Virus record (IMG/VR): IMGVR_UViG_3300011116_001229
Direction: 5' to 3' (one strand)
Length of the DNA stretch: 64,000 nucleotides
From: a virus
Lineage: Duplodnaviria > Caudoviricetes
Shown here piece after piece: positions 1 through 64,000 of this stretch. The position numbers and the translations under genes were made by a program. The notes beneath the pieces are model-generated. The model was not told where the DNA came from. It did no database searches and saw nothing but the letters and a program-made list of their open reading frames with translations. Each line of letters opens with the position of its first letter. Positions within the stretch are counted from its first letter, which is position 1.

Positions 1-2
1 TT

Positions 3-380
3 TTACAGTCTGTTCCAGCTAATGAAAGACTTAGAGTTGTTAAGCAGTCTGAAGAGACCATAAAGAGATATTTTATGAATGAAACATTTTTCATGTCATC
101 TGACGAAATTAGAAAGCGCATATTCTTACCTAAAAAATTTGATAGAGTCTTTACAGTTGCAGTTGATTCCGATGAGTTTGAAATTGATCAAACTCAGTTT
201 GATGATACAAAACAGCAAGAGCTGGCAGAAAAATACATCAGTGAAGGTAAGTTAGTTGCAGATGAAAATGGAATAGTTAAAAAATCTTCAGATATTACTT
301 TACCTAGTGAAATTTACGTTGATGAATATTGGGTAGAAATAGAACCAGCACTAGAATCAGAATTGCCAGGGTTGACCTAA
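3..380 (+). CDS. 3' end of a hypothetical protein running in from before the window
   Basis: The frame of track ORF 75..380 is open back to position 3 (LQSVPANERLRVVKQSEETIKRYF), so the start probably lies upstream; TAA stop 4 nt before the next ATG. Confidence 0.7.
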   Translation, partial: LQSVPANERLRVVKQSEETIKRYFMNETFFMSSDEIRKRIFLPKKFDRVFTVAVDSDEFEIDQTQFDDTKQQELAEKYISEGKLVADENGIVKKSSDITLPSEIYVDEYWVEIEPALESELPGLT

Positions 381-384
381 AATT

Positions 385-2337
385 ATGACCACATCAAAGG
401 TATCAAAATCTTCATACGTAGTTAATGTTCCTGAAGTTTTACAACTTTCGGGAGACTTTGTCTATAATTTTTATACTAAGAATGAGAGAGTTTCAGCCAC
501 AAATGGTCTTAATGCAAATTTAGCACCAAGATATGTTTCTCTTTCTTGGGTGGCACCGCCTAAATATGAGAATTATCAGTATGTCGTAGGAAAAGAAACA
601 ACAAATCAGCTTCTAGAAAAATTAGTAACCGAAGATAGCTCATTTTCTTCTAACTACTTATCTAGAAATTTTTCTGAAGTTACCGATGTTAAGCAGGCTG
701 CTTTGCAATTAAAAAACTATTATGGTTTTTCCGACTTTTTTTATTTTAACAGCTTGCTAGATAAAAAACAAAAAATTATTAAAGACTTTATTGAGTCTAA
801 TGCAAGTTTGAACCCACAAGAAAGATCAAGACTTGAGCAAAACTTAAAACATCTTCATGATGCTTATGATGCATTAACAGATTTGCCTTCACAGACTTTA
901 GGCTTGGATGTAGTTGATGCAGAAGGTAATGTAATTGATAAGCAAAATTTATTTAAAACTTTAACATCTTCTCTTTCACTCAATGTTAAACTACATAAGT
1001 ACGTAATTCAAGATCTTCTATCAAATGCTGAGATATCAAAAATAGAGCTTGACAAATTTGCTAATTACAAGATAAATGTAAATAATAGCGACGATATTGT
1101 TCTACAAGCTTCAGAGATAAAAGTGGGTGAAAATTCTACGCCAAGGCTTAAGGGCTTTCTGATTAGAAGATATCGATATGGACAAGATGGAAATCTAACA
1201 GAAGAGCTTGTCAAATATCTTAATAATCCACAAGCAACTTCTTTTAACGATTCTGGGGTTGTTTATGGTGGCAATTATGTTTATGCTGTTAGCGTTGTTG
1301 CAGAAATAGATATTTTAGCAAATAAGATAGGTAGCAATAATAATCCATCTGGTACTGACACTTTAACAATAAATATTGAGTCTCGCCTGTCTCTTTTCAA
1401 TATTTCATGCTTTGAGTTTAAGCCTCCACCTCCTCCTACTGATATTAAATTTTACTTTGATTATATTAAAAGAAATGTTGCTATGACTTGGGACTTCCCG
1501 GTCAACCCGCAGTCAGACATAAGGCAATTTCAAGTTTTTAGAAGAAAATCTTTTGATCACCCATTTGAACTAATCGCTCAGTATGGTTTTGATCGATCTC
1601 TTACGGACTACATAACAGCGCCTATTTTGACTTCTGAATTTGAAGGATCTCTTAATTTTGAAGGTATGCCATATTCACCGAATGATGCTTCTCAGATAAG
1701 TAACAAAAAATATACGACTGGTGAAAGAGTTGATGCTAACAATATTGAAAATATGGATCCATCATTAAGATATCTAGTCAAGGACTCTGATCTACCCGTT
1801 TATAAGCATGTTGACGAAGACTTTGTTGTCGATAATGAATTTTTTGAGTCAACTTCATACATTTATGCTATGTGTGCTATTGATGCACACGGAATGATAT
1901 CTAACTACTCTTCTCAGTACAGAATAACTTATGACTTCTTTAAAAATAGCCTAATTACTGAGATGGTTTGTGACGAAGGTAGTCCTAGAACTTATCCAAA
2001 TATGAATCTACGTTCGGATACATTCAAAGATTCAATCAATACTACTGGAATGAAACTAAAAAACTTAGAGATCTATTTCACACCGGAGTATTTTAATGTC
2101 TTAGATGAACAAGGAACTGAGTTTAATGTTGTCTCAATACAAAAACCAAATTCTCAGACTGATGATGAGAAGCCGTTTTACCAATTCCAGATGATTAATC
2201 TAGACAATAGTAAAACACAAGTGCTTAGAATAAATATAGAACAACCGCCGCCACCACCTCAAGATACAATTACAATAATTCAAGATGTTCCTCCTGAAAT
2301 AGAGCCTCCTGACATCTGGCAAGACCTTGTAACATGA
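385..2337 (+). CDS. Putative virion structural protein with fibronectin type III-like segments
   Basis: 650-aa ORF; PPPPTDIKFYFDYIKRNVAMTWDFPVNPQSDIRQFQVFRRKS and a later YIYAMCAID strand resemble FN3 beta-sandwiches; upstream of baseplate-type genes. Confidence 0.5.
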   Translation: MTTSKVSKSSYVVNVPEVLQLSGDFVYNFYTKNERVSATNGLNANLAPRYVSLSWVAPPKYENYQYVVGKETTNQLLEKLVTEDSSFSSNYLSRNFSEVTDVKQAALQLKNYYGFSDFFYFNSLLDKKQKIIKDFIESNASLNPQERSRLEQNLKHLHDAYDALTDLPSQTLGLDVVDAEGNVIDKQNLFKTLTSSLSLNVKLHKYVIQDLLSNAEISKIELDKFANYKINVNNSDDIVLQASEIKVGENSTPRLKGFLIRRYRYGQDGNLTEELVKYLNNPQATSFNDSGVVYGGNYVYAVSVVAEIDILANKIGSNNNPSGTDTLTINIESRLSLFNISCFEFKPPPPPTDIKFYFDYIKRNVAMTWDFPVNPQSDIRQFQVFRRKSFDHPFELIAQYGFDRSLTDYITAPILTSEFEGSLNFEGMPYSPNDASQISNKKYTTGERVDANNIENMDPSLRYLVKDSDLPVYKHVDEDFVVDNEFFESTSYIYAMCAIDAHGMISNYSSQYRITYDFFKNSLITEMVCDEGSPRTYPNMNLRSDTFKDSINTTGMKLKNLEIYFTPEYFNVLDEQGTEFNVVSIQKPNSQTDDEKPFYQFQMINLDNSKTQVLRINIEQPPPPPQDTITIIQDVPPEIEPPDIWQDLVT

Positions 2338-2416
2338 GGATAAAAAATTAAATTGGAAACTATCACAAGCAAGACAATATTTTTGATGTACTATAATTTA
2401 ACACAGGAACTTAACC

Positions 2417-3166
2417 ATGGGATGGCTTGATCACTCAACAAACAACATAATCTTAGATGCAGTCTTAACTGATTACGGTAGACAGCAGCTGTCTCTCTCA
2501 AATAACAGCTTCAATATTACACATTTTTCTTTGGCAGATGATGAAGTGGATTATAGAGCTATTAAGAGATATGGAAGAGCTGTAGGCAAAGACAAAATTG
2601 AAAAAAATACTCCCATCTTTGAAGCTCTAACTAATCCTTCAATAGCTGTCAAATATCGTCTAATTGGAAAAGAAAGCGGTGGTGCCGCTGTCTCTCAAAT
2701 ATTTCTTCCGGTCTTGACATCAAGCCCAGCATCAGTGAGCCTAACAAAGACAAATAATGACAATACGGTGTCAAAGCAAGTTACGCTCACTTTAAAGTAC
2801 AAGGGTAACAGTAATCCTACAGATATTGTTGATGTCGTACAGACAGCGTATAGTATTAAAGTATCCGATAGATTCTTTACCTTAAGTAATCCGATCAATG
2901 GCTCTTTGTCATCAGTTGATTCTGCTGCGACAACAATTTTACCTAGCGATCCATCTAGAATGGCAACATATACTTTACTAGCAACTGACCCAACCCAGCC
3001 AATAGGATTTACTGTGTCGGCAAGATCAATTGACACAACTACAGCAACAATCTATGGCAAAAAGACAAGCGCAACTGAAAGAACAATCACATCTAACATC
3101 ACAGTGATAGGTAATAGACACGGTGTGACGTTAGAGCTTCCTGTAACTTATACACTTCTTGCATAA
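2417..3166 (+). CDS. Putative baseplate/tail structural protein
   Basis: 249 aa, AGGA RBS; N-terminus MGWLDHSTNNIILDAVLTDYGRQQL...ITHFSLADDEVDY matches a family I recall from large-phage structural modules; S/T-rich beta-type C-terminus. Confidence 0.5.
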   Translation: MGWLDHSTNNIILDAVLTDYGRQQLSLSNNSFNITHFSLADDEVDYRAIKRYGRAVGKDKIEKNTPIFEALTNPSIAVKYRLIGKESGGAAVSQIFLPVLTSSPASVSLTKTNNDNTVSKQVTLTLKYKGNSNPTDIVDVVQTAYSIKVSDRFFTLSNPINGSLSSVDSAATTILPSDPSRMATYTLLATDPTQPIGFTVSARSIDTTTATIYGKKTSATERTITSNITVIGNRHGVTLELPVTYTLLA

Positions 3167-3181
3167 TTTTAAAGAGGAAAA

Positions 3182-4468
3182 ATGCCCTTATCAAAACAGA
3201 TCGGTGCCGGCGACAAAAAGACTACTAGATCATTTCTTAATCAGCTAATTGACGTTCTTCAAGAAGACATTTCAGCGTCCGTCTCTAGAAGAAAATATCA
3301 AGTCTTTGTCACTGGTGGTATTGGTCCTGGTGTTACATCGTCTCTCTTTCAGACTGTATATGACCAAGATTTTACTTTGCAAACAGCGAACCCAGTTTTT
3401 GATATCACAGTAGGACTTGCTCCGCCTGATGCTAAGTCTGACGGTGTTGCAGCTCTGACAACGACAGCTCAAGACTCAGGTGGGAAATATCTGTATCCAA
3501 GCAGCTCTCTTATGATGAGAGAGAAGACAGATCTATACAGCCAATTTGCTCAGATACTTCTTGGTGACAGAACTGAAGTCTTCACTTTACCTGTTGATGC
3601 TTCAACAACTTCAACAAGCACGACAACAACAGAAATTGATGCAGGATTATTTCTAGCATTTAAACGACTCTTTACTAGAGACCAAATCAAGAGAGAAACG
3701 TTTGCAATGAAGATGTTTAAGTCTGCGTCTTTTACAACGACAGGCTCAGCACAGTCAATTCCTGATACATACTTGGGCGGAGCCGGCGGAAGAACTAATC
3801 TATACGTCACATCTCCTAGCGGATCAACTATATTCACAGATGTAGGTGCAGCTGATCAAAAATTCTTCAGCGTGGGTGGACAATTTGGTTATCTTGTTGA
3901 TGCTTCAAACACTACTCAGGCAGTTGGTAGAATTTATTATGATCATGGAATAGTCGTTCTTGATATTGAGAAAGTGACTTCTGGTACCCAGTTTATGTCA
4001 GGAACAATTGATGCTATGACTCCAACAGGTCAGCTTATTCTTGGAGCATCGGGCACAGACACCGGTCTAAAAGCCAAGCTTGTCCCTGATCTCATGACTT
4101 CTGCAAGCATTGATAATATAGTAGATCATTTCTGTTATTCTCGTTTTGGAAGCACGTCCAACACTGCAGTAACCTTTCAGAATATAACAAACATCAACTC
4201 CTCACTAATATTCTGCAGAGCACTTCCAGATGACTTTAATTTTTCATCAAATCCAACGTATGTTGAAGCTGCAGGAACAACTAATGAGGGAAGACTCGTG
4301 ATATACGATCCTGCATTACCTGATGAAGTCCAAGAGACTTTTGCATACGTGACAACGATCGGTCTCTATGATGCATCAGGAGGCCTTTTAGCAGTTGCTA
4401 AATTAAGTAGACCTGTTGAAAAAAGCGCAGGTAGAGACTTGACGTTCCGCGTGAGACTTGACTTCTGA
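3182..4468 (+). CDS. Putative baseplate/tail-fibre attachment protein (tail-collar-like C-terminal domain)
   Basis: 428 aa, GAGG RBS; C-terminal FCRA..FNFSSNPTY...YVTTIGLYDASGGLLAVAKLSRP resembles the GLYD..G.L.AVA strand of phage tail-collar/fibre anchor domains. Confidence 0.55.
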   Translation: MPLSKQIGAGDKKTTRSFLNQLIDVLQEDISASVSRRKYQVFVTGGIGPGVTSSLFQTVYDQDFTLQTANPVFDITVGLAPPDAKSDGVAALTTTAQDSGGKYLYPSSSLMMREKTDLYSQFAQILLGDRTEVFTLPVDASTTSTSTTTTEIDAGLFLAFKRLFTRDQIKRETFAMKMFKSASFTTTGSAQSIPDTYLGGAGGRTNLYVTSPSGSTIFTDVGAADQKFFSVGGQFGYLVDASNTTQAVGRIYYDHGIVVLDIEKVTSGTQFMSGTIDAMTPTGQLILGASGTDTGLKAKLVPDLMTSASIDNIVDHFCYSRFGSTSNTAVTFQNITNINSSLIFCRALPDDFNFSSNPTYVEAAGTTNEGRLVIYDPALPDEVQETFAYVTTIGLYDASGGLLAVAKLSRPVEKSAGRDLTFRVRLDF

Positions 4469-4489
4469 CGTAATGTGCAAGTTTAAGTT

Positions 4490-7036
4490 ATGGCGATTAT
4501 ACCTGTTACGAAAGATGACGTAGAAAATTTCACTATAGTCACAACGCCTAGAAGAACATTCACTTTTTCTTCTGGGTCTTATGGACAGAGAGTCACCGGT
4601 TCAATTAAAATTTACCCAAGATATTCTACTAATCAAAAAGAGGTTTTGGACGTTTTTGAACAGGGCAACTTTAAAGATAAAAATTTTATAAATACATATG
4701 AAATTTTAAATAAAGACGTCAGGCAGAGAAGAATAGAATCTTCAACTAGAGACTCATCTAATTCTTTAAATTCGTACTTTAGTGTCGTTGGTGATGTAAG
4801 TGTAAAGACAAATTACACATCTTCAATTCAGAGATTTTCACCTCTTGACTTCTATTCTGATGAAAGCACTGTTAGTCGATACACGCTGTCTAAGAATACA
4901 ATCAAAGACATCTTGATGCCCTACTATAGGGCACAATATCCGAATGCAAATTGGTCATACACAAATTATCATTCACTAAACTTTTTTACAATTTCAAAGA
5001 CGTCGCAGACTATTCCTACAGCATCAGTTCTACTTTATCCTAATGTGCAGAATAGCTTACTTCCTATTCAAACTGGATTTGCTTCTGGTACTTACTGTTT
5101 ATCTGGTGCTTTCTCATTTGAGTTTCATATTAATCCAAGATATCAGGCTGACGGATTGGATGCAGGCCATTTTAAGGCAGGAACAATCTTTCATTTGTCG
5201 TCAAGTTATGCACTGTCCCTTATAACAGGATCATCCAAAGATCCAACTGGTCTACCCAGCGGATTTAGACTGCAGTTGCAGCTAAGTCACAGCGCTGATA
5301 TTTCACCTTCACTTGTTAATCAAGGTTCTTATCCTTCTGATCTTGTATTCGTATCTGATGACAATAGCTTAGAATGGAATAAATGGCACCATGTTGCAGT
5401 GCGATGGGGCACTAATACAGTCAATGATGGCACAGGTTCGTTTGTGATTGATGGTGTAGAGAGAGGTTACTTCGTAGTTCCTTCCGGAACGATAAATGTC
5501 AATACATCAAATGCAAAGAGCAACCCTGACGCGTTATGCATTGGTAATTTCTATGAAGGAACTAATGCAGGCGATGCGTCACAAAATAGATTTTTTGCTT
5601 ATGACGTATCAAGAGCTAATGGTGTGACGCCTCTTTTAACCGCAACTCTATCGTCTTTAGATGAGCCGACTGCATATGCATTTAATCATCCTCTAAAAGC
5701 AGAACTTCACGATTTGATGATCAAGAGATACTACGTTTCTGATGATGAAATAAGCGCATCAGGTTCGTCTGGAATTGGTTCATTATCAGCTGACACTAAC
5801 GATCTAGCATTTTATTTGCCTCCTTTCTTTACACAAGAATCTGCAATTAGAAGAAAGCATAAAACTACCCAGGGTGGGGTTTTACAGACACCCTACCACG
5901 TTATTAGCGGAACAACTGATGATCCTTTTAATGTTGCCATGGCATTCGGTGTAAATGGTCATTATATTAATCTTGAAAATTTTACAAGAGACTTTACAAA
6001 CTCTCAATATCCAAGACTAATAAACTTAACAGGATCAGCACAGTCAATCAACGGACAAACAACAGCTAATGCTAACAAAGTTCTTTATCAAATGAACAAT
6101 GTGGCAAAGAGAAATTTAACCATCTTGCCGTGTGATAATGGAAATTTTGAACCGAACTTTGAAATTCTTAAGTCAGAGCGATACATCGACAAGTATAGAA
6201 CTATTTCTGGTAGCTTTCTTGACTGGAGTGCCATTTATCTAGATGATCTTGTATCTGCACAAGGGATCTCAAATAATAAAGACCCAAATCTTCAGACATT
6301 TATTGACTGGAGCCAAGATCTATATGGACCAACTCCAAGTCAACCAGGCGTCTCTATTGGTTCAAAGTTACAAAATTTCTTTAATTCTGTTGATGCTGAG
6401 CTCTTAAATTCAACAAGTGATGCGAGTTTTAACAGAGGCATCTTTAAGGGAATGCCTTTACCAATTTATGAGAGCTTGAGAGATCCGTCGTCCAATCAAG
6501 TCACGATATTTAACATCAGCAACATCTTCTACGGTAGAAGAATATTGCCAGGCAGCTTTACGCTAACTGACACAGGAATATCCGGCTCTCAAGGTGCTGT
6601 TAAGATAACTATTAAAGATGACAGCCTGGGAAATCTGTACAGAGCCGATTCTGACACTTCCCATTACACTCAAAATTCAATAGGAAATATCTTCTATGAC
6701 GAGGGCATAGTCGTTATAAAGAATCCTCATCTATTCTTCTTTGGCAAGCAGCAGTATGAAGTTTCTTTCAAGGGCGTAAGCAACATATTCTCATCAAAAT
6801 ACGAGATTTTAGCAGGTTCAGGTCAGCTTAACTCTTCTTCTAATCCAACATATGCGCTTGAGAAAAGTGCGATGAGAGCATCCGGAGATCCTATCGACAA
6901 GGACGTGTTTGTGTACATCTCAACTGTTAATTTACACGATGAAAATATGAACGTTGTTGCCAAGGTAAAACTAGCACAGCCCATCATCAAGCGCTTTTCT
7001 GATAAAGTCTTGTTCAAAATTGCAATAGATTATTGA
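4490..7036 (+). CDS. Virion structural protein with LamG/ConA-like domain and tail-collar-like C-terminus
   Basis: 848 aa; FSFEFHINP...WNKWHHVAVRW...SFVIDGV...LCIGN...AELHDLMI is a LamG-type pattern; C-terminus SSSNPTY...YISTVNLHDENMNVVAKVKLAQP is paralogous to that of 3182..4468. Confidence 0.6.
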   Translation: MAIIPVTKDDVENFTIVTTPRRTFTFSSGSYGQRVTGSIKIYPRYSTNQKEVLDVFEQGNFKDKNFINTYEILNKDVRQRRIESSTRDSSNSLNSYFSVVGDVSVKTNYTSSIQRFSPLDFYSDESTVSRYTLSKNTIKDILMPYYRAQYPNANWSYTNYHSLNFFTISKTSQTIPTASVLLYPNVQNSLLPIQTGFASGTYCLSGAFSFEFHINPRYQADGLDAGHFKAGTIFHLSSSYALSLITGSSKDPTGLPSGFRLQLQLSHSADISPSLVNQGSYPSDLVFVSDDNSLEWNKWHHVAVRWGTNTVNDGTGSFVIDGVERGYFVVPSGTINVNTSNAKSNPDALCIGNFYEGTNAGDASQNRFFAYDVSRANGVTPLLTATLSSLDEPTAYAFNHPLKAELHDLMIKRYYVSDDEISASGSSGIGSLSADTNDLAFYLPPFFTQESAIRRKHKTTQGGVLQTPYHVISGTTDDPFNVAMAFGVNGHYINLENFTRDFTNSQYPRLINLTGSAQSINGQTTANANKVLYQMNNVAKRNLTILPCDNGNFEPNFEILKSERYIDKYRTISGSFLDWSAIYLDDLVSAQGISNNKDPNLQTFIDWSQDLYGPTPSQPGVSIGSKLQNFFNSVDAELLNSTSDASFNRGIFKGMPLPIYESLRDPSSNQVTIFNISNIFYGRRILPGSFTLTDTGISGSQGAVKITIKDDSLGNLYRADSDTSHYTQNSIGNIFYDEGIVVIKNPHLFFFGKQQYEVSFKGVSNIFSSKYEILAGSGQLNSSSNPTYALEKSAMRASGDPIDKDVFVYISTVNLHDENMNVVAKVKLAQPIIKRFSDKVLFKIAIDY

Positions 7037-7428
7037 TGAAGAAGAAAAAGCGCAAGAAGAAAAGCAGATATCATCGAGGTTTATACGAGTCACCTCTCGC
7101 CGGCGCGTGTAAATTTCGATCGTCTTGGGAACAGAAGTACATGATTCATCTTGATGCTAGTCCCGACGTCGATTCTTGGTCGTATGAAAAGATAGTGATT
7201 GAGTACGTGTCTAATCAAAAAACTAAGAAGATTAGAAAGTACTATCCAGACTTTTTCATCATTTTCAAGGATGGCACGAAGAAGCTTGTTGAAATTAAAC
7301 AAAAGAGAAAGCTGTGTCAAGCTGCTGTCAAGAAGAAGGCGGCAGCAGCAGACCAATGGTGTATAAGCAACGGTGCCACTTACGTTATATTGACAGAATT
7401 AGAATTAAAGAATATGGGTTTGATTTAA
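7033..7428 (+). CDS. TnsA-like PD-(D/E)xK nuclease, T4 gp4 head-completion type
   Basis: FRSSWEQKYM..LD...V.SWSYE...IEY...YYPDF...LVEIK motif series typical of gp4/TnsA-N nucleases. Confidence 0.75.
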   Translation: MMKKKKRKKKSRYHRGLYESPLAGACKFRSSWEQKYMIHLDASPDVDSWSYEKIVIEYVSNQKTKKIRKYYPDFFIIFKDGTKKLVEIKQKRKLCQAAVKKKAAAADQWCISNGATYVILTELELKNMGLI

Positions 7429-7467
7429 CAGAATTTACACGAATCATCTATTGTCAACAATTACAGC

Positions 7468-8040
7468 GTGAATGAATTAATCTTAGGCCTTGATGTTTCT
7501 ACCTCCGTTACTGGTATATGCATCTTGGATGCAGCTGCCAGGTCACACGACAACGGTAAACATATTTTACATTTAGATCGTGTAGAATTTAAGAAGTGCA
7601 AGACTTTTTGGGACAAAGCAGATCTAATAGCTTTGGAGTTTGATACGCTTCTTAAAAAATACCCAGGTAATTACAGAGTCGTCCTTGAAGAACCCTTGAT
7701 GGGATTTCGTGCAGGTATGTCTTCTGCTGCAACCATTACAACACTTATGCGATTTAATGGTATTGTGTCGTATATCGCAAGAGATATGTTTAAAGTAGAT
7801 CCTGAATATATTGCATCGTCTCACGCAAGAAAGATCTGTGGGATAAAGATGCAGAGGACCTCAGTCGCTGGAATCAATGGAAAAGAGCAAGTCTTTAAGT
7901 ACATGCAAGAAAATGATTTGTCTCATGTGAAATGGCCGACTAAAAAGAATGGAGACCCAGTTGACTGGAGTCGAGATGCAACTGATTCATATGTGATAGC
8001 TAGAGCTGCCTCAATTGAGACTGTGAACACTCGCACGTGA
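7468..8040 (+). CDS. RuvC-like Holliday junction resolvase
   Basis: RNase H-fold acidic motifs ILGLDVSTSVTG, VVLEEP, RDATDSYVIA; GTG start. Confidence 0.75.
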   Translation: MNELILGLDVSTSVTGICILDAAARSHDNGKHILHLDRVEFKKCKTFWDKADLIALEFDTLLKKYPGNYRVVLEEPLMGFRAGMSSAATITTLMRFNGIVSYIARDMFKVDPEYIASSHARKICGIKMQRTSVAGINGKEQVFKYMQENDLSHVKWPTKKNGDPVDWSRDATDSYVIARAASIETVNTRT

Positions 8041-8058
8041 GCGTGTTACAGTTACGTT

Positions 8059-9030
8059 GTGGTATTATCTCTGACTGATAAAGTCAAATTTTATGAGTCT
8101 CTTTTCGGCCGCGGCCGCCTGTCCGGCAACGGAAACAACTTTGATGTCCGCTGTCCTATTTGCGCTCCTTCAGACCCTTCTAAGAAAAAACTTGCAATTC
8201 GCACAACTGATGATGCAAATCATTGTTGGACGTGCGGATGGAAGTCAAGAAGCCTGCTTCCTCTTCTTAGAAAATATGGCACACAAGAGCAGGTTGCAAA
8301 TTACAAACAACAGCTAGGAATTAATAACGATCTTATTGTCGTAGATGCAGAAGAAGAGAAGAAGATCGAATTGCCCAAGGACTTCTGTTTATTGTCTCTC
8401 GGCAATACAAGCGATCCTGATGTTAAGGCACTCTGGAGATATGTTTACGGCCGCGGCCTTGAAGAAAAAGATGCCTGGTATTTTAAATTTGGTTTTTCTA
8501 ATGATCCGAGATGGAAGAGGAGAGTCCTAATGCCCTCATTTGATCGTTTCGGTAGATTAAACTATTTTGTTGCTAGAGCCATTGATGCAAATAGAAAACC
8601 TAAGTATGACAATCCTGACGTTGACAAGAATCCTATCGTCTTCAATGACATAAACATAGATTGGTCAAAAAGACTGGTACTTTGTGAAGGCCCATTTGAC
8701 CTCGTCAAATGCCCAGAAAATTCAACAGCAATGTTAGGATCTGACCTCGATGAAAGGCACGAACTGTTTAATAAGATACTATTGCACAATACACCAATTG
8801 CGCTAGCATTAGACGGCGACATGTGGAGTTCAAAGATGCCAAAGATAGTTAAGAAATTGCAAGAATATGACGTAGATGTAATAGTTGTTGATGTGAGACA
8901 GTGGGGTGACCCTGGTAGCATGACTAAGCAACAATTCTCAGACGCTCTTTCGTGTGCAAGACCTCTAGGCTGGAATGACTTATTCCTCAATAAACTAAAC
9001 AAGACAGTGTCAAAAAACTTTCAATTTTAA
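8059..9030 (+). CDS. DNA primase (Zn finger + TOPRIM)
   Basis: CPIC...HCWTC zinc-binding domain; TOPRIM motifs VLCEGPFD and ALDGD; C-terminal DPG motif. Confidence 0.85.
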   Translation: MVLSLTDKVKFYESLFGRGRLSGNGNNFDVRCPICAPSDPSKKKLAIRTTDDANHCWTCGWKSRSLLPLLRKYGTQEQVANYKQQLGINNDLIVVDAEEEKKIELPKDFCLLSLGNTSDPDVKALWRYVYGRGLEEKDAWYFKFGFSNDPRWKRRVLMPSFDRFGRLNYFVARAIDANRKPKYDNPDVDKNPIVFNDINIDWSKRLVLCEGPFDLVKCPENSTAMLGSDLDERHELFNKILLHNTPIALALDGDMWSSKMPKIVKKLQEYDVDVIVVDVRQWGDPGSMTKQQFSDALSCARPLGWNDLFLNKLNKTVSKNFQF

Positions 9031-9075
9031 CGAAGTTGAACAACAGACTATTGTGTATTAAAACTAATTTATTAG

Positions 9076-12000
9076 ATGGTAAAATTAGCTCATACTGCAG
9101 ATATTCACTGGCGGGGTTTAAGTCGTCACGATGAGTACCGTGAAGTTTTTACGGCATTTGTTGAAGACTGTAAGAAGAACAAGGTTGACCACATCTTCGT
9201 CGGTGGTGACATCTTCCACACGAAGACGACCGGCATCTCCCCAGAGTACATTGACCAACTTACGTGGTGGCTTGAGTCTATGGCTAAGGTCGCGCCGGTC
9301 CACTTAACGCTTGGCAATCATGACGGCAATTTAACCAATCTTTCTAGACAAGATGCTGTATCTCCTATAGTTCAAGCAATTAACAATCCTCGCATCCATC
9401 TTTATAAGAAGAGCGGCATATATGAGTTCGAGCCAGGATTTAATTTGTGTGTCTACAGCCTTTTTGATGAAGAGGGTTGGGATAATGTCAAACCAGAACC
9501 GGGCAAAATCAATCTTGCCTGCTATCACGGACCGGTTCAAGGCTCCGTCACAGAGTCAGGTTGGGAAATAGATGAGTCACAAATTAAAGTTGACTTCTTT
9601 AAAGACTATCCGTTTGTTCTTTTAGGAGATATTCATCAGCTTCAGTATCTTGGCTATAGGGATGATCAAGAGGGAAATAAGAAACCGTGGATAGCATACC
9701 CAGGTACACCATTGCAGCAGAATTATGCTGAAGAATTAGATCATGGTTATCTAGTCTGGAATATTGAAAGCATCTCTAAATGGAACGTCAGCTTTAGAAA
9801 GCTGCCTAATCCCAAGCCCTTTGTCACTCTCAACTGGACCGGTTCTCAGAAAGATTTTCTAAAAGAAGCTCAGAACTATCCAAAGCAGTCAAGATTCAGA
9901 ATTAAGTCTTCTAATGCTTTGAGTCAAGATGACGTTAGCTTCTTTAGTGACACTTTAAAGAGTCAATATGATGCTACTGAGGTAACGTTTAAGTCTGAGT
10001 ACAAAGCTGAGAGTGAAACTATCAAAGCTGGAAGCGCAACTATTGCTAAGTCAGACTTATCATCTCCTGAAGTGATTCTCTCTTTAATTCAAACTTACGC
10101 TAAAGAAAATGGCGTCACAGACTATAATTGCGACACACTGACAAGCCAAGTTAAAAAATATTTGTCAATTGTCTCGTCGTCAGATGACTTATCGAGAGGA
10201 TCAAAGTGGACCCTCAAACACATGAAGTGGCACAATACATTTGCGTACGGCGAAGACAATGAGATTGACTTTTCAAAACTGAATGGAATTATTGGCGTAT
10301 TTGGTGCCAATAGAATTGGTAAGTCTTCTATCGTTGGCACTTTAATGTATAACTTGTTCAACACGACTGACCGAGGATCAATAAAAAATTTACACGTTTG
10401 TAATATTAGAAAGCCCTACTGTTACGCAAGATCAATCTTTGAGCACAACGGAAATGTTTATGTTGCAGAGCGCCAGACTAGTAAGTCTGTCAATAAAAAA
10501 GGAATCACAAGCGCTACAACATCATTAAATTTCTTCAAAATGCAAGATGATGGTGAGCTTGAAGACTTATGTGGTGATCTTCGAACTGATACAGAAAAAG
10601 TTATTAGATCATTAATTGGTACACATGAAGACTTTTCAATTACGTCTCTGTCTGCGCAAGGTGATATCAATGCGTTTATCTCACAGGGTTCTACTAAAAG
10701 AAGATCATTTCTATCAAGATTTTTAGGACTTGATGTTTTTGATAAGATGGCTGACTTAGCAAATAAAGACTTAAATGGCTTTAAGGCACAGTTAAAGAAT
10801 TTCCCAGATAGAAATTGGGATGAGCTTAAAAAACAGTGTAGTGATGCTGTCAGTGAAATTAAGCATCAACTAGATGAGCTTGAGGTTTTAAACGCTCACA
10901 GGCAATCAGAAATTTCTGATTTAAAAGCGGATCTTTCTACACACAAAGATGTCAAAGTAGTTACCCAAACAGACGTTCTCAATCAAGAGAAGCGAGTGTC
11001 TACCTTGCTAAAATCGTGCGACGATTGCACTTCAAAAATTGACAATTTGACGTCCGAAATCCAGATATTAAAGTCTAAACTAGAAGTTGTTGAACAAGTT
11101 GAGAACTCTGACGACGTAGAAGATCTCAAGCAACAGCTAACTAATATTTGTGAACTTGAAAGATCACTGTCAGATCTAAAGCATCTGCATGATAAAGAAA
11201 CAACTCAGCTCAAGCAATATCAAAAGTCTCTTAAAATTCTTGATGAAGTTCCGTGCGGAGACGAGTATCCTACCTGCAAGTTTATTAAGGATGCTCACCA
11301 AAGCAAAGAAAAGCTTAGTGATCAAGTTCACAAATCAGACGATGCTTTAAAAAGAATGAATGAGATTAGTGTTAAGCTATCTGCCATGAATAAGGAAAAT
11401 CTCGTGTCTAGGCTAGATAAGCTGGAGAAAGCTATCACATTATCTGCTAAATTTAAGTTAGAAATTTCTAAGAAAGAAACAGAAATAGCTGCTAGCAGAG
11501 CTTCCTGCGACTCTATTGCAGATACTTTACGAGACGCCGAGCAGAAATTAAAAGACTTACAGACTGCTCTTAAAAATGAAGAAAACACTGAGGTTGTTTC
11601 TATTAGGTCAAAAATCGAAGTTTTAACAAAACAAATTAAGGAGTCTGATGAGCTTAGACTAAGCTTGGCTACACAGAGAGGGAAGCTCCTGTCTGATATT
11701 GATAAGCTTAACAATGAAAAATTTTCTAGAGATGCAATTTTAAAAGACATGAAGACGTACGAGATAATCTCTGGTGCATTTTCTAAGAAGGGTATACCGC
11801 TGATCATTACGCGTTCACAAATTCCTGCGATCAATGCAGAGATTGCAAAGATTCTTCATGGAATAGTTGATTTTGAAGTTGAACTAGAGAATGATGATGA
11901 TTCTGATGCCTCAGAGATCTATATTAATTATGGGGACTCACGAAGAATTATTGAGCTCTGCAGCGGCATGGAAAAGACTATCGCGTCTATTGCTTTAAGA

Positions 12001-12234
12001 GTTGCGCTTGTTAACGTTTCTTCTATGTCGAAATGTGACATGTTTATCATAGATGAAGGATTTGGCACTCTAGACGACGCTGGAGTCGAGGCATGCAATA
12101 GATTGCTGACAAGCCTAAAAAAGTACTTTAGACTTGTTCTTGTCATAACGCACGTTGATGGAATTAAGGATGTTGCCGACCACATCTTAGAAATAACAAA
12201 AAATGAAAAAGACTCGAGGGTTGTCTACGCATGA
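9076..12234 (+). CDS. Fused Mre11/SbcD nuclease - Rad50/SbcC ATPase (T4 gp47-gp46-like)
   Basis: Phosphoesterase motifs ADIH, GGDIFH, LGNHD, LGDIH, YPGT..QQNYAE; then Walker A GANRIGKSS, coiled coil with central CGDEYPTC, signature CSGMEK, Walker B FIIDEGFGTLD, H-loop VITH. Confidence 0.9.
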   Translation: MVKLAHTADIHWRGLSRHDEYREVFTAFVEDCKKNKVDHIFVGGDIFHTKTTGISPEYIDQLTWWLESMAKVAPVHLTLGNHDGNLTNLSRQDAVSPIVQAINNPRIHLYKKSGIYEFEPGFNLCVYSLFDEEGWDNVKPEPGKINLACYHGPVQGSVTESGWEIDESQIKVDFFKDYPFVLLGDIHQLQYLGYRDDQEGNKKPWIAYPGTPLQQNYAEELDHGYLVWNIESISKWNVSFRKLPNPKPFVTLNWTGSQKDFLKEAQNYPKQSRFRIKSSNALSQDDVSFFSDTLKSQYDATEVTFKSEYKAESETIKAGSATIAKSDLSSPEVILSLIQTYAKENGVTDYNCDTLTSQVKKYLSIVSSSDDLSRGSKWTLKHMKWHNTFAYGEDNEIDFSKLNGIIGVFGANRIGKSSIVGTLMYNLFNTTDRGSIKNLHVCNIRKPYCYARSIFEHNGNVYVAERQTSKSVNKKGITSATTSLNFFKMQDDGELEDLCGDLRTDTEKVIRSLIGTHEDFSITSLSAQGDINAFISQGSTKRRSFLSRFLGLDVFDKMADLANKDLNGFKAQLKNFPDRNWDELKKQCSDAVSEIKHQLDELEVLNAHRQSEISDLKADLSTHKDVKVVTQTDVLNQEKRVSTLLKSCDDCTSKIDNLTSEIQILKSKLEVVEQVENSDDVEDLKQQLTNICELERSLSDLKHLHDKETTQLKQYQKSLKILDEVPCGDEYPTCKFIKDAHQSKEKLSDQVHKSDDALKRMNEISVKLSAMNKENLVSRLDKLEKAITLSAKFKLEISKKETEIAASRASCDSIADTLRDAEQKLKDLQTALKNEENTEVVSIRSKIEVLTKQIKESDELRLSLATQRGKLLSDIDKLNNEKFSRDAILKDMKTYEIISGAFSKKGIPLIITRSQIPAINAEIAKILHGIVDFEVELENDDDSDASEIYINYGDSRRIIELCSGMEKTIASIALRVALVNVSSMSKCDMFIIDEGFGTLDDAGVEACNRLLTSLKKYFRLVLVITHVDGIKDVADHILEITKNEKDSRVVYA

Positions 12235-12491
12235 AAGAATGGAAAGATTACACCAACGATAGACTAATATGTGAGCATCCTGACGGCTTTTATGTTATAA
12301 AGCCTAAAGAAGAACAAGAGTTTGTTCCATTTTTTTGTAACTTTTGTGACAAAATAATGACTTCTATTTACGACGAAGAGGCACATAAAAAATTTAATTG
12401 TTGTGACAAGTGTGCAAGCAAGCATGTATATCCGCGTCTAGAAGACTGGAAAAATGGTTGGCGACCGTCTAGAGAAGATGTCACAACGTGA
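12231..12491 (+). CDS. Small hypothetical protein with two CxxC motifs
   Basis: 86 aa; CNFC and CDKC; ATGA overlap with the upstream gene. Confidence 0.65.
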   Translation: MKEWKDYTNDRLICEHPDGFYVIKPKEEQEFVPFFCNFCDKIMTSIYDEEAHKKFNCCDKCASKHVYPRLEDWKNGWRPSREDVTT

Positions 12492-12500
12492 TTTAACAGC

Positions 12501-12507
12501 ATATTTA
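12501..12507 (+). promoter_or_regulatory. ATA-N-TTA candidate phage late promoter element
   Basis: ATATTTA 20 nt upstream of ATG 12528, ahead of the terminase block. Confidence 0.45.
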
Positions 12508-12527
12508 ATGCATCAGAGAGTAACAAC

Positions 12528-12914
12528 ATGCCGAAAGTAATTGACTATAATGCACTGGGACAGATCTTAGACAATACATGGGGAAGATCGTCAACACCTA
12601 AGACTGCTTCTTATTCAGTTAAATTTACATACGCTGGTGGGGATAGGTTGGTGGCCACATTTAATTGCATCATGAATTTTGCTTCAACAAGTGAAGCGCA
12701 AATGATTAAAAAGACAACACAGAATGATGCAGACAACCTTGTCGGTCGTTACACAAAGTCTCTTAAAGAAAAATATAAAGAAATTACTGGAGATGCTTTA
12801 ACTCTAAAAGAAGTTAGTGCTGCTGATTCAGTTGAGATGATTGGTGGGGGTTATCATCACACATCAAAGAGAACTGCGTACTATAGAAAAACATTTATAT
12901 ACGAAATGTCATGA
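12528..12914 (+). CDS. Hypothetical protein
   Basis: 128-aa ORF, ATGA overlap with the terminase start. Confidence 0.7.
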   Translation: MPKVIDYNALGQILDNTWGRSSTPKTASYSVKFTYAGGDRLVATFNCIMNFASTSEAQMIKKTTQNDADNLVGRYTKSLKEKYKEITGDALTLKEVSAADSVEMIGGGYHHTSKRTAYYRKTFIYEMS

Positions 12915-14533
12915 GCAGTCCAGTCAGTCCCAGCAGGCAACAACAAGTTGCTGAAATTTTAAAGTGCGGAAAAGATCCTGTGTACTTTATGAAGAAGTAC
13001 ACAAAAATCCAGCACCCAGTTAAAGGACTAATACCGTTTGAGACATATGATTTTCAAGATGATTGTGTCAAGCAGTTTCAAGATCATAGATTTAATATAG
13101 TTCTTAAAAGTAGGCAGCTAGGTTTATCAACAGTTACTGCAGCTTTTTCTTTGTGGATGGCTCTTTTTAAGAAAGACAAGAACATACTTGTTATTGCAAC
13201 AAAGCTTCCTACAGCAATGAACTTCATCAAAAAGGTGAAGACTATGCTTGACTCTCTTCCCCCGTGGTTGCTACTCACTAAATATGAGCCAACTAAGCAG
13301 GCCATTAGATTCACTAATGGTTCAACTATTACGGCAGTTCCAACATCTCCCGACGCTGGCCGCTCTGAAGCGCTAGCACTTCTCATCGTCGATGAGGCAG
13401 CATTCATTAGAGACTTTGACGATATCTGGACCGGCTTATATCCTACGCTATCAACAGGTGGTAGCGCTGTTATTCTTTCAACACCAAACGGTGTAGGTGG
13501 ACAATATTATAAGCTGTGGACAGAAGCTGAGTCAGGTGTCAATGCTTTTAATCCTATTAGACTGCCTTGGGATGTACATCCTGACCATGACCAAGAGTGG
13601 TTTGACAAAGAGACTAGGAATCTTCCGAGAAGAAAAGTTGCTCAAGAATTTTTGTGCGACTTTATAACATCCGGTGATACCTTCTTACAACCAACAGAAT
13701 TAGACAGGATGAGAGAGATGATTCGACAACCTCTCCTAAAAGAAGGACCTCAAAGTGGTGTGTGGATATGGCGTCAACCCGAGGCGAACAAAAAGTATGT
13801 TATATCAGCTGACGTTGCTAGAGGAGATGCTTCTGACTATTCTACTTTTCATGTGATAGATTATGAAACTTGTGAAGTTGTAGCTGAGTTTATGGGCAAA
13901 ACTCCTCCTGATAAACTTGCTGACCTGCTGTCTGAATATGGCAAGAAGTATAATGAAGCACTTGTTTGTCCCGAACAGAATTCTTTTGGTTATTTTACCT
14001 GCGTAAAACTGAGAGACGAAGGTTATCCTCGAATGTACTACCCTAGCTTTAGAGGAGACCCATTCGAATTTAAGTCAGTTAATCCGGATGAACTACCAGG
14101 ATTTTCTACTCAGACCAAGTCTAGACACCAGATACTTGCCAAGCTAGAAGAGCTTATTAGAAATGGTATGGTGAAGTCTTACTCACAACGTCTATATGAC
14201 CAAATGCAAGCATTCGTCTGGAATGGATCTAAAGCAATGGCGTCTAAAGACTCTCATGACGATCTGATTATCAGCATAGCTATTGGAATGTGGCTAGCTG
14301 CCGGAGAGGGCGGGGGCAATGATCAAGCATCTAGTCTAGCTTATGCAATGCTTAAAGCAACAAGCAGGGGTAGCAGAACTGTATCCGAGGCTATAGGAAT
14401 ACCGGGTAATAGAAATACAATGATGCCTCTACACCCGCAGCTTAGAAGCCTGTCTCCATTTGGAAATTCTCAACAGCAGAACAACAGTCAGCCCAGTCAA
14501 GATAATTCAGATTTTTCTTGGTTATTCAAGTGA
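12911..14533 (+). CDS. terL: Terminase large subunit (T4 gp17-like)
   Basis: LYDFQ-like TYDFQ, Walker A KSRQLGLST, Walker B LLIVDEAAF, coupling motif STPNG, nuclease motifs ISADVARG and HDDLIIS. Confidence 0.92.
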   Translation: MSSPVSPSRQQQVAEILKCGKDPVYFMKKYTKIQHPVKGLIPFETYDFQDDCVKQFQDHRFNIVLKSRQLGLSTVTAAFSLWMALFKKDKNILVIATKLPTAMNFIKKVKTMLDSLPPWLLLTKYEPTKQAIRFTNGSTITAVPTSPDAGRSEALALLIVDEAAFIRDFDDIWTGLYPTLSTGGSAVILSTPNGVGGQYYKLWTEAESGVNAFNPIRLPWDVHPDHDQEWFDKETRNLPRRKVAQEFLCDFITSGDTFLQPTELDRMREMIRQPLLKEGPQSGVWIWRQPEANKKYVISADVARGDASDYSTFHVIDYETCEVVAEFMGKTPPDKLADLLSEYGKKYNEALVCPEQNSFGYFTCVKLRDEGYPRMYYPSFRGDPFEFKSVNPDELPGFSTQTKSRHQILAKLEELIRNGMVKSYSQRLYDQMQAFVWNGSKAMASKDSHDDLIISIAIGMWLAAGEGGGNDQASSLAYAMLKATSRGSRTVSEAIGIPGNRNTMMPLHPQLRSLSPFGNSQQQNNSQPSQDNSDFSWLFK

Positions 14534-14562
14534 AGTGATACATATACGAAGGTAGAAGTTCA

Positions 14563-14874
14563 ATGCAAAAAATTAGCGTTAATCAGCTTAAGCAAATAAT
14601 CAAAGAAGAGATTCAAAAGATCAACGAAGATATCTCTGACGAGATTAAACAATCTTCAAGCGTACAAAACACTTGTGCGGATCTTATTAAGTCAATTGAA
14701 AAATTTAAGTCAAATGCTTCTGAGTCAGCAAAATCTCACGTTGGATTACAAGCACTTGACGAGCTTGTAGAAAAGCTTAAATTTGTTGCAACTAATAGCA
14801 TGAACTACATCGATGCACCTTCTAAACCAAATCCCGCTGTTAAGAAGGCAGTATTTAAACCATCTTCAGAATGA
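14563..14874 (+). CDS. Hypothetical head-region protein with KISVNQLKQIIKEEI motif
   Basis: 103-aa ORF between terminase and portal; N-terminal motif shared with 19588, 20074 and 32506. Confidence 0.7.
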   Translation: MQKISVNQLKQIIKEEIQKINEDISDEIKQSSSVQNTCADLIKSIEKFKSNASESAKSHVGLQALDELVEKLKFVATNSMNYIDAPSKPNPAVKKAVFKPSSE

Positions 14875-14949
14875 TATTGAATTATTGACAGAAACAGTTT
14901 AATATATCCCGCAAGGTGAAACGCCGACTTCGTATTGAGGAGGCATAAT

Positions 14950-17900
14950 ATGGCAAAGAATCAACAAACACTTTTTCAAAAATTAACGAGGCTCTTTAAA
15001 AGCGGCCCAGTCGTCAAAAGAAAGATCCGAAGTTTAGATACTACCGTTGCTTTGCCAGATTCTGCTAAGAGCAGCGGCACTTTACTCTTTCAAAAGAGCG
15101 TAGCTCCTACATACACAACAATCACAGCTAACGCTTACAATCTCTCAGAGAGAATGATGAGGTATCAGGACTTCGTTGAAATGGAGTACTGTCTTCATGG
15201 AGATACTCTAATCGCAGTACCTGACGGTTATAAGAAAATTAAAGATCTTGCTGAAGAATGCTCTGCAGACCCAGACAAAACATTCCTAGTCTATTCTTAT
15301 GATCATAACTTAGGAAGAATTATTCCAGCTTGGGGTAAACAAGCTCGACAAACCCGAACCGATCACGCTTACATAGTTACTTTCGACAACGGGCAGAAGA
15401 TCATCGGAACTCCTAACCATCGACTCATGAAGCGCGATGGAACCTTCTGCAAGATTGAAGATCTTAAAGCCGGCGATGCAATGATGCCATTCTATCGTCG
15501 GGATCTTTTTAACGGCTGCAAAGAAGAAGGTGAAGGTTATCGTTGGATCTACACAATGGACCGACGGTCGAAGATGAATGGCTGGGCATCTGAGCATCGA
15601 GTCGTCGGAGAAATGATAAAAGGTTCTCCTTTGACAAACGACGAAGTCGTTCACCACAAAAATTTCATCAAATACGACAATAGACCTGAAAATCTCCTGG
15701 TGATGACAAGCGAAGCTCATCAAAAGCTTCATGCAGAGATTCTCAACGGTGCTAAATGGTCTGAACAAAATTCTGACTGGATTCAGCAGTTCAAGATCAA
15801 TCATTCTAAGTTCATGTCCGAGAACAATCCTGCCGAGCGGAAGGACATCACATTCGGTCGAATTTTAGAAGTTGCCGAAAGAACAAACTTCAATTCTCGA
15901 AAGATGTGCGAAGTTCTTGATACCGATCCCAATGTAATCAAACGTAAACTACGAAAACACGGATATCAAGACTTCCAAACATTCGCCAAAGCATACAACC
16001 CAGATTGGCACAACGCAGGATGGAGCAACCAAGGCGAGAATAATCCTCGATATAATCATTCAGTTACCTTTGACAGAATATGCTCAATTTTTTCTAAAGG
16101 CATGTCAAAGAAGGATCTAATTCAGTCTTTGGGCACGACAGATACAATTCTTTCTAAGCGACTTGCCGAACAAGGTTATAAAAACTACACTGAATTTTCT
16201 CATAACTACGAAAATCTTAAAGTTGCGTCTATCGACTATCATGGTGTGATCCCACTGTATGATCTAACTGTCGACGGCTATAAGAACTTCGCTACAGACA
16301 CAGTCATTTCTCACAACACACCTGAGATTGCGAGTGCGCTTGACATATACGCAGACGAGACTTGTGCACAAGATGAAAAGGGTAGAGTGCTACATGTCTA
16401 CTCTGACAACGAGAAAATTAAGGAAATATTAGAGGAGCTATTCTACGATATATTAAATGTTGAATTTAATCTAAGATCGTGGGTTAGAAACCTTGTTAAG
16501 TATGGTGATTTCTTCCTCTACTGTGACGTCTCGCCTGATCATGGTGTCATAAATGTCTTTCCAATTCCCGTCAATGAGATTATTAGGGAAGAAAATTACG
16601 ACCCAGACGATCCGATGGCTGTTCGTTATAAGTGGGTCACCATGGGTAATAAAACTCTCGAAAATTGGGAAGTCATTCATTTTAGGCTTCTCGGTAACGA
16701 TTCTTTCTTGCCGTACGGATCATCGATCATAGAAGCTGCTAGACGCATCTGGCGTCAACTCATTCTAATTGAAGACGCAATGCTGGTTTATCGCGTTGTC
16801 CGCGCTCCGGAACGCCGAGTTTTCTATATTGATGTTGCCAATATTCCTCCTGAAAACGTACCGATGTACGTCGAAGAGCAAAGAAAGAACTTGAGATCAA
16901 GTCAGGTAGTCGATAGGTCTACGGGCCGAGTTGATCTTCGTTATAATCCTCTATCTGTAGATGAAGATTATTTCATACCTGTCCGCGGCGGTGAGTCTGG
17001 TACTAAAATTGATACGTTAGCTGGTGGACAAAATGCTGCAGCAGTTGAGGATGTAGCCTATATTCAAAAGAAACTATTCTCTGCACTCAAGGTACCGAAA
17101 GCTTATCTTGGCTACGATGAGTCTTTAAGTTCAAAGGCTACTTTGGCTCAAGAAGACATACGTTTCTCTAGGACTATTGCCGTAATACAAAAGACTATTA
17201 TCGCTGAGCTAAACAAGCTCGCAATTATACATCTATATTCTCATGGATTTGATGATGAAGACTTACAAAACTTCGTTCTCCGTCTACCGAATCCTTCAAC
17301 TATAGCCCAGCAGCAAAAGCTTGAACTATGGAGAGCAAAATTTGAAATTGCAGGTTCAGCTCCTGAAGGTCAAATGAGCAAGGAATTTATTAGAAAAGAG
17401 ATCTGGGGTCTCAGTGAAGAAGAATGCCGCGATATTGACGATCAGCGTCTAAAAGAAAAACTGATAGATGGTGAGATTGAAAATGCTAAACCTGAAGAGG
17501 AAAGCGGAGACGAGGCCACAACTGGCGGCGGTGAAGGCGGAGGCGAAGCTGAAGCCGGAGGTGAAGAGGGCGGAGAAGAATCCGGAGGTGAAGAGGGCGG
17601 AGAAGAAGGAGATCTCTTTGCTGGAGATGATCCTGCTGACAACGAAGAGGTAGGAAATCTACTGCTTTCAGCCGACGATCCGGACGATGACGAAGAGTTT
17701 GGAATTAAATTCAAGCTAAAAGACGTCGACATGCCAGTTAAGGCACAGCGACAAATTGATAGAATACGTCATAACAGAGCACGAATAAGACATTCAGGAC
17801 CTTCAAAGCTGCACATGCCTGATTGGGCATCATCGCTTGATGCAAAAGATTTAGCTATGACCGACCCGTTTGATGGAAAATTCTTAAGATCCCTTGCATC

Positions 17901-18081
17901 TAATCCGTTAAAAGAAACTAAGACAAGAATTGGGTCAGATGTTATGTCTGCATTGAGAAAGATGGCTTCGCTACCGGCTTTTCAGTCTAGATCTATTAAT
18001 TCAAATAAACTTTTATCAGAAGATATGTCTATTGAAATAGAGGAGCAAGAATCTGATAAGACCGACGAGGAGATACTGTGA
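14950..18081 (+). CDS. Portal vertex protein (T4 gp20-like), intein-containing
   Basis: EIASALDIYADE, LVKYGDFF, PYGSSIIEAARRIWRQLILIEDAMLVYRVVRAPERRVFYIDV, EDYFIPVR, ALKVPKAYL. Start set at ATG 14950 (GAGGAGG at 14937-14943) rather than 14935. Confidence 0.92.
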   Translation: MAKNQQTLFQKLTRLFKSGPVVKRKIRSLDTTVALPDSAKSSGTLLFQKSVAPTYTTITANAYNLSERMMRYQDFVEMEYCLHGDTLIAVPDGYKKIKDLAEECSADPDKTFLVYSYDHNLGRIIPAWGKQARQTRTDHAYIVTFDNGQKIIGTPNHRLMKRDGTFCKIEDLKAGDAMMPFYRRDLFNGCKEEGEGYRWIYTMDRRSKMNGWASEHRVVGEMIKGSPLTNDEVVHHKNFIKYDNRPENLLVMTSEAHQKLHAEILNGAKWSEQNSDWIQQFKINHSKFMSENNPAERKDITFGRILEVAERTNFNSRKMCEVLDTDPNVIKRKLRKHGYQDFQTFAKAYNPDWHNAGWSNQGENNPRYNHSVTFDRICSIFSKGMSKKDLIQSLGTTDTILSKRLAEQGYKNYTEFSHNYENLKVASIDYHGVIPLYDLTVDGYKNFATDTVISHNTPEIASALDIYADETCAQDEKGRVLHVYSDNEKIKEILEELFYDILNVEFNLRSWVRNLVKYGDFFLYCDVSPDHGVINVFPIPVNEIIREENYDPDDPMAVRYKWVTMGNKTLENWEVIHFRLLGNDSFLPYGSSIIEAARRIWRQLILIEDAMLVYRVVRAPERRVFYIDVANIPPENVPMYVEEQRKNLRSSQVVDRSTGRVDLRYNPLSVDEDYFIPVRGGESGTKIDTLAGGQNAAAVEDVAYIQKKLFSALKVPKAYLGYDESLSSKATLAQEDIRFSRTIAVIQKTIIAELNKLAIIHLYSHGFDDEDLQNFVLRLPNPSTIAQQQKLELWRAKFEIAGSAPEGQMSKEFIRKEIWGLSEEECRDIDDQRLKEKLIDGEIENAKPEEESGDEATTGGGEGGGEAEAGGEEGGEESGGEEGGEEGDLFAGDDPADNEEVGNLLLSADDPDDDEEFGIKFKLKDVDMPVKAQRQIDRIRHNRARIRHSGPSKLHMPDWASSLDAKDLAMTDPFDGKFLRSLASNPLKETKTRIGSDVMSALRKMASLPAFQSRSINSNKLLSEDMSIEIEEQESDKTDEEIL
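15190..16317 (+). mobile_element. Intein (376 aa) with HNH homing endonuclease in the portal gene
   Basis: N-terminal CLHGDT, block B GTPNHRLM, block F LYDLTVDGYKNF, C-terminal SHN followed by Thr; HNH motif EHRVV...VVHHKN..KYDNRPENL; removal rejoins DFVEMEY|TPEIASALDIYADE. Confidence 0.92.
17555..17607 (+). repeat. Exact 26-nt direct repeat (27-nt period) in the acidic portal tail
   Basis: ccggaggtgaagagggcggagaagaa at 17555 and 17582, encoding GGEEGGEE twice. Confidence 0.85.
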
Positions 18082-18944
18082 TGAGAATGAGCAAGAACCA
18101 CAACAAGAAAAGAAACTCAATTCTACTTTACGAATTCTTAGTTTCTTCTATTTCTAAGTCACTCGTTGAAGATGACAAAAGAAAATCAGCTGCTGCTTTA
18201 AAAATTCTAAGACGTCATTTCAAGAAGGGAACTAGTCTCTATAGAGAATTTCGCCTTTTAAATGCGCTAATTAAGACCTCAGTTTCATCACCTCAAGTAG
18301 CATCAAGAATACTCAAAGAGGCTAAGGATGCTGCTGTTAAGATGGATACTGCAGAATTAGACAGAGAAAAATCTTTGCTTATTCGTAACATAAACCATAC
18401 TATTAATAATGACGGTTCTTTTTACGATCAACACGTCAATGAATATAGAATGTGTGCAACAATACAACAGCTAATTAATGAGTGGCGTTCTGAAGATGCT
18501 GACATCACTAAGATCGCCGAATATGAAGATCAGCTTGTTCAATGGCTTCTATCACCAAAAAAGATTGTGTCTGAACACACAATCTCTGAAGAGACGCCTG
18601 GAACATCCCGCTTACTAATGACTGTCATGTCTAAGAAGCTGAACGAAAAATATTCAGACTCTTTAAATGAACAGCAAAAGAACATTATCAAGGCTTATGC
18701 ACTGTCCTCATCATCTAACGATGATTCTCAGATAGTTCAAAGATTAGAAGAGGTTAGATCTGATCTTTCATCTAGCATCAACGCTTACATCGAGCAAATA
18801 AAAGATTTGCCACACCTTAAGGCAAAACTTATTGAAACAAAGCAAGAGCTCATGTCTGAAAAATTTGATCAAATTGATGACACAATAATCACAAAATTTA
18901 TGATTTATTCCAAGCTTAAAACAGAGCTTGACTCAAAGGAGTGA
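18078..18944 (+). CDS. Conserved hypothetical protein between portal and prohead protease
   Basis: 288-aa helical ORF beginning HNKKRNSILLYEFL; overlaps both neighbours by 4 nt. Confidence 0.75.
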   Translation: MMRMSKNHNKKRNSILLYEFLVSSISKSLVEDDKRKSAAALKILRRHFKKGTSLYREFRLLNALIKTSVSSPQVASRILKEAKDAAVKMDTAELDREKSLLIRNINHTINNDGSFYDQHVNEYRMCATIQQLINEWRSEDADITKIAEYEDQLVQWLLSPKKIVSEHTISEETPGTSRLLMTVMSKKLNEKYSDSLNEQQKNIIKAYALSSSSNDDSQIVQRLEEVRSDLSSSINAYIEQIKDLPHLKAKLIETKQELMSEKFDQIDDTIITKFMIYSKLKTELDSKE

Positions 18945-19558
18945 CCATGACTACCGATCTGAAACTGTTAAATTCTTACGAAATATTCAACTACACGCCC
19001 GAGATGATCAAAGAGTCTCGTGAAAAGAATGGCGGAAAAGTGATGATGAAAGGCATCCTGCAAAAAGCAGATACCTTAAACCAGAACGGTAGAATCTATC
19101 CCATTGATATTCTTGAAAGAGAAATTAGAAACTATCAAAAGTTTATTGTTGAAAATAGAGCGCTTGGTGAATTAGACCATCCTGATTCTTCTGTTGTTAA
19201 TTTAAAAAATGCGTCGCACTTAGTGAAGGAAGCTTACCTTGATAAGCAAGTAGTTTATGGTACAGTAGAGATTCTTGAAACACCTTCTGGAAAAATATTA
19301 CAGTCTCTTATTGAGTCAGGTGTCAAGCTCGGTATCTCTTCCCGCGGCGTTGGTACAACCAAGAAGCAGGGGGATTATCACGTTGTTCAGGACGACTTTC
19401 AGCTTATTTGCTGGGACTTCGTATCAGAGCCCTCAACACCAGGCGCATTCATGTTGCCAGAGGGTAAATCAATCAATCCAAATGAGTTGAAAAATGCATT
19501 CAATAAGTCGGATAGAATTGATAGAATAATAAACGATGTGCTTAGTTTTAAGAAGTGA
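18941..19558 (+). CDS. Prohead core protease (T4 gp21-like)
   Basis: GILQKADTLNQNGRIYP, ALGELDHP, ASH, LGISSRGVG, DFVSEPSTPGAF. Confidence 0.92.
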   Translation: MTMTTDLKLLNSYEIFNYTPEMIKESREKNGGKVMMKGILQKADTLNQNGRIYPIDILEREIRNYQKFIVENRALGELDHPDSSVVNLKNASHLVKEAYLDKQVVYGTVEILETPSGKILQSLIESGVKLGISSRGVGTTKKQGDYHVVQDDFQLICWDFVSEPSTPGAFMLPEGKSINPNELKNAFNKSDRIDRIINDVLSFKK

Positions 19559-19587
19559 TTCCACTTATTAACCCAATATAATGATAT

Positions 19588-20022
19588 ATGAAACTAACAA
19601 AGAATGATCTAAAACAAATCGTTAAAGAATGTCTCGTCGAGATCTTGTCTGAGGGCATGGGAGCTTCTTTGCCCACAGTCAACGAGATAAAAAAGCAAAT
19701 TCCTAAAAAACGAGATGTTATGCCTCATTCTTCTGCTGTCTTAAGACAAAATGCAGAAAGAGCTCGTATGCCATCAAACGCATTAAAAGAAGCTATTAAG
19801 ATTGAATCGGCAGGTAATCCCATTATGGCTTCAATCTTAGCTGACACTGCAGCAAATAGTTTACCTTCTATGCTAGAGTCTGATGTTCCCGGTAAATTTA
19901 CGCCTATACCCACAGGCACAGCAGAGCGGGTCGTTGCTTCTGCTGCACCTGAAGATCTATTCGGTGAAGAAGTAGCATCAAAATGGGCAAACCTAGCTTT
20001 TGCCCCCTCACCAAAAAAATAA
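19588..20022 (+). CDS. Hypothetical protein with KLTKNDLKQIVKECL motif
   Basis: 144-aa ORF in the head cluster. Confidence 0.7.
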   Translation: MKLTKNDLKQIVKECLVEILSEGMGASLPTVNEIKKQIPKKRDVMPHSSAVLRQNAERARMPSNALKEAIKIESAGNPIMASILADTAANSLPSMLESDVPGKFTPIPTGTAERVVASAAPEDLFGEEVASKWANLAFAPSPKK

Positions 20023-20040
20023 TTATTTTTTCTTTAGCGA

Positions 20041-20047
20041 ATATTTA
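20041..20047 (+). promoter_or_regulatory. ATA-N-TTA candidate phage late promoter element
   Basis: ATATTTA 26 nt upstream of ATG 20074. Confidence 0.45.
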
Positions 20048-20073
20048 GTAACAGTAACCACATTGAGGTTGAA

Positions 20074-20316
20074 ATGAAATTAACAAGTAAGCTTTTAAAG
20101 CAAATTATTGAAGAAGAAGTTTCCAAGTTCGGTGACATGGAGTCAACAGAAGACCGAGCGAAGGACGCTGTTGAATTAGACGCCGATGAGCTTGGTTCTG
20201 ACAAAGCGCATGAACTTTCAATTGACTTCATAAAGGCGCTTAAGATTGAAGAGACTCGTCTACGTCGACGTCTTCAAAAGATCACAGAGATGAAGAAGTC
20301 TTGGATACAAGGTTGA
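20074..20316 (+). CDS. Hypothetical protein with KLTSKLLKQIIEEEV motif
   Basis: 80-aa ORF with GAGG RBS; C-terminal coiled-coil-like ETRLRRRLQKITE. Confidence 0.7.
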   Translation: MKLTSKLLKQIIEEEVSKFGDMESTEDRAKDAVELDADELGSDKAHELSIDFIKALKIEETRLRRRLQKITEMKKSWIQG

Positions 20317-20339
20317 TTAACTAGAAAAGGAAGACTAAC

Positions 20340-20867
20340 ATGCCCGGCCCAGGATCAGGTAGATACACAAATTATACACCGCTAGACGCTGCGAGCGCAG
20401 CAGCTTATCAGAAAAGACTTGCTCTTTTTAATAACAAAGCAGCAGCTGAAAAAGGAGATTTTCAAAAGGATCTCGTAGCAAATGCTGTAAAGGCTCTTGA
20501 GGCTGGTGCAGGAGACAAGCAAATGTTTCCCGCAGGAGTTGACATGGCTTATGGATCATCGCCTAATTTTGGCGATGTTAATGCAAAAGTTCCCGGTGGA
20601 CCGGGCAATGCGTTTGTTCCCGATGTCAGCTCGCCAGGAGCAGTCGAAGGATCAATTAACGTTGATCCAAAGACCAAGACAGGAGGAAACATTTCTGTCA
20701 CAGACGTCAAGCCAAACTACGTTGTTTCAAATGGTGTCGGATCTCAAGACTCACAAAATCTTGGATCACAATCACCGCACTTGACTGCCCCTGGAATTGG
20801 TGTTTCACCGATTGGTGCCGATTTGGTCATGGGCGTGTCAAAAGGTTCAGCAGAACCAAAAGCTTGA
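20340..20867 (+). CDS. Hypothetical protein (paralog 1, MPGPGSGRYTNY)
   Basis: 175 aa, G/P-rich, AGGA RBS. Confidence 0.7.
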   Translation: MPGPGSGRYTNYTPLDAASAAAYQKRLALFNNKAAAEKGDFQKDLVANAVKALEAGAGDKQMFPAGVDMAYGSSPNFGDVNAKVPGGPGNAFVPDVSSPGAVEGSINVDPKTKTGGNISVTDVKPNYVVSNGVGSQDSQNLGSQSPHLTAPGIGVSPIGADLVMGVSKGSAEPKA

Positions 20868-20885
20868 TATTAGTTTGAGTTAAAA

Positions 20886-21554
20886 ATGTCCGGCCCAGGT
20901 AAAGGAAGATATACTGACTACGTGCAATATGCTTTCTCATCTGGGCAAAGTGCAAAATTAAAAAGATTGCACAGAAATTTTAATACTAATCCAATGATTA
21001 ATCCCGGGGCTGAAAGCAATCCCGGGATTTTTTATGGCGCAACTGACAAATCAAATCAAGAATCAAATACTAATGCAGCATCCTCTGTTACTCAAAACTA
21101 CGTTAAAAATCTAATTGATGATCTTTATACAAGTCCGATCTCAAAAGACGTTGTTAAAGATCTTAAAGTAGACAAGGAACTAGCTAAAGATCCTGTGACC
21201 GGATTACCTGAGAGTCTAGTTTATTTTACAGGCAACGGAATAAATGATTTGCCCGATACGTCCAAATTAGACGACAAAGCCGTCGCTTCTAATTCTTACA
21301 TGCCAGTTTTAATTTCCCCTGGCGCAATTAAAGACGCTGTTAATTTTAAGTTTCTATTTGATAATAAAGTAGATACCAGGGATGCAACAGGAAAAGATGG
21401 TTACAAGCCCAACTTGATCATTCCAAAAACGTCAGACGACAAAGAGAATTTAGGCACTTTATCACCGCACGATGCAAGTCGACAAGTAGGTTCTCTTTCT
21501 ATTGTTTCAGTTGTAAGTTTAGGGTCTAGTAAAAAGTTGCTAGAAACAGCTTAA
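20886..21554 (+). CDS. Hypothetical protein (paralog 2, MSGPGKGRYTDY)
   Basis: 222 aa; N-terminus and NLGTLSPH segment match 20340..20867. Confidence 0.7.
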   Translation: MSGPGKGRYTDYVQYAFSSGQSAKLKRLHRNFNTNPMINPGAESNPGIFYGATDKSNQESNTNAASSVTQNYVKNLIDDLYTSPISKDVVKDLKVDKELAKDPVTGLPESLVYFTGNGINDLPDTSKLDDKAVASNSYMPVLISPGAIKDAVNFKFLFDNKVDTRDATGKDGYKPNLIIPKTSDDKENLGTLSPHDASRQVGSLSIVSVVSLGSSKKLLETA

Positions 21555-21653
21555 TTGTTAATTTAATCATAAAATTTCTCTATGAAAAATTAAATTTTTA
21601 GTATCTGGGCGTACCTAAAGATAAATTACAGCATAATTTAGCATGTGTGATGA

Positions 21654-21660
21654 ATAATTA
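21654..21660 (+). promoter_or_regulatory. ATA-N-TTA candidate phage late promoter element
   Basis: ATAATTA 40 nt upstream of the scaffold ATG; would drive scaffold plus major capsid. Confidence 0.45.
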
Positions 21661-21700
21661 GTTATTGACAATATGACACCGGTAATTTGAAAGGATCCAA

Positions 21701-23731
21701 ATGAGCAAGCAATTATATGAGGAGGCACTGGCAGATGTTAAGAAGCTAAAAGAAATAGCTGAAGACAATGCCAAGCGTGCAATTCTAGAGGCTGTTACGC
21801 CTAGAATAAAAGATCTCATTGAGAATCAACTTCTTGGTGAGGCGGATAAAAGCAACGATTCTGAAGAAGATGAGCTTTTATTAGACGACATGCCTGAGGT
21901 TGTACCAGCAGATGCAGACCCAATTGATGCAGCTATCTCTATGCCTGACGACGAGGGCAAGATTACTCTTGATTTAAGTATGCTTGCATCACCTGAAGAT
22001 GAAGATTACGCTTTGAGCATGGATGATGAGCAGGCAGTCGATGCTTTAGTTCCATCTAATAAAATCAATGTAGTTAAGGCTGAGTCTGCTTTAAGAAAAC
22101 TTGAGAACAAGATACACAATTTTTCAAAAGCAAGTGCTGTGCTACGTGAGACCAAGAGCTATTTGGTGGGTCTGGTGTCAACAATTTCTGAAGTTGAAGA
22201 TATGTATTCAACATTGAAGAATTCTTCAAACACGCAAAATTTGATTCAACGATTGAAGGAATGTCATAAAACGCTCAAAACGCTCATGGAGCAGGAAACG
22301 AACATGAAAAAGAAATTTTCACTCAATGAAGAAGACGTAACTCTTACCCTCAAGGGACTTCCGGACGATTTGAACCTCGATGATGTCGAGATTGAACTCG
22401 TGTCTGGCGGCGCCGAAGAAGAAGAAGGTGAAGAACCCGAAGAAGAAGGCGAAGAAGCTGAGGGTGAAGACGTTTTTGGCGATGAGGGCGAAGACGAAGA
22501 AGATACCGAAGAAACTGAAGAAGGAGAGGAAAGCTCCGAAGAAAAAGAGGAAGAAAAAATGGAAACACGATGGTTAAAGGGCGACGTTGTCGTCGAAATT
22601 GATGAGAACATGCTTCGTAAAGAGATTTCACGTATGAGAGCACTCCGTGAGGAGGCAGTTCCTTCAGCGGACGGCCACGGACCCGGAGACCTCGGTGACC
22701 TTGAGGATGAGGATCTTGGCGATCCTCTTGAGATGGACCTCTCTGAGGCCGATGGCGACCTCGACGAAGAGTACGACATGGACCAGGGAATGGACATGGA
22801 TGCCGATGTAGACATGGATGAAGCCGGCAAGAGCGATGAAGAAGGCGACCTCGACGAAGAGTACGACACGGACCAGGGAATGGACGTGGACATGGACGAA
22901 GCTGACAAGCAAGACAAGAAGGACAAGGAAGGTGACCTTGATCTTGACGAAGCTAGCGAAGAAAAAGACGAAGAAAAAGACGAGAAGAAGATGAAAGAAT
23001 CAATCAAGCGTCGTCTTGCTTCTGAGATTCGCATTCAGACCGAGGCCAAGAAGAAGGCAGGTCAAGCTGCTCAAGCTGTCAAGAAGCAACAGAAGGAAGC
23101 TCAGCAGAAGAAGAAGGACGCACAACAGAAGATGAAGGAAGCTCAGCAACAAGCTAAGCAGAAGAAGATGAAGGAAGCTCAGCAGAAGAAGAAGGATGCC
23201 GAGCAAAAGATGAAGGAAGCTCAGCAAAAGCAGAAGAAAGCTAAGCAGATGAAGGAAGCGTACGATTACTATGCTACCCAATTCAACGAGTCAGTCCTTC
23301 GCACAAGAAAATTACAGGGCATGCTCGCAGAAGCAACTGCTCGCAATGGATCCTCCAAGAATGGTGGAACCACACGGTTAGCGGAGAACACCGTCGAACT
23401 CCGTGATAAGTTGGCAGAAATGAATCTGTTCAACGCGAAGCTACTCTTCACAAACAAGCTGCTTCAGAATGAGTCGCTCACCAAGCGCCAAAAGGCCGAG
23501 GTGATTGAGCGTCTCGACGAGGCACAGAACGTTCGTGAGGCGAAGCTTGTCTATGAGAGCTTGGTGAAGGCCCTCCAAGGTGGATCTACAGGTCGCGCAA
23601 TGACCGAGTCAGCTTCACGCGGAGTCATTGGATCTTCATCACGTCCCGCGCGTCCCGCGGCGACAACAACTACACTCAACGAAGGCTTCGAAGCTGAGCG
23701 TTGGGCGAAGCTCGCGGGCATCATTAAGTGA
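21701..23731 (+). CDS. Prohead scaffolding protein (T4 gp22-like position)
   Basis: 676 aa directly upstream of the major capsid gene; very acidic, coiled-coil; C-terminal NLFNAKLLFTNKLL...ERWAKLAGII; many (L/M)-x-E sites. Confidence 0.75.
   Translation: MSKQLYEEALADVKKLKEIAEDNAKRAILEAVTPRIKDLIENQLLGEADKSNDSEEDELLLDDMPEVVPADADPIDAAISMPDDEGKITLDLSMLASPEDEDYALSMDDEQAVDALVPSNKINVVKAESALRKLENKIHNFSKASAVLRETKSYLVGLVSTISEVEDMYSTLKNSSNTQNLIQRLKECHKTLKTLMEQETNMKKKFSLNEEDVTLTLKGLPDDLNLDDVEIELVSGGAEEEEGEEPEEEGEEAEGEDVFGDEGEDEEDTEETEEGEESSEEKEEEKMETRWLKGDVVVEIDENMLRKEISRMRALREEAVPSADGHGPGDLGDLEDEDLGDPLEMDLSEADGDLDEEYDMDQGMDMDADVDMDEAGKSDEEGDLDEEYDTDQGMDVDMDEADKQDKKDKEGDLDLDEASEEKDEEKDEKKMKESIKRRLASEIRIQTEAKKKAGQAAQAVKKQQKEAQQKKKDAQQKMKEAQQQAKQKKMKEAQQKKKDAEQKMKEAQQKQKKAKQMKEAYDYYATQFNESVLRTRKLQGMLAEATARNGSSKNGGTTRLAENTVELRDKLAEMNLFNAKLLFTNKLLQNESLTKRQKAEVIERLDEAQNVREAKLVYESLVKALQGGSTGRAMTESASRGVIGSSSRPARPAATTTTLNEGFEAERWAKLAGIIK
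22751..22890 (+). repeat. Imperfect 50-nt direct repeat, 90-nt period, in the scaffold gene
   Basis: ggcgacctcgacgaagagtacgaca.ggaccagggaatggac in units at 22751 and 22841 (GDLDEEYD.DQGMD). Confidence 0.85.
23081..23262 (+). repeat. Low-complexity K/Q repeat (KEAQQKKKDA / KMKEAQQ) in the scaffold gene
   Basis: aaggaagctcagca occurs four times; aaggaagctcagcagaagaagaagga twice. Confidence 0.8.
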
Positions 23732-23784
23732 TGTGAACTTTTAACAACAAACCAACTTTAGATTTTTTTAGGAGTCAATTTAAA

Positions 23785-25641
23785 ATGAAGTATTTTAGCT
23801 TAGATCAACTTGCACAGGGTATCCGCGAGAAGCACGTCGGTGCTGAGCGTGCCCGTTTAACAGAGAAGTGGAGCCGCACAGGTCTCCTCCGCGGTCTCGA
23901 CGGCACACGCCGCGAGATGATGGCACAGCTTCTCGAGAACCAGGCTGCACAGGTCCTCAAGGAGAGCTCAGCTCTCTCAACCGGTGGCGGCAACGTTGCA
24001 ACCAGCGGACAGATTCAGGGCTTCAGCAACATCGCATTCCCAATCGTCCGCCGCGTGTTCGGTGGCCTTGTCGCCAACGAGCTCGTTTCAATCCAACCGA
24101 TGAGCCTTCCATCAGGACTCATCTTCTACCTTGATTATACCTACGGTACAACCAAGGGTGGAGCAAACGCCGGCGACGCAACATACACATCAGGTCAATC
24201 TATCTACAACAACCCACGCGGCAAGGGCGTCCAATCAGGATCTCTCGCAGCTGGCGGTATGTACGACCTCGTCGGCACCGGCTACTCCCGCACCTCTGGC
24301 TCGTTCACAGGCGAGAACCTCGCGGCGCTCGGTGCTTTCGGTGGCGCCAATGGCGACACATTCGCTGCAAGCTTGATGATCACATCTGACAGCCAGCTCA
24401 GCGGTTCAAACGCTCGCTTCACTGACTTCGACCCACAGGTCCAAGCAGCAGTGCAGAACAACGACCTCGACCTCACTTTCGCAGTCATGGCCATCACAGG
24501 CTCCGGCTTCGACAAGATGGACAAGCTCGCCGTCGAGCACCTCGCAGTCTTCGGTACAGTGACCAACGCCACAGCATGGGGCGAGACTTACCAAGGTGGC
24601 AGCGGCGTCCTCAACCTCCGCCGCCTCAACAAGCGCGGTAACTGGACAGGCTCCGTCTTCACAGCTGATGCACTCAACGGAACACACGTTCTCATGGTGC
24701 TCAAGGGTGCAAACGGCAACGCTCTCTCAGCAGTTGGCAGCTCACTCCGCGGTTCATTCGTGACTGCAGCCGGCCTCTCGGTCGACAGCACAGTGGGTTC
24801 AACCGTCACAGTGCCTTCCTTCGAGTCCGACTTCGGAACAAACCCGGCCCCGGCAATCCCAGAGATCGACATCCGCATCGAGTCGATCGCTGTGACAGCT
24901 GAGACCCGCAAGCTCCGTGCTCGCTGGTCACCGGAACTCGCGCAAGACCTCAACGCCTATCACTCGATGGACGCAGAGGTTGAGCTCACCTCGATCCTCT
25001 CCGAGCAGATCGCTCTCGAGATCGACCGCGAGATCCTCAACGACCTCGTCACAGCAGCCAACGGCGCCAACTACTACTGGAGCCGCTCACCCGGTCGCTT
25101 CGTCAACAAGACCACAGGCGTTCGCGAGACACTCGCTGACGCATTCCAAATCGGACCGGCCTTCACAGGCACAGTCCGCGAGTGGTACGAGACCCTCGTC
25201 GAGACGATCATCGACGTTGCCAACACCATCCACCGCAAGACACTCCGTGGAAGCGCAAACTTCCTCGTCTGCGGACCGGACGTCGCCACCATCCTCGAGA
25301 GCTCGGTCCTCTACAAGCCCAAGCTTTCCATCGACGGTGAGGGACAAGTTGGAGCTCCGTTCTCCATCGGTGCAGAGAACATCGGTTCCGTGAGCAACCG
25401 CTTCACAGTCTACAAGGATCCTTACTTCGTTAGAAACAAGATCCTCGTCGGCTACAAGGGCGGCAGCTACCTCGAGACCGGCTACGTCTACGCTCCCTAC
25501 GTGCCACTCATCGTGACACCCACCATCTTCGCGCCAGAAGATTTCACGCCACGCAAAGGCGTAATGACTCGCTACGGCAAGAAGATGGTCCGCAGCGATT
25601 TCTTCGGAACTGTCACATGCTTGGACATGAACGTGATATGA
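23785..25641 (+). CDS. Major capsid protein (T4 gp23-like)
   Basis: FPIVRRVF...VSIQPMSLPSGLIFYL, TRKLRARWSPELAQDLNAYH, ALEIDREIL, YAPYVPL, PRKGVMTRYG; AGGAG RBS; strong C-ending codon bias; likely maturation site VLKE60|S. Confidence 0.95.
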   Translation: MKYFSLDQLAQGIREKHVGAERARLTEKWSRTGLLRGLDGTRREMMAQLLENQAAQVLKESSALSTGGGNVATSGQIQGFSNIAFPIVRRVFGGLVANELVSIQPMSLPSGLIFYLDYTYGTTKGGANAGDATYTSGQSIYNNPRGKGVQSGSLAAGGMYDLVGTGYSRTSGSFTGENLAALGAFGGANGDTFAASLMITSDSQLSGSNARFTDFDPQVQAAVQNNDLDLTFAVMAITGSGFDKMDKLAVEHLAVFGTVTNATAWGETYQGGSGVLNLRRLNKRGNWTGSVFTADALNGTHVLMVLKGANGNALSAVGSSLRGSFVTAAGLSVDSTVGSTVTVPSFESDFGTNPAPAIPEIDIRIESIAVTAETRKLRARWSPELAQDLNAYHSMDAEVELTSILSEQIALEIDREILNDLVTAANGANYYWSRSPGRFVNKTTGVRETLADAFQIGPAFTGTVREWYETLVETIIDVANTIHRKTLRGSANFLVCGPDVATILESSVLYKPKLSIDGEGQVGAPFSIGAENIGSVSNRFTVYKDPYFVRNKILVGYKGGSYLETGYVYAPYVPLIVTPTIFAPEDFTPRKGVMTRYGKKMVRSDFFGTVTCLDMNVI

Positions 25642-25673
25642 CATGAATATCATCTGAATTCATATCCTAAGAT

Positions 25674-25709
25674 CTGCAGAGGCCACCCAAAAGGTGGCCT
25701 TTGTAGTTT
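25674..25709 (+). terminator. Intrinsic terminator after the major capsid gene
   Basis: 14-bp stem ctgcagaggccacc / ggtggcctttgtag (two G-U pairs), loop caaaa, short T tract. Confidence 0.7.
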
Positions 25710-25743
25710 ATAAACATTCAGTTGATGTATATATAATAGTTAT

Positions 25744-26571
25744 ATGTTAACTGAAATTGACAATGTCTGTAAAGAGTGTAATACTGAATTCGATTCATTA
25801 GAGTTCGTCTTAAGACACATTCGATGTCACAAGATCAACGCGCAAGAATACGTGCTCAAGTGGAAATACGGTGGACAAGCTCCACACTGTGCTTGTGGAT
25901 GTGGTTCCAAAAATAAGTGGAATATTGCCTTAAAGGATTTTACCCGATTTATTCACGGACATCACGCACATGGCAGAATCAAATCTGAAGAAGAGAAGGC
26001 GAAGATCGGGAGGAAGAACTCTGTAAACATGAAAGAATTCATGTCAAAACACCCAGATGTAGCAAAAAAGAGAATAAAAAAGATGAATCCTCTTTCAAAA
26101 ACTCCTGAGGCAATAAAGAAACAGACAGAGTCTATTCGTCGCTTCTGGGCTGAGTCGCCCCTCGCACCCGTCCTCCGGCAAGAAGCCTCCGCTCGTGCCG
26201 TGCAGCTCTTGGCTGACAACAAGATCGGACCGCACGCTCCCTTCAAGCGTGAGACCCTGATCAGCCCGTGGACCGGCGAGGAGGAGCACATGCACTCGTC
26301 TTGGGAGTCAGCGTTCTACCAGGCCTGCGTGTCTCGCCAGTACCACGTCACCAAGAACCACGGCATCCAGATTCCCTATACCCACCCCGACGGCACCACT
26401 CGGACTTACATTCCTGATTTCTACGGATTTGACGACCGCACCCTGTACGAGGTGAAGGGTCGCCACGACGCCGTGGACCAGGCCAAGTGGGACGCCGCGA
26501 AGGCTTTCTGTGAGAAGCGCAATTGGTGGTTCGTGGTGATGCTCGCCCCGGAGGATGCAGAGCTGTCTTGA
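25744..26571 (+). CDS. Free-standing endonuclease: Zn finger + CxCGCG + PD-(D/E)xK (TnsA-like) domain
   Basis: CKEC...HIRCH, CACGCG, then SSWESAF...IPY...YIPDF...YEVKG. Confidence 0.7.
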   Translation: MLTEIDNVCKECNTEFDSLEFVLRHIRCHKINAQEYVLKWKYGGQAPHCACGCGSKNKWNIALKDFTRFIHGHHAHGRIKSEEEKAKIGRKNSVNMKEFMSKHPDVAKKRIKKMNPLSKTPEAIKKQTESIRRFWAESPLAPVLRQEASARAVQLLADNKIGPHAPFKRETLISPWTGEEEHMHSSWESAFYQACVSRQYHVTKNHGIQIPYTHPDGTTRTYIPDFYGFDDRTLYEVKGRHDAVDQAKWDAAKAFCEKRNWWFVVMLAPEDAELS

Positions 26572-26645
26572 ATCAGCGCGTCCCTTGTGTTTTACGAAAT
26601 TCGTTGATCGTCTATAATATTTGCTCATTTTTGACTACGAACTTC

Positions 26646-26652
26646 ATATTTA
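26646..26652 (+). promoter_or_regulatory. ATA-N-TTA candidate phage late promoter element
   Basis: ATATTTA 73 nt upstream of ATG 26726. Confidence 0.4.
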
Positions 26653-26725
26653 AATTCGCGTCGGAGCGCTGATCAGCAAAACAAACCGGCGCAAGAACAT
26701 TCACAGAAATTATTAGGAGCTCAAA

Positions 26726-27157
26726 ATGGCCAAGATTACAATCACAGATACACAAGGTCTCAATCAAATCAAGTCTGGAGACGGCGTCGTTCTCCAGCAC
26801 ACACCCACAGTCTCTGCTGCTGTGGCACTCGTCACCACAAACACAGCATCGCTTCCCGGTGCGTACACCATCGCAGGTGGAAGCGCAGCCGAAGTGAAGA
26901 TGCCCACAGCCTCAGAATCACTCGGTGGCGTCTTCGTCTTCAGAAGCACATCAGCACAAGCCCACTTTCTCACAGGCTCTGCCGAAGCTGCGGGAACCAA
27001 GGTCTTCGTGCTCGGCGATCCCACAGCCGGCAACGTAAAAAATGGTAGTAAGCTCACACTGCAAGGTGTCGTCGGCGCATCAGTCGCTCTCATCTCTGAC
27101 GGCGTGAACTTTATCGTTCTTCCAGGATCCGGTTCAGTTGCTTTCAGCGGCACCTGA
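26726..27157 (+). CDS. Putative capsid decoration / small abundant virion protein
   Basis: 143 aa, G/A/S/T/V-rich beta-type; AGGAG RBS, capsid-like codon bias, own terminator. Confidence 0.5.
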   Translation: MAKITITDTQGLNQIKSGDGVVLQHTPTVSAAVALVTTNTASLPGAYTIAGGSAAEVKMPTASESLGGVFVFRSTSAQAHFLTGSAEAAGTKVFVLGDPTAGNVKNGSKLTLQGVVGASVALISDGVNFIVLPGSGSVAFSGT

Positions 27158-27181
27158 TTCTAGAAACTGCCAATAAACAGC

Positions 27182-27217
27182 AAAGAGGTTCTCAGCGATG
27201 GGAACCTTTTTCTTTTT
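27182..27217 (+). terminator. Intrinsic terminator
   Basis: Stem aaagaggttctc / gggaaccttttt, loop agcgat, followed by cttttt. Confidence 0.8.
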
Positions 27218-27223
27218 GCTCCC

Positions 27224-27230
27224 ATAGTTA
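27224..27230 (+). promoter_or_regulatory. ATA-N-TTA candidate phage late promoter element
   Basis: ATAGTTA just after a terminator and 7 nt before ATG 27238. Confidence 0.4.
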
Positions 27231-27237
27231 TTCAGTC

Positions 27238-28284
27238 ATGCCCACCCGTCGATTTAGTGCCTTAAGACCCAATGAGATGCGGGACGTCCTCGATGCTTTC
27301 TTGGGTTCACCCTCCCGGTCTCAGTTCACAGAGAAACTAGCCGGTCAGAATATGGCGCTCACTGTGCTACCCGGTGGTGAGGTGGAGTACGCGGGCAAGG
27401 GCGGCAAGACCACTATCGGTGGCGGCCTCTTTCCTCAGGTGACGCGTGCTCTACGTGATAATCATCCAGCGGTATCGAAACCGGTTTCTTACAGCTTCGA
27501 GGTCTTAAAGAAGACCGGCCGGTCTGACTTCATTGATTATCCCATAGACAAAGACTTTGCGGTGGTCGAACTAACGGGTCAATTAGATCAAGCTACAGCT
27601 GATCAACTGAACAGCGGGCAAGGTGCAGTTGCCTTTCTACCCAAAGAAGCGATCAAGAAGTCAGCTGCTGCTTACGTCAAAGAACCCGGAGACAAAGAAG
27701 CACTGCTTAAATTTAGGGATGAGCTCGCGTCAGGCAGGAAGCCTAGCAAAGAGAGGGCTGCTGAGATAGAGAGGCTCTTGATGTCAGTCGTGGACAGCGG
27801 CGGCGTGCCTTCAACCTTGGGTAGCGAACGGATCGAGGGTCTGTTTGGTCAGCTTGACGGTGGTACTTTTAAGATCCCATCTAAACAGTACGACGAACTG
27901 CAGAAAGATCAGTCAAGATTTGTGGCGATCGTTCGACGAGTACCCATGAAAGACATCGAGTCGCGCTTCCAGAATGCCGCTGATGATCCCGCTGCGGATC
28001 GCTTTGTCTCAGACGTCCTAGATTACGTCGACAAAATGGCCTCGGCAAAACTACCGAAGGGTTTTAGGACATTTTTCTCACCCACGGAGATGACAGGATT
28101 GAGCGGTCTAGCAGCAGCCTATCGCTCCGGTGACGCTGAGGCAGGGACGCAACTCGTCAAGCAATTCTTCAAGAGAGTCAACACAAAATCTGATTGGGTG
28201 TCTTCAGGAGTCCAAGAAGCTGCGATCATAAATGATCTAAGAAAATTGGTGAGAGAGCACCTCAAATCTCTAAGAAAACATTGA
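27238..28284 (+). CDS. Ligase-like (nucleotidyltransferase-fold) hypothetical protein
   Basis: FTEKLAGQN resembles ligase motif I (KxDG, here KLAG); YSFEVL and RIEGLF...GTFKI resemble motifs III and IV/V. Confidence 0.45.
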   Translation: MPTRRFSALRPNEMRDVLDAFLGSPSRSQFTEKLAGQNMALTVLPGGEVEYAGKGGKTTIGGGLFPQVTRALRDNHPAVSKPVSYSFEVLKKTGRSDFIDYPIDKDFAVVELTGQLDQATADQLNSGQGAVAFLPKEAIKKSAAAYVKEPGDKEALLKFRDELASGRKPSKERAAEIERLLMSVVDSGGVPSTLGSERIEGLFGQLDGGTFKIPSKQYDELQKDQSRFVAIVRRVPMKDIESRFQNAADDPAADRFVSDVLDYVDKMASAKLPKGFRTFFSPTEMTGLSGLAAAYRSGDAEAGTQLVKQFFKRVNTKSDWVSSGVQEAAIINDLRKLVREHLKSLRKH

Positions 28285-28351
28285 GTTAAATCGCGTTGTA
28301 ATTTTTTTAAACTTTAAGTTACTATATGCTGCATAGATATAATAAGGCTAT

Positions 28352-29839
28352 ATGGTAACGACAAAAAGCAGATTAACCAAGAGGTGCGCACTCGTCGTCG
28401 CCTCAGTGTTGTTCGCGTCCTACGGATGCGAGAGACCGAACCCTTATAAGCTTGCAGGCGACACTTCTGCAGTGTTTGAAGATTGTCCAACGCCCACTGT
28501 GAAGACGACTTCGTCCACCTCGTCAAGTGTTTCGTCTGCGGTTGCTACATCAACGGGAACCGGCGGTCAAGAGGTAAGCTCGGCCGCCACTGTGGGTCCA
28601 TCCGTGACGTCTACGGGGTCAGGTAATAATGAACCAAAAATTGAGCTGACAGAGCTTGACGAGAGAGAGCTAGATTATTCTGAAGCTCTTAGAACAGCTA
28701 GCATGCTCATCATTGGAGAACTACCCACTCTGACAGAGGTCTACGAGCTGGGCGATCTACCACCTGATCAGCAGAAGGTGAAGTACGAAGATCTAATCGA
28801 TAAGAAGTTATCAGATCCTCGATTTGCCGCGACCCTGGTGGAGTTCTTCAAGTACACGTTCAAGATGGGTGGAGCGTCTACTGTTGCAGGTGAACCGAAT
28901 CGTGACACGGCACCGACTTTTGCTGCGAAGGTGGTCTATGAAGAAAAAGATTGGCGCAACATTCTCGTTCAGCAAGCTAATACATGTCCTACTTTTAATC
29001 CTGCAAGTAACTCCTTTACTGATGGTAGCTGCAACAATCTTCCCGCGGGGATAAACCATTCAGGCATCCTCACCAACCCAGGCGTGCAGAGCCTGTACTT
29101 CGGTAACCTCTCTTTCCGCCGAAACCGATTCTTTCACGAGACGTTTCTCTGTCGCTCTGGTAACGAGCAAGCCGGCGGCGAACCAACAGATCAACCGCCT
29201 TCAGATGCACCATGCAGCGGTGTCAATCCGATTCCCGGTTACCAGAATAAATGGCCTGTCAATGAGATTGCGGGAACTTGCAATGGAGGACGTGTAGACT
29301 TTCATGCTTACAACAGCAGCAACGTGTGTGCCAACTGTCACGCCACGTGGAACCACCGCTCACCCCTCTTCAGCCAGTTCGACTCAAACGGCGTGTTTCA
29401 ACCCCTCACCGCGTCAGGTGAGTACTCAGTCTTTGTCCCTGTGACCGGTTCACCGCGCGCCAAGTTGAGCGATTGGTTGTGCGTCGGTCCAACCTGTCCA
29501 AATGGAGGCAGCAATTCAACAGCTTGGAAAAAGATTATGAAAGTCGACGGTGTTGAAGTTGCTGCATCTGCTTCCACGATCAACGAACTTGGACAGCAGA
29601 TGTCCAAGGATGACGAAGTGATCGAATGTGCTGTGAAGCGAACTTGGAATTATGCTATGGGTAGAGCAGACATCACAGAAATCGGTGGACGCTCTTGGGT
29701 AAGCTTACCGGATCGCAAAGACAAGAACCCAGAATTAGTCACCATGTCCAAGTTAGTTTCTCAGTTTAAGTCTAACGGATTCAACTTGAAGAAAGTTTTT
29801 AGGACAATTTTAACGTCAGATGATTTCACGAGGTTTTAA
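28352..29839 (+). CDS. Lipoprotein, DUF1549/DUF1585-like, with CxxCH motif
   Basis: Basic N-region, hydrophobic h-region, lipobox ASYG|C; T/S/G linker; LRTASMLIIGELPT...YEDLIDKKLSDPRF; CANCH; CAVKRTWNYAMGR...FKSNGFNLKKVFRTILTSDDF. Confidence 0.65.
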   Translation: MVTTKSRLTKRCALVVASVLFASYGCERPNPYKLAGDTSAVFEDCPTPTVKTTSSTSSSVSSAVATSTGTGGQEVSSAATVGPSVTSTGSGNNEPKIELTELDERELDYSEALRTASMLIIGELPTLTEVYELGDLPPDQQKVKYEDLIDKKLSDPRFAATLVEFFKYTFKMGGASTVAGEPNRDTAPTFAAKVVYEEKDWRNILVQQANTCPTFNPASNSFTDGSCNNLPAGINHSGILTNPGVQSLYFGNLSFRRNRFFHETFLCRSGNEQAGGEPTDQPPSDAPCSGVNPIPGYQNKWPVNEIAGTCNGGRVDFHAYNSSNVCANCHATWNHRSPLFSQFDSNGVFQPLTASGEYSVFVPVTGSPRAKLSDWLCVGPTCPNGGSNSTAWKKIMKVDGVEVAASASTINELGQQMSKDDEVIECAVKRTWNYAMGRADITEIGGRSWVSLPDRKDKNPELVTMSKLVSQFKSNGFNLKKVFRTILTSDDFTRF

Positions 29840-29840
29840 A

Positions 29841-30857
29841 ATGAAGAGAAAGTTCCTTCCGGGCATTGTTTTCTTAACTGCGTACGTATTCTCTTCAGCA
29901 TGTGGGTCAACAGCACCTGACATTGGTGAGAATTACTGCCCTGACGAAGAGATAGTCGTGACAGACTCTGTCACAGTTTCAGCTGTTTCTTCAACTTCAT
30001 CAACTGTTGCAACATCGGGTGCCGGAGGTGCGCCCGTAGATCAACCCGCTGCAACTTCTTCTGGGTCTGGCATGGAAGATCTTCCTCAGTATAATACACC
30101 AAATTTAGATGAGATAGTATCACGTTTGCACGGTTGCCATAAGCTTACCTACACCCAGATTGGTAATCTGCTAAGAGCGAGAGGTGTTGCAATTCCACCC
30201 GGCAATGTCTCCGACGTCAGAACTACGCAGGCGTCAATATTTGGAGTGACACAAACCCTTGGTTCAATTTTTGGCGGAAGCGGCTCAGCCTGCGAGATGG
30301 CAATCACCGACGCAAATGGCACAAATGATCCCATCTGTCCTTCAAATGAGTCTTGCTTCTGTAATCAAGATGACAAGATGAACCAGGTCAACAGAGGCTG
30401 TTTAGACGTCGGTAACAATTCTCCCGATGCTGCCGATGGATACTGTGTATCAAAGCCCTTTACAGCTGGTTTCTTGTATTTCACAGGCAAAGATGCCCTT
30501 GGTGTTCCGAAGCTTGATTCACGCCTTGGAGAAAAAGAAGAGCATACTACAGCCTCTGCTATGAAGTTAATGGACATATTTATTCAGGCTGCGCCACAGA
30601 TCATCGCAAATATTGGCGATTCTTCCAAAGCTCCGGCCTGCACCTTAAATGGTAAAAATATGCCGATGTTCGCTAATGACGGAAGCTGTGTTGAAGAGTC
30701 TGTGAGCTGTTTAATAGGCATGCCAGCCACAGACGATCACATGCTGTTGTGCAATCTTTTGATTCAAAAGGCAAAACAGGGTGACTCGTCAGATCTCATG
30801 AAGAAGAAGATAATTGCTGTCTCCGTTCTTCTCAGTGCTACTCATTCTTGTCAATAA
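29841..30857 (+). CDS. Cys-rich lipoprotein of myxobacterial type
   Basis: Start reassigned to ATG 29841 (GAGGT RBS, 1 nt after upstream stop); MKRKFLPGIVFLTAYVFSSA|C lipobox; S/T/G linker; many Cys; ends IAVSVLLSATHSCQ. Confidence 0.65.
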   Translation: MKRKFLPGIVFLTAYVFSSACGSTAPDIGENYCPDEEIVVTDSVTVSAVSSTSSTVATSGAGGAPVDQPAATSSGSGMEDLPQYNTPNLDEIVSRLHGCHKLTYTQIGNLLRARGVAIPPGNVSDVRTTQASIFGVTQTLGSIFGGSGSACEMAITDANGTNDPICPSNESCFCNQDDKMNQVNRGCLDVGNNSPDAADGYCVSKPFTAGFLYFTGKDALGVPKLDSRLGEKEEHTTASAMKLMDIFIQAAPQIIANIGDSSKAPACTLNGKNMPMFANDGSCVEESVSCLIGMPATDDHMLLCNLLIQKAKQGDSSDLMKKKIIAVSVLLSATHSCQ

Positions 30858-30874
30858 ACTAAAGGGTATCTAGA

Positions 30875-32476
30875 ATGGCTAATTGGAAACTCAAAGAACT
30901 TAGAGATGAAAGACGTCGAACGTTTCTTAAGATGTGCACAGTTGCAGCAGCTGCTGTAGGCATTGAGAGAAGCAAGTTACTAAATTTTCTTGCTGACGAG
31001 GGCGGATATGGTCTGGCCGAGGCGGCAGGTTCTACATACGGTCGTTCTTTATTAGTGCCGGCCCCAAACGGTTCACAAGCCTGGTTTCAAGAACTGTGGC
31101 CTGTCGCTGATGTCGGTTTCAAAGCATGCCAAAATGCCAATGTTCCTGGGCTATCTTCCAACTTTGGTGGATTCTCTTCCTATCTTTACACGTCTCAGTA
31201 CGGTTATAATCCTGCTAATGGATATCGAGGAACTTATGTGTGGGGTAAAGGTAATCCAATGCCTTCGCTTCCAATGGGCGTAAAAGGATGGGCAGGAGGA
31301 GATAGATCTTTCTTTTACGGTCCTGATGCGCCTTGGTTTGATCATGCTTTAGGCGTTCCGAAATACCCAGTGTCAGCTTTTATGTCTGGCAAAGATGAGA
31401 CGCACACCGAGTTTCCTATCTCGCAGGTTACCCTATCTGGAAATGCTTCAATGCAGGCAGCATTAGCATCACTTGGCGCAGCAGGGTCATCAGCAATAGT
31501 ACCAGTTCTTGGTATTGATCCTGTCAAATATGGAAGAGCACCCGGTGCACCAGAAGTTGCTACAGTTCCATCATCTGCGGGCATGATCGACCTCTTTAAT
31601 AGCTCAGCCAGCCAATTCACGCTAGCAAGCAAAATTGATCAAGATCTTTTTGAAGTCTACTATAAGGCCTTAGCAGGTTTAAGAAAATCTTCTGGCAGAT
31701 CTTCCTGGATTCCTCAGATGCAGATCACCAAGAATGCTGCAAGGATTATCGGTCTTAATTTTGCATCCCAGCTGACACCAACCAGTCAAGATCTTGCTGA
31801 TTTTGGAATTCAAGAGATGATCGATGGACTTAATGCTTCTTCTATGTACATGTCAGCTGCTCAGAGGAGAGGAATCGAAGAGTTTGGAAGAACTCTGATC
31901 GTGGTTGCTAAAGCATTCGCGCTCGGTCTATCCAAGACGGCAATTGTAGCTCTCTCACCCGGTCCGACTAGTGACACGACGTTTACGGATCCTCACGTTA
32001 CATTTGATAATATGACCTTGATGAACCAAGGCAGGAATACTACAAAGCATTTAGGCAAGGTCCTGAATGGCTTCTATAACTACCTGTCACAGCAGGTGGA
32101 CCCTGAAAGTCCAACAGAGAAGCTAGATCAGAGTACAGTATTCGTTGCATACGGCGATACACCACACACACCGCTGCAAGGTTCAACATGGCCCGATGCT
32201 ACTCCGGATGCCTGTAACTTCGTATATGTCATGGATCCCAAAGGAAACACAAAGAACGGATGGTTCGGTCATGTCTATGCGAATAAGATAGGCGGAAAGA
32301 ACGCAGTCGGTTTTAATCCAGCTACCGGAGCTGACGACGTTAGCAAGACATCAGAACAATGTTCAGCGTTTGCTTCTGCTGCGATTGTATATGCTGCCGC
32401 GAAGGGCGACGTTAACAAGACTGCCGAATATGGTGTGTCGCCAGGCATTGTTTCTGGATTAATTAATATAAAGTGA
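30875..32476 (+). CDS. Tat-exported DUF1501-like protein
   Basis: Twin-arginine signal ERRRTFLK plus hydrophobic stretch; FTDPH and LDQSTVFVAYGDTPHTP resemble the GGWDTH and LDDTLVVV.SEFGRTP motifs of DUF1501-type proteins. Confidence 0.6.
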   Translation: MANWKLKELRDERRRTFLKMCTVAAAAVGIERSKLLNFLADEGGYGLAEAAGSTYGRSLLVPAPNGSQAWFQELWPVADVGFKACQNANVPGLSSNFGGFSSYLYTSQYGYNPANGYRGTYVWGKGNPMPSLPMGVKGWAGGDRSFFYGPDAPWFDHALGVPKYPVSAFMSGKDETHTEFPISQVTLSGNASMQAALASLGAAGSSAIVPVLGIDPVKYGRAPGAPEVATVPSSAGMIDLFNSSASQFTLASKIDQDLFEVYYKALAGLRKSSGRSSWIPQMQITKNAARIIGLNFASQLTPTSQDLADFGIQEMIDGLNASSMYMSAAQRRGIEEFGRTLIVVAKAFALGLSKTAIVALSPGPTSDTTFTDPHVTFDNMTLMNQGRNTTKHLGKVLNGFYNYLSQQVDPESPTEKLDQSTVFVAYGDTPHTPLQGSTWPDATPDACNFVYVMDPKGNTKNGWFGHVYANKIGGKNAVGFNPATGADDVSKTSEQCSAFASAAIVYAAAKGDVNKTAEYGVSPGIVSGLINIK

Positions 32477-32483
32477 ATATTTA
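32477..32483 (+). promoter_or_regulatory. ATA-N-TTA candidate phage late promoter element
   Basis: ATATTTA 22 nt upstream of ATG 32506. Confidence 0.45.
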
Positions 32484-32505
32484 AATTTTTGAGGCTAAGG
32501 TAACA

Positions 32506-32811
32506 ATGTCAAAGATAACTGAAACACATCTTCGTAAAATTATTAGACAAGAGATTCTTCGTGAAGCTGAAGACTCGGCGTCTGCTGCAAAGGGTGAAAA
32601 AACAGACACAAAGGGTCAGCTCAATACTAAAGAGATAGCTAATCAATTAGACATGGATGAACAGACATTAAAAGCTGCAGTTCTCGCTGCTAAAAAGGGC
32701 GATGCTAGCAAGGGAGCAGCTCTTTTAGCATTTGTAAAAGCTTTGCTTGCAGCAGGCCCAGATGCTTCTAAGAAGGTTGGTATGCTGATGTCTAAGATTG
32801 AAGAAAAATAA
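32506..32811 (+). CDS. Hypothetical protein with KITETHLRKIIRQEILRE motif
   Basis: 101-aa A/K-rich ORF; GAGG/AAGGT RBS candidates. Confidence 0.7.
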   Translation: MSKITETHLRKIIRQEILREAEDSASAAKGEKTDTKGQLNTKEIANQLDMDEQTLKAAVLAAKKGDASKGAALLAFVKALLAAGPDASKKVGMLMSKIEEK

Positions 32812-32899
32812 TTACAAGATCAAGTTTTAAACATAGACATACCTCTGTCTTATTATAGAAGCATAGGAACCACTGGTTCTAATACTACAGAGGTAAATT

Positions 32900-33169
32900 A
32901 TGGCACGACGAAAGAATAAGAACGCACAGTCAACTAACCACAACTCCACAATCGTTACACGTCAAGATCGTACGGGTAAGTTTCGCACCGAGACAACTCG
33001 CAGAGACAGCGGTATCACTGTCGCAGTGAGCACTAATCCTCAGAGCGACTCAACGATGCTTTATGTTGACGCTCCAAATGGTGAATCTTTTCGCTTTGAT
33101 GGTCGAGAGGCCCGCACGATCTATCGTGCACTGCAGAAGCACTACAGATTCACCGAGAAGTCTTGGTGA
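32900..33169 (+). CDS. Small basic hypothetical protein
   Basis: 89 aa, R/K-rich, GAGGT RBS, followed by a terminator. Confidence 0.7.
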   Translation: MARRKNKNAQSTNHNSTIVTRQDRTGKFRTETTRRDSGITVAVSTNPQSDSTMLYVDAPNGESFRFDGREARTIYRALQKHYRFTEKSW

Positions 33170-33197
33170 GATTTAAGTCTGATCTAGACTAGATACG

Positions 33198-33222
33198 AGG
33201 CCTGCTCTTGCAGGCCTTTTTT
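33198..33222 (+). terminator. Intrinsic terminator
   Basis: Perfect 8-bp stem aggcctgc / gcaggcct, loop tctt, followed by ttttt. Confidence 0.85.
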
Positions 33223-33271
33223 GTTTCTGATTCTTGTAAACTATAGCGGCAGTCGTGTATATAATATCATC

Positions 33272-33577
33272 ATGCTAAATTTGACTCCAACTGAACTATT
33301 TTTTCTTTATGAGAATTTAACCAATTCAATCGTTACAGGATCGGAACAGCAAGAATTAAAAACCATGATTTTATCAAAAATTAAGTTTTCTCTTGTTGAG
33401 AAATTAGAATCACTTCAAGTAGAGACCAGCAAGTCAATGTATGAAGCTTGGAAGTCAAAAGAAGAGCAGAAGTTAAAGGATCTTTCTCAAAAGAACGAAG
33501 ATCTAAAAAACTCAGAACTAAATTCTTTACCTACCACATTAAAGAACAAGGTTCTTAAAAAGAAAGGTAAGCGTTAA
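33272..33577 (+). CDS. Hypothetical coiled-coil protein
   Basis: Track start TTG 33221 lies in the terminator; ATG 33272 (MLNLTPTELFF) is in frame and 6 nt after TATAAT (33260-33265). Confidence 0.6.
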   Translation: MLNLTPTELFFLYENLTNSIVTGSEQQELKTMILSKIKFSLVEKLESLQVETSKSMYEAWKSKEEQKLKDLSQKNEDLKNSELNSLPTTLKNKVLKKKGKR

Positions 33578-33756
33578 TGTCTGCATCAGCTGAAAGAATA
33601 TACTTGCAAATTGTAGAACTGGAATCTAGACTTCAAGAAGACAGGGCCGCAGGTAGAGACACTATTCTGCTTGAAGAACAGATTACATTTCTTAGAAAAG
33701 AGCTGAATAGCTTGACTGAGACTTTGTCTAGTCCCAACTTTGTTTTGAAAGGATAA
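33577..33756 (+). CDS. 59-aa coiled-coil hypothetical protein (missed by the ORF track)
   Basis: TAATG coupling with the upstream stop; MSASAERIYLQIVELESRLQEDRAAGRDTILLEEQITFLRKELNSLTETLSSPNFVLKG; TAA 1 nt before ATG 33758. Confidence 0.7.
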   Translation: MSASAERIYLQIVELESRLQEDRAAGRDTILLEEQITFLRKELNSLTETLSSPNFVLKG

Positions 33757-33757
33757 A

Positions 33758-33976
33758 ATGAATAAAGCTGATCTTTACCAACCAATTATTTCTGATAGAA
33801 CAGGTCCTGCACCTTTGACGCTGAGGACCATTGTGACGGTTCATCAAGATCACTTTGTGGGAGGTGTACCCGAATCCAGTCAAAAAGGCGAAGTTTATGT
33901 GCTTCTTTCAGCACTACCAAGAGAGCTACAAGAGAGAGTCAAAACTGCTGTGCAGGCTCTTATCTCTGGCATGTGA
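33758..33976 (+). CDS. Hypothetical protein
   Basis: 72 aa; AAGGA RBS; its stop abuts the endolysin stop on the opposite strand. Confidence 0.65.
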   Translation: MNKADLYQPIISDRTGPAPLTLRTIVTVHQDHFVGGVPESSQKGEVYVLLSALPRELQERVKTAVQALISGM

Positions 33977-34762
33977 TTATAAGATTTTAAATGCTTCAAA
34001 GTGCATACCATCTGGTCTATTAGGAAACCATCCACCCCAATAGAAACCATGGTCGTATGCAATTTTAACTAATTCTCTAACACTTCCATCATTGTTTTTT
34101 AGCGCAGGGACTGTTCCAAGCATATTCCATTGCACATTGATATCAAAAGCAGTTCCCCAAGAATGATTTGAAAGAGAAGTTCTCGAGCCTCTTATAAATC
34201 GAGGCACCCAAGAACCACCCCAGGACTTAAGCCTGTGTGAAAGACATGAACTTTCCCAGGCAGAAAATAGTGATAATATTTGATTTTCTAACAGTTTGTG
34301 AACCTGAATAGAGCTGTCTGACGGTGCGCCCTTTAAACCGCTTAATTGGCAAATTGTAATAGTGCTGATGTTATCTTTTGCCCATCCGTTCGTTATCTTT
34401 ATAGCTTCTGGGTTTGCAGCTGTAGGAGCTGCAATATAAGTAAACTCTCCAAATAGTCTTATCCTATCGACGGGAGAAAGTGAGCCATGGGATGGTTTTT
34501 GTGGCCAATTAGGACCGTCTTCATTTACTTGATCATCTGTCATTAAATTAAATCCAAGATTTAAAGCCGCAGCCACTGTCGCCGGACCAACTACTCCATC
34601 GTCTGTTAGCTTTGATTTACTTTGAAATTCTTTTGTTTCGTCATGTGTGGTCTGGCCGAACTGACCATCTACTATAACTGTACTGTTTTTCTTCCTGCCT
34701 CTCAAGAAGATCTGCCACTTTTCTACGTCGGGCCCGCTCGATCCAAATTTAATTATTTTCAT
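33977..34762 (-). CDS. Endolysin: peptidoglycan-binding domain + M15-family metallopeptidase
   Basis: FGSSGPDVEKWQIFL...DGQFG..T...KEFQ...DGVVGP PG-binding pattern; SNHSWGTAFDIN and DGMHFE Zn motifs; GAGGA RBS. Confidence 0.85.
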   Translation of the reverse strand: MKIIKFGSSGPDVEKWQIFLRGRKKNSTVIVDGQFGQTTHDETKEFQSKSKLTDDGVVGPATVAAALNLGFNLMTDDQVNEDGPNWPQKPSHGSLSPVDRIRLFGEFTYIAAPTAANPEAIKITNGWAKDNISTITICQLSGLKGAPSDSSIQVHKLLENQILSLFSAWESSCLSHRLKSWGGSWVPRFIRGSRTSLSNHSWGTAFDINVQWNMLGTVPALKNNDGSVRELVKIAYDHGFYWGGWFPNRPDGMHFEAFKIL

Positions 34763-34810
34763 GAGATCCTCTTGAAAGTTTTGTTTATTGATGATTACTG
34801 CTTTCTAATG

Positions 34811-34817
34811 ATATTTA
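34811..34817 (+). promoter_or_regulatory. ATA-N-TTA candidate phage late promoter element
   Basis: ATATTTA 26 nt upstream of ATG 34844 in the divergent intergenic region. Confidence 0.45.
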
Positions 34818-34843
34818 TACTCGCACTCGAGTCGAGATCTTAG

Positions 34844-36022
34844 ATGGCAAATTTTAGCGATACAATAAGTCCAACACCGTTTGGTTTTTTTGATTCTGAC
34901 ACCGAATTTCAGACAGAGGCTGATAATATGGTCAACTTTGTCAAGAGAAAGCTGGGTGATGACGTATTGTCTGTTGAGCTTACCAAGAAAGAAATTTGGG
35001 CATGCTTTGAAGAAGCGTGCTGTGAATATTCTAAGCATATTCACGAGATGAAAATAATGTCTGAATTATCAAACATTTTAGGAATGCCGACAGGATCTAC
35101 AGACTTAACAAATAAGTACACAAGAAACACTTTAGAATTCCTATTAAGAATGTCCGATGCATATGCATCAGAAGCTTACGTCGGAGGATCATACAATGCT
35201 CAGCTAGGATATTTTGACATTCAGGCTGATAGACAAGACTATGACATCTACGCGGATCTAAAAGATGCAGTTACAAATCAAGTAATATATCAGACGATAC
35301 CCAGTGGCTCAAAAGGTAAGCTAAAAATTGTAGAGTTATTTCACTTTGAACCAATCGCAGCTCAGCACTTTTTGCTCAATGCATCTAATATCACAAATTA
35401 CCTTGCAACAAATTTTAACTACGAGTCGTACATCAACTCTACGGTTTTTTACGTATTACCAGTCTTTGAAGATGTGCTTAGAAGAGGCATGCTAGAAACT
35501 GCATTTAGAGTGAGAAGATCACAATACAGCTATCAAATACTTGGAAGCAAACTGAGGCTCTTTCCAATACCAGTCCTTGAGTCACAGATTGGTAGAGTTT
35601 ATTGTAAAGTCATGGAAGGAAAAAATCCACTAAATCCTACAGCATACACAGACGATAGAATCTATGGCGTCTCAGGACCTGAGAATGCGCCATACAGCAA
35701 TATACCCTTTAAGAATGTAACACAACCAGGAAGACAGTGGATACGTCAATATACGCTTGCGCTATCAAGAGAACTTCTTGGTCTAATTCGTTCTAAGTTC
35801 CAAAGTATCCCAATACCTAACGCTGATCTACAATTAAATGGAGAGAGCTTGGTTTCTACGGGTCGAGAAGACAAAGATAAGCTCGTGACTCAATTAAAAG
35901 AATTTTTATCTAATTTAACTAGATCAAAATTGCTTGAAGTAGATGCTCTTGCTGCCGAGAACATGAATAAGAATTTACGGTATATACCGATGCCGCTAGG
36001 AAAATCAATCGTTATAGGTTGA
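34844..36022 (+). CDS. Neck protein (T4 gp13-like)
   Basis: FVKRKLG...VELT...EACCEY; WIRQYTLALSRELLG.IRSKF..IP.P....LNG; position before gp14/gp15-like genes. Confidence 0.75.
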   Translation: MANFSDTISPTPFGFFDSDTEFQTEADNMVNFVKRKLGDDVLSVELTKKEIWACFEEACCEYSKHIHEMKIMSELSNILGMPTGSTDLTNKYTRNTLEFLLRMSDAYASEAYVGGSYNAQLGYFDIQADRQDYDIYADLKDAVTNQVIYQTIPSGSKGKLKIVELFHFEPIAAQHFLLNASNITNYLATNFNYESYINSTVFYVLPVFEDVLRRGMLETAFRVRRSQYSYQILGSKLRLFPIPVLESQIGRVYCKVMEGKNPLNPTAYTDDRIYGVSGPENAPYSNIPFKNVTQPGRQWIRQYTLALSRELLGLIRSKFQSIPIPNADLQLNGESLVSTGREDKDKLVTQLKEFLSNLTRSKLLEVDALAAENMNKNLRYIPMPLGKSIVIG

Positions 36023-36034
36023 TGAAGGAATATA

Positions 36035-36676
36035 ATGGCCCGATTATTTATAACACAGAGAGAGCTAAGCTTCATCTCCGACATCACAAAGGAGATTGTT
36101 AAGGACGTTGTAGGCCAGAAGATATACTACTACCCTATTTCAGAGAAAAAAACCAAGTCTCATCCAATCTATAATGAAGCTTTAAAAAAATTCTATGACA
36201 ATCCAATTGAGATAGAGTGTTTTGTCGATTCTAATTTCCAGCAATCAACCAAGATAGATAAGTTTGGAATTGATAAGCAGTTTATGTTAGAAGTTTTTAT
36301 TCAGTATAGAGATCTAGTTGACAAAGGAATCAATGTTAACATAGGCGACTTTTTCTCTTTTGATGAGATCTTCTATGAAATAACTGAAGCCATGATTTCA
36401 AGAAACATCTATGGCTTACCAGAGCACAAGAATGGAATTAAGCTAATTGGGACCAAGTCGCGCGAAGGTCTATTCAGAGCCCCGTTCAAAGGGCCAACTG
36501 ATATATCTCACACAGATGATGATGCAGTTCAAGTTAATTTTGAACAGCAGAGAGGTAATTCTTTGGATTCTGCAGGTAATCCTACTGGTGACAAGAGAGA
36601 CCTTCGCGACAATGGCGTTCTTGAACCCCCTATTGATGGAATTCGAAAAATTAAGACATCTTTCTACGATGAGTGA
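36035..36676 (+). CDS. Neck/head-closure protein (T4 gp14-like)
   Basis: EIVKDVVGQKIYYYP...IYNE...FGID...NIGDFF..DEIFYEI; synteny. Confidence 0.65.
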   Translation: MARLFITQRELSFISDITKEIVKDVVGQKIYYYPISEKKTKSHPIYNEALKKFYDNPIEIECFVDSNFQQSTKIDKFGIDKQFMLEVFIQYRDLVDKGINVNIGDFFSFDEIFYEITEAMISRNIYGLPEHKNGIKLIGTKSREGLFRAPFKGPTDISHTDDDAVQVNFEQQRGNSLDSAGNPTGDKRDLRDNGVLEPPIDGIRKIKTSFYDE

Positions 36677-37932
36677 AAACTATTATGCCAACTAGGTTTA
36701 AGACGCAAAGTAAAAAAAATTATGGGATTACACCCATCAAGTCAGGTTATGAAAAGACAAGTGGAACACCCGACTTTTATATTAATTCTTGTGGCTTAGA
36801 AGATGTAGATACAGCAATCTTTAATTTATTCGACAAAGAGATCGCTCCTCAAGTTGGTAAAGACGAGACAAACCTGCTTAAAGTCCCAGTGATTTTTGCA
36901 GCAGGTGAAAAATGGTCTATGCTTAAGAAAGGACGACCGGTCAGGGATCAGACAGGTAGTTTAATACTACCGCTAATAACTATAATGAGAACTGATATCA
37001 CGCAGGATATGGCAGCTGATATCATTGGTCGGGGCATTAATCAACAGCAAGGCGAGATTGTAATCAGAAGAAGACTAGATAAATCCGATAGAGACTATCA
37101 AAACTTAGTAAATAGATTATTCTTAAAGAATCAAGTTAATCTTGCAGTAAACACAACAGACTCAGTCGTCAATGACCAAATAACCGTAGAGAGACAGCTG
37201 GGAGATAGAACTCAAGACAAAGACATTGTTGATGGCGCTTATCTCAAGCCAAATCTGTTAAATAATGTTTTCGAGACAATAGTCGTTCCAGCCCCTCAAT
37301 TTTACTCTGTTAAGTACCAGGTCACTGTGTGGACACAGTACATGCAACATTCAAATCAAGTCATAGAAAAATTTATCTCTTCTTTTTTGCCTCAAAGCCA
37401 GTCATGGCGTCTTGATACTCAAAAAGGATATTGGTTTGTCGCAACAGTTGAGGGAGGCGCATATTCATCAGAGTCAAGCTTTGAAGACATGTCAACAACA
37501 GAGAGATTTATTAAACATAACTTTGTAGTAAATGTGCCCGCTTATTTCTTTGCAACACAAACACCAGGATCGCCGGTTCCGCTAAAGCGCTACGTTTCTT
37601 CTCCCACAATTCAATTTAAAAATCTTTCTATGGAAGACGACGTTTTAACAACTGAGACACCTAGCAACAAATATCTTTTAGGCTCAGATGATCCTACGTT
37701 GCCGCTTGATGATCAAAAAAACTCGCTTGATGACCAAAGAAATGTAGGCTGGAGACAGCAAAAAGTTTCGCCCTTTATAAAGCAGCATGATCCAAATAAC
37801 CCTGCCGGAGGTGATTCTAATGATCCTGCTTACACTACTAACCCAAGAGGTTACAGATTTTTAAAAGTAAAGTCTAAAAATGCGAAAGGAGAGACAACTT
37901 ACACAGGTTACAGCTTAGACGATATAGAATGA
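36673..37932 (+). CDS. Tail terminator / sheath stabiliser (T4 gp15-like)
   Basis: VPVIFAAGEKW...LPLITI...P.FYSVKYQVTVWTQYMQHSNQVIE; synteny before the sheath genes. Confidence 0.65.
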   Translation: MKTIMPTRFKTQSKKNYGITPIKSGYEKTSGTPDFYINSCGLEDVDTAIFNLFDKEIAPQVGKDETNLLKVPVIFAAGEKWSMLKKGRPVRDQTGSLILPLITIMRTDITQDMAADIIGRGINQQQGEIVIRRRLDKSDRDYQNLVNRLFLKNQVNLAVNTTDSVVNDQITVERQLGDRTQDKDIVDGAYLKPNLLNNVFETIVVPAPQFYSVKYQVTVWTQYMQHSNQVIEKFISSFLPQSQSWRLDTQKGYWFVATVEGGAYSSESSFEDMSTTERFIKHNFVVNVPAYFFATQTPGSPVPLKRYVSSPTIQFKNLSMEDDVLTTETPSNKYLLGSDDPTLPLDDQKNSLDDQRNVGWRQQKVSPFIKQHDPNNPAGGDSNDPAYTTNPRGYRFLKVKSKNAKGETTYTGYSLDDIE

Positions 37933-37962
37933 ATTTTCTTTTTATTAGTGAATTTTAGGACG

Positions 37963-37969
37963 ATAATTA
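37963..37969 (+). promoter_or_regulatory. ATA-N-TTA candidate phage late promoter element
   Basis: ATAATTA 29 nt upstream of sheath 1. Confidence 0.45.
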
Positions 37970-37998
37970 TTGATCGGTAAATGTTAAGGAGATAGTCC

Positions 37999-40900
37999 AT
38001 GTCAGAGCAGACTTTTAAGTCGCCAAATTTTTATGAGCGCGAGATAGATCTTTCAGCACCAGCAGTTACAGGTCCAACAGGCGTACCTGCATTGATCATT
38101 GGCACTGCAAATAAAGGTCCGGCATTTGTTCCGGTAACAGTTGCTAACTTCAATGAATACGTTGAGGTATTCGGTAACTTAGACCCAGACAAATTTGGGC
38201 CATATGCTGCCAATGAGTTCTTAAAGAATAGATCGTCTCTCTCTTATATTAGAGTCTTGGGAGCCGGAGCTAATTCAACATCTGCGCACATAACGAGTAC
38301 AGCAACTTATGGTGTTGTTGAAAAGGCAGGATTTGTATTAGCAGGAACTGCAACAACCGATAATAGACACGCGGGTGCAGTTCAATTCCTTGTTGCTAGA
38401 CATGACATAGGAACTTATGAAGGTGCAGCCGCTCCGATGTTCTCTGACAACGACACGTTCGCAGGTTCATCCTATGTCAATCTAGTACGCGGTCTCATCA
38501 TGACCCCTAACACATCTAGAATCATGGTCACTGCTTCTCACGGAAGCATTGCAGCATCTTCTTTTGCAGTTGCGACAGCAATTAACGATGATGCTGATCT
38601 TATATCTGGTAAGTTTAAGCTTATTATTTCTTCTTCGCTGGGTGCAGATTTTGCCGTGACAGACGGTGTCACGGGCGTCAAGGTTTTGACAGCATCGTTT
38701 GATCCATCCGACAGCGATTACGTTGGCAAGATTCTCAATAGAGATCCTGACAAGTTTTACCAAGAGCAACATTATCTACATGCCGATTTCGCAGTTGATA
38801 AATCAATTGTATTCGCAAGCGGTAGCGCTCAAAGCAGAGTCGGTATTCTTTCTGGTTCAGCGAATACTTCAACCGCAGGTGATTCTTCTAAATCATTCCG
38901 CGAAGTCTTTGGATCTTATAATACACGCTTCACTGCACCAAAAACAACAACCTTCATCTCTCAGCCGTTCGGTAAGACTGAATACGACTTATTCCATTTC
39001 GAAGCAATTGACGATGGAGAGTACGCAAATCAGCTTTACAAGATCTCAATCTCAAATTTAAAGGCATCAGCAAATGATGCTGATCGCTATGGTACATTCA
39101 CAATTCAAGTTAGAAGCTGGGATGATACTGACCAAAATCCACAAGTCATTGAGCAATTCTCAAACTGCTCATTAAATCCCGACTCTCCAAACTACGTTGC
39201 CAAGCTAATCGGCGATAGAAAAGTACAGTACAACTTTGACTCTGTTCTGCCCGGAGAACGTCGTTTAATTGCAACTGGCAAATACGCAAATCGTTCAAGA
39301 TACGTCAGAATTATAATGAATTCGCTGGTTGACAATAAGGAAGTCCCAGAGAACAGCTTACCGTTTGGATTTAAGGGTGTTCATGCACTTAATATAAATC
39401 CCAACCTCGTTTCATCTACAGCTTTAAGTTCTGCAAATGCACGCCTGGGAGGAAAGCTCAGTACTTCATTTGCCAATCTTTCATCTTCATACGTTCCTCC
39501 TGTTCCAATGAGATTTAAGGTGACAAGAGGCGAGATGCCGACAAGCCCCTCGTTCATTGGAGCACCGGGCAATTCAGAAGTTACAGTGCCAGGTCTCTAC
39601 TGGGGTGTTAAGTTCGAGAGAGATAGCACATCATCTTCACCTACAGGTACTTCTCTTCTCAATCCGAATGTTGTTCAAGAAAAGAACGAACTTCTTGCAT
39701 CACTCACTAAGTTCGTGGGTATCGAGAAGCTTGATTCTCTTGTGACAGGTTCTAATGCTGATTCACTCAATAATAATAAGTTCTCACTGTCAAAGGTCGT
39801 TCTTTACAATGATTCAATCGGCGACTTAACTAGCTCTATCAACTCACACATGAAAGAAGCAGCTTATATTAGAAATGCTGCACTTGACAACACAAAGTAC
39901 ACTTACTCTGAAGGCGGCCGCAATAGAATGTCACTCGCGACAATTCTGGCATCAGGATCTGCGTCTGACTTTAACAAGTTCTCTGCCTTTGCTAAGTTCA
40001 CAAACTTCATGTATGGTGGATTCGACGGTACTAATTTCTTAGAGAGAAATGCTCGAAGGCTTAATGATAAGTCAGTATCTTTCGACGTCGGGGGTGGTGC
40101 TTCTACGACCAACACAATTTCTGGATTCTCAACTAATCCATCGGGTCAAGATGTCAACAACAATGGTGTTGCTTCTTACTTAGCAGCTGTTAATATTGGC
40201 ACAGATCCTCTAGTTGCAAATAATAATATACTTGCAATACCTGGAATCAGAGAGCCTTACATCAATGACAATGCCATGGCAAAAGTCAAGGATTACGGTC
40301 TTGCAATTCATGTTATGGACATACCGTCTTATGATGATAGCGGCAATAGACTGTACGATGACTCTACGGCTAAGCCAAACATCAATTATGTTTGCAATGA
40401 ACTTGACGCAAGAAGCATAGACAACAACTATGTTGCCACATACTTCCCGGACGTCTACATTGATGATGAAACCAATAGAAGAAGAGTCAAAGTACCTGCA
40501 TCAGTCGCAGCTCTTGGTGCTCTCGGATTTAACGACAGAGTGTCTTACCCATGGTTTGCACCCGCAGGCTTCAACCGAGCCGCCTTAGACTTTGTCACAA
40601 ACGTTGCAGTTCGTCTAAACGTCTCTGACAGAGATAGACTTTATGAGTCAAGAATCAACCCCATAGCGACATTCCCAAGATTGGGATTCGTTGTCTACGG
40701 TCAGAAGACTCTACAGATCAACAAGTCTGCTCTTGACAGAGTAAATGTTCGTAGACTCATGCTTGAGATAAAGCGTGTGATTATTGACATCGCGAAGAGA
40801 ATTGTCTTCGAGCAAAATACACCAGCAGTTAGAAATAAATTCGTGGCAGATACCTCATTCCAGCTTGGTCTCATCCAAGTTCAAGCAGGCATTGAAGGTT

Positions 40901-41049
40901 TCCAGGTTGTCATGAACGAAACAAACAACACACAAGAAGATGTTGATCTTAACAGACTCAATGGAAGAATAGTCGTTGTTCCAACAAGAGTTGTTGAATT
41001 CATCGCAATCGACTTTATCGTCACAAATAGTGGGGTTCAGTTCGTGTGA
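37999..41049 (+). CDS. Tail sheath protein 1 (gp18-like)
   Basis: SPNFYEREID, IIGTANKGPAFVP, WFAPAGFNR, RINPI, GQKTL, LDRVNVRRL, EFIAIDF; AAGGAG RBS. Confidence 0.92.
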   Translation: MSEQTFKSPNFYEREIDLSAPAVTGPTGVPALIIGTANKGPAFVPVTVANFNEYVEVFGNLDPDKFGPYAANEFLKNRSSLSYIRVLGAGANSTSAHITSTATYGVVEKAGFVLAGTATTDNRHAGAVQFLVARHDIGTYEGAAAPMFSDNDTFAGSSYVNLVRGLIMTPNTSRIMVTASHGSIAASSFAVATAINDDADLISGKFKLIISSSLGADFAVTDGVTGVKVLTASFDPSDSDYVGKILNRDPDKFYQEQHYLHADFAVDKSIVFASGSAQSRVGILSGSANTSTAGDSSKSFREVFGSYNTRFTAPKTTTFISQPFGKTEYDLFHFEAIDDGEYANQLYKISISNLKASANDADRYGTFTIQVRSWDDTDQNPQVIEQFSNCSLNPDSPNYVAKLIGDRKVQYNFDSVLPGERRLIATGKYANRSRYVRIIMNSLVDNKEVPENSLPFGFKGVHALNINPNLVSSTALSSANARLGGKLSTSFANLSSSYVPPVPMRFKVTRGEMPTSPSFIGAPGNSEVTVPGLYWGVKFERDSTSSSPTGTSLLNPNVVQEKNELLASLTKFVGIEKLDSLVTGSNADSLNNNKFSLSKVVLYNDSIGDLTSSINSHMKEAAYIRNAALDNTKYTYSEGGRNRMSLATILASGSASDFNKFSAFAKFTNFMYGGFDGTNFLERNARRLNDKSVSFDVGGGASTTNTISGFSTNPSGQDVNNNGVASYLAAVNIGTDPLVANNNILAIPGIREPYINDNAMAKVKDYGLAIHVMDIPSYDDSGNRLYDDSTAKPNINYVCNELDARSIDNNYVATYFPDVYIDDETNRRRVKVPASVAALGALGFNDRVSYPWFAPAGFNRAALDFVTNVAVRLNVSDRDRLYESRINPIATFPRLGFVVYGQKTLQINKSALDRVNVRRLMLEIKRVIIDIAKRIVFEQNTPAVRNKFVADTSFQLGLIQVQAGIEGFQVVMNETNNTQEDVDLNRLNGRIVVVPTRVVEFIAIDFIVTNSGVQFV

Positions 41050-41065
41050 AATTGAGTCTTAAGTA

Positions 41066-41072
41066 ATAGTTA
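41066..41072 (+). promoter_or_regulatory. ATA-N-TTA candidate phage late promoter element
   Basis: ATAGTTA 24 nt upstream of sheath 2. Confidence 0.45.
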
Positions 41073-41096
41073 GCTAGTAGTAATTGGAGAGCTTAA

Positions 41097-44000
41097 ATGG
41101 CAAAACTAAAGTTTGGAAGCGCAGGCGTAACAGCTAGAGAGATTGACCTCACGGGGCCAACTACACAGGAACCGATTGGTATTCCTGCTGGCATTATTGG
41201 AACGTCACTAAAAGGTCCGGCATTCGTACCAGTGACAGTAGGCAATCTATCAGATTGGACTGCTAAGTTTGGTGAAACAGATGGAAAGAAATTTGGTCCA
41301 CTGGCAGTTCGTGAATGGCTTAGAAATGCACAGGCAGTCACTTACTTAAGAGTTTTAGGTGTTGGTGACGGAAAGAAGAGAAATGCTGCAGGTGACGTCA
41401 CAAGCGCAGGTTTCACAGTAGGTGAGCAGCAACCCAGTGATCAAGCATCAAACTTAGATGCACTTGGTGCCAATGCTTATGCAAATGCAGGTGGACCTCC
41501 AGGAAGAACTTACTTCTTAGGATGTTTCATGTCAGAGTCTGCCGGTTCAAAGCTATTTAGCGAGGCTGGCATACAGACTTCTACAACAGCCATTCCAATC
41601 ATTAGAGGCGTACTCATGGCACCAAGCGGTGTCATAATGAGACTGTCTTCTTCGATTCCAGGATCTGGACTTTCTTCTGATGGTCCTTCTGCGGCGCTTG
41701 TTGCAACAGAAACAAATTCTGCAGGAACTTCTTTGGGAACTGTTGTTCTTTCACAGAACAGCACGGCCAAGCAAGAATTTGTTTTAATTCTTAATGGACA
41801 CAAAGGATCTGATGCATCTTATCCTAACGTAATTACCGCATCATTTGATGTGAATTCAAACAATTACTTCTACGATGTCTTTAACACAGACCCACTTAAG
41901 CTTCAAAAGGCAGGCCATTATCTTTACGCTCACTGGGATATTCATGGTTCACTTGCTGTTTTGACAGGCTCAGGCGTTATTAATGCTGCATCAGGTTCAG
42001 GACCAATTGGTGGTTATGAACCATCAGCATTTATCATATCTGGTTCAACAGCTAGAAACGTGGGCAGCACAACCGTTCCTAACTACGAAAACTTCAGAGA
42101 TAGGTTCGCTCACGCAGTCACTCCTTGGTTTATATCGCAGAAATTCGGCGGTGAGGCAGTTAATCTCTTTAAATTCCATGCTCTTGATGATGGAAGCTCT
42201 GTTGCTGACAAGATTAAGATTTCGATTGAGAACATTAACAAGTCAAATGATCCTCTTAATAAGTACGGTACATTTGATGTGATGCTACGTCTCTGGGATG
42301 ATAGAGATCTCGACAAGAAGGTTCTAGTGAACGAGAAATTCACAGGCGTCACACTTGATCCTTCGTCTGACAGATACATTGCAAAGGTCATTGGTGATCT
42401 TCATGCTTACTACGACTTTGACAGAGAACTTTCTTCACAGAAGCTTGTTATCGAGGGCAACTACTCAAACAAGTCTAACTACGTTCGCGTAGAAGTCAAT
42501 CCTGACATTGAGAACGGTTTTGTCGATCCACTCGCATTGCCGATGGGCTTCAGAGGCGTTGACCACTTGGTTACATCTGGTTCAGCACCGCTCTCTACAG
42601 TGACTCCAAAGGCCGTGGCGGACATTATGTCACAGGTCTACAGTGTAGGAACTGGAAGCTACCTCAAGAACTCAGTCACACCTCCGCTACCATTTAGAGC
42701 CAAGATAACAACAGGTGAAGAATGGTCAGTCAAGGAACAAGTTGAGAAGGGATTCTACTGGGGCGTTCAATTCGAGCATCCTGAGACGCTCGTTAAGAGA
42801 AATGGATCTGTTCTAAAGAACAAGAGCATTGAGTCTTTTGCGAAGTACTTCCCACAATTCGTTGTGGGCGAGGCAAAATTCGTGACAGGCAGCAACGTGG
42901 GTCAAGCTGACACTGCAGCCAACGGTATACTCGACTCAGACAGATTCTGTAATAACGTGTTCACTCTGGAGAACATTCAGGTGGTGACAGGTTCAACAGG
43001 AAATGCTGATCCTGAGAAGTGGTCAAAGGCAGTCTACGTGAGAAGCGGCGCTCCTACAGGCGGCGGTTACCTCTCTGACAGCATCGGTGCTACTGACTCT
43101 GCCAAGACAAGACCCTTTAAGGTTGACGATCTTGCAGACAACAAGCGTTATGCTAAGTTCACAGCAATCATGCAGGGTGGCTTCAATGGTGTCAATATCT
43201 TCGACGAGAATGAGTCTGAGATTACAAACCTTGCAGTCGTCGCTGACATGACATCAGGACTCGGTCGCGGCTTGAATGAAGGACCCAGCGTCTCCTCATA
43301 CCTCAAGGCTCTCGAGATCATGAAGAACACAGTCAACGTGGATATTCAGCTTCTCGCAATCCCTGGCATTAGAGAGCCGCTCGTCACTGACACGGCAATT
43401 CAAGCCACTGAGGAGAGATTCGACGCGCTGTTCATCATGGACATCGAACATCAAGATGAAAATGGCGACAACGTGAGAGACGAGAATGATCAACCCTCAG
43501 TGACGAACTCAATCACCACCTTTAGAGATCGCTCTGTGGACAGCTCCTTCGCTGCAGCTTACTTCCCAGACGTTCTCTACAGTGATCCGAAGGGCATCAA
43601 CCTCTTCGTGCCACCGTCGGTCGTGGTTCTCGGAGCTCTCTCTCTCAACGACGCTGTGGGTCATCCCTGGTTCGCCCCGGCCGGTTTCACACGCGGTGCT
43701 CTACCGCAAGATGCTCTTGAAGCACGCGTGAAGCTTAGCCAGAACGATCTAGATTCCCTCTATGACAACAGCATCAATCCTCTGGTCGCTTTCCCGGGTG
43801 CGCCAAGAAGCGGAACCAATCCCGCTTCAGGGCTCGTGGTCTGGGGCCAGAAGACACTGCAAGTCGCTGCTTCGGCACTCGACAGAGTCAACGTGAGAAG
43901 ACTCCTCATCGAGATCCGTCGTCAGGTGAGAGACATCGCTCAGACCATCATCTTCGAGCCCAACCGAGAAGCAACACTCGCTCGTTTCTCTGCAGCGGTC

Positions 44001-44189
44001 ACACCCCGTCTCCAGAGAATTCAGGCACTCGCAGGACTCGAGAGATTCAAGGTGGTCATCGATTCATCTACAACGACTCAGGACGACATCCTCAACAACA
44101 CACTCCGCGGAAAGATCTTCGTGCAACCCACGAAGAGCATCGAGTTCGTCAGCCTCGACTTCGTGGTGTCCAACAACATTCAGTCCTGA
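41097..44189 (+). CDS. Tail sheath protein 2 (gp18-like)
   Basis: SAGVTAREID, KGPAFVP, WFAPAGFTRG, WGQKTL, LDRVNVRRL, IEFVSLDF. Confidence 0.92.
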   Translation: MAKLKFGSAGVTAREIDLTGPTTQEPIGIPAGIIGTSLKGPAFVPVTVGNLSDWTAKFGETDGKKFGPLAVREWLRNAQAVTYLRVLGVGDGKKRNAAGDVTSAGFTVGEQQPSDQASNLDALGANAYANAGGPPGRTYFLGCFMSESAGSKLFSEAGIQTSTTAIPIIRGVLMAPSGVIMRLSSSIPGSGLSSDGPSAALVATETNSAGTSLGTVVLSQNSTAKQEFVLILNGHKGSDASYPNVITASFDVNSNNYFYDVFNTDPLKLQKAGHYLYAHWDIHGSLAVLTGSGVINAASGSGPIGGYEPSAFIISGSTARNVGSTTVPNYENFRDRFAHAVTPWFISQKFGGEAVNLFKFHALDDGSSVADKIKISIENINKSNDPLNKYGTFDVMLRLWDDRDLDKKVLVNEKFTGVTLDPSSDRYIAKVIGDLHAYYDFDRELSSQKLVIEGNYSNKSNYVRVEVNPDIENGFVDPLALPMGFRGVDHLVTSGSAPLSTVTPKAVADIMSQVYSVGTGSYLKNSVTPPLPFRAKITTGEEWSVKEQVEKGFYWGVQFEHPETLVKRNGSVLKNKSIESFAKYFPQFVVGEAKFVTGSNVGQADTAANGILDSDRFCNNVFTLENIQVVTGSTGNADPEKWSKAVYVRSGAPTGGGYLSDSIGATDSAKTRPFKVDDLADNKRYAKFTAIMQGGFNGVNIFDENESEITNLAVVADMTSGLGRGLNEGPSVSSYLKALEIMKNTVNVDIQLLAIPGIREPLVTDTAIQATEERFDALFIMDIEHQDENGDNVRDENDQPSVTNSITTFRDRSVDSSFAAAYFPDVLYSDPKGINLFVPPSVVVLGALSLNDAVGHPWFAPAGFTRGALPQDALEARVKLSQNDLDSLYDNSINPLVAFPGAPRSGTNPASGLVVWGQKTLQVAASALDRVNVRRLLIEIRRQVRDIAQTIIFEPNREATLARFSAAVTPRLQRIQALAGLERFKVVIDSSTTTQDDILNNTLRGKIFVQPTKSIEFVSLDFVVSNNIQS

Positions 44190-44203
44190 CGCTAGGTTAA
44201 GGA

Positions 44204-44281
44204 GGAAGCTGCCAGAATATTATGCGATTAATTAGAATTGGTATAAACACCCTGATTAATTCCAATATCTTGGCAGCTTTC
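44204..44281 (+). other. Long imperfect RNA hairpin between sheath 2 and tail tube
   Basis: aagctgcca (44206-14) pairs tggcagctt (44271-79), extended by atatt/aatat; inner attaattag (44227-35) pairs ctgattaat (44252-60). Confidence 0.65.
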
Positions 44282-44341
44282 TGTGAGACCTCAGACATCT
44301 AACACAAACTCAAATTGTAGTAATATTTTTGAAATTCACAC

Positions 44342-44348
44342 ATACTTA
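44342..44348 (+). promoter_or_regulatory. ATA-N-TTA candidate phage late promoter element
   Basis: ATACTTA 27 nt upstream of the tail tube ATG. Confidence 0.45.
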
Positions 44349-44375
44349 GAAAAGGCGATATAGGAGAAAAGAAAC

Positions 44376-44867
44376 ATGGCCGCTGAAACATTAGACGTAT
44401 CATCGATGCTTCCCGCGAAGTTCGAGCCAAAGCGTAAGAACCGCTGGGTCCTTATGATTGAGGGTATCGACGCTTACATCATCAAGACAACTGCAAGACC
44501 CACAATCACAACGGAAGAAGTTGAAGTTCCCTTCATCAACAGCCGACGTTACCTTGCAGGCAAGACATCTTTCGGAACCATGGCAGTGACACTGCACGAT
44601 CCCATCGCTCCCTCCGGCGCTCAGCAGGTCATGGAGTGGGTTCGTACACACTTCGAATCGGTCTCCGGTCGCTCCGGTTACGCTGACTTCTACAAGCGTG
44701 ACATCCAACTCAAGCTCCTCGATCCCGTTGGAACAGTGGTCGAGCTCTGGGACATCAAGGGCGCCTTCATCACCGAAGCAAACTTCGGCGAAGTCACCTA
44801 CGAAGACGGCGGCCCAATGGAAATCTCAATGACACTTCGCTTTGATAACTGCGTGCTGCAATTCTAG
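44376..44867 (+). CDS. Tail tube protein (T4 gp19-like)
   Basis: FEPKRKNRW, RPTIT.EEVEVPFIN..RYLAGK, QQVMEW, YKRDIQL.LLDPVG.VVELW.IKGAF, LRFD; AGGAG RBS. Confidence 0.9.
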   Translation: MAAETLDVSSMLPAKFEPKRKNRWVLMIEGIDAYIIKTTARPTITTEEVEVPFINSRRYLAGKTSFGTMAVTLHDPIAPSGAQQVMEWVRTHFESVSGRSGYADFYKRDIQLKLLDPVGTVVELWDIKGAFITEANFGEVTYEDGGPMEISMTLRFDNCVLQF

Positions 44868-44898
44868 TAAAAGTCCTTTACCAAAACGCTTGGTGAGG

Positions 44899-44936
44899 TA
44901 TAATTACCTCCGTGGCTCAATGCTGCGGAGGTTTTT
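44899..44936 (+). promoter_or_regulatory. Promoter overlapping a terminator/RBS-sequestering hairpin
   Basis: TATAAT 44899-44904 and ATAATTA 44900-44906; hairpin acctccgtggc-tcaat-gctgcggaggt (44906-44932) then TTTT; GGAGGT RBS in the 3' arm. Confidence 0.7.
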
Positions 44937-45854
44937 ATGCTTAAGTGCCCTAACTGTGATTTTCAAGTCGAAACAATCAATTCTCTCAGAATCCATGCAT
45001 CAAAAAAGCACGGCATGGGAAGTGAAGATCTTTATGTCAGCGTAGTCCTAGAAGGCTCTAAGCCCGCATGTAAGTGCGGTTGCGGAGAATCAGTAAAATT
45101 TCACGGACTGAGCAAAGGATACTCTGAATATGCCTGGGGACATGGCGCTAGAATCAACAACAATTGGGGGAATAATATAACAGCTAGAGAGAAGAGCATC
45201 GAGACTCGCAGAGAGATGTGGAAGAACGGTGAGATCAAGGGTTGGTGCACGGGATTGACTAAAGAAGATCCGCGGATCGCGGCGATCATACAGAAGATGA
45301 ACACATCAGAAAGAGCACAGAAGATTTCAGACGCGTTAACGGGCCGATCAAAGTCTGAGTCTCATAAAGACAAGATAGCTCAAAACATGAAGTCATATTG
45401 GTCTAATGAAGAGAATAGAGCAAAGCAAAGTCAAAGACAAGCTGAGTGTGTCAAGAGTGGAATGCTCACAAAGGCAACGCGAGTGCACGGATACTATGAA
45501 AACCCAACAAAGTCAAACAAACATGTCTACTATCGGTCAATGTTCGAGCTGAACGCAGTTCTATTCATGGAAGCTGATGATTCTATCTCTTCGTATACTA
45601 TGGAACCTCTCACAATCGAATACAACTTTGATGGAAAAATCCGTCATTATGTTGTCGATTGCTTAATTGAATACAGTGATGGCCGAAAGATTCTCATAGA
45701 ATTCAAACCCAATTGTCACTTATTGGATCCAAAGAACGTCGCGAAATTTGAAGCTGCTAGCATCTTCGCATCTAACAAAGGTATGTCATTTGAAGTTTGG
45801 ACCGAAAAGACGCACCCATTTCTCTCTCGACAAGTCACGTCTTTACTTATGTAG
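44937..45854 (+). CDS. Free-standing endonuclease: Zn finger + CxCGCG + PD-(D/E)xK (TnsA-like) domain
   Basis: CPNC...HASKKH, CKCGCG, NUMOD3-like KISDALTGRSKSESHKDKI, YRSMFE...YTMEP..IEY...YVVD...IEFKP. Confidence 0.72.
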   Translation: MLKCPNCDFQVETINSLRIHASKKHGMGSEDLYVSVVLEGSKPACKCGCGESVKFHGLSKGYSEYAWGHGARINNNWGNNITAREKSIETRREMWKNGEIKGWCTGLTKEDPRIAAIIQKMNTSERAQKISDALTGRSKSESHKDKIAQNMKSYWSNEENRAKQSQRQAECVKSGMLTKATRVHGYYENPTKSNKHVYYRSMFELNAVLFMEADDSISSYTMEPLTIEYNFDGKIRHYVVDCLIEYSDGRKILIEFKPNCHLLDPKNVAKFEAASIFASNKGMSFEVWTEKTHPFLSRQVTSLLM

Positions 45855-45952
45855 GGTGCTGTGCTCCCTGCCACACCCACCAGCACGTCGGTGACCCCGA
45901 ATAATCTTCTAATAAAGACCTGATAGTTTACTCAAGTCATTAACCAGAATTA

Positions 45953-46714
45953 TCAGACGCCGTACGTTTTTCGCCCAGCGCTAAAGTTCTGCTCAATTTC
46001 TGTCGCGGTGAGTGCCGCACTGTAGACCATGAATTGTCCCAGTCTCATGTTGGCGTAGGATCCGTCGCCCATGTTGGTGATGTCTGTTGCCGCTATAGCA
46101 TAGTACAGTCCTGCACCTCCTTCGATGGGATTCAGACGAGCAAATGTCGCGCTCCCTGCTGCCGCCCCGTTGACGTAAGCATTGAGCTTCGTCCCGTCGT
46201 ACACAATCGCAAAGTGATACCAAGCATTGAGGGGTGTCGCCACCGTGGACGTGATCGAGGATATGGCAGAACCATTCCACATGCCGAACTTCATCGTCCC
46301 AGCGACCATTTCCATCTGCGAGTTGTGCCAGCCTGCAGCATTGGGAAGGGCGGATGATCCAATCTCAGACAGCAGCACACCGTTGTCCATTGGATAAGCC
46401 CACATCATGATCGAGGTGATGTCGGTCGGCACCTTCGAGGCCAACGAAGTGTTTGTGATCAGCGTGTCGTTGCTGCCGTCAAATGTGAGGTAACCGCTGC
46501 TGTAAGTCGGTCCGTTGTACAGCGTGGCGCTGCTGTTTCCCTTCAGGTCAGTGACTGTCACTCCGCTGCCCGGATATGATGCGGCGTTGCCGATATCGTA
46601 GTGAAGGACTAGACCTGTCGTGACTATTGCGGTGGAGATAGTAGAGAATCCACCGTCGAATCCAAATTGGGACAGTGAAGTCGAGAATCCTCTATTGAAA
46701 CCGCTGAATCCCAT
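45953..46714 (-). CDS. LamG/ConA-like domain virion protein
   Basis: GLVLHYDIGNAASYPGSG.TVTDL...NGPTYSS.YLTFDGSND...WYHFAIVYDG...YVNG; start set at ATG 46714, 1 nt after the upstream TGA. Confidence 0.7.
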   Translation of the reverse strand: MGFSGFNRGFSTSLSQFGFDGGFSTISTAIVTTGLVLHYDIGNAASYPGSGVTVTDLKGNSSATLYNGPTYSSGYLTFDGSNDTLITNTSLASKVPTDITSIMMWAYPMDNGVLLSEIGSSALPNAAGWHNSQMEMVAGTMKFGMWNGSAISSITSTVATPLNAWYHFAIVYDGTKLNAYVNGAAAGSATFARLNPIEGGAGLYYAIAATDITNMGDGSYANMRLGQFMVYSAALTATEIEQNFSAGRKTYGV

Positions 46715-46715
46715 G

Positions 46716-47111
46716 TCAACCCACACCGCCGAAACCGTTACTGCCGGTGACAGGAAGCATCTCGGTCCATGGAATGACTGTGAGCCCGGCCACTACCGAG
46801 AAGGGCACTGAAGTACCAACTGCTCCGGAGATGAAGAGTCTGTCTGTCTTCAGTTCAGCTGAGAAAGATTCAGATCCGCTGAGGATGAAGTAGTTCGAAT
46901 TCTTCGCGAGGAGCCCATTCTGTGTAAAAGCGACTGCGATTGCTGTCGACGTAGCACCAGTGTTCCTCACCAAGAGGAATTTGGAGACAGTGTCGAATGT
47001 GATCTCGCGTGTTGCTCCAAGCGCCACGATCGAAGAAGTGACGAAGGGAATGCCTGACATCTGGTATGCGGGTGAGTAGTATTCGCCCATTGAAGGATTT
47101 TTTAGTGCCAT
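46716..47111 (-). CDS. Putative small virion structural protein
   Basis: 131 aa, YQMSGIPFVTSS, beta-rich; coupled to the LamG gene. Confidence 0.6.
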   Translation of the reverse strand: MALKNPSMGEYYSPAYQMSGIPFVTSSIVALGATREITFDTVSKFLLVRNTGATSTAIAVAFTQNGLLAKNSNYFILSGSESFSAELKTDRLFISGAVGTSVPFSVVAGLTVIPWTEMLPVTGSNGFGGVG

Positions 47112-47141
47112 TTTATTGTGCCCTGTATGCTATGGATGCGG

Positions 47142-47148
47142 TAAATAT
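47142..47148 (-). promoter_or_regulatory. ATA-N-TTA candidate phage late promoter element (minus strand)
   Basis: TAAATAT on + reads ATATTTA on -, 30 nt upstream of the start at 47111. Confidence 0.45.
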
Positions 47149-47217
47149 CAAATGCAGAAACAATTATAACCTGCTGACAAAGTTATGCTCATCATCAATT
47201 AAAATAGGTCAATAGTT

Positions 47218-47245
47218 TTTACAACGTCTATTTTAGACATAAAAT
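47218..47245 (+). promoter_or_regulatory. Sigma70-like promoter for the chaperone gene
   Basis: TTTACA (47218-23), 16-nt spacer, TAAAAT (47240-45); AGGAG RBS downstream. Confidence 0.4.
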
Positions 47246-47272
47246 CCGTTTACACAGGAGAATATCAAACAC

Positions 47273-48151
47273 ATGTCAGAAGATCGTGATTCAAAAAATG
47301 CAGTTTTCACTCAGGGGCAACAAGTGCCAGCAGGCGTTGATCCCCGCATGCCGCGCCAGACAATTGCCGAGAAAGTCAAGGCCGACTTTGGTCTAGACAT
47401 TCCCCAAGAGATCGTTCCGCTGCCGTCGATGGGCAAGGTTTACCACCCAGAGTCACCCCTTCACGGCCTTGAATCGATCGAGATCAAGGCGATGACAGCC
47501 CGTGAAGAAGATATTCTCACGTCAAGAGCTCTCCTCAAGAAGGGCACAGTCATCTCTGAGCTGATTAAGTCATGCATCATCAATCGTTCAATTGATCCAC
47601 TTCAGCTTTTGTCGGGCGATAGAAACGCCATCATGGTGGCAATTCGAATCACCGGTTATGGCCCTGAGTACAATGTCGAGCTTGAATGTCCCGAGTGTAG
47701 TGTCAAGTCACCCCACGGATTTGATCTCTCGTCATTACCTCTCCGACGCCTTGAGATCGAGCCTGTACAGCCAGGTATGAACGTGTTTGAATACCAGCTG
47801 CCTTATAGCAAGAAGAAGGTGCACTTCAAGTTCATGACCGGCCGCGACGAAGAAGAGATCATGGTCATGTCTGAGAAGCAGAAGAAGCTTGCTCTCGGAA
47901 CCGAGTCGAATGTTACCACAAATCTTCTGTACTCAATTGTGTCTATCGATGGCGTCTCAGACAGAAGCAAGATCTCAGCTTTCGTCAAGAACATGCCTGC
48001 GAGAGATTCACTGTCCTTAAGAGAATTCATCAAAGACAGCGAACCAGGCATCATCATGCGTCAAGACACTACTTGTGACGCTTGCGGCCACACCGAGGAG
48101 GTGAACATGCCGCTCGGAGTCTCGTTTCTTTGGCCTCAGGCCCGAAGATAG
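47273..48151 (+). CDS. Tail assembly chaperone / baseplate hub assembly protein (T4 gp26-like)
   Basis: VPLPSMGKVY...IEIKAMTAREEDIL...GDRNAIMVAIR...CPEC...CDAC; just upstream of the tape measure gene. Confidence 0.7.
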   Translation: MSEDRDSKNAVFTQGQQVPAGVDPRMPRQTIAEKVKADFGLDIPQEIVPLPSMGKVYHPESPLHGLESIEIKAMTAREEDILTSRALLKKGTVISELIKSCIINRSIDPLQLLSGDRNAIMVAIRITGYGPEYNVELECPECSVKSPHGFDLSSLPLRRLEIEPVQPGMNVFEYQLPYSKKKVHFKFMTGRDEEEIMVMSEKQKKLALGTESNVTTNLLYSIVSIDGVSDRSKISAFVKNMPARDSLSLREFIKDSEPGIIMRQDTTCDACGHTEEVNMPLGVSFLWPQARR

Positions 48152-48398
48152 AGAACAGCTGGTCTTAGAACCGGCATTCCTCCTGATGTATTACGGCGGG
48201 TGTCTGTATGAAGAAATCATGCGGATGCCCGTTGCCTATAAGCGTTGGTTCATCCAAAGAATCAATCAAGAGATAACTAGAACCCACGAAGCAGGACAGA
48301 CTCAGACCCGCGCGGCCCATCAAAATCAACCCGACGTGCGTGAGCTTCAAGGCAAGGTGAGAAATCAGTCACCTTCTCGCCTTAGAAGATTCACATAA
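48126..48398 (+). CDS. +1-frame extension of the chaperone (G-T-like product)
   Basis: Frame is open from 48105 and reads FFGLRPEDREQLVLEPAFLLMYYGGCLYEEIMRMPVAYKRWFIQRI; overlaps TTT CTT TGG; no clear RBS before ATG 48186. Confidence 0.6.
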   Translation, partial: FFGLRPEDREQLVLEPAFLLMYYGGCLYEEIMRMPVAYKRWFIQRINQEITRTHEAGQTQTRAAHQNQPDVRELQGKVRNQSPSRLRRFT

Positions 48399-48470
48399 TG
48401 ACAAGTTTGTTGAAATTGTGTGTTCTTCTTTTTTTCGTCGTATTATTTACGCTTAAGCTGAGGTAAGCAC

Positions 48471-48770
48471 GTGTCTAAAGGTTCCAATAAAAAGTCTGTC
48501 TTAACTGAAGATCTCTATCTAAACACTACGGGCAAGATATTTCTTGCGTCTCTGGGTGCTTGGATGGTGGGTAAATATGTCAACACAAAGCTGAAGGGCA
48601 GTCGAGACGAAGTGTCTGCAGTTGCAGACGCGCTTATTTCTTCTAGAAGATTTCAAGAAGAACTCAATAGACCTGGTGCCTCTGTTGAATCTGTCGTAGA
48701 GAAGCTCAGAGTAAAAGAGATGTCTGCGTCCACATTTGAGAGAGTTTTTGGCGTTAAATGGCCCCTGTGA
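48471..48770 (+). CDS. Hypothetical protein
   Basis: 99 aa, GTG start with GAGGT RBS, between chaperone and tape measure. Confidence 0.7.
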   Translation: MSKGSNKKSVLTEDLYLNTTGKIFLASLGAWMVGKYVNTKLKGSRDEVSAVADALISSRRFQEELNRPGASVESVVEKLRVKEMSASTFERVFGVKWPL

Positions 48771-48799
48771 TTAAGGTCATAGAATTAAGTAGGATTTAA

Positions 48800-51700
48800 A
48801 TGGCAGAAGGCGGCGGTGGCAAGGGAGGCAGCGGACCCAATCCGAAGGAAGTAAGTGCAGTTAACTCTGTGCTTCAGCAGCAGCTTGCCATCATGAACCA
48901 GCTGAAAGACGCGATTGCGTCAATGACTACGCAGATGTCAGAATTCTGTGAAGTCTCTGATAAGTGCTTTTCTTCTGACAAATGGCAGCAGGTCACCAAG
49001 CAAGCTCAAGCTTATAGCAGTCAAACAAAGACGTCAACTCAAAGCACCGGTCAGCTTGCTAAGAAGGCAAAAGAACTATCCACTAATTTTAGCAAGTTAG
49101 CTCCCACTATCGGCGGTGTAGCTGGCGGTTTAGCGGGTCTCAAGCAGGGATTTGCTAGCTTTGTTGCAAGTCTTAAAGGCGGGATCAACGTTATCAAATC
49201 AGCTGCTTCAGCTATCTTTGATCTGGGTAGATCAGTCATCTCTGTGCCCTTCAAGATGATGAAGGGCTTGATTAACATGGCAAATCAAGGCGGAGGCGGC
49301 GGTGGCGGCCTTGCTGAAGCCATGGAAGAACTCAGAAAAGAGTTCGGATTCTTAGGGCCGACGTCTGCAGCAGTTACTGACGTCGCCAAGAACATGCAAG
49401 GATTTTCTGATACTGGTCTAAGTGCCATAAGAGTTTTCGGCATGGCTGCAGACAGAATCAAGTACATGACTGCTCTCGCAAAAGAGATGGGTCCTCAGTT
49501 CGCTGCAAATGCTGAAGAATTCCGTCGAAACGGCGGAGCAATTCTAGCCTACCAAAAGGGTTTGGGTCTCACCGGTGAGCATCTGTCTGCGCTGGCGATT
49601 AAAGCTAAGCTCATGGGCGAAGACATGAGTTCTACTCTGAATGGCATCACTAAGCAAGCTTTACACATGTCAAAAGCATTTGGATTAGATGCCAAGGTAA
49701 TTTCAAGAGACATGGGCAAAGCCATGGCTGATGTGTCTCACTTCGGTCACTTGACTACACAGCAACTCAGTTCTGCTGTTGTTTATGCTAATAAATTGGG
49801 TGTGTCTATCGACAAGCTGACTGGCCTCATGGATCAGTTTGATACGTTCGACAAGGCAGCCGAGTCAACTGCATCTCTTAATGAACAGTTCGGAACGAAC
49901 ATCGACGCGATGGAATTGATGGCTGCACAAAGCCCAGCCGAGAAGATGGAAATGTTGAGAAAGTCTTTCCAGGCAACTGGAAAAGATATGTCTCAATTAA
50001 GCTTCCAAGAAAGAAAATTAATTCAACAAAAGACGGGTCTAGATCAGGCTACATTTGATGCTGCAATGGCGCAAGATGCTCAAGCTGATATTCTCGGAGA
50101 TATCAATAAAGAGTCTAAGAAAGCCGAAGACTCAACTTTAAAGCAAGCTGACGCTATGAAGCAGCTAGCTGTCCAAATTGAAAGAGTTGTTCAGAGCGGT
50201 GGCGGAGGATCACCGGGAGGAAGCTTCCTCGAAGCATTTACCAGAGGCTTCACGGAAGGCATCACCAAGACCCGTGAGTTCCAGCGTGTGATGATCAATA
50301 TCAGACGTTCACTTTTTGAAGTTGGTAGAATGGGATTCAACCTGGGTCAGTTGTTTGTGAAGGGCTTCCCAGGTGTAAAGCAGATTCTTGATGGTTTAGG
50401 CGATTTATTCGATCCCGCGAGATTTAGAAAATTATCGGGTGAAGTCCTTAAAATATTCAAGGGATTCCAGAATGGAAGCATAAAGTCATTTGACGAATTA
50501 ATGAGCAAATTGAAGACAGCATTCTTTGACTTCTTCAAGGCAGGCACACCGGCTTACGAGAAGATAATCGGAGGATTTAAGAATTTCTTCACTGCGCTCA
50601 TCAAGATTGTTTCTCAAATGATCATATGGATTGCTGATCACATTGAAGGTGCCATCAAGAGCTTGATTGAGTCACTTAAGAACGCTAAGTCTCCTGGAAT
50701 GGGAACATTCACGAAAATGTTCAAGCCGCTCATAGACGCTGCCATGCACGTTTTTGAGAAGCTCGGACCTCTTGTCTTGCCCTTACTGCTAGCTTTAGGT
50801 AAGAAAATCTTTGAAGTTTTAACTTCTGAGCAGTTCTTGACTTTCTTGAAGAAAGCCGGTCCGATTCTTGCACTTGTTATGTTTGGTCCCTCGCTACTGA
50901 AGTCCTTGACGGGTGCGTTGACCGGCACCTTGGCAGCAGCCGCCTCCGACGCAGTGAGAAACGCTTTCTTAGGCCCAGGATCAAAAAAGATTAGCGAGAT
51001 GACGGGCAAGCAGTTCTCCGAGCTAATGTCAAAGGCTACTCCTCCCCCCGCTCCTGCCGGTGCAGGAGGTCCAATAATTCCACCTGGAACACCTTCTCCT
51101 GCAGAGACAGCAAATGCTCAAGCTACGGGCTCTATCATCGACAGCTCACTCATAATCAAACTCTTACTCGCATTGGCTGCAATTATTACAATCGGTCTAG
51201 TTGCTTTCTATGCAGCTTCTAAGATGGTTAAGAATATGAGCCGTGAGCAGATAGAGAATACTCTTCTTACACTCGCCGGCATTGGAATAGCGATTATACC
51301 CGCTGCTATTGCAATGAAGCTCGTTTCCGGTCAGTCTCCGGCCTCAATTCTTGCTGCGATTCCTGCGTTAATTGCTTTAGGCCTGGTCATTCCAATGATG
51401 GCAGCTTTAGGCGTAGAAATTGCTAAGTCTCTTGCAGGAGTTCCGCTTGGCGACATCTTGTCGGCTCTTGCTCTAATTCTTGGCATGTCAGTGGCATTGA
51501 TACCTGCCTCAATGGCTCTCGCTAAACTAGCCGGAGTCGGCGGCGTTGTGACAGGTGCAGCACCGCTTATATTGGTTGCTTTGGCAGCATTAGGACTTCT
51601 CGTTCCAGCGATGGGTCTGCTGGGAATCAAACTTGCAGAGATGGCAGCAAGAATTGAATTAAGCAGTATTCTGAAGGCAATTATCTTACTTGCAGGTATG

Positions 51701-54700
51701 TCAGGAGCACTCCTAGCTGCTTCAGCTGCTCTAGCAGGTTTAGCAGCAGTAGGACCACTTGCCGGACTAGTTGGTGTTGCAATTATAGGTTTAGCAGCCG
51801 TGGGCCTAATTGCCGTCGCGATGTTTGAATTAGCTCCGGAACTAGCTGATGCTTCCTCATCGATACCGCTACCTAAAATACTCAAAGCTCTAGCAATATT
51901 AGGTCTCATGGCAGTTGCTGTTGTCGAAGTAGCTGTCGGCATGGCACTATTAGTAGCTGCGGGCGCGTTATCAATTCTAATGCCTGTCATTCTGATGGGG
52001 CTATCAGCTGTCCAAAAAGTCGGTGTTGGACTCATCGACATGTCTAGGGTCTTAGTTGAATCAGGACAAGGATTTAAACCCACTAAACTTGGACCTATCA
52101 TGGGTGCTCTTGCTTTAATGGCTGTCACCATCGCTGAAGTCATTCCAAACATGATCTTGCTTGCAGCTGCTGGCGCTTTAACACCTCTATATCCTGTCAT
52201 TTTATTAGGCATGATTGGCGTCGAAGAAGTCGCAACTTCATTATTAAAAGCAGCGCCTCAACTAGCCGCTGCTGGAGCAGGTATCAAAGCTGCAGCTATT
52301 GCTAGCGCGATGGGAATAATGGCACTAATGGCAGTAGCTATCGCTCAAAGTATAGGAAGTATGCTACTACTCGTCGCTGCAGCCCCACTAACATTATTGG
52401 CGCCTATCATTATTTTAGGCATGATCGGTGTGTCAGCAGTAGCCGCTGCACTTTTAAAGGCAGCGCCTAAGTTGGCTGAGGCTGCTTCAGGAATTGATGC
52501 CGGTGCTGTTGCAAATGCAATGGGCATCATGGCTCTAATGTCTTTAGCAATAGTCCAAGCCATTGGCAACATGCTGCTCTTAGTCGCAGCTGCGCCTTTT
52601 GCCTTGATATACAAGATAATAGGTTTAGGACTTAAGGCAGTCACTTGGACGGGTGAAGGTCTTCTCAACATGGGTAAGACAATTGCTGAAAAAGCCGCAG
52701 GTATTTCAGCAAGCAGTGTGATCGATGCGATGGGTGTCCTAGGTATAATAGCACTGCAAGTTATCGAATTAGCAGCAATCGCTGCTCTATTGACTGCTCT
52801 CGGAGCTCTGATTGTTACTTGGCCGATCATCAAGCTGGGCATGAAGCTAATGACGTGGACTGCAGAATTGCTTGCTGAGAAGGTACCCAGCATTGTAGAG
52901 AGTGCAAAGAAAATAGGATCATCAGGTCTTGCAGAAGCAATGCCAGGTATTGAAAACTTTGGCAAAGCATTGGATCAATTTGTGAAGATCATGGACGCGG
53001 TTGCTAGCCTATCTCAAATGGCAGAAGGCCCTATCAAAGCGATGGACTTTAGCTGGCGTGATACCGCAGCAGACAAAGCGAAAGCACTCGACAGTTTGAA
53101 GGGTGTTATGGACACCATGATGACCGGCGTCACGAATATATTGAACATAGTCTTGAAGATGGTCCAAGAAGTGGGTGCTTCGAGCGAAGCGCTTGAAGGT
53201 GCCAAATCAATTGTTGAGATACTAGCAGCTGTCGGTAAAATTGCAGAGGCGATGAAGCCATCACCACAATTTTTTGACGCTGTCAAAGCAGCTGACAATG
53301 ACGATGTGAAAGAGACGATGACTGAAGGCCTTGCGGGTCTTACTACTTTCATAAAAGAAGCTAGCACTCAGATTCAGGCAATTCTGGGCGTCATTTCAGA
53401 AAAACTCATACCTGCTATTGGCGGCATGTCACCGCAGCAGCTAGAAGCTGCCCAACATCTAGCACCTCTCATCGAGGCAGTTGGAAAAGTTATATCTGCT
53501 ATGCAGCCCCCTGACAACGTGATGGAAGTAATTCAAGAAGCTTCAGGCAATTTTTTAAAGATAAAAATCATCATGGATGGCGTGAGTTCTTATTTGACTG
53601 CAATGGCTCCTGCGATCGGCACGCTTTTGGACAATCTGGCTAAATACATCCCGGAGCTCGTCCGAAAAGTTGTCGGAGTAGGCCTCTCACCGGAGCAAAT
53701 GGATGCTTTGCAAGCTCTAGCTCCTCTTCTTTCGTCAATAGGAACTCTTGTCGGTTCACTCCTTACGCCCATGGCAGAGATCATGTCAAAGGCTGATGTT
53801 GACTTCTCTGATGCTGAAGAAGTTGCTAAAGTTCTCGGTAACATCGACATGATGTTTGCTAAGATGCAGGGTGCTTTAGACAAGATTTTAGATAAAGGCG
53901 GCCCCATGCAAAAACTTATTGATCTTGTGAAGGGCGTCACTCCCGAAGCCGCAGAAGCAGCCTCAAAGCTCTCCGGTGTGATAAATGCTGTGGGCTCTCT
54001 AGCAAAGGGCTTGCTACCACCACCTGAAGTTCTGAAAGCAATCCAAGACGCTGCGGCTGATGAAAAGAAGCTGACAAGCTTGATGACAAGTATTGAGAAA
54101 ATTGCCAGCATCCTATCTGACAACGTCGGCAAGCTAATGGGATCTCTATCGGGTATGGTCACATCGCTAGCCAGCGTTTCAGTCACACCCGACCAAGTCA
54201 AGTTGATGGAAGTGCTTGCTCCCATCTTAGGTTCTGCGACAAAACTTATCTCTGATCTCATAGCCAACGTCACGAAGAAGGGCCCGCCAAAAGCTGAAGA
54301 AATGGGTCCGCTGCAGGACTTCCTAGATAAATCAGTCGTTGCTATAAAACAAGTCTTTGATTCAATGTCGCAGACGGCGACGGACATGGTAAGATCAGTG
54401 GCTGAAGCAATAAAAGATCTCTCTAAGACAGGCCTTAAGCCAGAAGCCCTGAAGAGCGGCATGGAGTCTCTCAAGTCTGCCTTTGATATCATTACTTCAG
54501 TGTCCAATGTGATGAAGGACATCTCTGCGATGGCTACAAAGACTGACCCGAAGGGAGCCGTTTCTTTTGATGCAAGTGGTTACGGCGTTTTATTGGAAAA
54601 AGTTGATGAATTAATTAGCGCCATCTTTGAAGGCGACGCGTCTATCCTGCAGAAAATTTCCGCAGGCTTGCAGAAACTTCCTGCGGATTTTGGAAAGCAA

Positions 54701-55492
54701 AAAGACAAGGTTGAAGTCTTGAAGCTCACCTTTGACATGATCGACTCGCTTAATAAGGTGATGAAGAGCTTCTCCAAGGGCGAAGGAAAAGATGCCAAGA
54801 TAGACATCAATCCTAAGCTAATTGTAGAAAATCTTAATAAGCTAGTAGATATAGTCAATGAGCTTTCAGCAAGTGAATCAATTAAAAAATTACCAACAAG
54901 CTTGGCAGGATTAGCGCCGCTAGGCAAGCAAAAAGAAAATATTACTAGTGTAGATCAAGCATTCAAGGGACTTGAAGCTCTGACCAAGACGCTTAATGAC
55001 AACAAAGTTCAAGATGTCTCAAGCGTCGCAGTAACACTCAAGACAAATGTCGAGAAGCTTAACACGTCGCTTAACGATATATTGACCCCTGCCTCGACTC
55101 TATCAACAACAATCTCTAAAGTCACGACAGACTTCAAAGTTACAACACTTCAAAAATCTCTCACAGAGCTCGGCAGCATCGTCAAGGCTGTTCAACAATT
55201 AGATTCTGCGCTTGGATCTTTAGGCAACATTAACTTGCAGTCTAGAATGACAGCTATTGCGGGCTCAGCAGGTTTAGGGTCCGCTGGAATCTATACAGTG
55301 AAGAGCAAGGATGTTGTTGTGCAGATAACACTTAATGTGACGATGGAAGCCGGAGCAGTTGAGAGAGCCATCATTTCTGATTCAAAGTCTGAGATAAAAC
55401 GCATTGTCAATTATCACTCTGATAAATTAGGCACGTCTGCCGAAGATCTCAAGGGTGATGGTTATAATCACAATGACTACCAATTAAAGTAA
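48800..55492 (+). CDS. Tape measure protein
   Basis: 2230 aa, A/L/G/M-rich helical with hydrophobic repeats; downstream of tube and chaperone, upstream of baseplate genes; AGGA RBS. Confidence 0.85.
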   Translation: MAEGGGGKGGSGPNPKEVSAVNSVLQQQLAIMNQLKDAIASMTTQMSEFCEVSDKCFSSDKWQQVTKQAQAYSSQTKTSTQSTGQLAKKAKELSTNFSKLAPTIGGVAGGLAGLKQGFASFVASLKGGINVIKSAASAIFDLGRSVISVPFKMMKGLINMANQGGGGGGGLAEAMEELRKEFGFLGPTSAAVTDVAKNMQGFSDTGLSAIRVFGMAADRIKYMTALAKEMGPQFAANAEEFRRNGGAILAYQKGLGLTGEHLSALAIKAKLMGEDMSSTLNGITKQALHMSKAFGLDAKVISRDMGKAMADVSHFGHLTTQQLSSAVVYANKLGVSIDKLTGLMDQFDTFDKAAESTASLNEQFGTNIDAMELMAAQSPAEKMEMLRKSFQATGKDMSQLSFQERKLIQQKTGLDQATFDAAMAQDAQADILGDINKESKKAEDSTLKQADAMKQLAVQIERVVQSGGGGSPGGSFLEAFTRGFTEGITKTREFQRVMINIRRSLFEVGRMGFNLGQLFVKGFPGVKQILDGLGDLFDPARFRKLSGEVLKIFKGFQNGSIKSFDELMSKLKTAFFDFFKAGTPAYEKIIGGFKNFFTALIKIVSQMIIWIADHIEGAIKSLIESLKNAKSPGMGTFTKMFKPLIDAAMHVFEKLGPLVLPLLLALGKKIFEVLTSEQFLTFLKKAGPILALVMFGPSLLKSLTGALTGTLAAAASDAVRNAFLGPGSKKISEMTGKQFSELMSKATPPPAPAGAGGPIIPPGTPSPAETANAQATGSIIDSSLIIKLLLALAAIITIGLVAFYAASKMVKNMSREQIENTLLTLAGIGIAIIPAAIAMKLVSGQSPASILAAIPALIALGLVIPMMAALGVEIAKSLAGVPLGDILSALALILGMSVALIPASMALAKLAGVGGVVTGAAPLILVALAALGLLVPAMGLLGIKLAEMAARIELSSILKAIILLAGMSGALLAASAALAGLAAVGPLAGLVGVAIIGLAAVGLIAVAMFELAPELADASSSIPLPKILKALAILGLMAVAVVEVAVGMALLVAAGALSILMPVILMGLSAVQKVGVGLIDMSRVLVESGQGFKPTKLGPIMGALALMAVTIAEVIPNMILLAAAGALTPLYPVILLGMIGVEEVATSLLKAAPQLAAAGAGIKAAAIASAMGIMALMAVAIAQSIGSMLLLVAAAPLTLLAPIIILGMIGVSAVAAALLKAAPKLAEAASGIDAGAVANAMGIMALMSLAIVQAIGNMLLLVAAAPFALIYKIIGLGLKAVTWTGEGLLNMGKTIAEKAAGISASSVIDAMGVLGIIALQVIELAAIAALLTALGALIVTWPIIKLGMKLMTWTAELLAEKVPSIVESAKKIGSSGLAEAMPGIENFGKALDQFVKIMDAVASLSQMAEGPIKAMDFSWRDTAADKAKALDSLKGVMDTMMTGVTNILNIVLKMVQEVGASSEALEGAKSIVEILAAVGKIAEAMKPSPQFFDAVKAADNDDVKETMTEGLAGLTTFIKEASTQIQAILGVISEKLIPAIGGMSPQQLEAAQHLAPLIEAVGKVISAMQPPDNVMEVIQEASGNFLKIKIIMDGVSSYLTAMAPAIGTLLDNLAKYIPELVRKVVGVGLSPEQMDALQALAPLLSSIGTLVGSLLTPMAEIMSKADVDFSDAEEVAKVLGNIDMMFAKMQGALDKILDKGGPMQKLIDLVKGVTPEAAEAASKLSGVINAVGSLAKGLLPPPEVLKAIQDAAADEKKLTSLMTSIEKIASILSDNVGKLMGSLSGMVTSLASVSVTPDQVKLMEVLAPILGSATKLISDLIANVTKKGPPKAEEMGPLQDFLDKSVVAIKQVFDSMSQTATDMVRSVAEAIKDLSKTGLKPEALKSGMESLKSAFDIITSVSNVMKDISAMATKTDPKGAVSFDASGYGVLLEKVDELISAIFEGDASILQKISAGLQKLPADFGKQKDKVEVLKLTFDMIDSLNKVMKSFSKGEGKDAKIDINPKLIVENLNKLVDIVNELSASESIKKLPTSLAGLAPLGKQKENITSVDQAFKGLEALTKTLNDNKVQDVSSVAVTLKTNVEKLNTSLNDILTPASTLSTTISKVTTDFKVTTLQKSLTELGSIVKAVQQLDSALGSLGNINLQSRMTAIAGSAGLGSAGIYTVKSKDVVVQITLNVTMEAGAVERAIISDSKSEIKRIVNYHSDKLGTSAEDLKGDGYNHNDYQLK
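51671..52930 (+). repeat. Six 70-aa (210-nt) repeats in the tape measure protein
   Basis: Equivalent positions at 51671 (LKAII), 51881 (LKALA), 52091 (GPIMG), 52301 (ASAMG), 52511 (ANAMG), 52721 (IDAMG). Confidence 0.75.
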
Positions 55493-55501
55493 TATAGACT
55501 T

Positions 55502-55762
55502 ATGATCAATAAAGAAGAATTTTTAAAGAGTCTTTACTCACACGAAGCAATGAGAGCTGCATTTGGGCAGGTCAAGACAAGCAAAGAGACAAATCAGATT
55601 AAAGCTTGCATAGACGAAGTCATTGGAAAATTTTATGACAGCGTCGCTGAAGCTTATGCACCTGTCCAAAAAAATCCCGACATGTTTAAGAATGTGGTCA
55701 CAGAAGAAGAGTCAAGCTTAATTAACTATGAAGAGTCGATTAAAGTGACTAAAGACAAATGA
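55502..55762 (+). CDS. Hypothetical protein
   Basis: 86 aa, ATGA overlap with the next gene. Confidence 0.65.
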   Translation: MINKEEFLKSLYSHEAMRAAFGQVKTSKETNQIKACIDEVIGKFYDSVAEAYAPVQKNPDMFKNVVTEEESSLINYEESIKVTKDK

Positions 55763-58700
55763 CCGACAAGAAGCTTGACACAGGTACGGGTGGAATCAAT
55801 ATAGACGGTAAAGTCTATACGTACGATGTTGGTGTTGAAAGAGAAGTCGGAGACGATGGCCCCTGGTCGGGTGGAGATGTCAAGGTTGACACACAGGCAC
55901 GAGATGTGTCTAAAGGTACGCGTCGCACTCTAGCGCAGTATTTGAGCGACACGACATTGGGAAAGACTGATTCTGTTCCACAGCAAGCAGGGTCTAAGGG
56001 AAACAGATTCGTCATTCCCATGCAACCTGACGGTAATCCTGGCACGCTCTTCACGACTGTTGACGGAAACCCTGTAGGTCCTCAGCCCACACCCTCCAGC
56101 GCTTTTGAACCCAATCTTAGCGATCCGAACCGCGATGCTCGTCCAAACTTACCCATAGCAAATCTATCAGAGGAAAAAGTCTCACGCGGAATGATCAGAA
56201 GCACGCTGAAGAATGATGATGCTGATAATGCTACAGCTAATCAAGCGGCTGGAATTGACGGCAACAATTTATTAAAATTTGACCTAGAGTCAAATATTGT
56301 TCTGCGCCGCGGTTTGACGCTAGCTTATGAAGGCAAAAAGATAAAAGATGATCATCCTGTTGCTACTTACAGTAGTTCTCTTATCAAGAACAGATGGAAC
56401 ACAAGCAATCGATTCGGAAGTACACCAACAGAAGATACTCTTAGAAATAGACCGCTCGCTGCCATAAAATATGAATTGGGTGCGTCATATTCACCCGAAC
56501 GTTATCTGACTGATCCAAATCTAAAGACTGTTTCACATGCTCAACTTGCTGGTGTTGCCAATACACTTATGGCACGCGCGAGCACAGAATTAACTGCAAC
56601 TGATGAAAATTTTGATCCTGCAAATGCAGGGTTTCAAACTGCTGCATCGCTACTGCCGGGCTTTGGTCAGTTAGGTGCCGCGAGAGTTTCTGAGCTTGTT
56701 TTGCAAGCTAAAGATGTTTTAGAAAATATGGATCTCACGGAGACTGACGGAGATGAAAAATCTCCTGGTATTGATGCAGCTAATATTACTAGCATAGCTC
56801 CTGGAATCACATCCGCGCTTACATTTGATGCTCCGCTTCAATCGTGGGGTGCACTTAACAATCCCTTTGATGTGTACACAGGCCTGGGTGCTTTGGGAAT
56901 GCAGATTCTTTCAATTGCATTTGTCATCGCGATTACCATAATTCCGTCGGCGTTAAACATTAATTTGGATGCTAAACCACCTGGTGGAGAATTAGATGAA
57001 TATTCTAGAATGCCCATAGGTCGCTACAAACAAACAGGCAAGCCTATTCCTAATCTTTCTGCAGGTTACTTAATTTCGGGACTCGCGACCGGTTCTATTA
57101 GTTGGGCTACCATTCTTGGATTTGGAGAGACTTCTTTTCCCCTAAGCAGATGCATTGCTATTGGTATACTCGCTTTCTTTGGTCTCTACAAGCCCATTCT
57201 TGGTAAAACCCCGGAAGAAACTCAAGTTTCTGTAAAGCAGTCGCTCTTAGGCGCGCTTACATTGAGCGGCACAGAAGCATACGTCATATTTTCAAGATCA
57301 ATTATTCGATCATTCTTGCTCTTAGTTGATGAAATTATTAAAATAGGCAGGGCTTTCGCTAATCCCACTGCAGGAATCCAACAGCTGCTTGGCTTTATTG
57401 AATTTTTTAGATCTTCAAAGATAATGAGATTCCTCAACACCTGCGGTCTACTAGGAGATCAAATGCTCTTGATTGATCTACGGAATACTGACGAAAAATC
57501 AAAGGGATTCGGGCCTAGATCTTCATCGGTTGATGCGAAAAGCATAACAGGAGATTCTGCGTATAGAAAGTCAAGACTAATAGAATTAGGTTCTGCGGCT
57601 TCAGAAAACGGAAACGCCGGAATTTCAGGTGTCAAAGGTTCAGCTGATTCTGCAGGAGGCTCTGCAAAGAATTTGCGTCATGCCTGGTCTTCATTTAGAT
57701 CACCTGACATGTTGATCTTGCCAAAAAACTTACTTGCAGTCTCGCTCGTAGACCAAGAGCTCGGTGCACCGAGGCTGTTGCCCAACATTGAAGAAGACGA
57801 AAGAGTTGGCACAAGAAACGGATCATCAACATCACTCAAGCTTCGAGGCGGCGTTTACTCGGTAGCCGATACTAATGAGAGAATTAGCTCTGATGATAGG
57901 AAATATTTTGAAGGTGTTCTTGACGCTGAATACATGCCATTTTATTTTCATGACGTAAGAACGAATGAAATAGTTAGCTTTCATGCATTTTTAGCAAGCT
58001 TAGGAGATAGCTACACAGCAGGTTATGATTCAACCGACGCATTTGGTCGTGTAGAGCCTGTCAAAACTTATAAGAACACAGTAAGAAAAATTGATGTAAG
58101 CTTTCACATTGCAGCAATGAGCCCAGAAGACTTTGATTATATGTGGCTTAAAATCAACAAGCTAACGACCTTGGTATATCCTCAGTTCACACCTGGAAAG
58201 CTTGCAACGACACCGAACTATAGCGTGAGTATTCCATTTAGCCAACAAATTGCAGCTGCACCGCTTGTTAGACTTCGAATTGGTGACCTTATACAAAGCA
58301 ATTATTCAAGATTTAATCTTGCTAGACTTTTTGGTTACACATACGGTAGCGATGAGTACACTGATGAATCAGGTAGGCCAAAAGGTGCAAAGGGAGCAGA
58401 TCTCGGTACAATTAAAGTGCCAGAAAATTTTAGAGAACTTATTGCGTCTGCAAAGACCACTGGAAATACCTTCACATCTCACGGAGAATTAAATTTTACT
58501 TCGTTTGAAAAGCCGGACTCATGTCTGAGAACGTTCAGTGGGACGCCGAAATATCTAAGACTAAAAATAAATAAAGTTGACGGTGTTAAAGCTGAATGCA
58601 CTGTAGAAGTAAATCAAGATATCTTAGAAAAAATAAAAGAACCCGCCAGATCTAGTGTAAAGACTTCGGTTGAGAAATCTTATGGTTCTCCTGATGACCC

Positions 58701-59106
58701 AAGATCTTCTATCATTGGTAAAAAGTGTATAGTGCACCTAGATGATTTAATTCCTACTGACGAGACTTACAAGAAAGTCTTTGATAAGCAGCCTGACTTG
58801 CAAAAAGTAGCAAATTATCAAGCTGCAGTTCAAAATTTTATGCGCCCCGAGGTGAATTCTGTCGTCAGATCTTTTGAGTCCTCAGGAGGTAGAGGTATGC
58901 CAGGTTTCATCGAAACCATGAGTTTTGACTGGTATAGCGGAGTAACTTGGGAAGAGGATTCCAATCGCGGCCGCGCACCAAAAATGTGCAAAGTAACGAT
59001 GTCATTCTCGCCGTTCCATGACATCACCCCAGGTCTTGACTCACGAGGCGCAAATAGAGCACCCATCTATCCAATAGGGCCGCACGCTCCCAAGAAACGA
59101 GTTTAA
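55759..59106 (+). CDS. Baseplate protein with C-terminal tube-initiator-like domain
   Basis: FHAFLASLGDSY...GRVEPVKTYKNTVRKIDVSF...KINKLTTLVYPQ...PLVRLRIGD...GFIETMSFDW...KVTMSF resembles gp48/gp54-type tube-fold baseplate proteins. Confidence 0.6.
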   Translation: MTDKKLDTGTGGINIDGKVYTYDVGVEREVGDDGPWSGGDVKVDTQARDVSKGTRRTLAQYLSDTTLGKTDSVPQQAGSKGNRFVIPMQPDGNPGTLFTTVDGNPVGPQPTPSSAFEPNLSDPNRDARPNLPIANLSEEKVSRGMIRSTLKNDDADNATANQAAGIDGNNLLKFDLESNIVLRRGLTLAYEGKKIKDDHPVATYSSSLIKNRWNTSNRFGSTPTEDTLRNRPLAAIKYELGASYSPERYLTDPNLKTVSHAQLAGVANTLMARASTELTATDENFDPANAGFQTAASLLPGFGQLGAARVSELVLQAKDVLENMDLTETDGDEKSPGIDAANITSIAPGITSALTFDAPLQSWGALNNPFDVYTGLGALGMQILSIAFVIAITIIPSALNINLDAKPPGGELDEYSRMPIGRYKQTGKPIPNLSAGYLISGLATGSISWATILGFGETSFPLSRCIAIGILAFFGLYKPILGKTPEETQVSVKQSLLGALTLSGTEAYVIFSRSIIRSFLLLVDEIIKIGRAFANPTAGIQQLLGFIEFFRSSKIMRFLNTCGLLGDQMLLIDLRNTDEKSKGFGPRSSSVDAKSITGDSAYRKSRLIELGSAASENGNAGISGVKGSADSAGGSAKNLRHAWSSFRSPDMLILPKNLLAVSLVDQELGAPRLLPNIEEDERVGTRNGSSTSLKLRGGVYSVADTNERISSDDRKYFEGVLDAEYMPFYFHDVRTNEIVSFHAFLASLGDSYTAGYDSTDAFGRVEPVKTYKNTVRKIDVSFHIAAMSPEDFDYMWLKINKLTTLVYPQFTPGKLATTPNYSVSIPFSQQIAAAPLVRLRIGDLIQSNYSRFNLARLFGYTYGSDEYTDESGRPKGAKGADLGTIKVPENFRELIASAKTTGNTFTSHGELNFTSFEKPDSCLRTFSGTPKYLRLKINKVDGVKAECTVEVNQDILEKIKEPARSSVKTSVEKSYGSPDDPRSSIIGKKCIVHLDDLIPTDETYKKVFDKQPDLQKVANYQAAVQNFMRPEVNSVVRSFESSGGRGMPGFIETMSFDWYSGVTWEEDSNRGRAPKMCKVTMSFSPFHDITPGLDSRGANRAPIYPIGPHAPKKRV

Positions 59107-59126
59107 ACTTTTAAAGGATACAAGCT

Positions 59127-59426
59127 ATGGCCTTATTCGGAAGATATGATGCTAGTAACAAGATAGATAGAGGAAATCAGCAGGGGACATCTTTCACTAT
59201 ATCAAGAATACGTCAAGGCATAAAGAACGGATCAATACCTCTAGTCGGACAAATTGTCGCAACCGGCGCAGATAGACTCGACACACTCGCAGGAACTGTA
59301 TATGGGGATGCCAGATATTGGTGGGTCTTAGCAGCTGCGTCTGATATCGGTTGGGGTTTACAAGTACCGCCTGGCACACTAATCAACATTATTGATCTAC
59401 GACGCATAGAGGAGATATCGTCCTAA
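59127..59426 (+). CDS. LysM-like baseplate wedge protein (gp53/gpX-like)
   Basis: GADRLDTLAGTVYGDARYWWVLAAASDI...VPPGTLINI. Confidence 0.75.
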   Translation: MALFGRYDASNKIDRGNQQGTSFTISRIRQGIKNGSIPLVGQIVATGADRLDTLAGTVYGDARYWWVLAAASDIGWGLQVPPGTLINIIDLRRIEEISS

Positions 59427-62400
59427 TGCTCGAAAAAGACGACCCTAGGTTTTTAACGGACTTGATGGATCTACTCTCTCCCAGAGGCGTAGGTACAACT
59501 GCTAAAAGTAGCCCTTCACTTGATAACATGCCAATTGATGAGCGTGTTAGAGTTCTTCTCGTTGACAAGACGAAAACGTTCGATCAAATTAAAAAAGAAG
59601 TTGAAAATTATTACACAGCAAAAAAAACTAATCAGGCTACACCCGCCGAGCAAGACTCTGATGCAGATCTTCCAAATAATTTTCATGGCATATCAACTAA
59701 AGACCCATTTCCCATCTGCGAAAAGAAAGGGTTTAAGGACTCGAAATATTGGTTACAGAATGCTCCTAAGAACTTATCAACTCCGAGCACTCTGACAAAA
59801 GCTATCTTTGGTGATATTTTTGATGACACAAAGTGCACCGTATCAATTTTTGTTTCAACAGATCCGTATCTGAGTCCTGCTGCAGCGGCAACTGAAGATG
59901 TAGAGCTATTTTTAAATTATACACCGCCAATTGTTGCCAACCAGATGATACCTTATCTTGAAGTAGAATTTGCATCTAATAAGGCGCACAATAACGATCC
60001 TTCGTTCAATCACTTAAGCACCCCATCACTACTGAGATTTTTGCTCGGTTCTGTGCCGTGGTTTGATGCCAAGTCTGACGGGCCTGGGAGTCTTGCTCAA
60101 GGATTTAGCGCTGCAGATTCTGCGCTAATAACAGTCAAGCAAGGCGAAACCAATGCAAAGGGTCAAGCAACGAGTGAAGTAATTTCTGGCATGGAATTAT
60201 TCTTATCACCTCAATCTTTGACGAATGTCGAGACCATTAAGTCATCAAAGACAAGATTGATGAATGTTAAACCTTTTATACCCTTTGCATCAATAAACAA
60301 TTTTGAAGTTCAAATTTTAAATGCAGGTGCCGGTGCAATGGCACACAAGAAGGGAAAGCTAACTTTGACTGTGCACGATAAGTCTAGAATTTCTGAAATG
60401 TCAGAGTTCTTTAGAGGACCTGCGGGTTATGCAACTTTAAAAGTTTGGACATCATATGGTTGGATAGCGCCGCGGCGCCCTGACAGTGAAATTGACTCAT
60501 ACGCAAAATTTATCAACGAGACGATGCATGCAGAAGATTGCTGGCAGGTTATGAACACACAGTTTAGCTTTGATCAAGCTGGTAAAGTTTCTATCACGCT
60601 TGACCTGGTTGGTTTCGGTGTATCGCAGGCAAAAAGAACTGCCATAACAGTTGCTAAGGGTTACCAAGCCTTCGTCAATGGATTTAATGATACCCTGGAA
60701 GAGATTCAAGAAGCAGCTAAAGACATTATGAAACTTCCGCTTGGTCCTGATGCAAGAATAACCCAGGTGCTAAATGCTGCATCTTCAGGTGGAATGTTGC
60801 CGGCCGACCTAAAGCCTGAACAGTTCGAAGACGTCATGAAATCAGTCAGTGTCTATGCGCAGACAGCAGGTCTTTCGACTGACGAAACAGATAAATTAGT
60901 CGCAAAGATAAGAAATGTCTTGGATCCAAAAAAGTATAAAGCTGGTCTGGCACGTGAAAGAGCCAACTCATTAAAATCCTTGCTCACAGAGATCAAAGGT
61001 TACGATCCCTTTATTGCGGGCCCAGCTAACGCAAATAACCTGCCAGCTTTAGAACAATTCTTTAATCCTGAGCTTATTAAAGAAATAGATTTTTTCTACA
61101 CTTTGCCTTTACCACCTACTGAAGAGGAAAAGAAAACACCCCCTGCAGACAATAAGAAAGACGAAAAGGAAATACCCAGACCAGTTATCAGCATTGACAA
61201 AGATAAAAAAGTGATATCTTTTGGAAAGCTTTTTTGTGCTGTTGCTGTGCCTGCTATATTAGAAGCGAATAGAAACTCTCTCAAGTCAAACCAAAAGTCA
61301 GAATTGCAAATAATGTTCTATGCTCTAAACGATCAGTGTGGTCCTGTCAGCGGACAAAGCGTCGCCGAATTCCCAATAGACGTTGAGAGACTTGCTTATG
61401 CTCTTGACGATACCATCAGAGCAAAATCAAAGACATCTGATTTAACAATTGAAGAGTTTCTAAAAGTAGTTATTAATAGCCAGTTCACAGATGACAGAGC
61501 GATTGGCTACGGTATGCTGAGTAAGAACTTGTTTGCACCATTCGATAAAGATAAACCGGGTGCTGCAAAGGCAGAAAAGAACAAAGAATATGAGTCCAAG
61601 ATGGCAGAATGGCAGTCACAGTATCCTGTATTCGCAAAGCCCGTCATAGAGATGCTAATTGAGACCAGCAAAGTTGAAAAGAATACAGCAACCAGAATAC
61701 ACGAGCTGACAAATAAGAACAGAAAAGATTCAACAGATGAATCCATAATGAGAGTCCACATCTACGACAAACAGAATAACCCAAGAAAGCTCTTTACACA
61801 AGTTGCATCTTTGTCTGGTAAACTATTTGTCGGCTCTTTTGATGACCGAGAACTTCGTCGAAAATTAAGCAAAAAATCATTAACTAAAGAACAACTACAG
61901 GCTCTAGTGAATGACATCAGAAAAGATCGTAATAGCGGTGAAGCTGCTGCTGCAGCAGCAACAGGTTTAACTTTAAAAGGCCCAGCTGGTGAAGACTCTG
62001 GAATTCCAATTGAAGCAAAATTATTTGGTGAGGGTGGTGTGAGAGAGAATCTAAGAAAGCTAGCACCCACCCTAGAGATCGGCACCAATGGAACTCTAAT
62101 AAAATCTGCGAACCTTCAGTCTAAGACGGATGACTTGATGGCAGCTGCCAACTTGGTCAACATAATGAAATCTAGTGGTAAAGGCAGTAATAACTCCACT
62201 GATCCACCTGGAACAGGTCTAGAGGGCCCAGGCGGTTTGCCTCTCAGAACTGTCCCTGCATCTTTGAGCATGACAATGATGGGATGCCCTGCCGCTAGAC
62301 TATATCAGCAGTATTTCGTCGATCTAGGAACGGGAACTTCTCTAGACAATCTCTACACTTGCACTCAGGTAACGCACAAGATCGATCCGGGAAAGTTTGA

Positions 62401-62707
62401 GACTTCTATGACATTCGCATTCTCTGACGGCTACGGTAAGTACTCTTCGCCTCCCACAATTGCATCCATTTTGACTAATGCTGCTAAGCAGCTAAAGAGA
62501 GCAGAAGAAGCAGCAAATCAGCCAAAACCACCGAACTCTCCAAAGGCGACCACTGCAGGAAAGGGTGCCAAGTCAACATCTCCAGCAACTAAAGCCGGAG
62601 GAAACAAGGCTCCCCAAAATATAGCCCCAGAGAATCCACCTCGTCCACCCGCTAGAGAAACTACATCACCAGATCCCCTGCCAGGAAAGCACCCGTTTGC
62701 TTCTTGA
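59426..62707 (+). CDS. Baseplate hub protein (gp27/gpD-like)
   Basis: TAATG-coupled to the LysM gene; C-terminal SMTMMGCP...YQQYFVD.GT...DNLYTCTQVTHKIDPGKFETSMTF; P-rich tail. Confidence 0.6.
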   Translation: MLEKDDPRFLTDLMDLLSPRGVGTTAKSSPSLDNMPIDERVRVLLVDKTKTFDQIKKEVENYYTAKKTNQATPAEQDSDADLPNNFHGISTKDPFPICEKKGFKDSKYWLQNAPKNLSTPSTLTKAIFGDIFDDTKCTVSIFVSTDPYLSPAAAATEDVELFLNYTPPIVANQMIPYLEVEFASNKAHNNDPSFNHLSTPSLLRFLLGSVPWFDAKSDGPGSLAQGFSAADSALITVKQGETNAKGQATSEVISGMELFLSPQSLTNVETIKSSKTRLMNVKPFIPFASINNFEVQILNAGAGAMAHKKGKLTLTVHDKSRISEMSEFFRGPAGYATLKVWTSYGWIAPRRPDSEIDSYAKFINETMHAEDCWQVMNTQFSFDQAGKVSITLDLVGFGVSQAKRTAITVAKGYQAFVNGFNDTLEEIQEAAKDIMKLPLGPDARITQVLNAASSGGMLPADLKPEQFEDVMKSVSVYAQTAGLSTDETDKLVAKIRNVLDPKKYKAGLARERANSLKSLLTEIKGYDPFIAGPANANNLPALEQFFNPELIKEIDFFYTLPLPPTEEEKKTPPADNKKDEKEIPRPVISIDKDKKVISFGKLFCAVAVPAILEANRNSLKSNQKSELQIMFYALNDQCGPVSGQSVAEFPIDVERLAYALDDTIRAKSKTSDLTIEEFLKVVINSQFTDDRAIGYGMLSKNLFAPFDKDKPGAAKAEKNKEYESKMAEWQSQYPVFAKPVIEMLIETSKVEKNTATRIHELTNKNRKDSTDESIMRVHIYDKQNNPRKLFTQVASLSGKLFVGSFDDRELRRKLSKKSLTKEQLQALVNDIRKDRNSGEAAAAAATGLTLKGPAGEDSGIPIEAKLFGEGGVRENLRKLAPTLEIGTNGTLIKSANLQSKTDDLMAAANLVNIMKSSGKGSNNSTDPPGTGLEGPGGLPLRTVPASLSMTMMGCPAARLYQQYFVDLGTGTSLDNLYTCTQVTHKIDPGKFETSMTFAFSDGYGKYSSPPTIASILTNAAKQLKRAEEAANQPKPPNSPKATTAGKGAKSTSPATKAGGNKAPQNIAPENPPRPPARETTSPDPLPGKHPFAS

Positions 62708-62739
62708 TCCATTTGCACATTTGTGTCGCTGCAGTGTAG

Positions 62740-63942
62740 ATGTTGACTGTGTCGTATTGCATTGACAGGTCGTATCTCGGCTCTAATGAAAATTTTTGTA
62801 AGAATCCAGAAGGATTCTTTTGGTCAGGCTCGCGTCCTCGACAGAGTTGGCTGCTCACGGGGAAACATAAAAGCAAAGACAGGTGTCTAGACACGCTGCT
62901 CACACTCAGCCAGATTGATCTTCCCAAGATCCCCGACAGGTACGTCGCAGTCATGGACCAGCTGGTTACAGGGTCTAACGTGCAGATTCCATGGCAGCAC
63001 GTTCTTCCTCGGAGCATATACGAAAATTACTTTAAAAATACGGTTAAGGTAATTGAAGACTCTTTTTCTGAATTACCATTTGATTACTATGAGACCGCGT
63101 GGACACAGGGCACTGATTTGCTTTCGTCACTCAAGCCAGCAAAGATCGACGTCGAAGCATGGAATAGACACCTAGATGAAGCAAACGTCAATGCTGCTGT
63201 TCTTGCTTCTTTCAAGCCCGACCCTCGAGGTTTTGCTGATGTACCCACTTATAACCGCTTTGGCACACGCACGGGACGTCTCACTGTGTCTGATGGGCCT
63301 AATATTCTCACGCTCAAGAGGGAACACAGAGCTATTTTGCGCTCTTCTTTCAGCGATGGTTTTATCTGTTCACTGGACTTTAGAGCCCTTGAGCCCCGCA
63401 TCGTCCTTGCGGAAGCTGGACGCAGCAGTGATGCTGAAGACATCTATGGTGAGCTCGCAGAGAAGATCTTTGGAGATCGATCAAACAGAGACGCTGTGAA
63501 GGTTGCTGTCATCTCTGAGCTGTATGGTGCTGCAAAAGAGTCTCTTCGTGCACGCCTAGGAATATCGCAAGCGAAGATTGATGCATTCGTGCGCGGCATC
63601 AACGACTTCTTTAAGCTCGAAGACCTCAGAGCGAGGTTATCAGTTCAAGCATCATCTGGGAAGATCATCAATCGCTTTGGGAGACCGCTTCAAGTCGACC
63701 CAAGCGCAAAGAACTTATTCATCAATACCTACGTGCAGAGTACCGGTGTGGACGTCTCCCTGTTTGGATTCGATATTATTTTACAAAAGCTTGGCATTGA
63801 TGGTGTGCGACCCCTCTACGTGCTCCATGACGCGCTAATCCTTGACGTGCGAGGTGATAGACTACAAGATGTTTCAGAGTTGTCATCATTAAAAGTCCCT
63901 TCTTACGACGTGTCATTTCCGGTAAAGTTTGAGAAATTATGA
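62740..63942 (+). CDS. Family A DNA polymerase, polymerase domain only
   Basis: TRTGRL...PNILTL, motif A SLDFRALEPR, motif B RDAVKVAVISELYG, NTYVQSTGVD, motif C LHDALILD; exact start uncertain. Confidence 0.8.
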   Translation: MLTVSYCIDRSYLGSNENFCKNPEGFFWSGSRPRQSWLLTGKHKSKDRCLDTLLTLSQIDLPKIPDRYVAVMDQLVTGSNVQIPWQHVLPRSIYENYFKNTVKVIEDSFSELPFDYYETAWTQGTDLLSSLKPAKIDVEAWNRHLDEANVNAAVLASFKPDPRGFADVPTYNRFGTRTGRLTVSDGPNILTLKREHRAILRSSFSDGFICSLDFRALEPRIVLAEAGRSSDAEDIYGELAEKIFGDRSNRDAVKVAVISELYGAAKESLRARLGISQAKIDAFVRGINDFFKLEDLRARLSVQASSGKIINRFGRPLQVDPSAKNLFINTYVQSTGVDVSLFGFDIILQKLGIDGVRPLYVLHDALILDVRGDRLQDVSELSSLKVPSYDVSFPVKFEKL

Positions 63943-63975
63943 ACATTATGATTTATCTAGTTTATTGTTGGTTGT

Positions 63976-64000
63976 ATGTCATTAACTCCTGAAGAAATCA
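63976..64000 (+). CDS. Possible start of a gene cut by the window end
   Basis: ATG TCA TTA ACT CCT GAA GAA ATC (MSLTPEEI) open to the window end; only 8 codons visible. Confidence 0.3.

Follow-up and report, generated by a model that had tools for sequence, protein, structure and literature searches.

Why a large phage should carry, between genes for its head and neck, three genes whose products bear signals for export to the envelope of its host is the question raised by this locus. The window (the whole 64,000-nucleotide stretch of viral DNA analyzed here) encodes a terminase, the gp20 portal, the gp21 protease, gp23, sheath and baseplate proteins, and it comes from a very large freshwater T4-like phage. 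Phage contigs that carry the cassette measure 187-273 kb and three of them are rated 52-65% complete by CheckV, so the genomes are large.

The cassette and its surroundings

The three genes are intact open reading frames on the + strand and are, as the first-pass annotation had it, tightly spaced within the virion region. Gene A occupies positions 28352-29839 (495 amino acids), gene B 29841-30857 (338 amino acids) and gene C 30875-32476 (533 amino acids), with 1 nt between A and B and 17 nt between B and C. An alternative in-frame ATG for gene B at 29820 overlaps gene A. The cassette lies in a variable region whose left edge is the gene for gp23, the T4-type major head protein (23785-25641, + strand; phrog_138, E 1e-74), and whose right edge is a gene for a gp13-like head-tail adaptor of the neck (34844-36022, + strand; phrog_211); sheath genes lie further on. 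In related phages the orthologs of these two proteins match PF07068 (Gp23) and PF26809 (Phage_T4_gp13), respectively. The cassette is accessory: of 25 gp23-related loci that extend at least 9 kb beyond gp23 on its downstream side, only 7 have it.

The TATAAT noted earlier ahead of the cassette can be read directly at 28338-28343 (+ strand), 8 nt before the start of gene A. A TATAAT- or TATTAT-like element stands at an equal distance in many related phage loci, and this -10-like element is a possible candidate promoter. The T4 late consensus TATAAATA shows no enrichment in the window.

Genes A and B

Gene A encodes a predicted lipoprotein with a domain of the PSCyt/PSD superfamily. By a PROSITE-style rule (positively charged n-region, hydrophobic h-region and a lipobox ending in Cys), its lipobox is SYG|C with Cys26, and the same rule picks out 36 of 38 A homologs. 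The linker that follows contains TSTGTGG. Gene B encodes a Cys-rich protein with the lipobox SSA|C (Cys21), a signal found by this rule in 24 of 27 B homologs, and its linker contains ATSGAGG. Both linkers consist of S, T, G, A, V and P to 80-83%, and the lipobox Cys is invariant in the alignments of A (A2) and of B (A3).

Downstream of its lipoprotein signal, A has the c-type heme attachment motif CANCH (residues 326-330; 29327-29341, + strand), an arrangement that is a sign of a c-type cytochrome. Each of 95 A homologs has exactly one CxxCH, and C326, C329 and H330 are invariant in alignment A2. The best Pfam match of A is PSD2/DUF1585 (PF07624), near the C-terminus, at 25.1 bits against a cut-off of 25.8; PSCyt2 (PF07583) follows at 18.5 bits against 29.8. 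Both scores are below gathering, and many relatives carry precomputed matches to PF07624 or PF07583. The core of the AF2 model of A has pLDDT above 90 and its fold matches AFDB clusters annotated DUF1549, DUF1592, DUF1585, DUF1588 and Planctomycete cytochrome C (E 1.6e-11 to 1e-5), with a TM score by query of 0.42-0.48 for most of these matches. Among solved structures no fold reaches Z 5.

B has an RxHxCxK motif, conserved cysteines and a C-terminal xC[EQ]. It has no Pfam, PHROG, NCBIfam or PADLOC match, belongs to no known family and matches only 283 representative clusters among 1.84 billion proteins. Three representative clusters are natural A-B fusions that lack B's own signal region. Two of the fusions were checked for their context, and in both the very next gene is of the size of C and B is missing as a separate gene. 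Because such fusions exist, A and B are indicated to work as one unit.

Gene C

The product of gene C carries the twin-arginine motif R14-R15-T-F-L-K19 (30914-30931, + strand) within RRRTFLK. The pattern RRx[FLW][LIVM][KRQ] is present in all 49 C homologs, where R14, R15 and F17 are invariant, and the Tat signal model TIGR01409 scores 18.0 bits, above its curated cut-off of 16.7. The AF2 model of C has a mean pLDDT of 82.9. The best 50 VIA-align matches among solved structures all belong to the alkaline-phosphatase superfamily (Z 7.9-11.5; 216-275 aligned residues at 5-11% sequence identity).

Within this superfamily C resembles DUF1501 as a remote relative. AFDB clusters of DUF1501 match it at E 5e-7 to 1e-4, an Atlas comparison with a DUF1501 cluster gives TM 0.60/0.68 over 398 residues, and hhalign gives a probability of 90% (E 1.5e-6, residues 238-437). 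DUF1552 (PF07586, HXXSHH) also appears among the fold matches, but there the Atlas TM is 0.48/0.56 and the hhalign probability 1.5%, the latter with a small, poorly trimmed DUF1552 alignment. C has no Pfam match at E <= 0.01 and stays below the curated cut-off of 27 bits for DUF1501 (PF07394). When three Polyangiaceae genomes are scanned with PF07394, the matches (1, 2 and 5) are canonical DUF1501 genes, and the four cassette copies of one genome, G001, are not among them. Polyangiaceae genomes also hold 5-8 copies of DUF1552. C is modeled as an alkaline-phosphatase/sulfatase-superfamily fold that is closest to DUF1501.

Candidate metal ligands are conserved in C: H177, D372-P-H374, D428-T-P-H431 and D441. 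After beta strand 1, C has GNG with no evident nucleophile, where DUF1501 has a GGxD-type motif, and neither a Cys/Ser-x-Pro-x-Arg nor a Thr/Ser nucleophile motif is recognized in C. Because C does not have the Asp/nucleophile motif that usually follows this strand, its catalysis is not assured.

The first-pass annotation had read lipoboxes with the two linkers in A and B, a twin-arginine signal in C, a DUF1549/1585-like character in A and a DUF1501-like one in C. These readings withstand the closer analysis: SPII-type signals by the lipobox rule and Tat-type signals are present and conserved, and the resemblances are upheld for A by sub-threshold Pfam matches together with fold matches and for C by hhalign and Atlas.

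Bacterial copies and capture by phages

Wherever a phage or bacterial locus has enough flank, its genes stand in the order A-B-C, and this includes 78 of 78 loci in Myxococcota genomes. All 78 genome loci are from Myxococcota, mostly from Polyangiaceae, and they include the cultured species Polyangium fumosum and P. jinanense. Several paralogs of the cassette occur per host genome, and the source habitats are lakes and other freshwaters. The closest bacterial copies, with about 76% identity for C, are in metagenome-assembled genomes of freshwater Polyangiaceae. There, on contigs of 87-261 kb, ClpB/GlmS genes flank them on one side and GH35/Mrp antiporter genes on the other, an ordinary chromosomal context that is not that of a prophage. 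In 32 bacterial loci a gene for a lipoprotein with two CxxCH motifs is directly upstream on the same strand; the phages lack this gene, as do the closest bacterial loci. The GC content of the module is 64% in bacteria vs 41-47% in phages.

A tree of C unites the 32 phage copies in a single clade (SH-aLRT 98), and the larger clade in which they are nested (support 100) includes copies from freshwater Polyangiaceae. A related phage, L208 (contig 200 kb, gp23 identity 75%), has a different set of cassette paralogs after gp23 (388, 241 and 459 amino acids), and its C groups with other Polyangiaceae copies (support 96). The branches starred in the tree require at least two changes of phage/bacterium label. 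Since L208 has a different paralog at the same spot, the cassette has been captured from Polyangiaceae myxobacteria at least twice, as different paralogs. Judged solely by the origin of these genes, the phage host would be a Polyangiaceae myxobacterium.

The phage copies are under purifying selection. In unsaturated pairs dN/dS is 0.037-0.075; in most pairs dS is saturated while protein identity is still 80-95%. With viral hallmark flanks, nesting in the host phylogeny and purifying selection, the cassette has the attributes of auxiliary genes. The earlier proposal of a host-derived module, typical of Polyangiaceae and co-located in bacteria, is thereby sustained, and two further outcomes that would have told against it, neutral dN/dS and contamination or misassembly, are not what is found. 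The same arrangement recurs in at least 30 independent viral contigs with phage-like GC, and near-identical DNA is present in lake and viral-fraction metagenomes.

Relation to known modules

Modules that pair PSCyt/PSD proteins with DUF1501 proteins have been reported from Planctomycetota, Verrucomicrobiota and Lentisphaerota without known function (Kamneva et al. 2012, PMC3542564; He et al. 2017, PMC5615132). The cassette is like them in its adjacent same-strand genes for a CxxCH-bearing exported protein of PSCyt/PSD type and a Tat-signal protein of DUF1501 type, and in its several paralogous copies per genome. However, both A and C fall below curated Pfam cut-offs, A is short with a single heme motif and neither a PSCyt1 nor a PSD1 domain, and the GFDTH and SEFGRTP of DUF1501 are replaced in C by FTDPH and GDTPH. 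The cassette also has a third obligatory gene, B, and its family occurs only in Myxococcota among the genomes scanned and is here phage-borne. It is a divergent, Myxococcota-specific variant of the PSCyt/PSD and DUF1501 modules. The earlier claim of an undescribed system does not extend to the broader module class, which had already been reported (PMC3542564). None of 50,697 deposited phage records has the cassette, and a 2026 preprint on myxobacterial phages nowhere uses the words cytochrome, lipoprotein or jumbo in its main text.

Other known systems are similar in part. Modules of PSCyt3/PSD (DUF1585/1587/1588/1592/1595) with DUF1552 share the PSD2/DUF1585 match near the C-terminus of A, but C appears nearer to DUF1501 by Atlas and by hhalign, the latter with the limited DUF1552 alignment. 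The core alpha/beta fold of C is that of the alkaline-phosphatase superfamily (S1 sulfatases, NPP phosphodiesterases, PafA-type alkaline phosphatases and phosphoethanolamine transferases), whereas pairing with heme lipoproteins is no known feature of those hydrolases. T4-like phages carry host-derived auxiliary metabolic genes, such as the photosystem and phosphate-acquisition genes of cyanophages. The cassette is like these in its host origin, variable region, purifying selection and phage base composition; unlike them, it comprises an entire operon of three genes, whose products are envelope proteins that are exported and bear cofactors.

Possible roles of the cassette

Most likely the cassette is an auxiliary module of the envelope that derives from the host and retains its ancestral chemistry, and not a set of virion genes. 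This reading is based on intact genes, on the export signals, heme motif and folds of their products, and on what the locus shows of synteny, origin, selection and repeated capture. An ancestor of this clade of large freshwater T4-like phages would have copied the complete operon from a freshwater Polyangiaceae myxobacterium, and the clade has retained A, B and C under strong purifying selection. During infection the Sec pathway would export A and B, which would presumably be lipidated at their lipobox cysteines, A would be loaded with one c-type heme by the maturation system of the host, and C would be exported folded via Tat. The three proteins may then form an envelope-anchored complex in which the A-B unit is the putative heme holder and C the putative metal-dependent catalytic subunit. 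The phage copy most likely carries out the same extracytoplasmic reaction as the host paralogs and might sustain or boost it during a long infection. No member of the PSCyt/PSD and DUF1501 module superfamily has a known biochemical function (PMC3542564, PMC5615132), so this reaction cannot be specified.

The role may instead be one of nutrient scavenging. With the help of the heme lipoprotein, C would hydrolyze phosphoesters, sulfoesters or a related ester in the organic matter, dissolved or bound to surfaces, of nutrient-poor lakes, and would supply P or S for replicating a genome of at least 200 kb. Cyanophages, which carry phosphate-acquisition genes such as pstS and phoA, provide a parallel. 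This is possible but rather unlikely. It suits the fold and the conserved His/Asp candidate ligands of C, the freshwater habitats, the large phage genomes, the several paralogs per host genome, which are usual for substrate-diverse uptake or degradation systems, and the GH35 glycosidase gene that adjoins the cassette in 5 loci. It fits poorly with the missing canonical nucleophile motif of C and with neighborhoods in which no phosphate- or sulfate-regulon genes adjoin the operon. In addition, a plain hydrolase needs no cytochrome partners, yet the heme motifs are invariant and a two-heme lipoprotein is often adjacent.

Some phage lipoproteins, for example Llp of T5, block phage adsorption or entry, and two of the three products here are lipoproteins routed to the envelope and encoded in a variable accessory region. 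That they exclude superinfecting phages, or mask receptors so that progeny do not adsorb to the debris of lysed cells, is nevertheless improbable. Exclusion proteins are usually single, small and fast-evolving, while here a whole enzyme-like operon is kept with 76% identity to chromosomal host copies, all family-invariant residues (CxxCH and the His/Asp set) and dN/dS of 0.04-0.08; PADLOC finds no match of A, B or C to known anti-phage defense models. It is still more improbable that the three are virion or assembly proteins. Their position between gp23 and gp13 and the raised GC of the 22-32 kb stretch of the window, similar to that of gp23, would agree with such a role; lipoprotein and Tat export signals, orthologous operons in non-prophage chromosomal context, close gp23 relatives without the genes (L148, L149, L154 and L195) and the lack of any PHROG match do not. 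That the cassette reflects contamination by host DNA, chimeric assembly or a neutral passenger acquired recently would suit its high amino-acid similarity to bacterial genes, but there is scarcely any chance of it. The arrangement is repeated in 35 IMG/VR loci as well as in other assemblies from many samples, near-identical DNA is present in runs of 7 studies, viral-fraction libraries included, GC has shifted to phage values and synonymous sites are saturated against the bacterial copies.

A bolder and rather unlikely proposal concerns the chemistry of the cassette. The A-B heme-c lipoprotein unit might pass electrons to or from C, which would then be an oxidoreductase or a redox-gated esterase and not a plain hydrolase. 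The cassette would represent a new periplasmic enzyme system that large phages of planktonic Polyangiaceae have repeatedly captured for a limiting resource. Were this true, the compact phage cassette would offer the first tractable way into the PSCyt/PSD and DUF1501 modules, which have long gone unexplained and which abound in the genomes of planctomycetes, verrucomicrobia and myxobacteria.

Genomic setting of the cassette

The window derives from a T4-like phage, as indicated by terminase, gp20 portal, gp21 protease, gp23, gp13-like adaptor, sheath, and baseplate genes. The major head gene gp23 (23785-25641; phrog_138, E 1e-74) and the gp13-like adaptor gene (34844-36022, ahead of two sheath genes and a baseplate protein gene) bound a variable region, and their positions place a three-gene cassette between them. 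The same placement is found in related contigs of 97-273 kb. The three plus-strand open reading frames of the first-pass annotation were recovered at the same coordinates: gene A (28352-29839; 495 aa), gene B (29841-30857; 338 aa), and gene C (30875-32476; 533 aa). The cassette measures 4.1 kb, with intergenic gaps of 1 nt (A-B) and 17 nt (B-C); an alternative ATG for gene B at 29820 overlaps gene A. The sequence TATAAT (28338-28343) lies 8 nt ahead of the gene A start, and an element resembling it is present at the same spacing in many related phages. It is regarded as a candidate promoter element and is not taken as proven. The window shows no enrichment of the T4 late consensus TATAAATA (3 sites versus 1.9 expected), and a search for a common upstream motif among the structural genes revealed none.

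The neighborhood has several features of its own. The gp20 T4-type portal gene (14935-18081) is split by an intein (Intein_splicing, residues 98-461) that carries an HNH endonuclease domain (HNH_3, residues 221-263). A single 1052-aa open reading frame (9076-12234), which combines an Mre11-like Metallophos N terminus with Rad50-like SMC, AAA_23, and SbcC Walker B regions, looks like a fused gp47-gp46-type nuclease. Two genes with TnsA-like endonuclease N-terminal domains (25744-26571 and 44937-45854) look like homing endonucleases; the former directly follows gp23, a site occupied by other endonuclease-like genes in three related phage contigs (L131, L195, and L208). Two conserved open reading frames without a family match (143 and 348 aa; 26726-28284) lie just upstream of the cassette and are present in phage contig L007 and absent from L004. 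An endolysin-like gene (PG_binding_1 plus Peptidase_M15_4; 33977-34762, minus strand) runs opposite to the structural block around it and is kept in relatives on either strand. Tandem full-length tail sheath paralogs of 1016 and 1030 aa (37999-44189) recur as a pair in related contigs such as L007. Laminin_G_3 (concanavalin-like lectin) domains occur in two proteins (4490-7036 and, on the minus strand, 45953-46726) that are possible host-binding parts.

Export signals and the two predicted lipoproteins

The products of genes A and B begin with a basic start followed by a hydrophobic stretch and a lipobox (SYG before Cys26 in A and SSA before Cys21 in B), and the lipobox cysteine is invariant across each alignment. 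A PROSITE-style lipobox rule matched 36 of 38 A homologs and 24 of 27 B homologs. The linker that follows consists of 80-83% S, T, G, A, V, or P in both proteins. The N terminus of C carries RRRTFLK, in which R14, R15, and F17 are invariant (49 sequences), and scores above the cut-off of the NCBIfam Tat model. Rule matches, the NCBIfam model, and conservation thus bear out the earlier description of two lipoboxes with linkers and one twin-arginine signal.

Gene A had been described as DUF1549/1585-like, and this resemblance holds. Pfam gave sub-threshold matches to PSD2/DUF1585 (25.1 bits against a cut-off of 25.8) and PSCyt2/DUF1549, and an AF2 model (mean pLDDT 81, with the core from residue 100 mostly above 90) matched AFDB clusters annotated as DUF1549, DUF1592, DUF1585, DUF1588, and Planctomycete cytochrome C (E 1.6e-11 to 1e-5). 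The model had no match in the PDB at Z of at least 5, a result that means that no solved relative was found and is not proof of a new fold. A CANCH motif occupies residues 326-330 of A. The CxxCH signature occurs exactly once in 95 of 95 A homologs, and C326, C329, and H330 are invariant in the alignment. These features mark A as a putative mono-heme c-type lipoprotein.

Searches of Pfam, PHROGs, NCBIfam, and PADLOC gave no match for gene B. Across 1.84 billion representatives, a profile search returned only 283 clusters, and the Atlas neighbors of B are Myxococcota and viral clusters. Conserved features include an RxHxCxK motif, a set of cysteines, and a C-terminal xC[EQ]; B of the phages and their nearest bacterial relatives has an extra Cys-rich insert of about 75 residues. 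The near-invariant penultimate cysteine (xC[EQ]-COOH) prompted consideration of a SoxY-like carrier arm. This is kept only as a weak idea, and is disfavored since B has an even number of conserved cysteines, with C283 and C304 each occurring in 71% of homologs. It is more likely, from this pattern, that the conserved cysteines are all disulfide bonded.

Fold and candidate active site of C

Gene C had no Pfam match, its profile gave only a chance-level match to PDB sequences, and Foldseek against the PDB gave only weak rows (E of at least 0.013). The fold was resolved instead by VIA-align, AFDB, and Atlas. With an AF2 model of mean pLDDT 82.9, the best 50 of 48,161 chains in VIA-align were all alkaline-phosphatase-superfamily structures (Z 7.9-11.5). 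AFDB matches were to DUF1501, DUF1552, and DUF1800-fusion clusters, and an Atlas shape search placed a DUF1501 cluster (TM 0.60/0.68) above a DUF1552 cluster (0.48/0.56). Profile comparison with DUF1501 proteins from Polyangiaceae genomes gave a probability of 90% (E 1.5e-6) and aligned FTDPH over GFDTH and GDTPHTP over SEFGRTP. Profile comparison, AFDB, and Atlas shape all uphold the DUF1501-like nature first proposed for C. Residues H177, D372-P-H374, D428-T-P-H431, and D441 are invariant or near-invariant and are candidate metal ligands. No nucleophile motif was evident after the first strand.

Origin, selection, and distribution

A protein search with C identified 110 relatives. Those sharing 77-93% identity lie on phage-like contigs; those sharing about 76% lie on bacterial contigs, where A-B-C is flanked by ClpB/GlmS and GH35/Mrp antiporter genes. 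Scanning a single genome from each species gave 78 loci, in Myxococcota only, mostly in Polyangiaceae with some in Kofleriaceae and Sandaracinaceae. The cultured strains Polyangium fumosum DSM 14668 and P. jinanense SDU13 are among the carriers, and several Myxococcota genomes have 3-4 cassette paralogs. The order A-B-C is found at every locus with enough flank, in agreement with the co-location in myxobacteria that had been proposed. IMG/VR contains 35 further viral loci at 80-95% identity. None of 50,697 deposited phage records matched the cassette by blastn or C by tblastn, and a 2026 preprint covering 790 myxobacterial phages has none of the words cytochrome, lipoprotein, and jumbo in its main text. 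Three cassette-bearing phage contigs of 187-211 kb (L018, L020, and L028) have CheckV completeness of 52-65%, so full genomes of such phages may exceed 300 kb.

Maximum-likelihood analysis of C groups the 32 phage copies in a single clade (SH-aLRT 98). The larger clade around it (support 100) also includes freshwater Polyangiaceae copies, and a copy from a Lake Tanganyika MAG is sister to the phages (support 80). Module GC is 41-47% in phages, near the phage background, versus 64% for the bacterial module, and bacterial relatives of the cassette range over 64-67%. Within the window, the segment across gp23 and the cassette (22001-32000) has a GC of 0.46-0.55 versus 0.33-0.43 over most of the first 22 kb. 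Most pairs of copies show saturation at synonymous sites; the unsaturated phage pairs give dN/dS values of 0.061 (A), 0.075 (B), and 0.037 (C), and evolution of the cassette is thus non-neutral, as anticipated. Runs with near-identical DNA come from 7 studies and include viral-fraction libraries and lake water; no RNA dataset is listed as a carrier of either the entire cassette or gene C on its own. Host contamination and misassembly, which the first-pass annotation had named as grounds for rejecting its reading, are excluded, along with neutral drift, by the recurrence in viral loci, the shifted GC, the low dN/dS, and the DNA from 7 studies. An artefactual origin of the cassette is very unlikely.

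Of 25 loci from gp23-related phages (63-79% identity) that extend at least 9 kb downstream from gp23, 7 carry the cassette. The close relatives L148, L149, L154, and L195 are without it and have other small genes between gp23 and gp13. Phage contig L208 (200 kb; CheckV completeness 61%; 75% gp23 identity) has, right after gp23, a different and shorter A-B-C paralog set (L208:14194-17499; 388, 241, and 459 aa). These proteins are only 32-38% identical to those of the window and keep the CANCH, lipobox, and Tat features. In the tree, the L208 C falls with a different Polyangiaceae clade (support 96), and its identity to a bacterial copy reaches 67%; starred branches require at least two phage/bacterium label changes. 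The GC of the L208 module is 0.447 versus 0.417 for its locus. By this phylogenetic placement, the L208 cassette is an independent capture from another Polyangiaceae paralog group. Such repeated uptake, with a different paralog of the operon each time, speaks for a selective benefit.

How the cassette may act

Natural A-B fusions of 569-624 aa occur in three representative protein clusters (P0254 at L219:4001-5875, P0259, and P0277). Each consists of a full A with lipobox and CANCH, a few residues, and then the conserved domain of B without its signal and linker. In P0254 and P0259 a C-sized gene directly follows the fusion and a separate B is absent; one of these two context-checked fusions is on a 530 kb contig. 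The fusions provide good evidence that A and B work as a single unit. A possible B-C fusion (P0279), in which the end of B and the C Tat motif are missing, could reflect a frameshift artefact and was set aside. Complex prediction for A (residues 100-495) and C (residues 53-533) gave a score of 0.00, with the mark at 0.32, and was counted neither for nor against an interaction.

At 32 more distant Myxococcota loci (L070:2790-3983 and 31 others), a two-CxxCH lipoprotein gene directly precedes A on the same strand, resulting in a four-gene operon. Its product is about 400 aa, carries CGLCH and CLNCH, has no Pfam match, and has cytochrome c and PSCyt1 clusters as Atlas neighbors; the gene is absent from phages and the closest bacterial loci. 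This heme-rich context points toward redox chemistry more than toward a plain hydrolase.

Within the infected Polyangiaceae host, the phage would express all three genes. A and B would be lipidated and tethered via their long flexible linkers, A would be loaded with heme by a host system, and C would be exported folded via Tat, probably with metal already bound. Together they would act on an extracytoplasmic substrate, as the host's own paralogs may do, and this activity would be kept or raised during infection. That the cassette is an exported host-type three-part module sustaining or raising a host activity during infection is, on balance, probable. Phosphorus or sulfur scavenging as its specific role is attractive for a very large lake phage, and we consider it rather improbable. 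Superinfection exclusion by these products is unlikely, as is a role in the virion for three proteins that bear lipoprotein or Tat signals.

Relation to known modules

The closest described system to this host-type module is the PSCyt/PSD plus DUF1501 module of PVC phyla, which is conserved, bears Tat signals and signal peptides, and is of unknown function (PMC3542564); He et al. described the function of these genes as entirely unknown (PMC5615132). Both A and C are remotely homologous to it. The cassette falls below curated Pfam thresholds, has an obligatory third gene, and is confined to Myxococcota in the genomes scanned. It is a variant of a PSCyt/PSD plus DUF1501-type module in a new carrier, a phage. 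Thus, the original observation of a phage-borne myxobacterial-type envelope system is confirmed and its overall reading is supported.

No phage isolated on Polyangiaceae was found in the phage records or literature searched. Evidence from gene origin suggests that a widespread freshwater T4-like phage clade (contigs of 187-273 kb) infects planktonic Polyangiaceae. Few uncharacterised gene sets are as expanded in Planctomycetota, Verrucomicrobiota and, as shown here, Polyangia as the PSCyt/PSD plus DUF1501-type modules. Strong purifying selection on a minimal three-gene version in a phage, the independent capture of a second paralog by related phages, and the A-B fusions of some bacteria mark the cassette as what would be a self-sufficient unit with a real fitness effect, and at 4.1 kb it is small enough for expression and assay.
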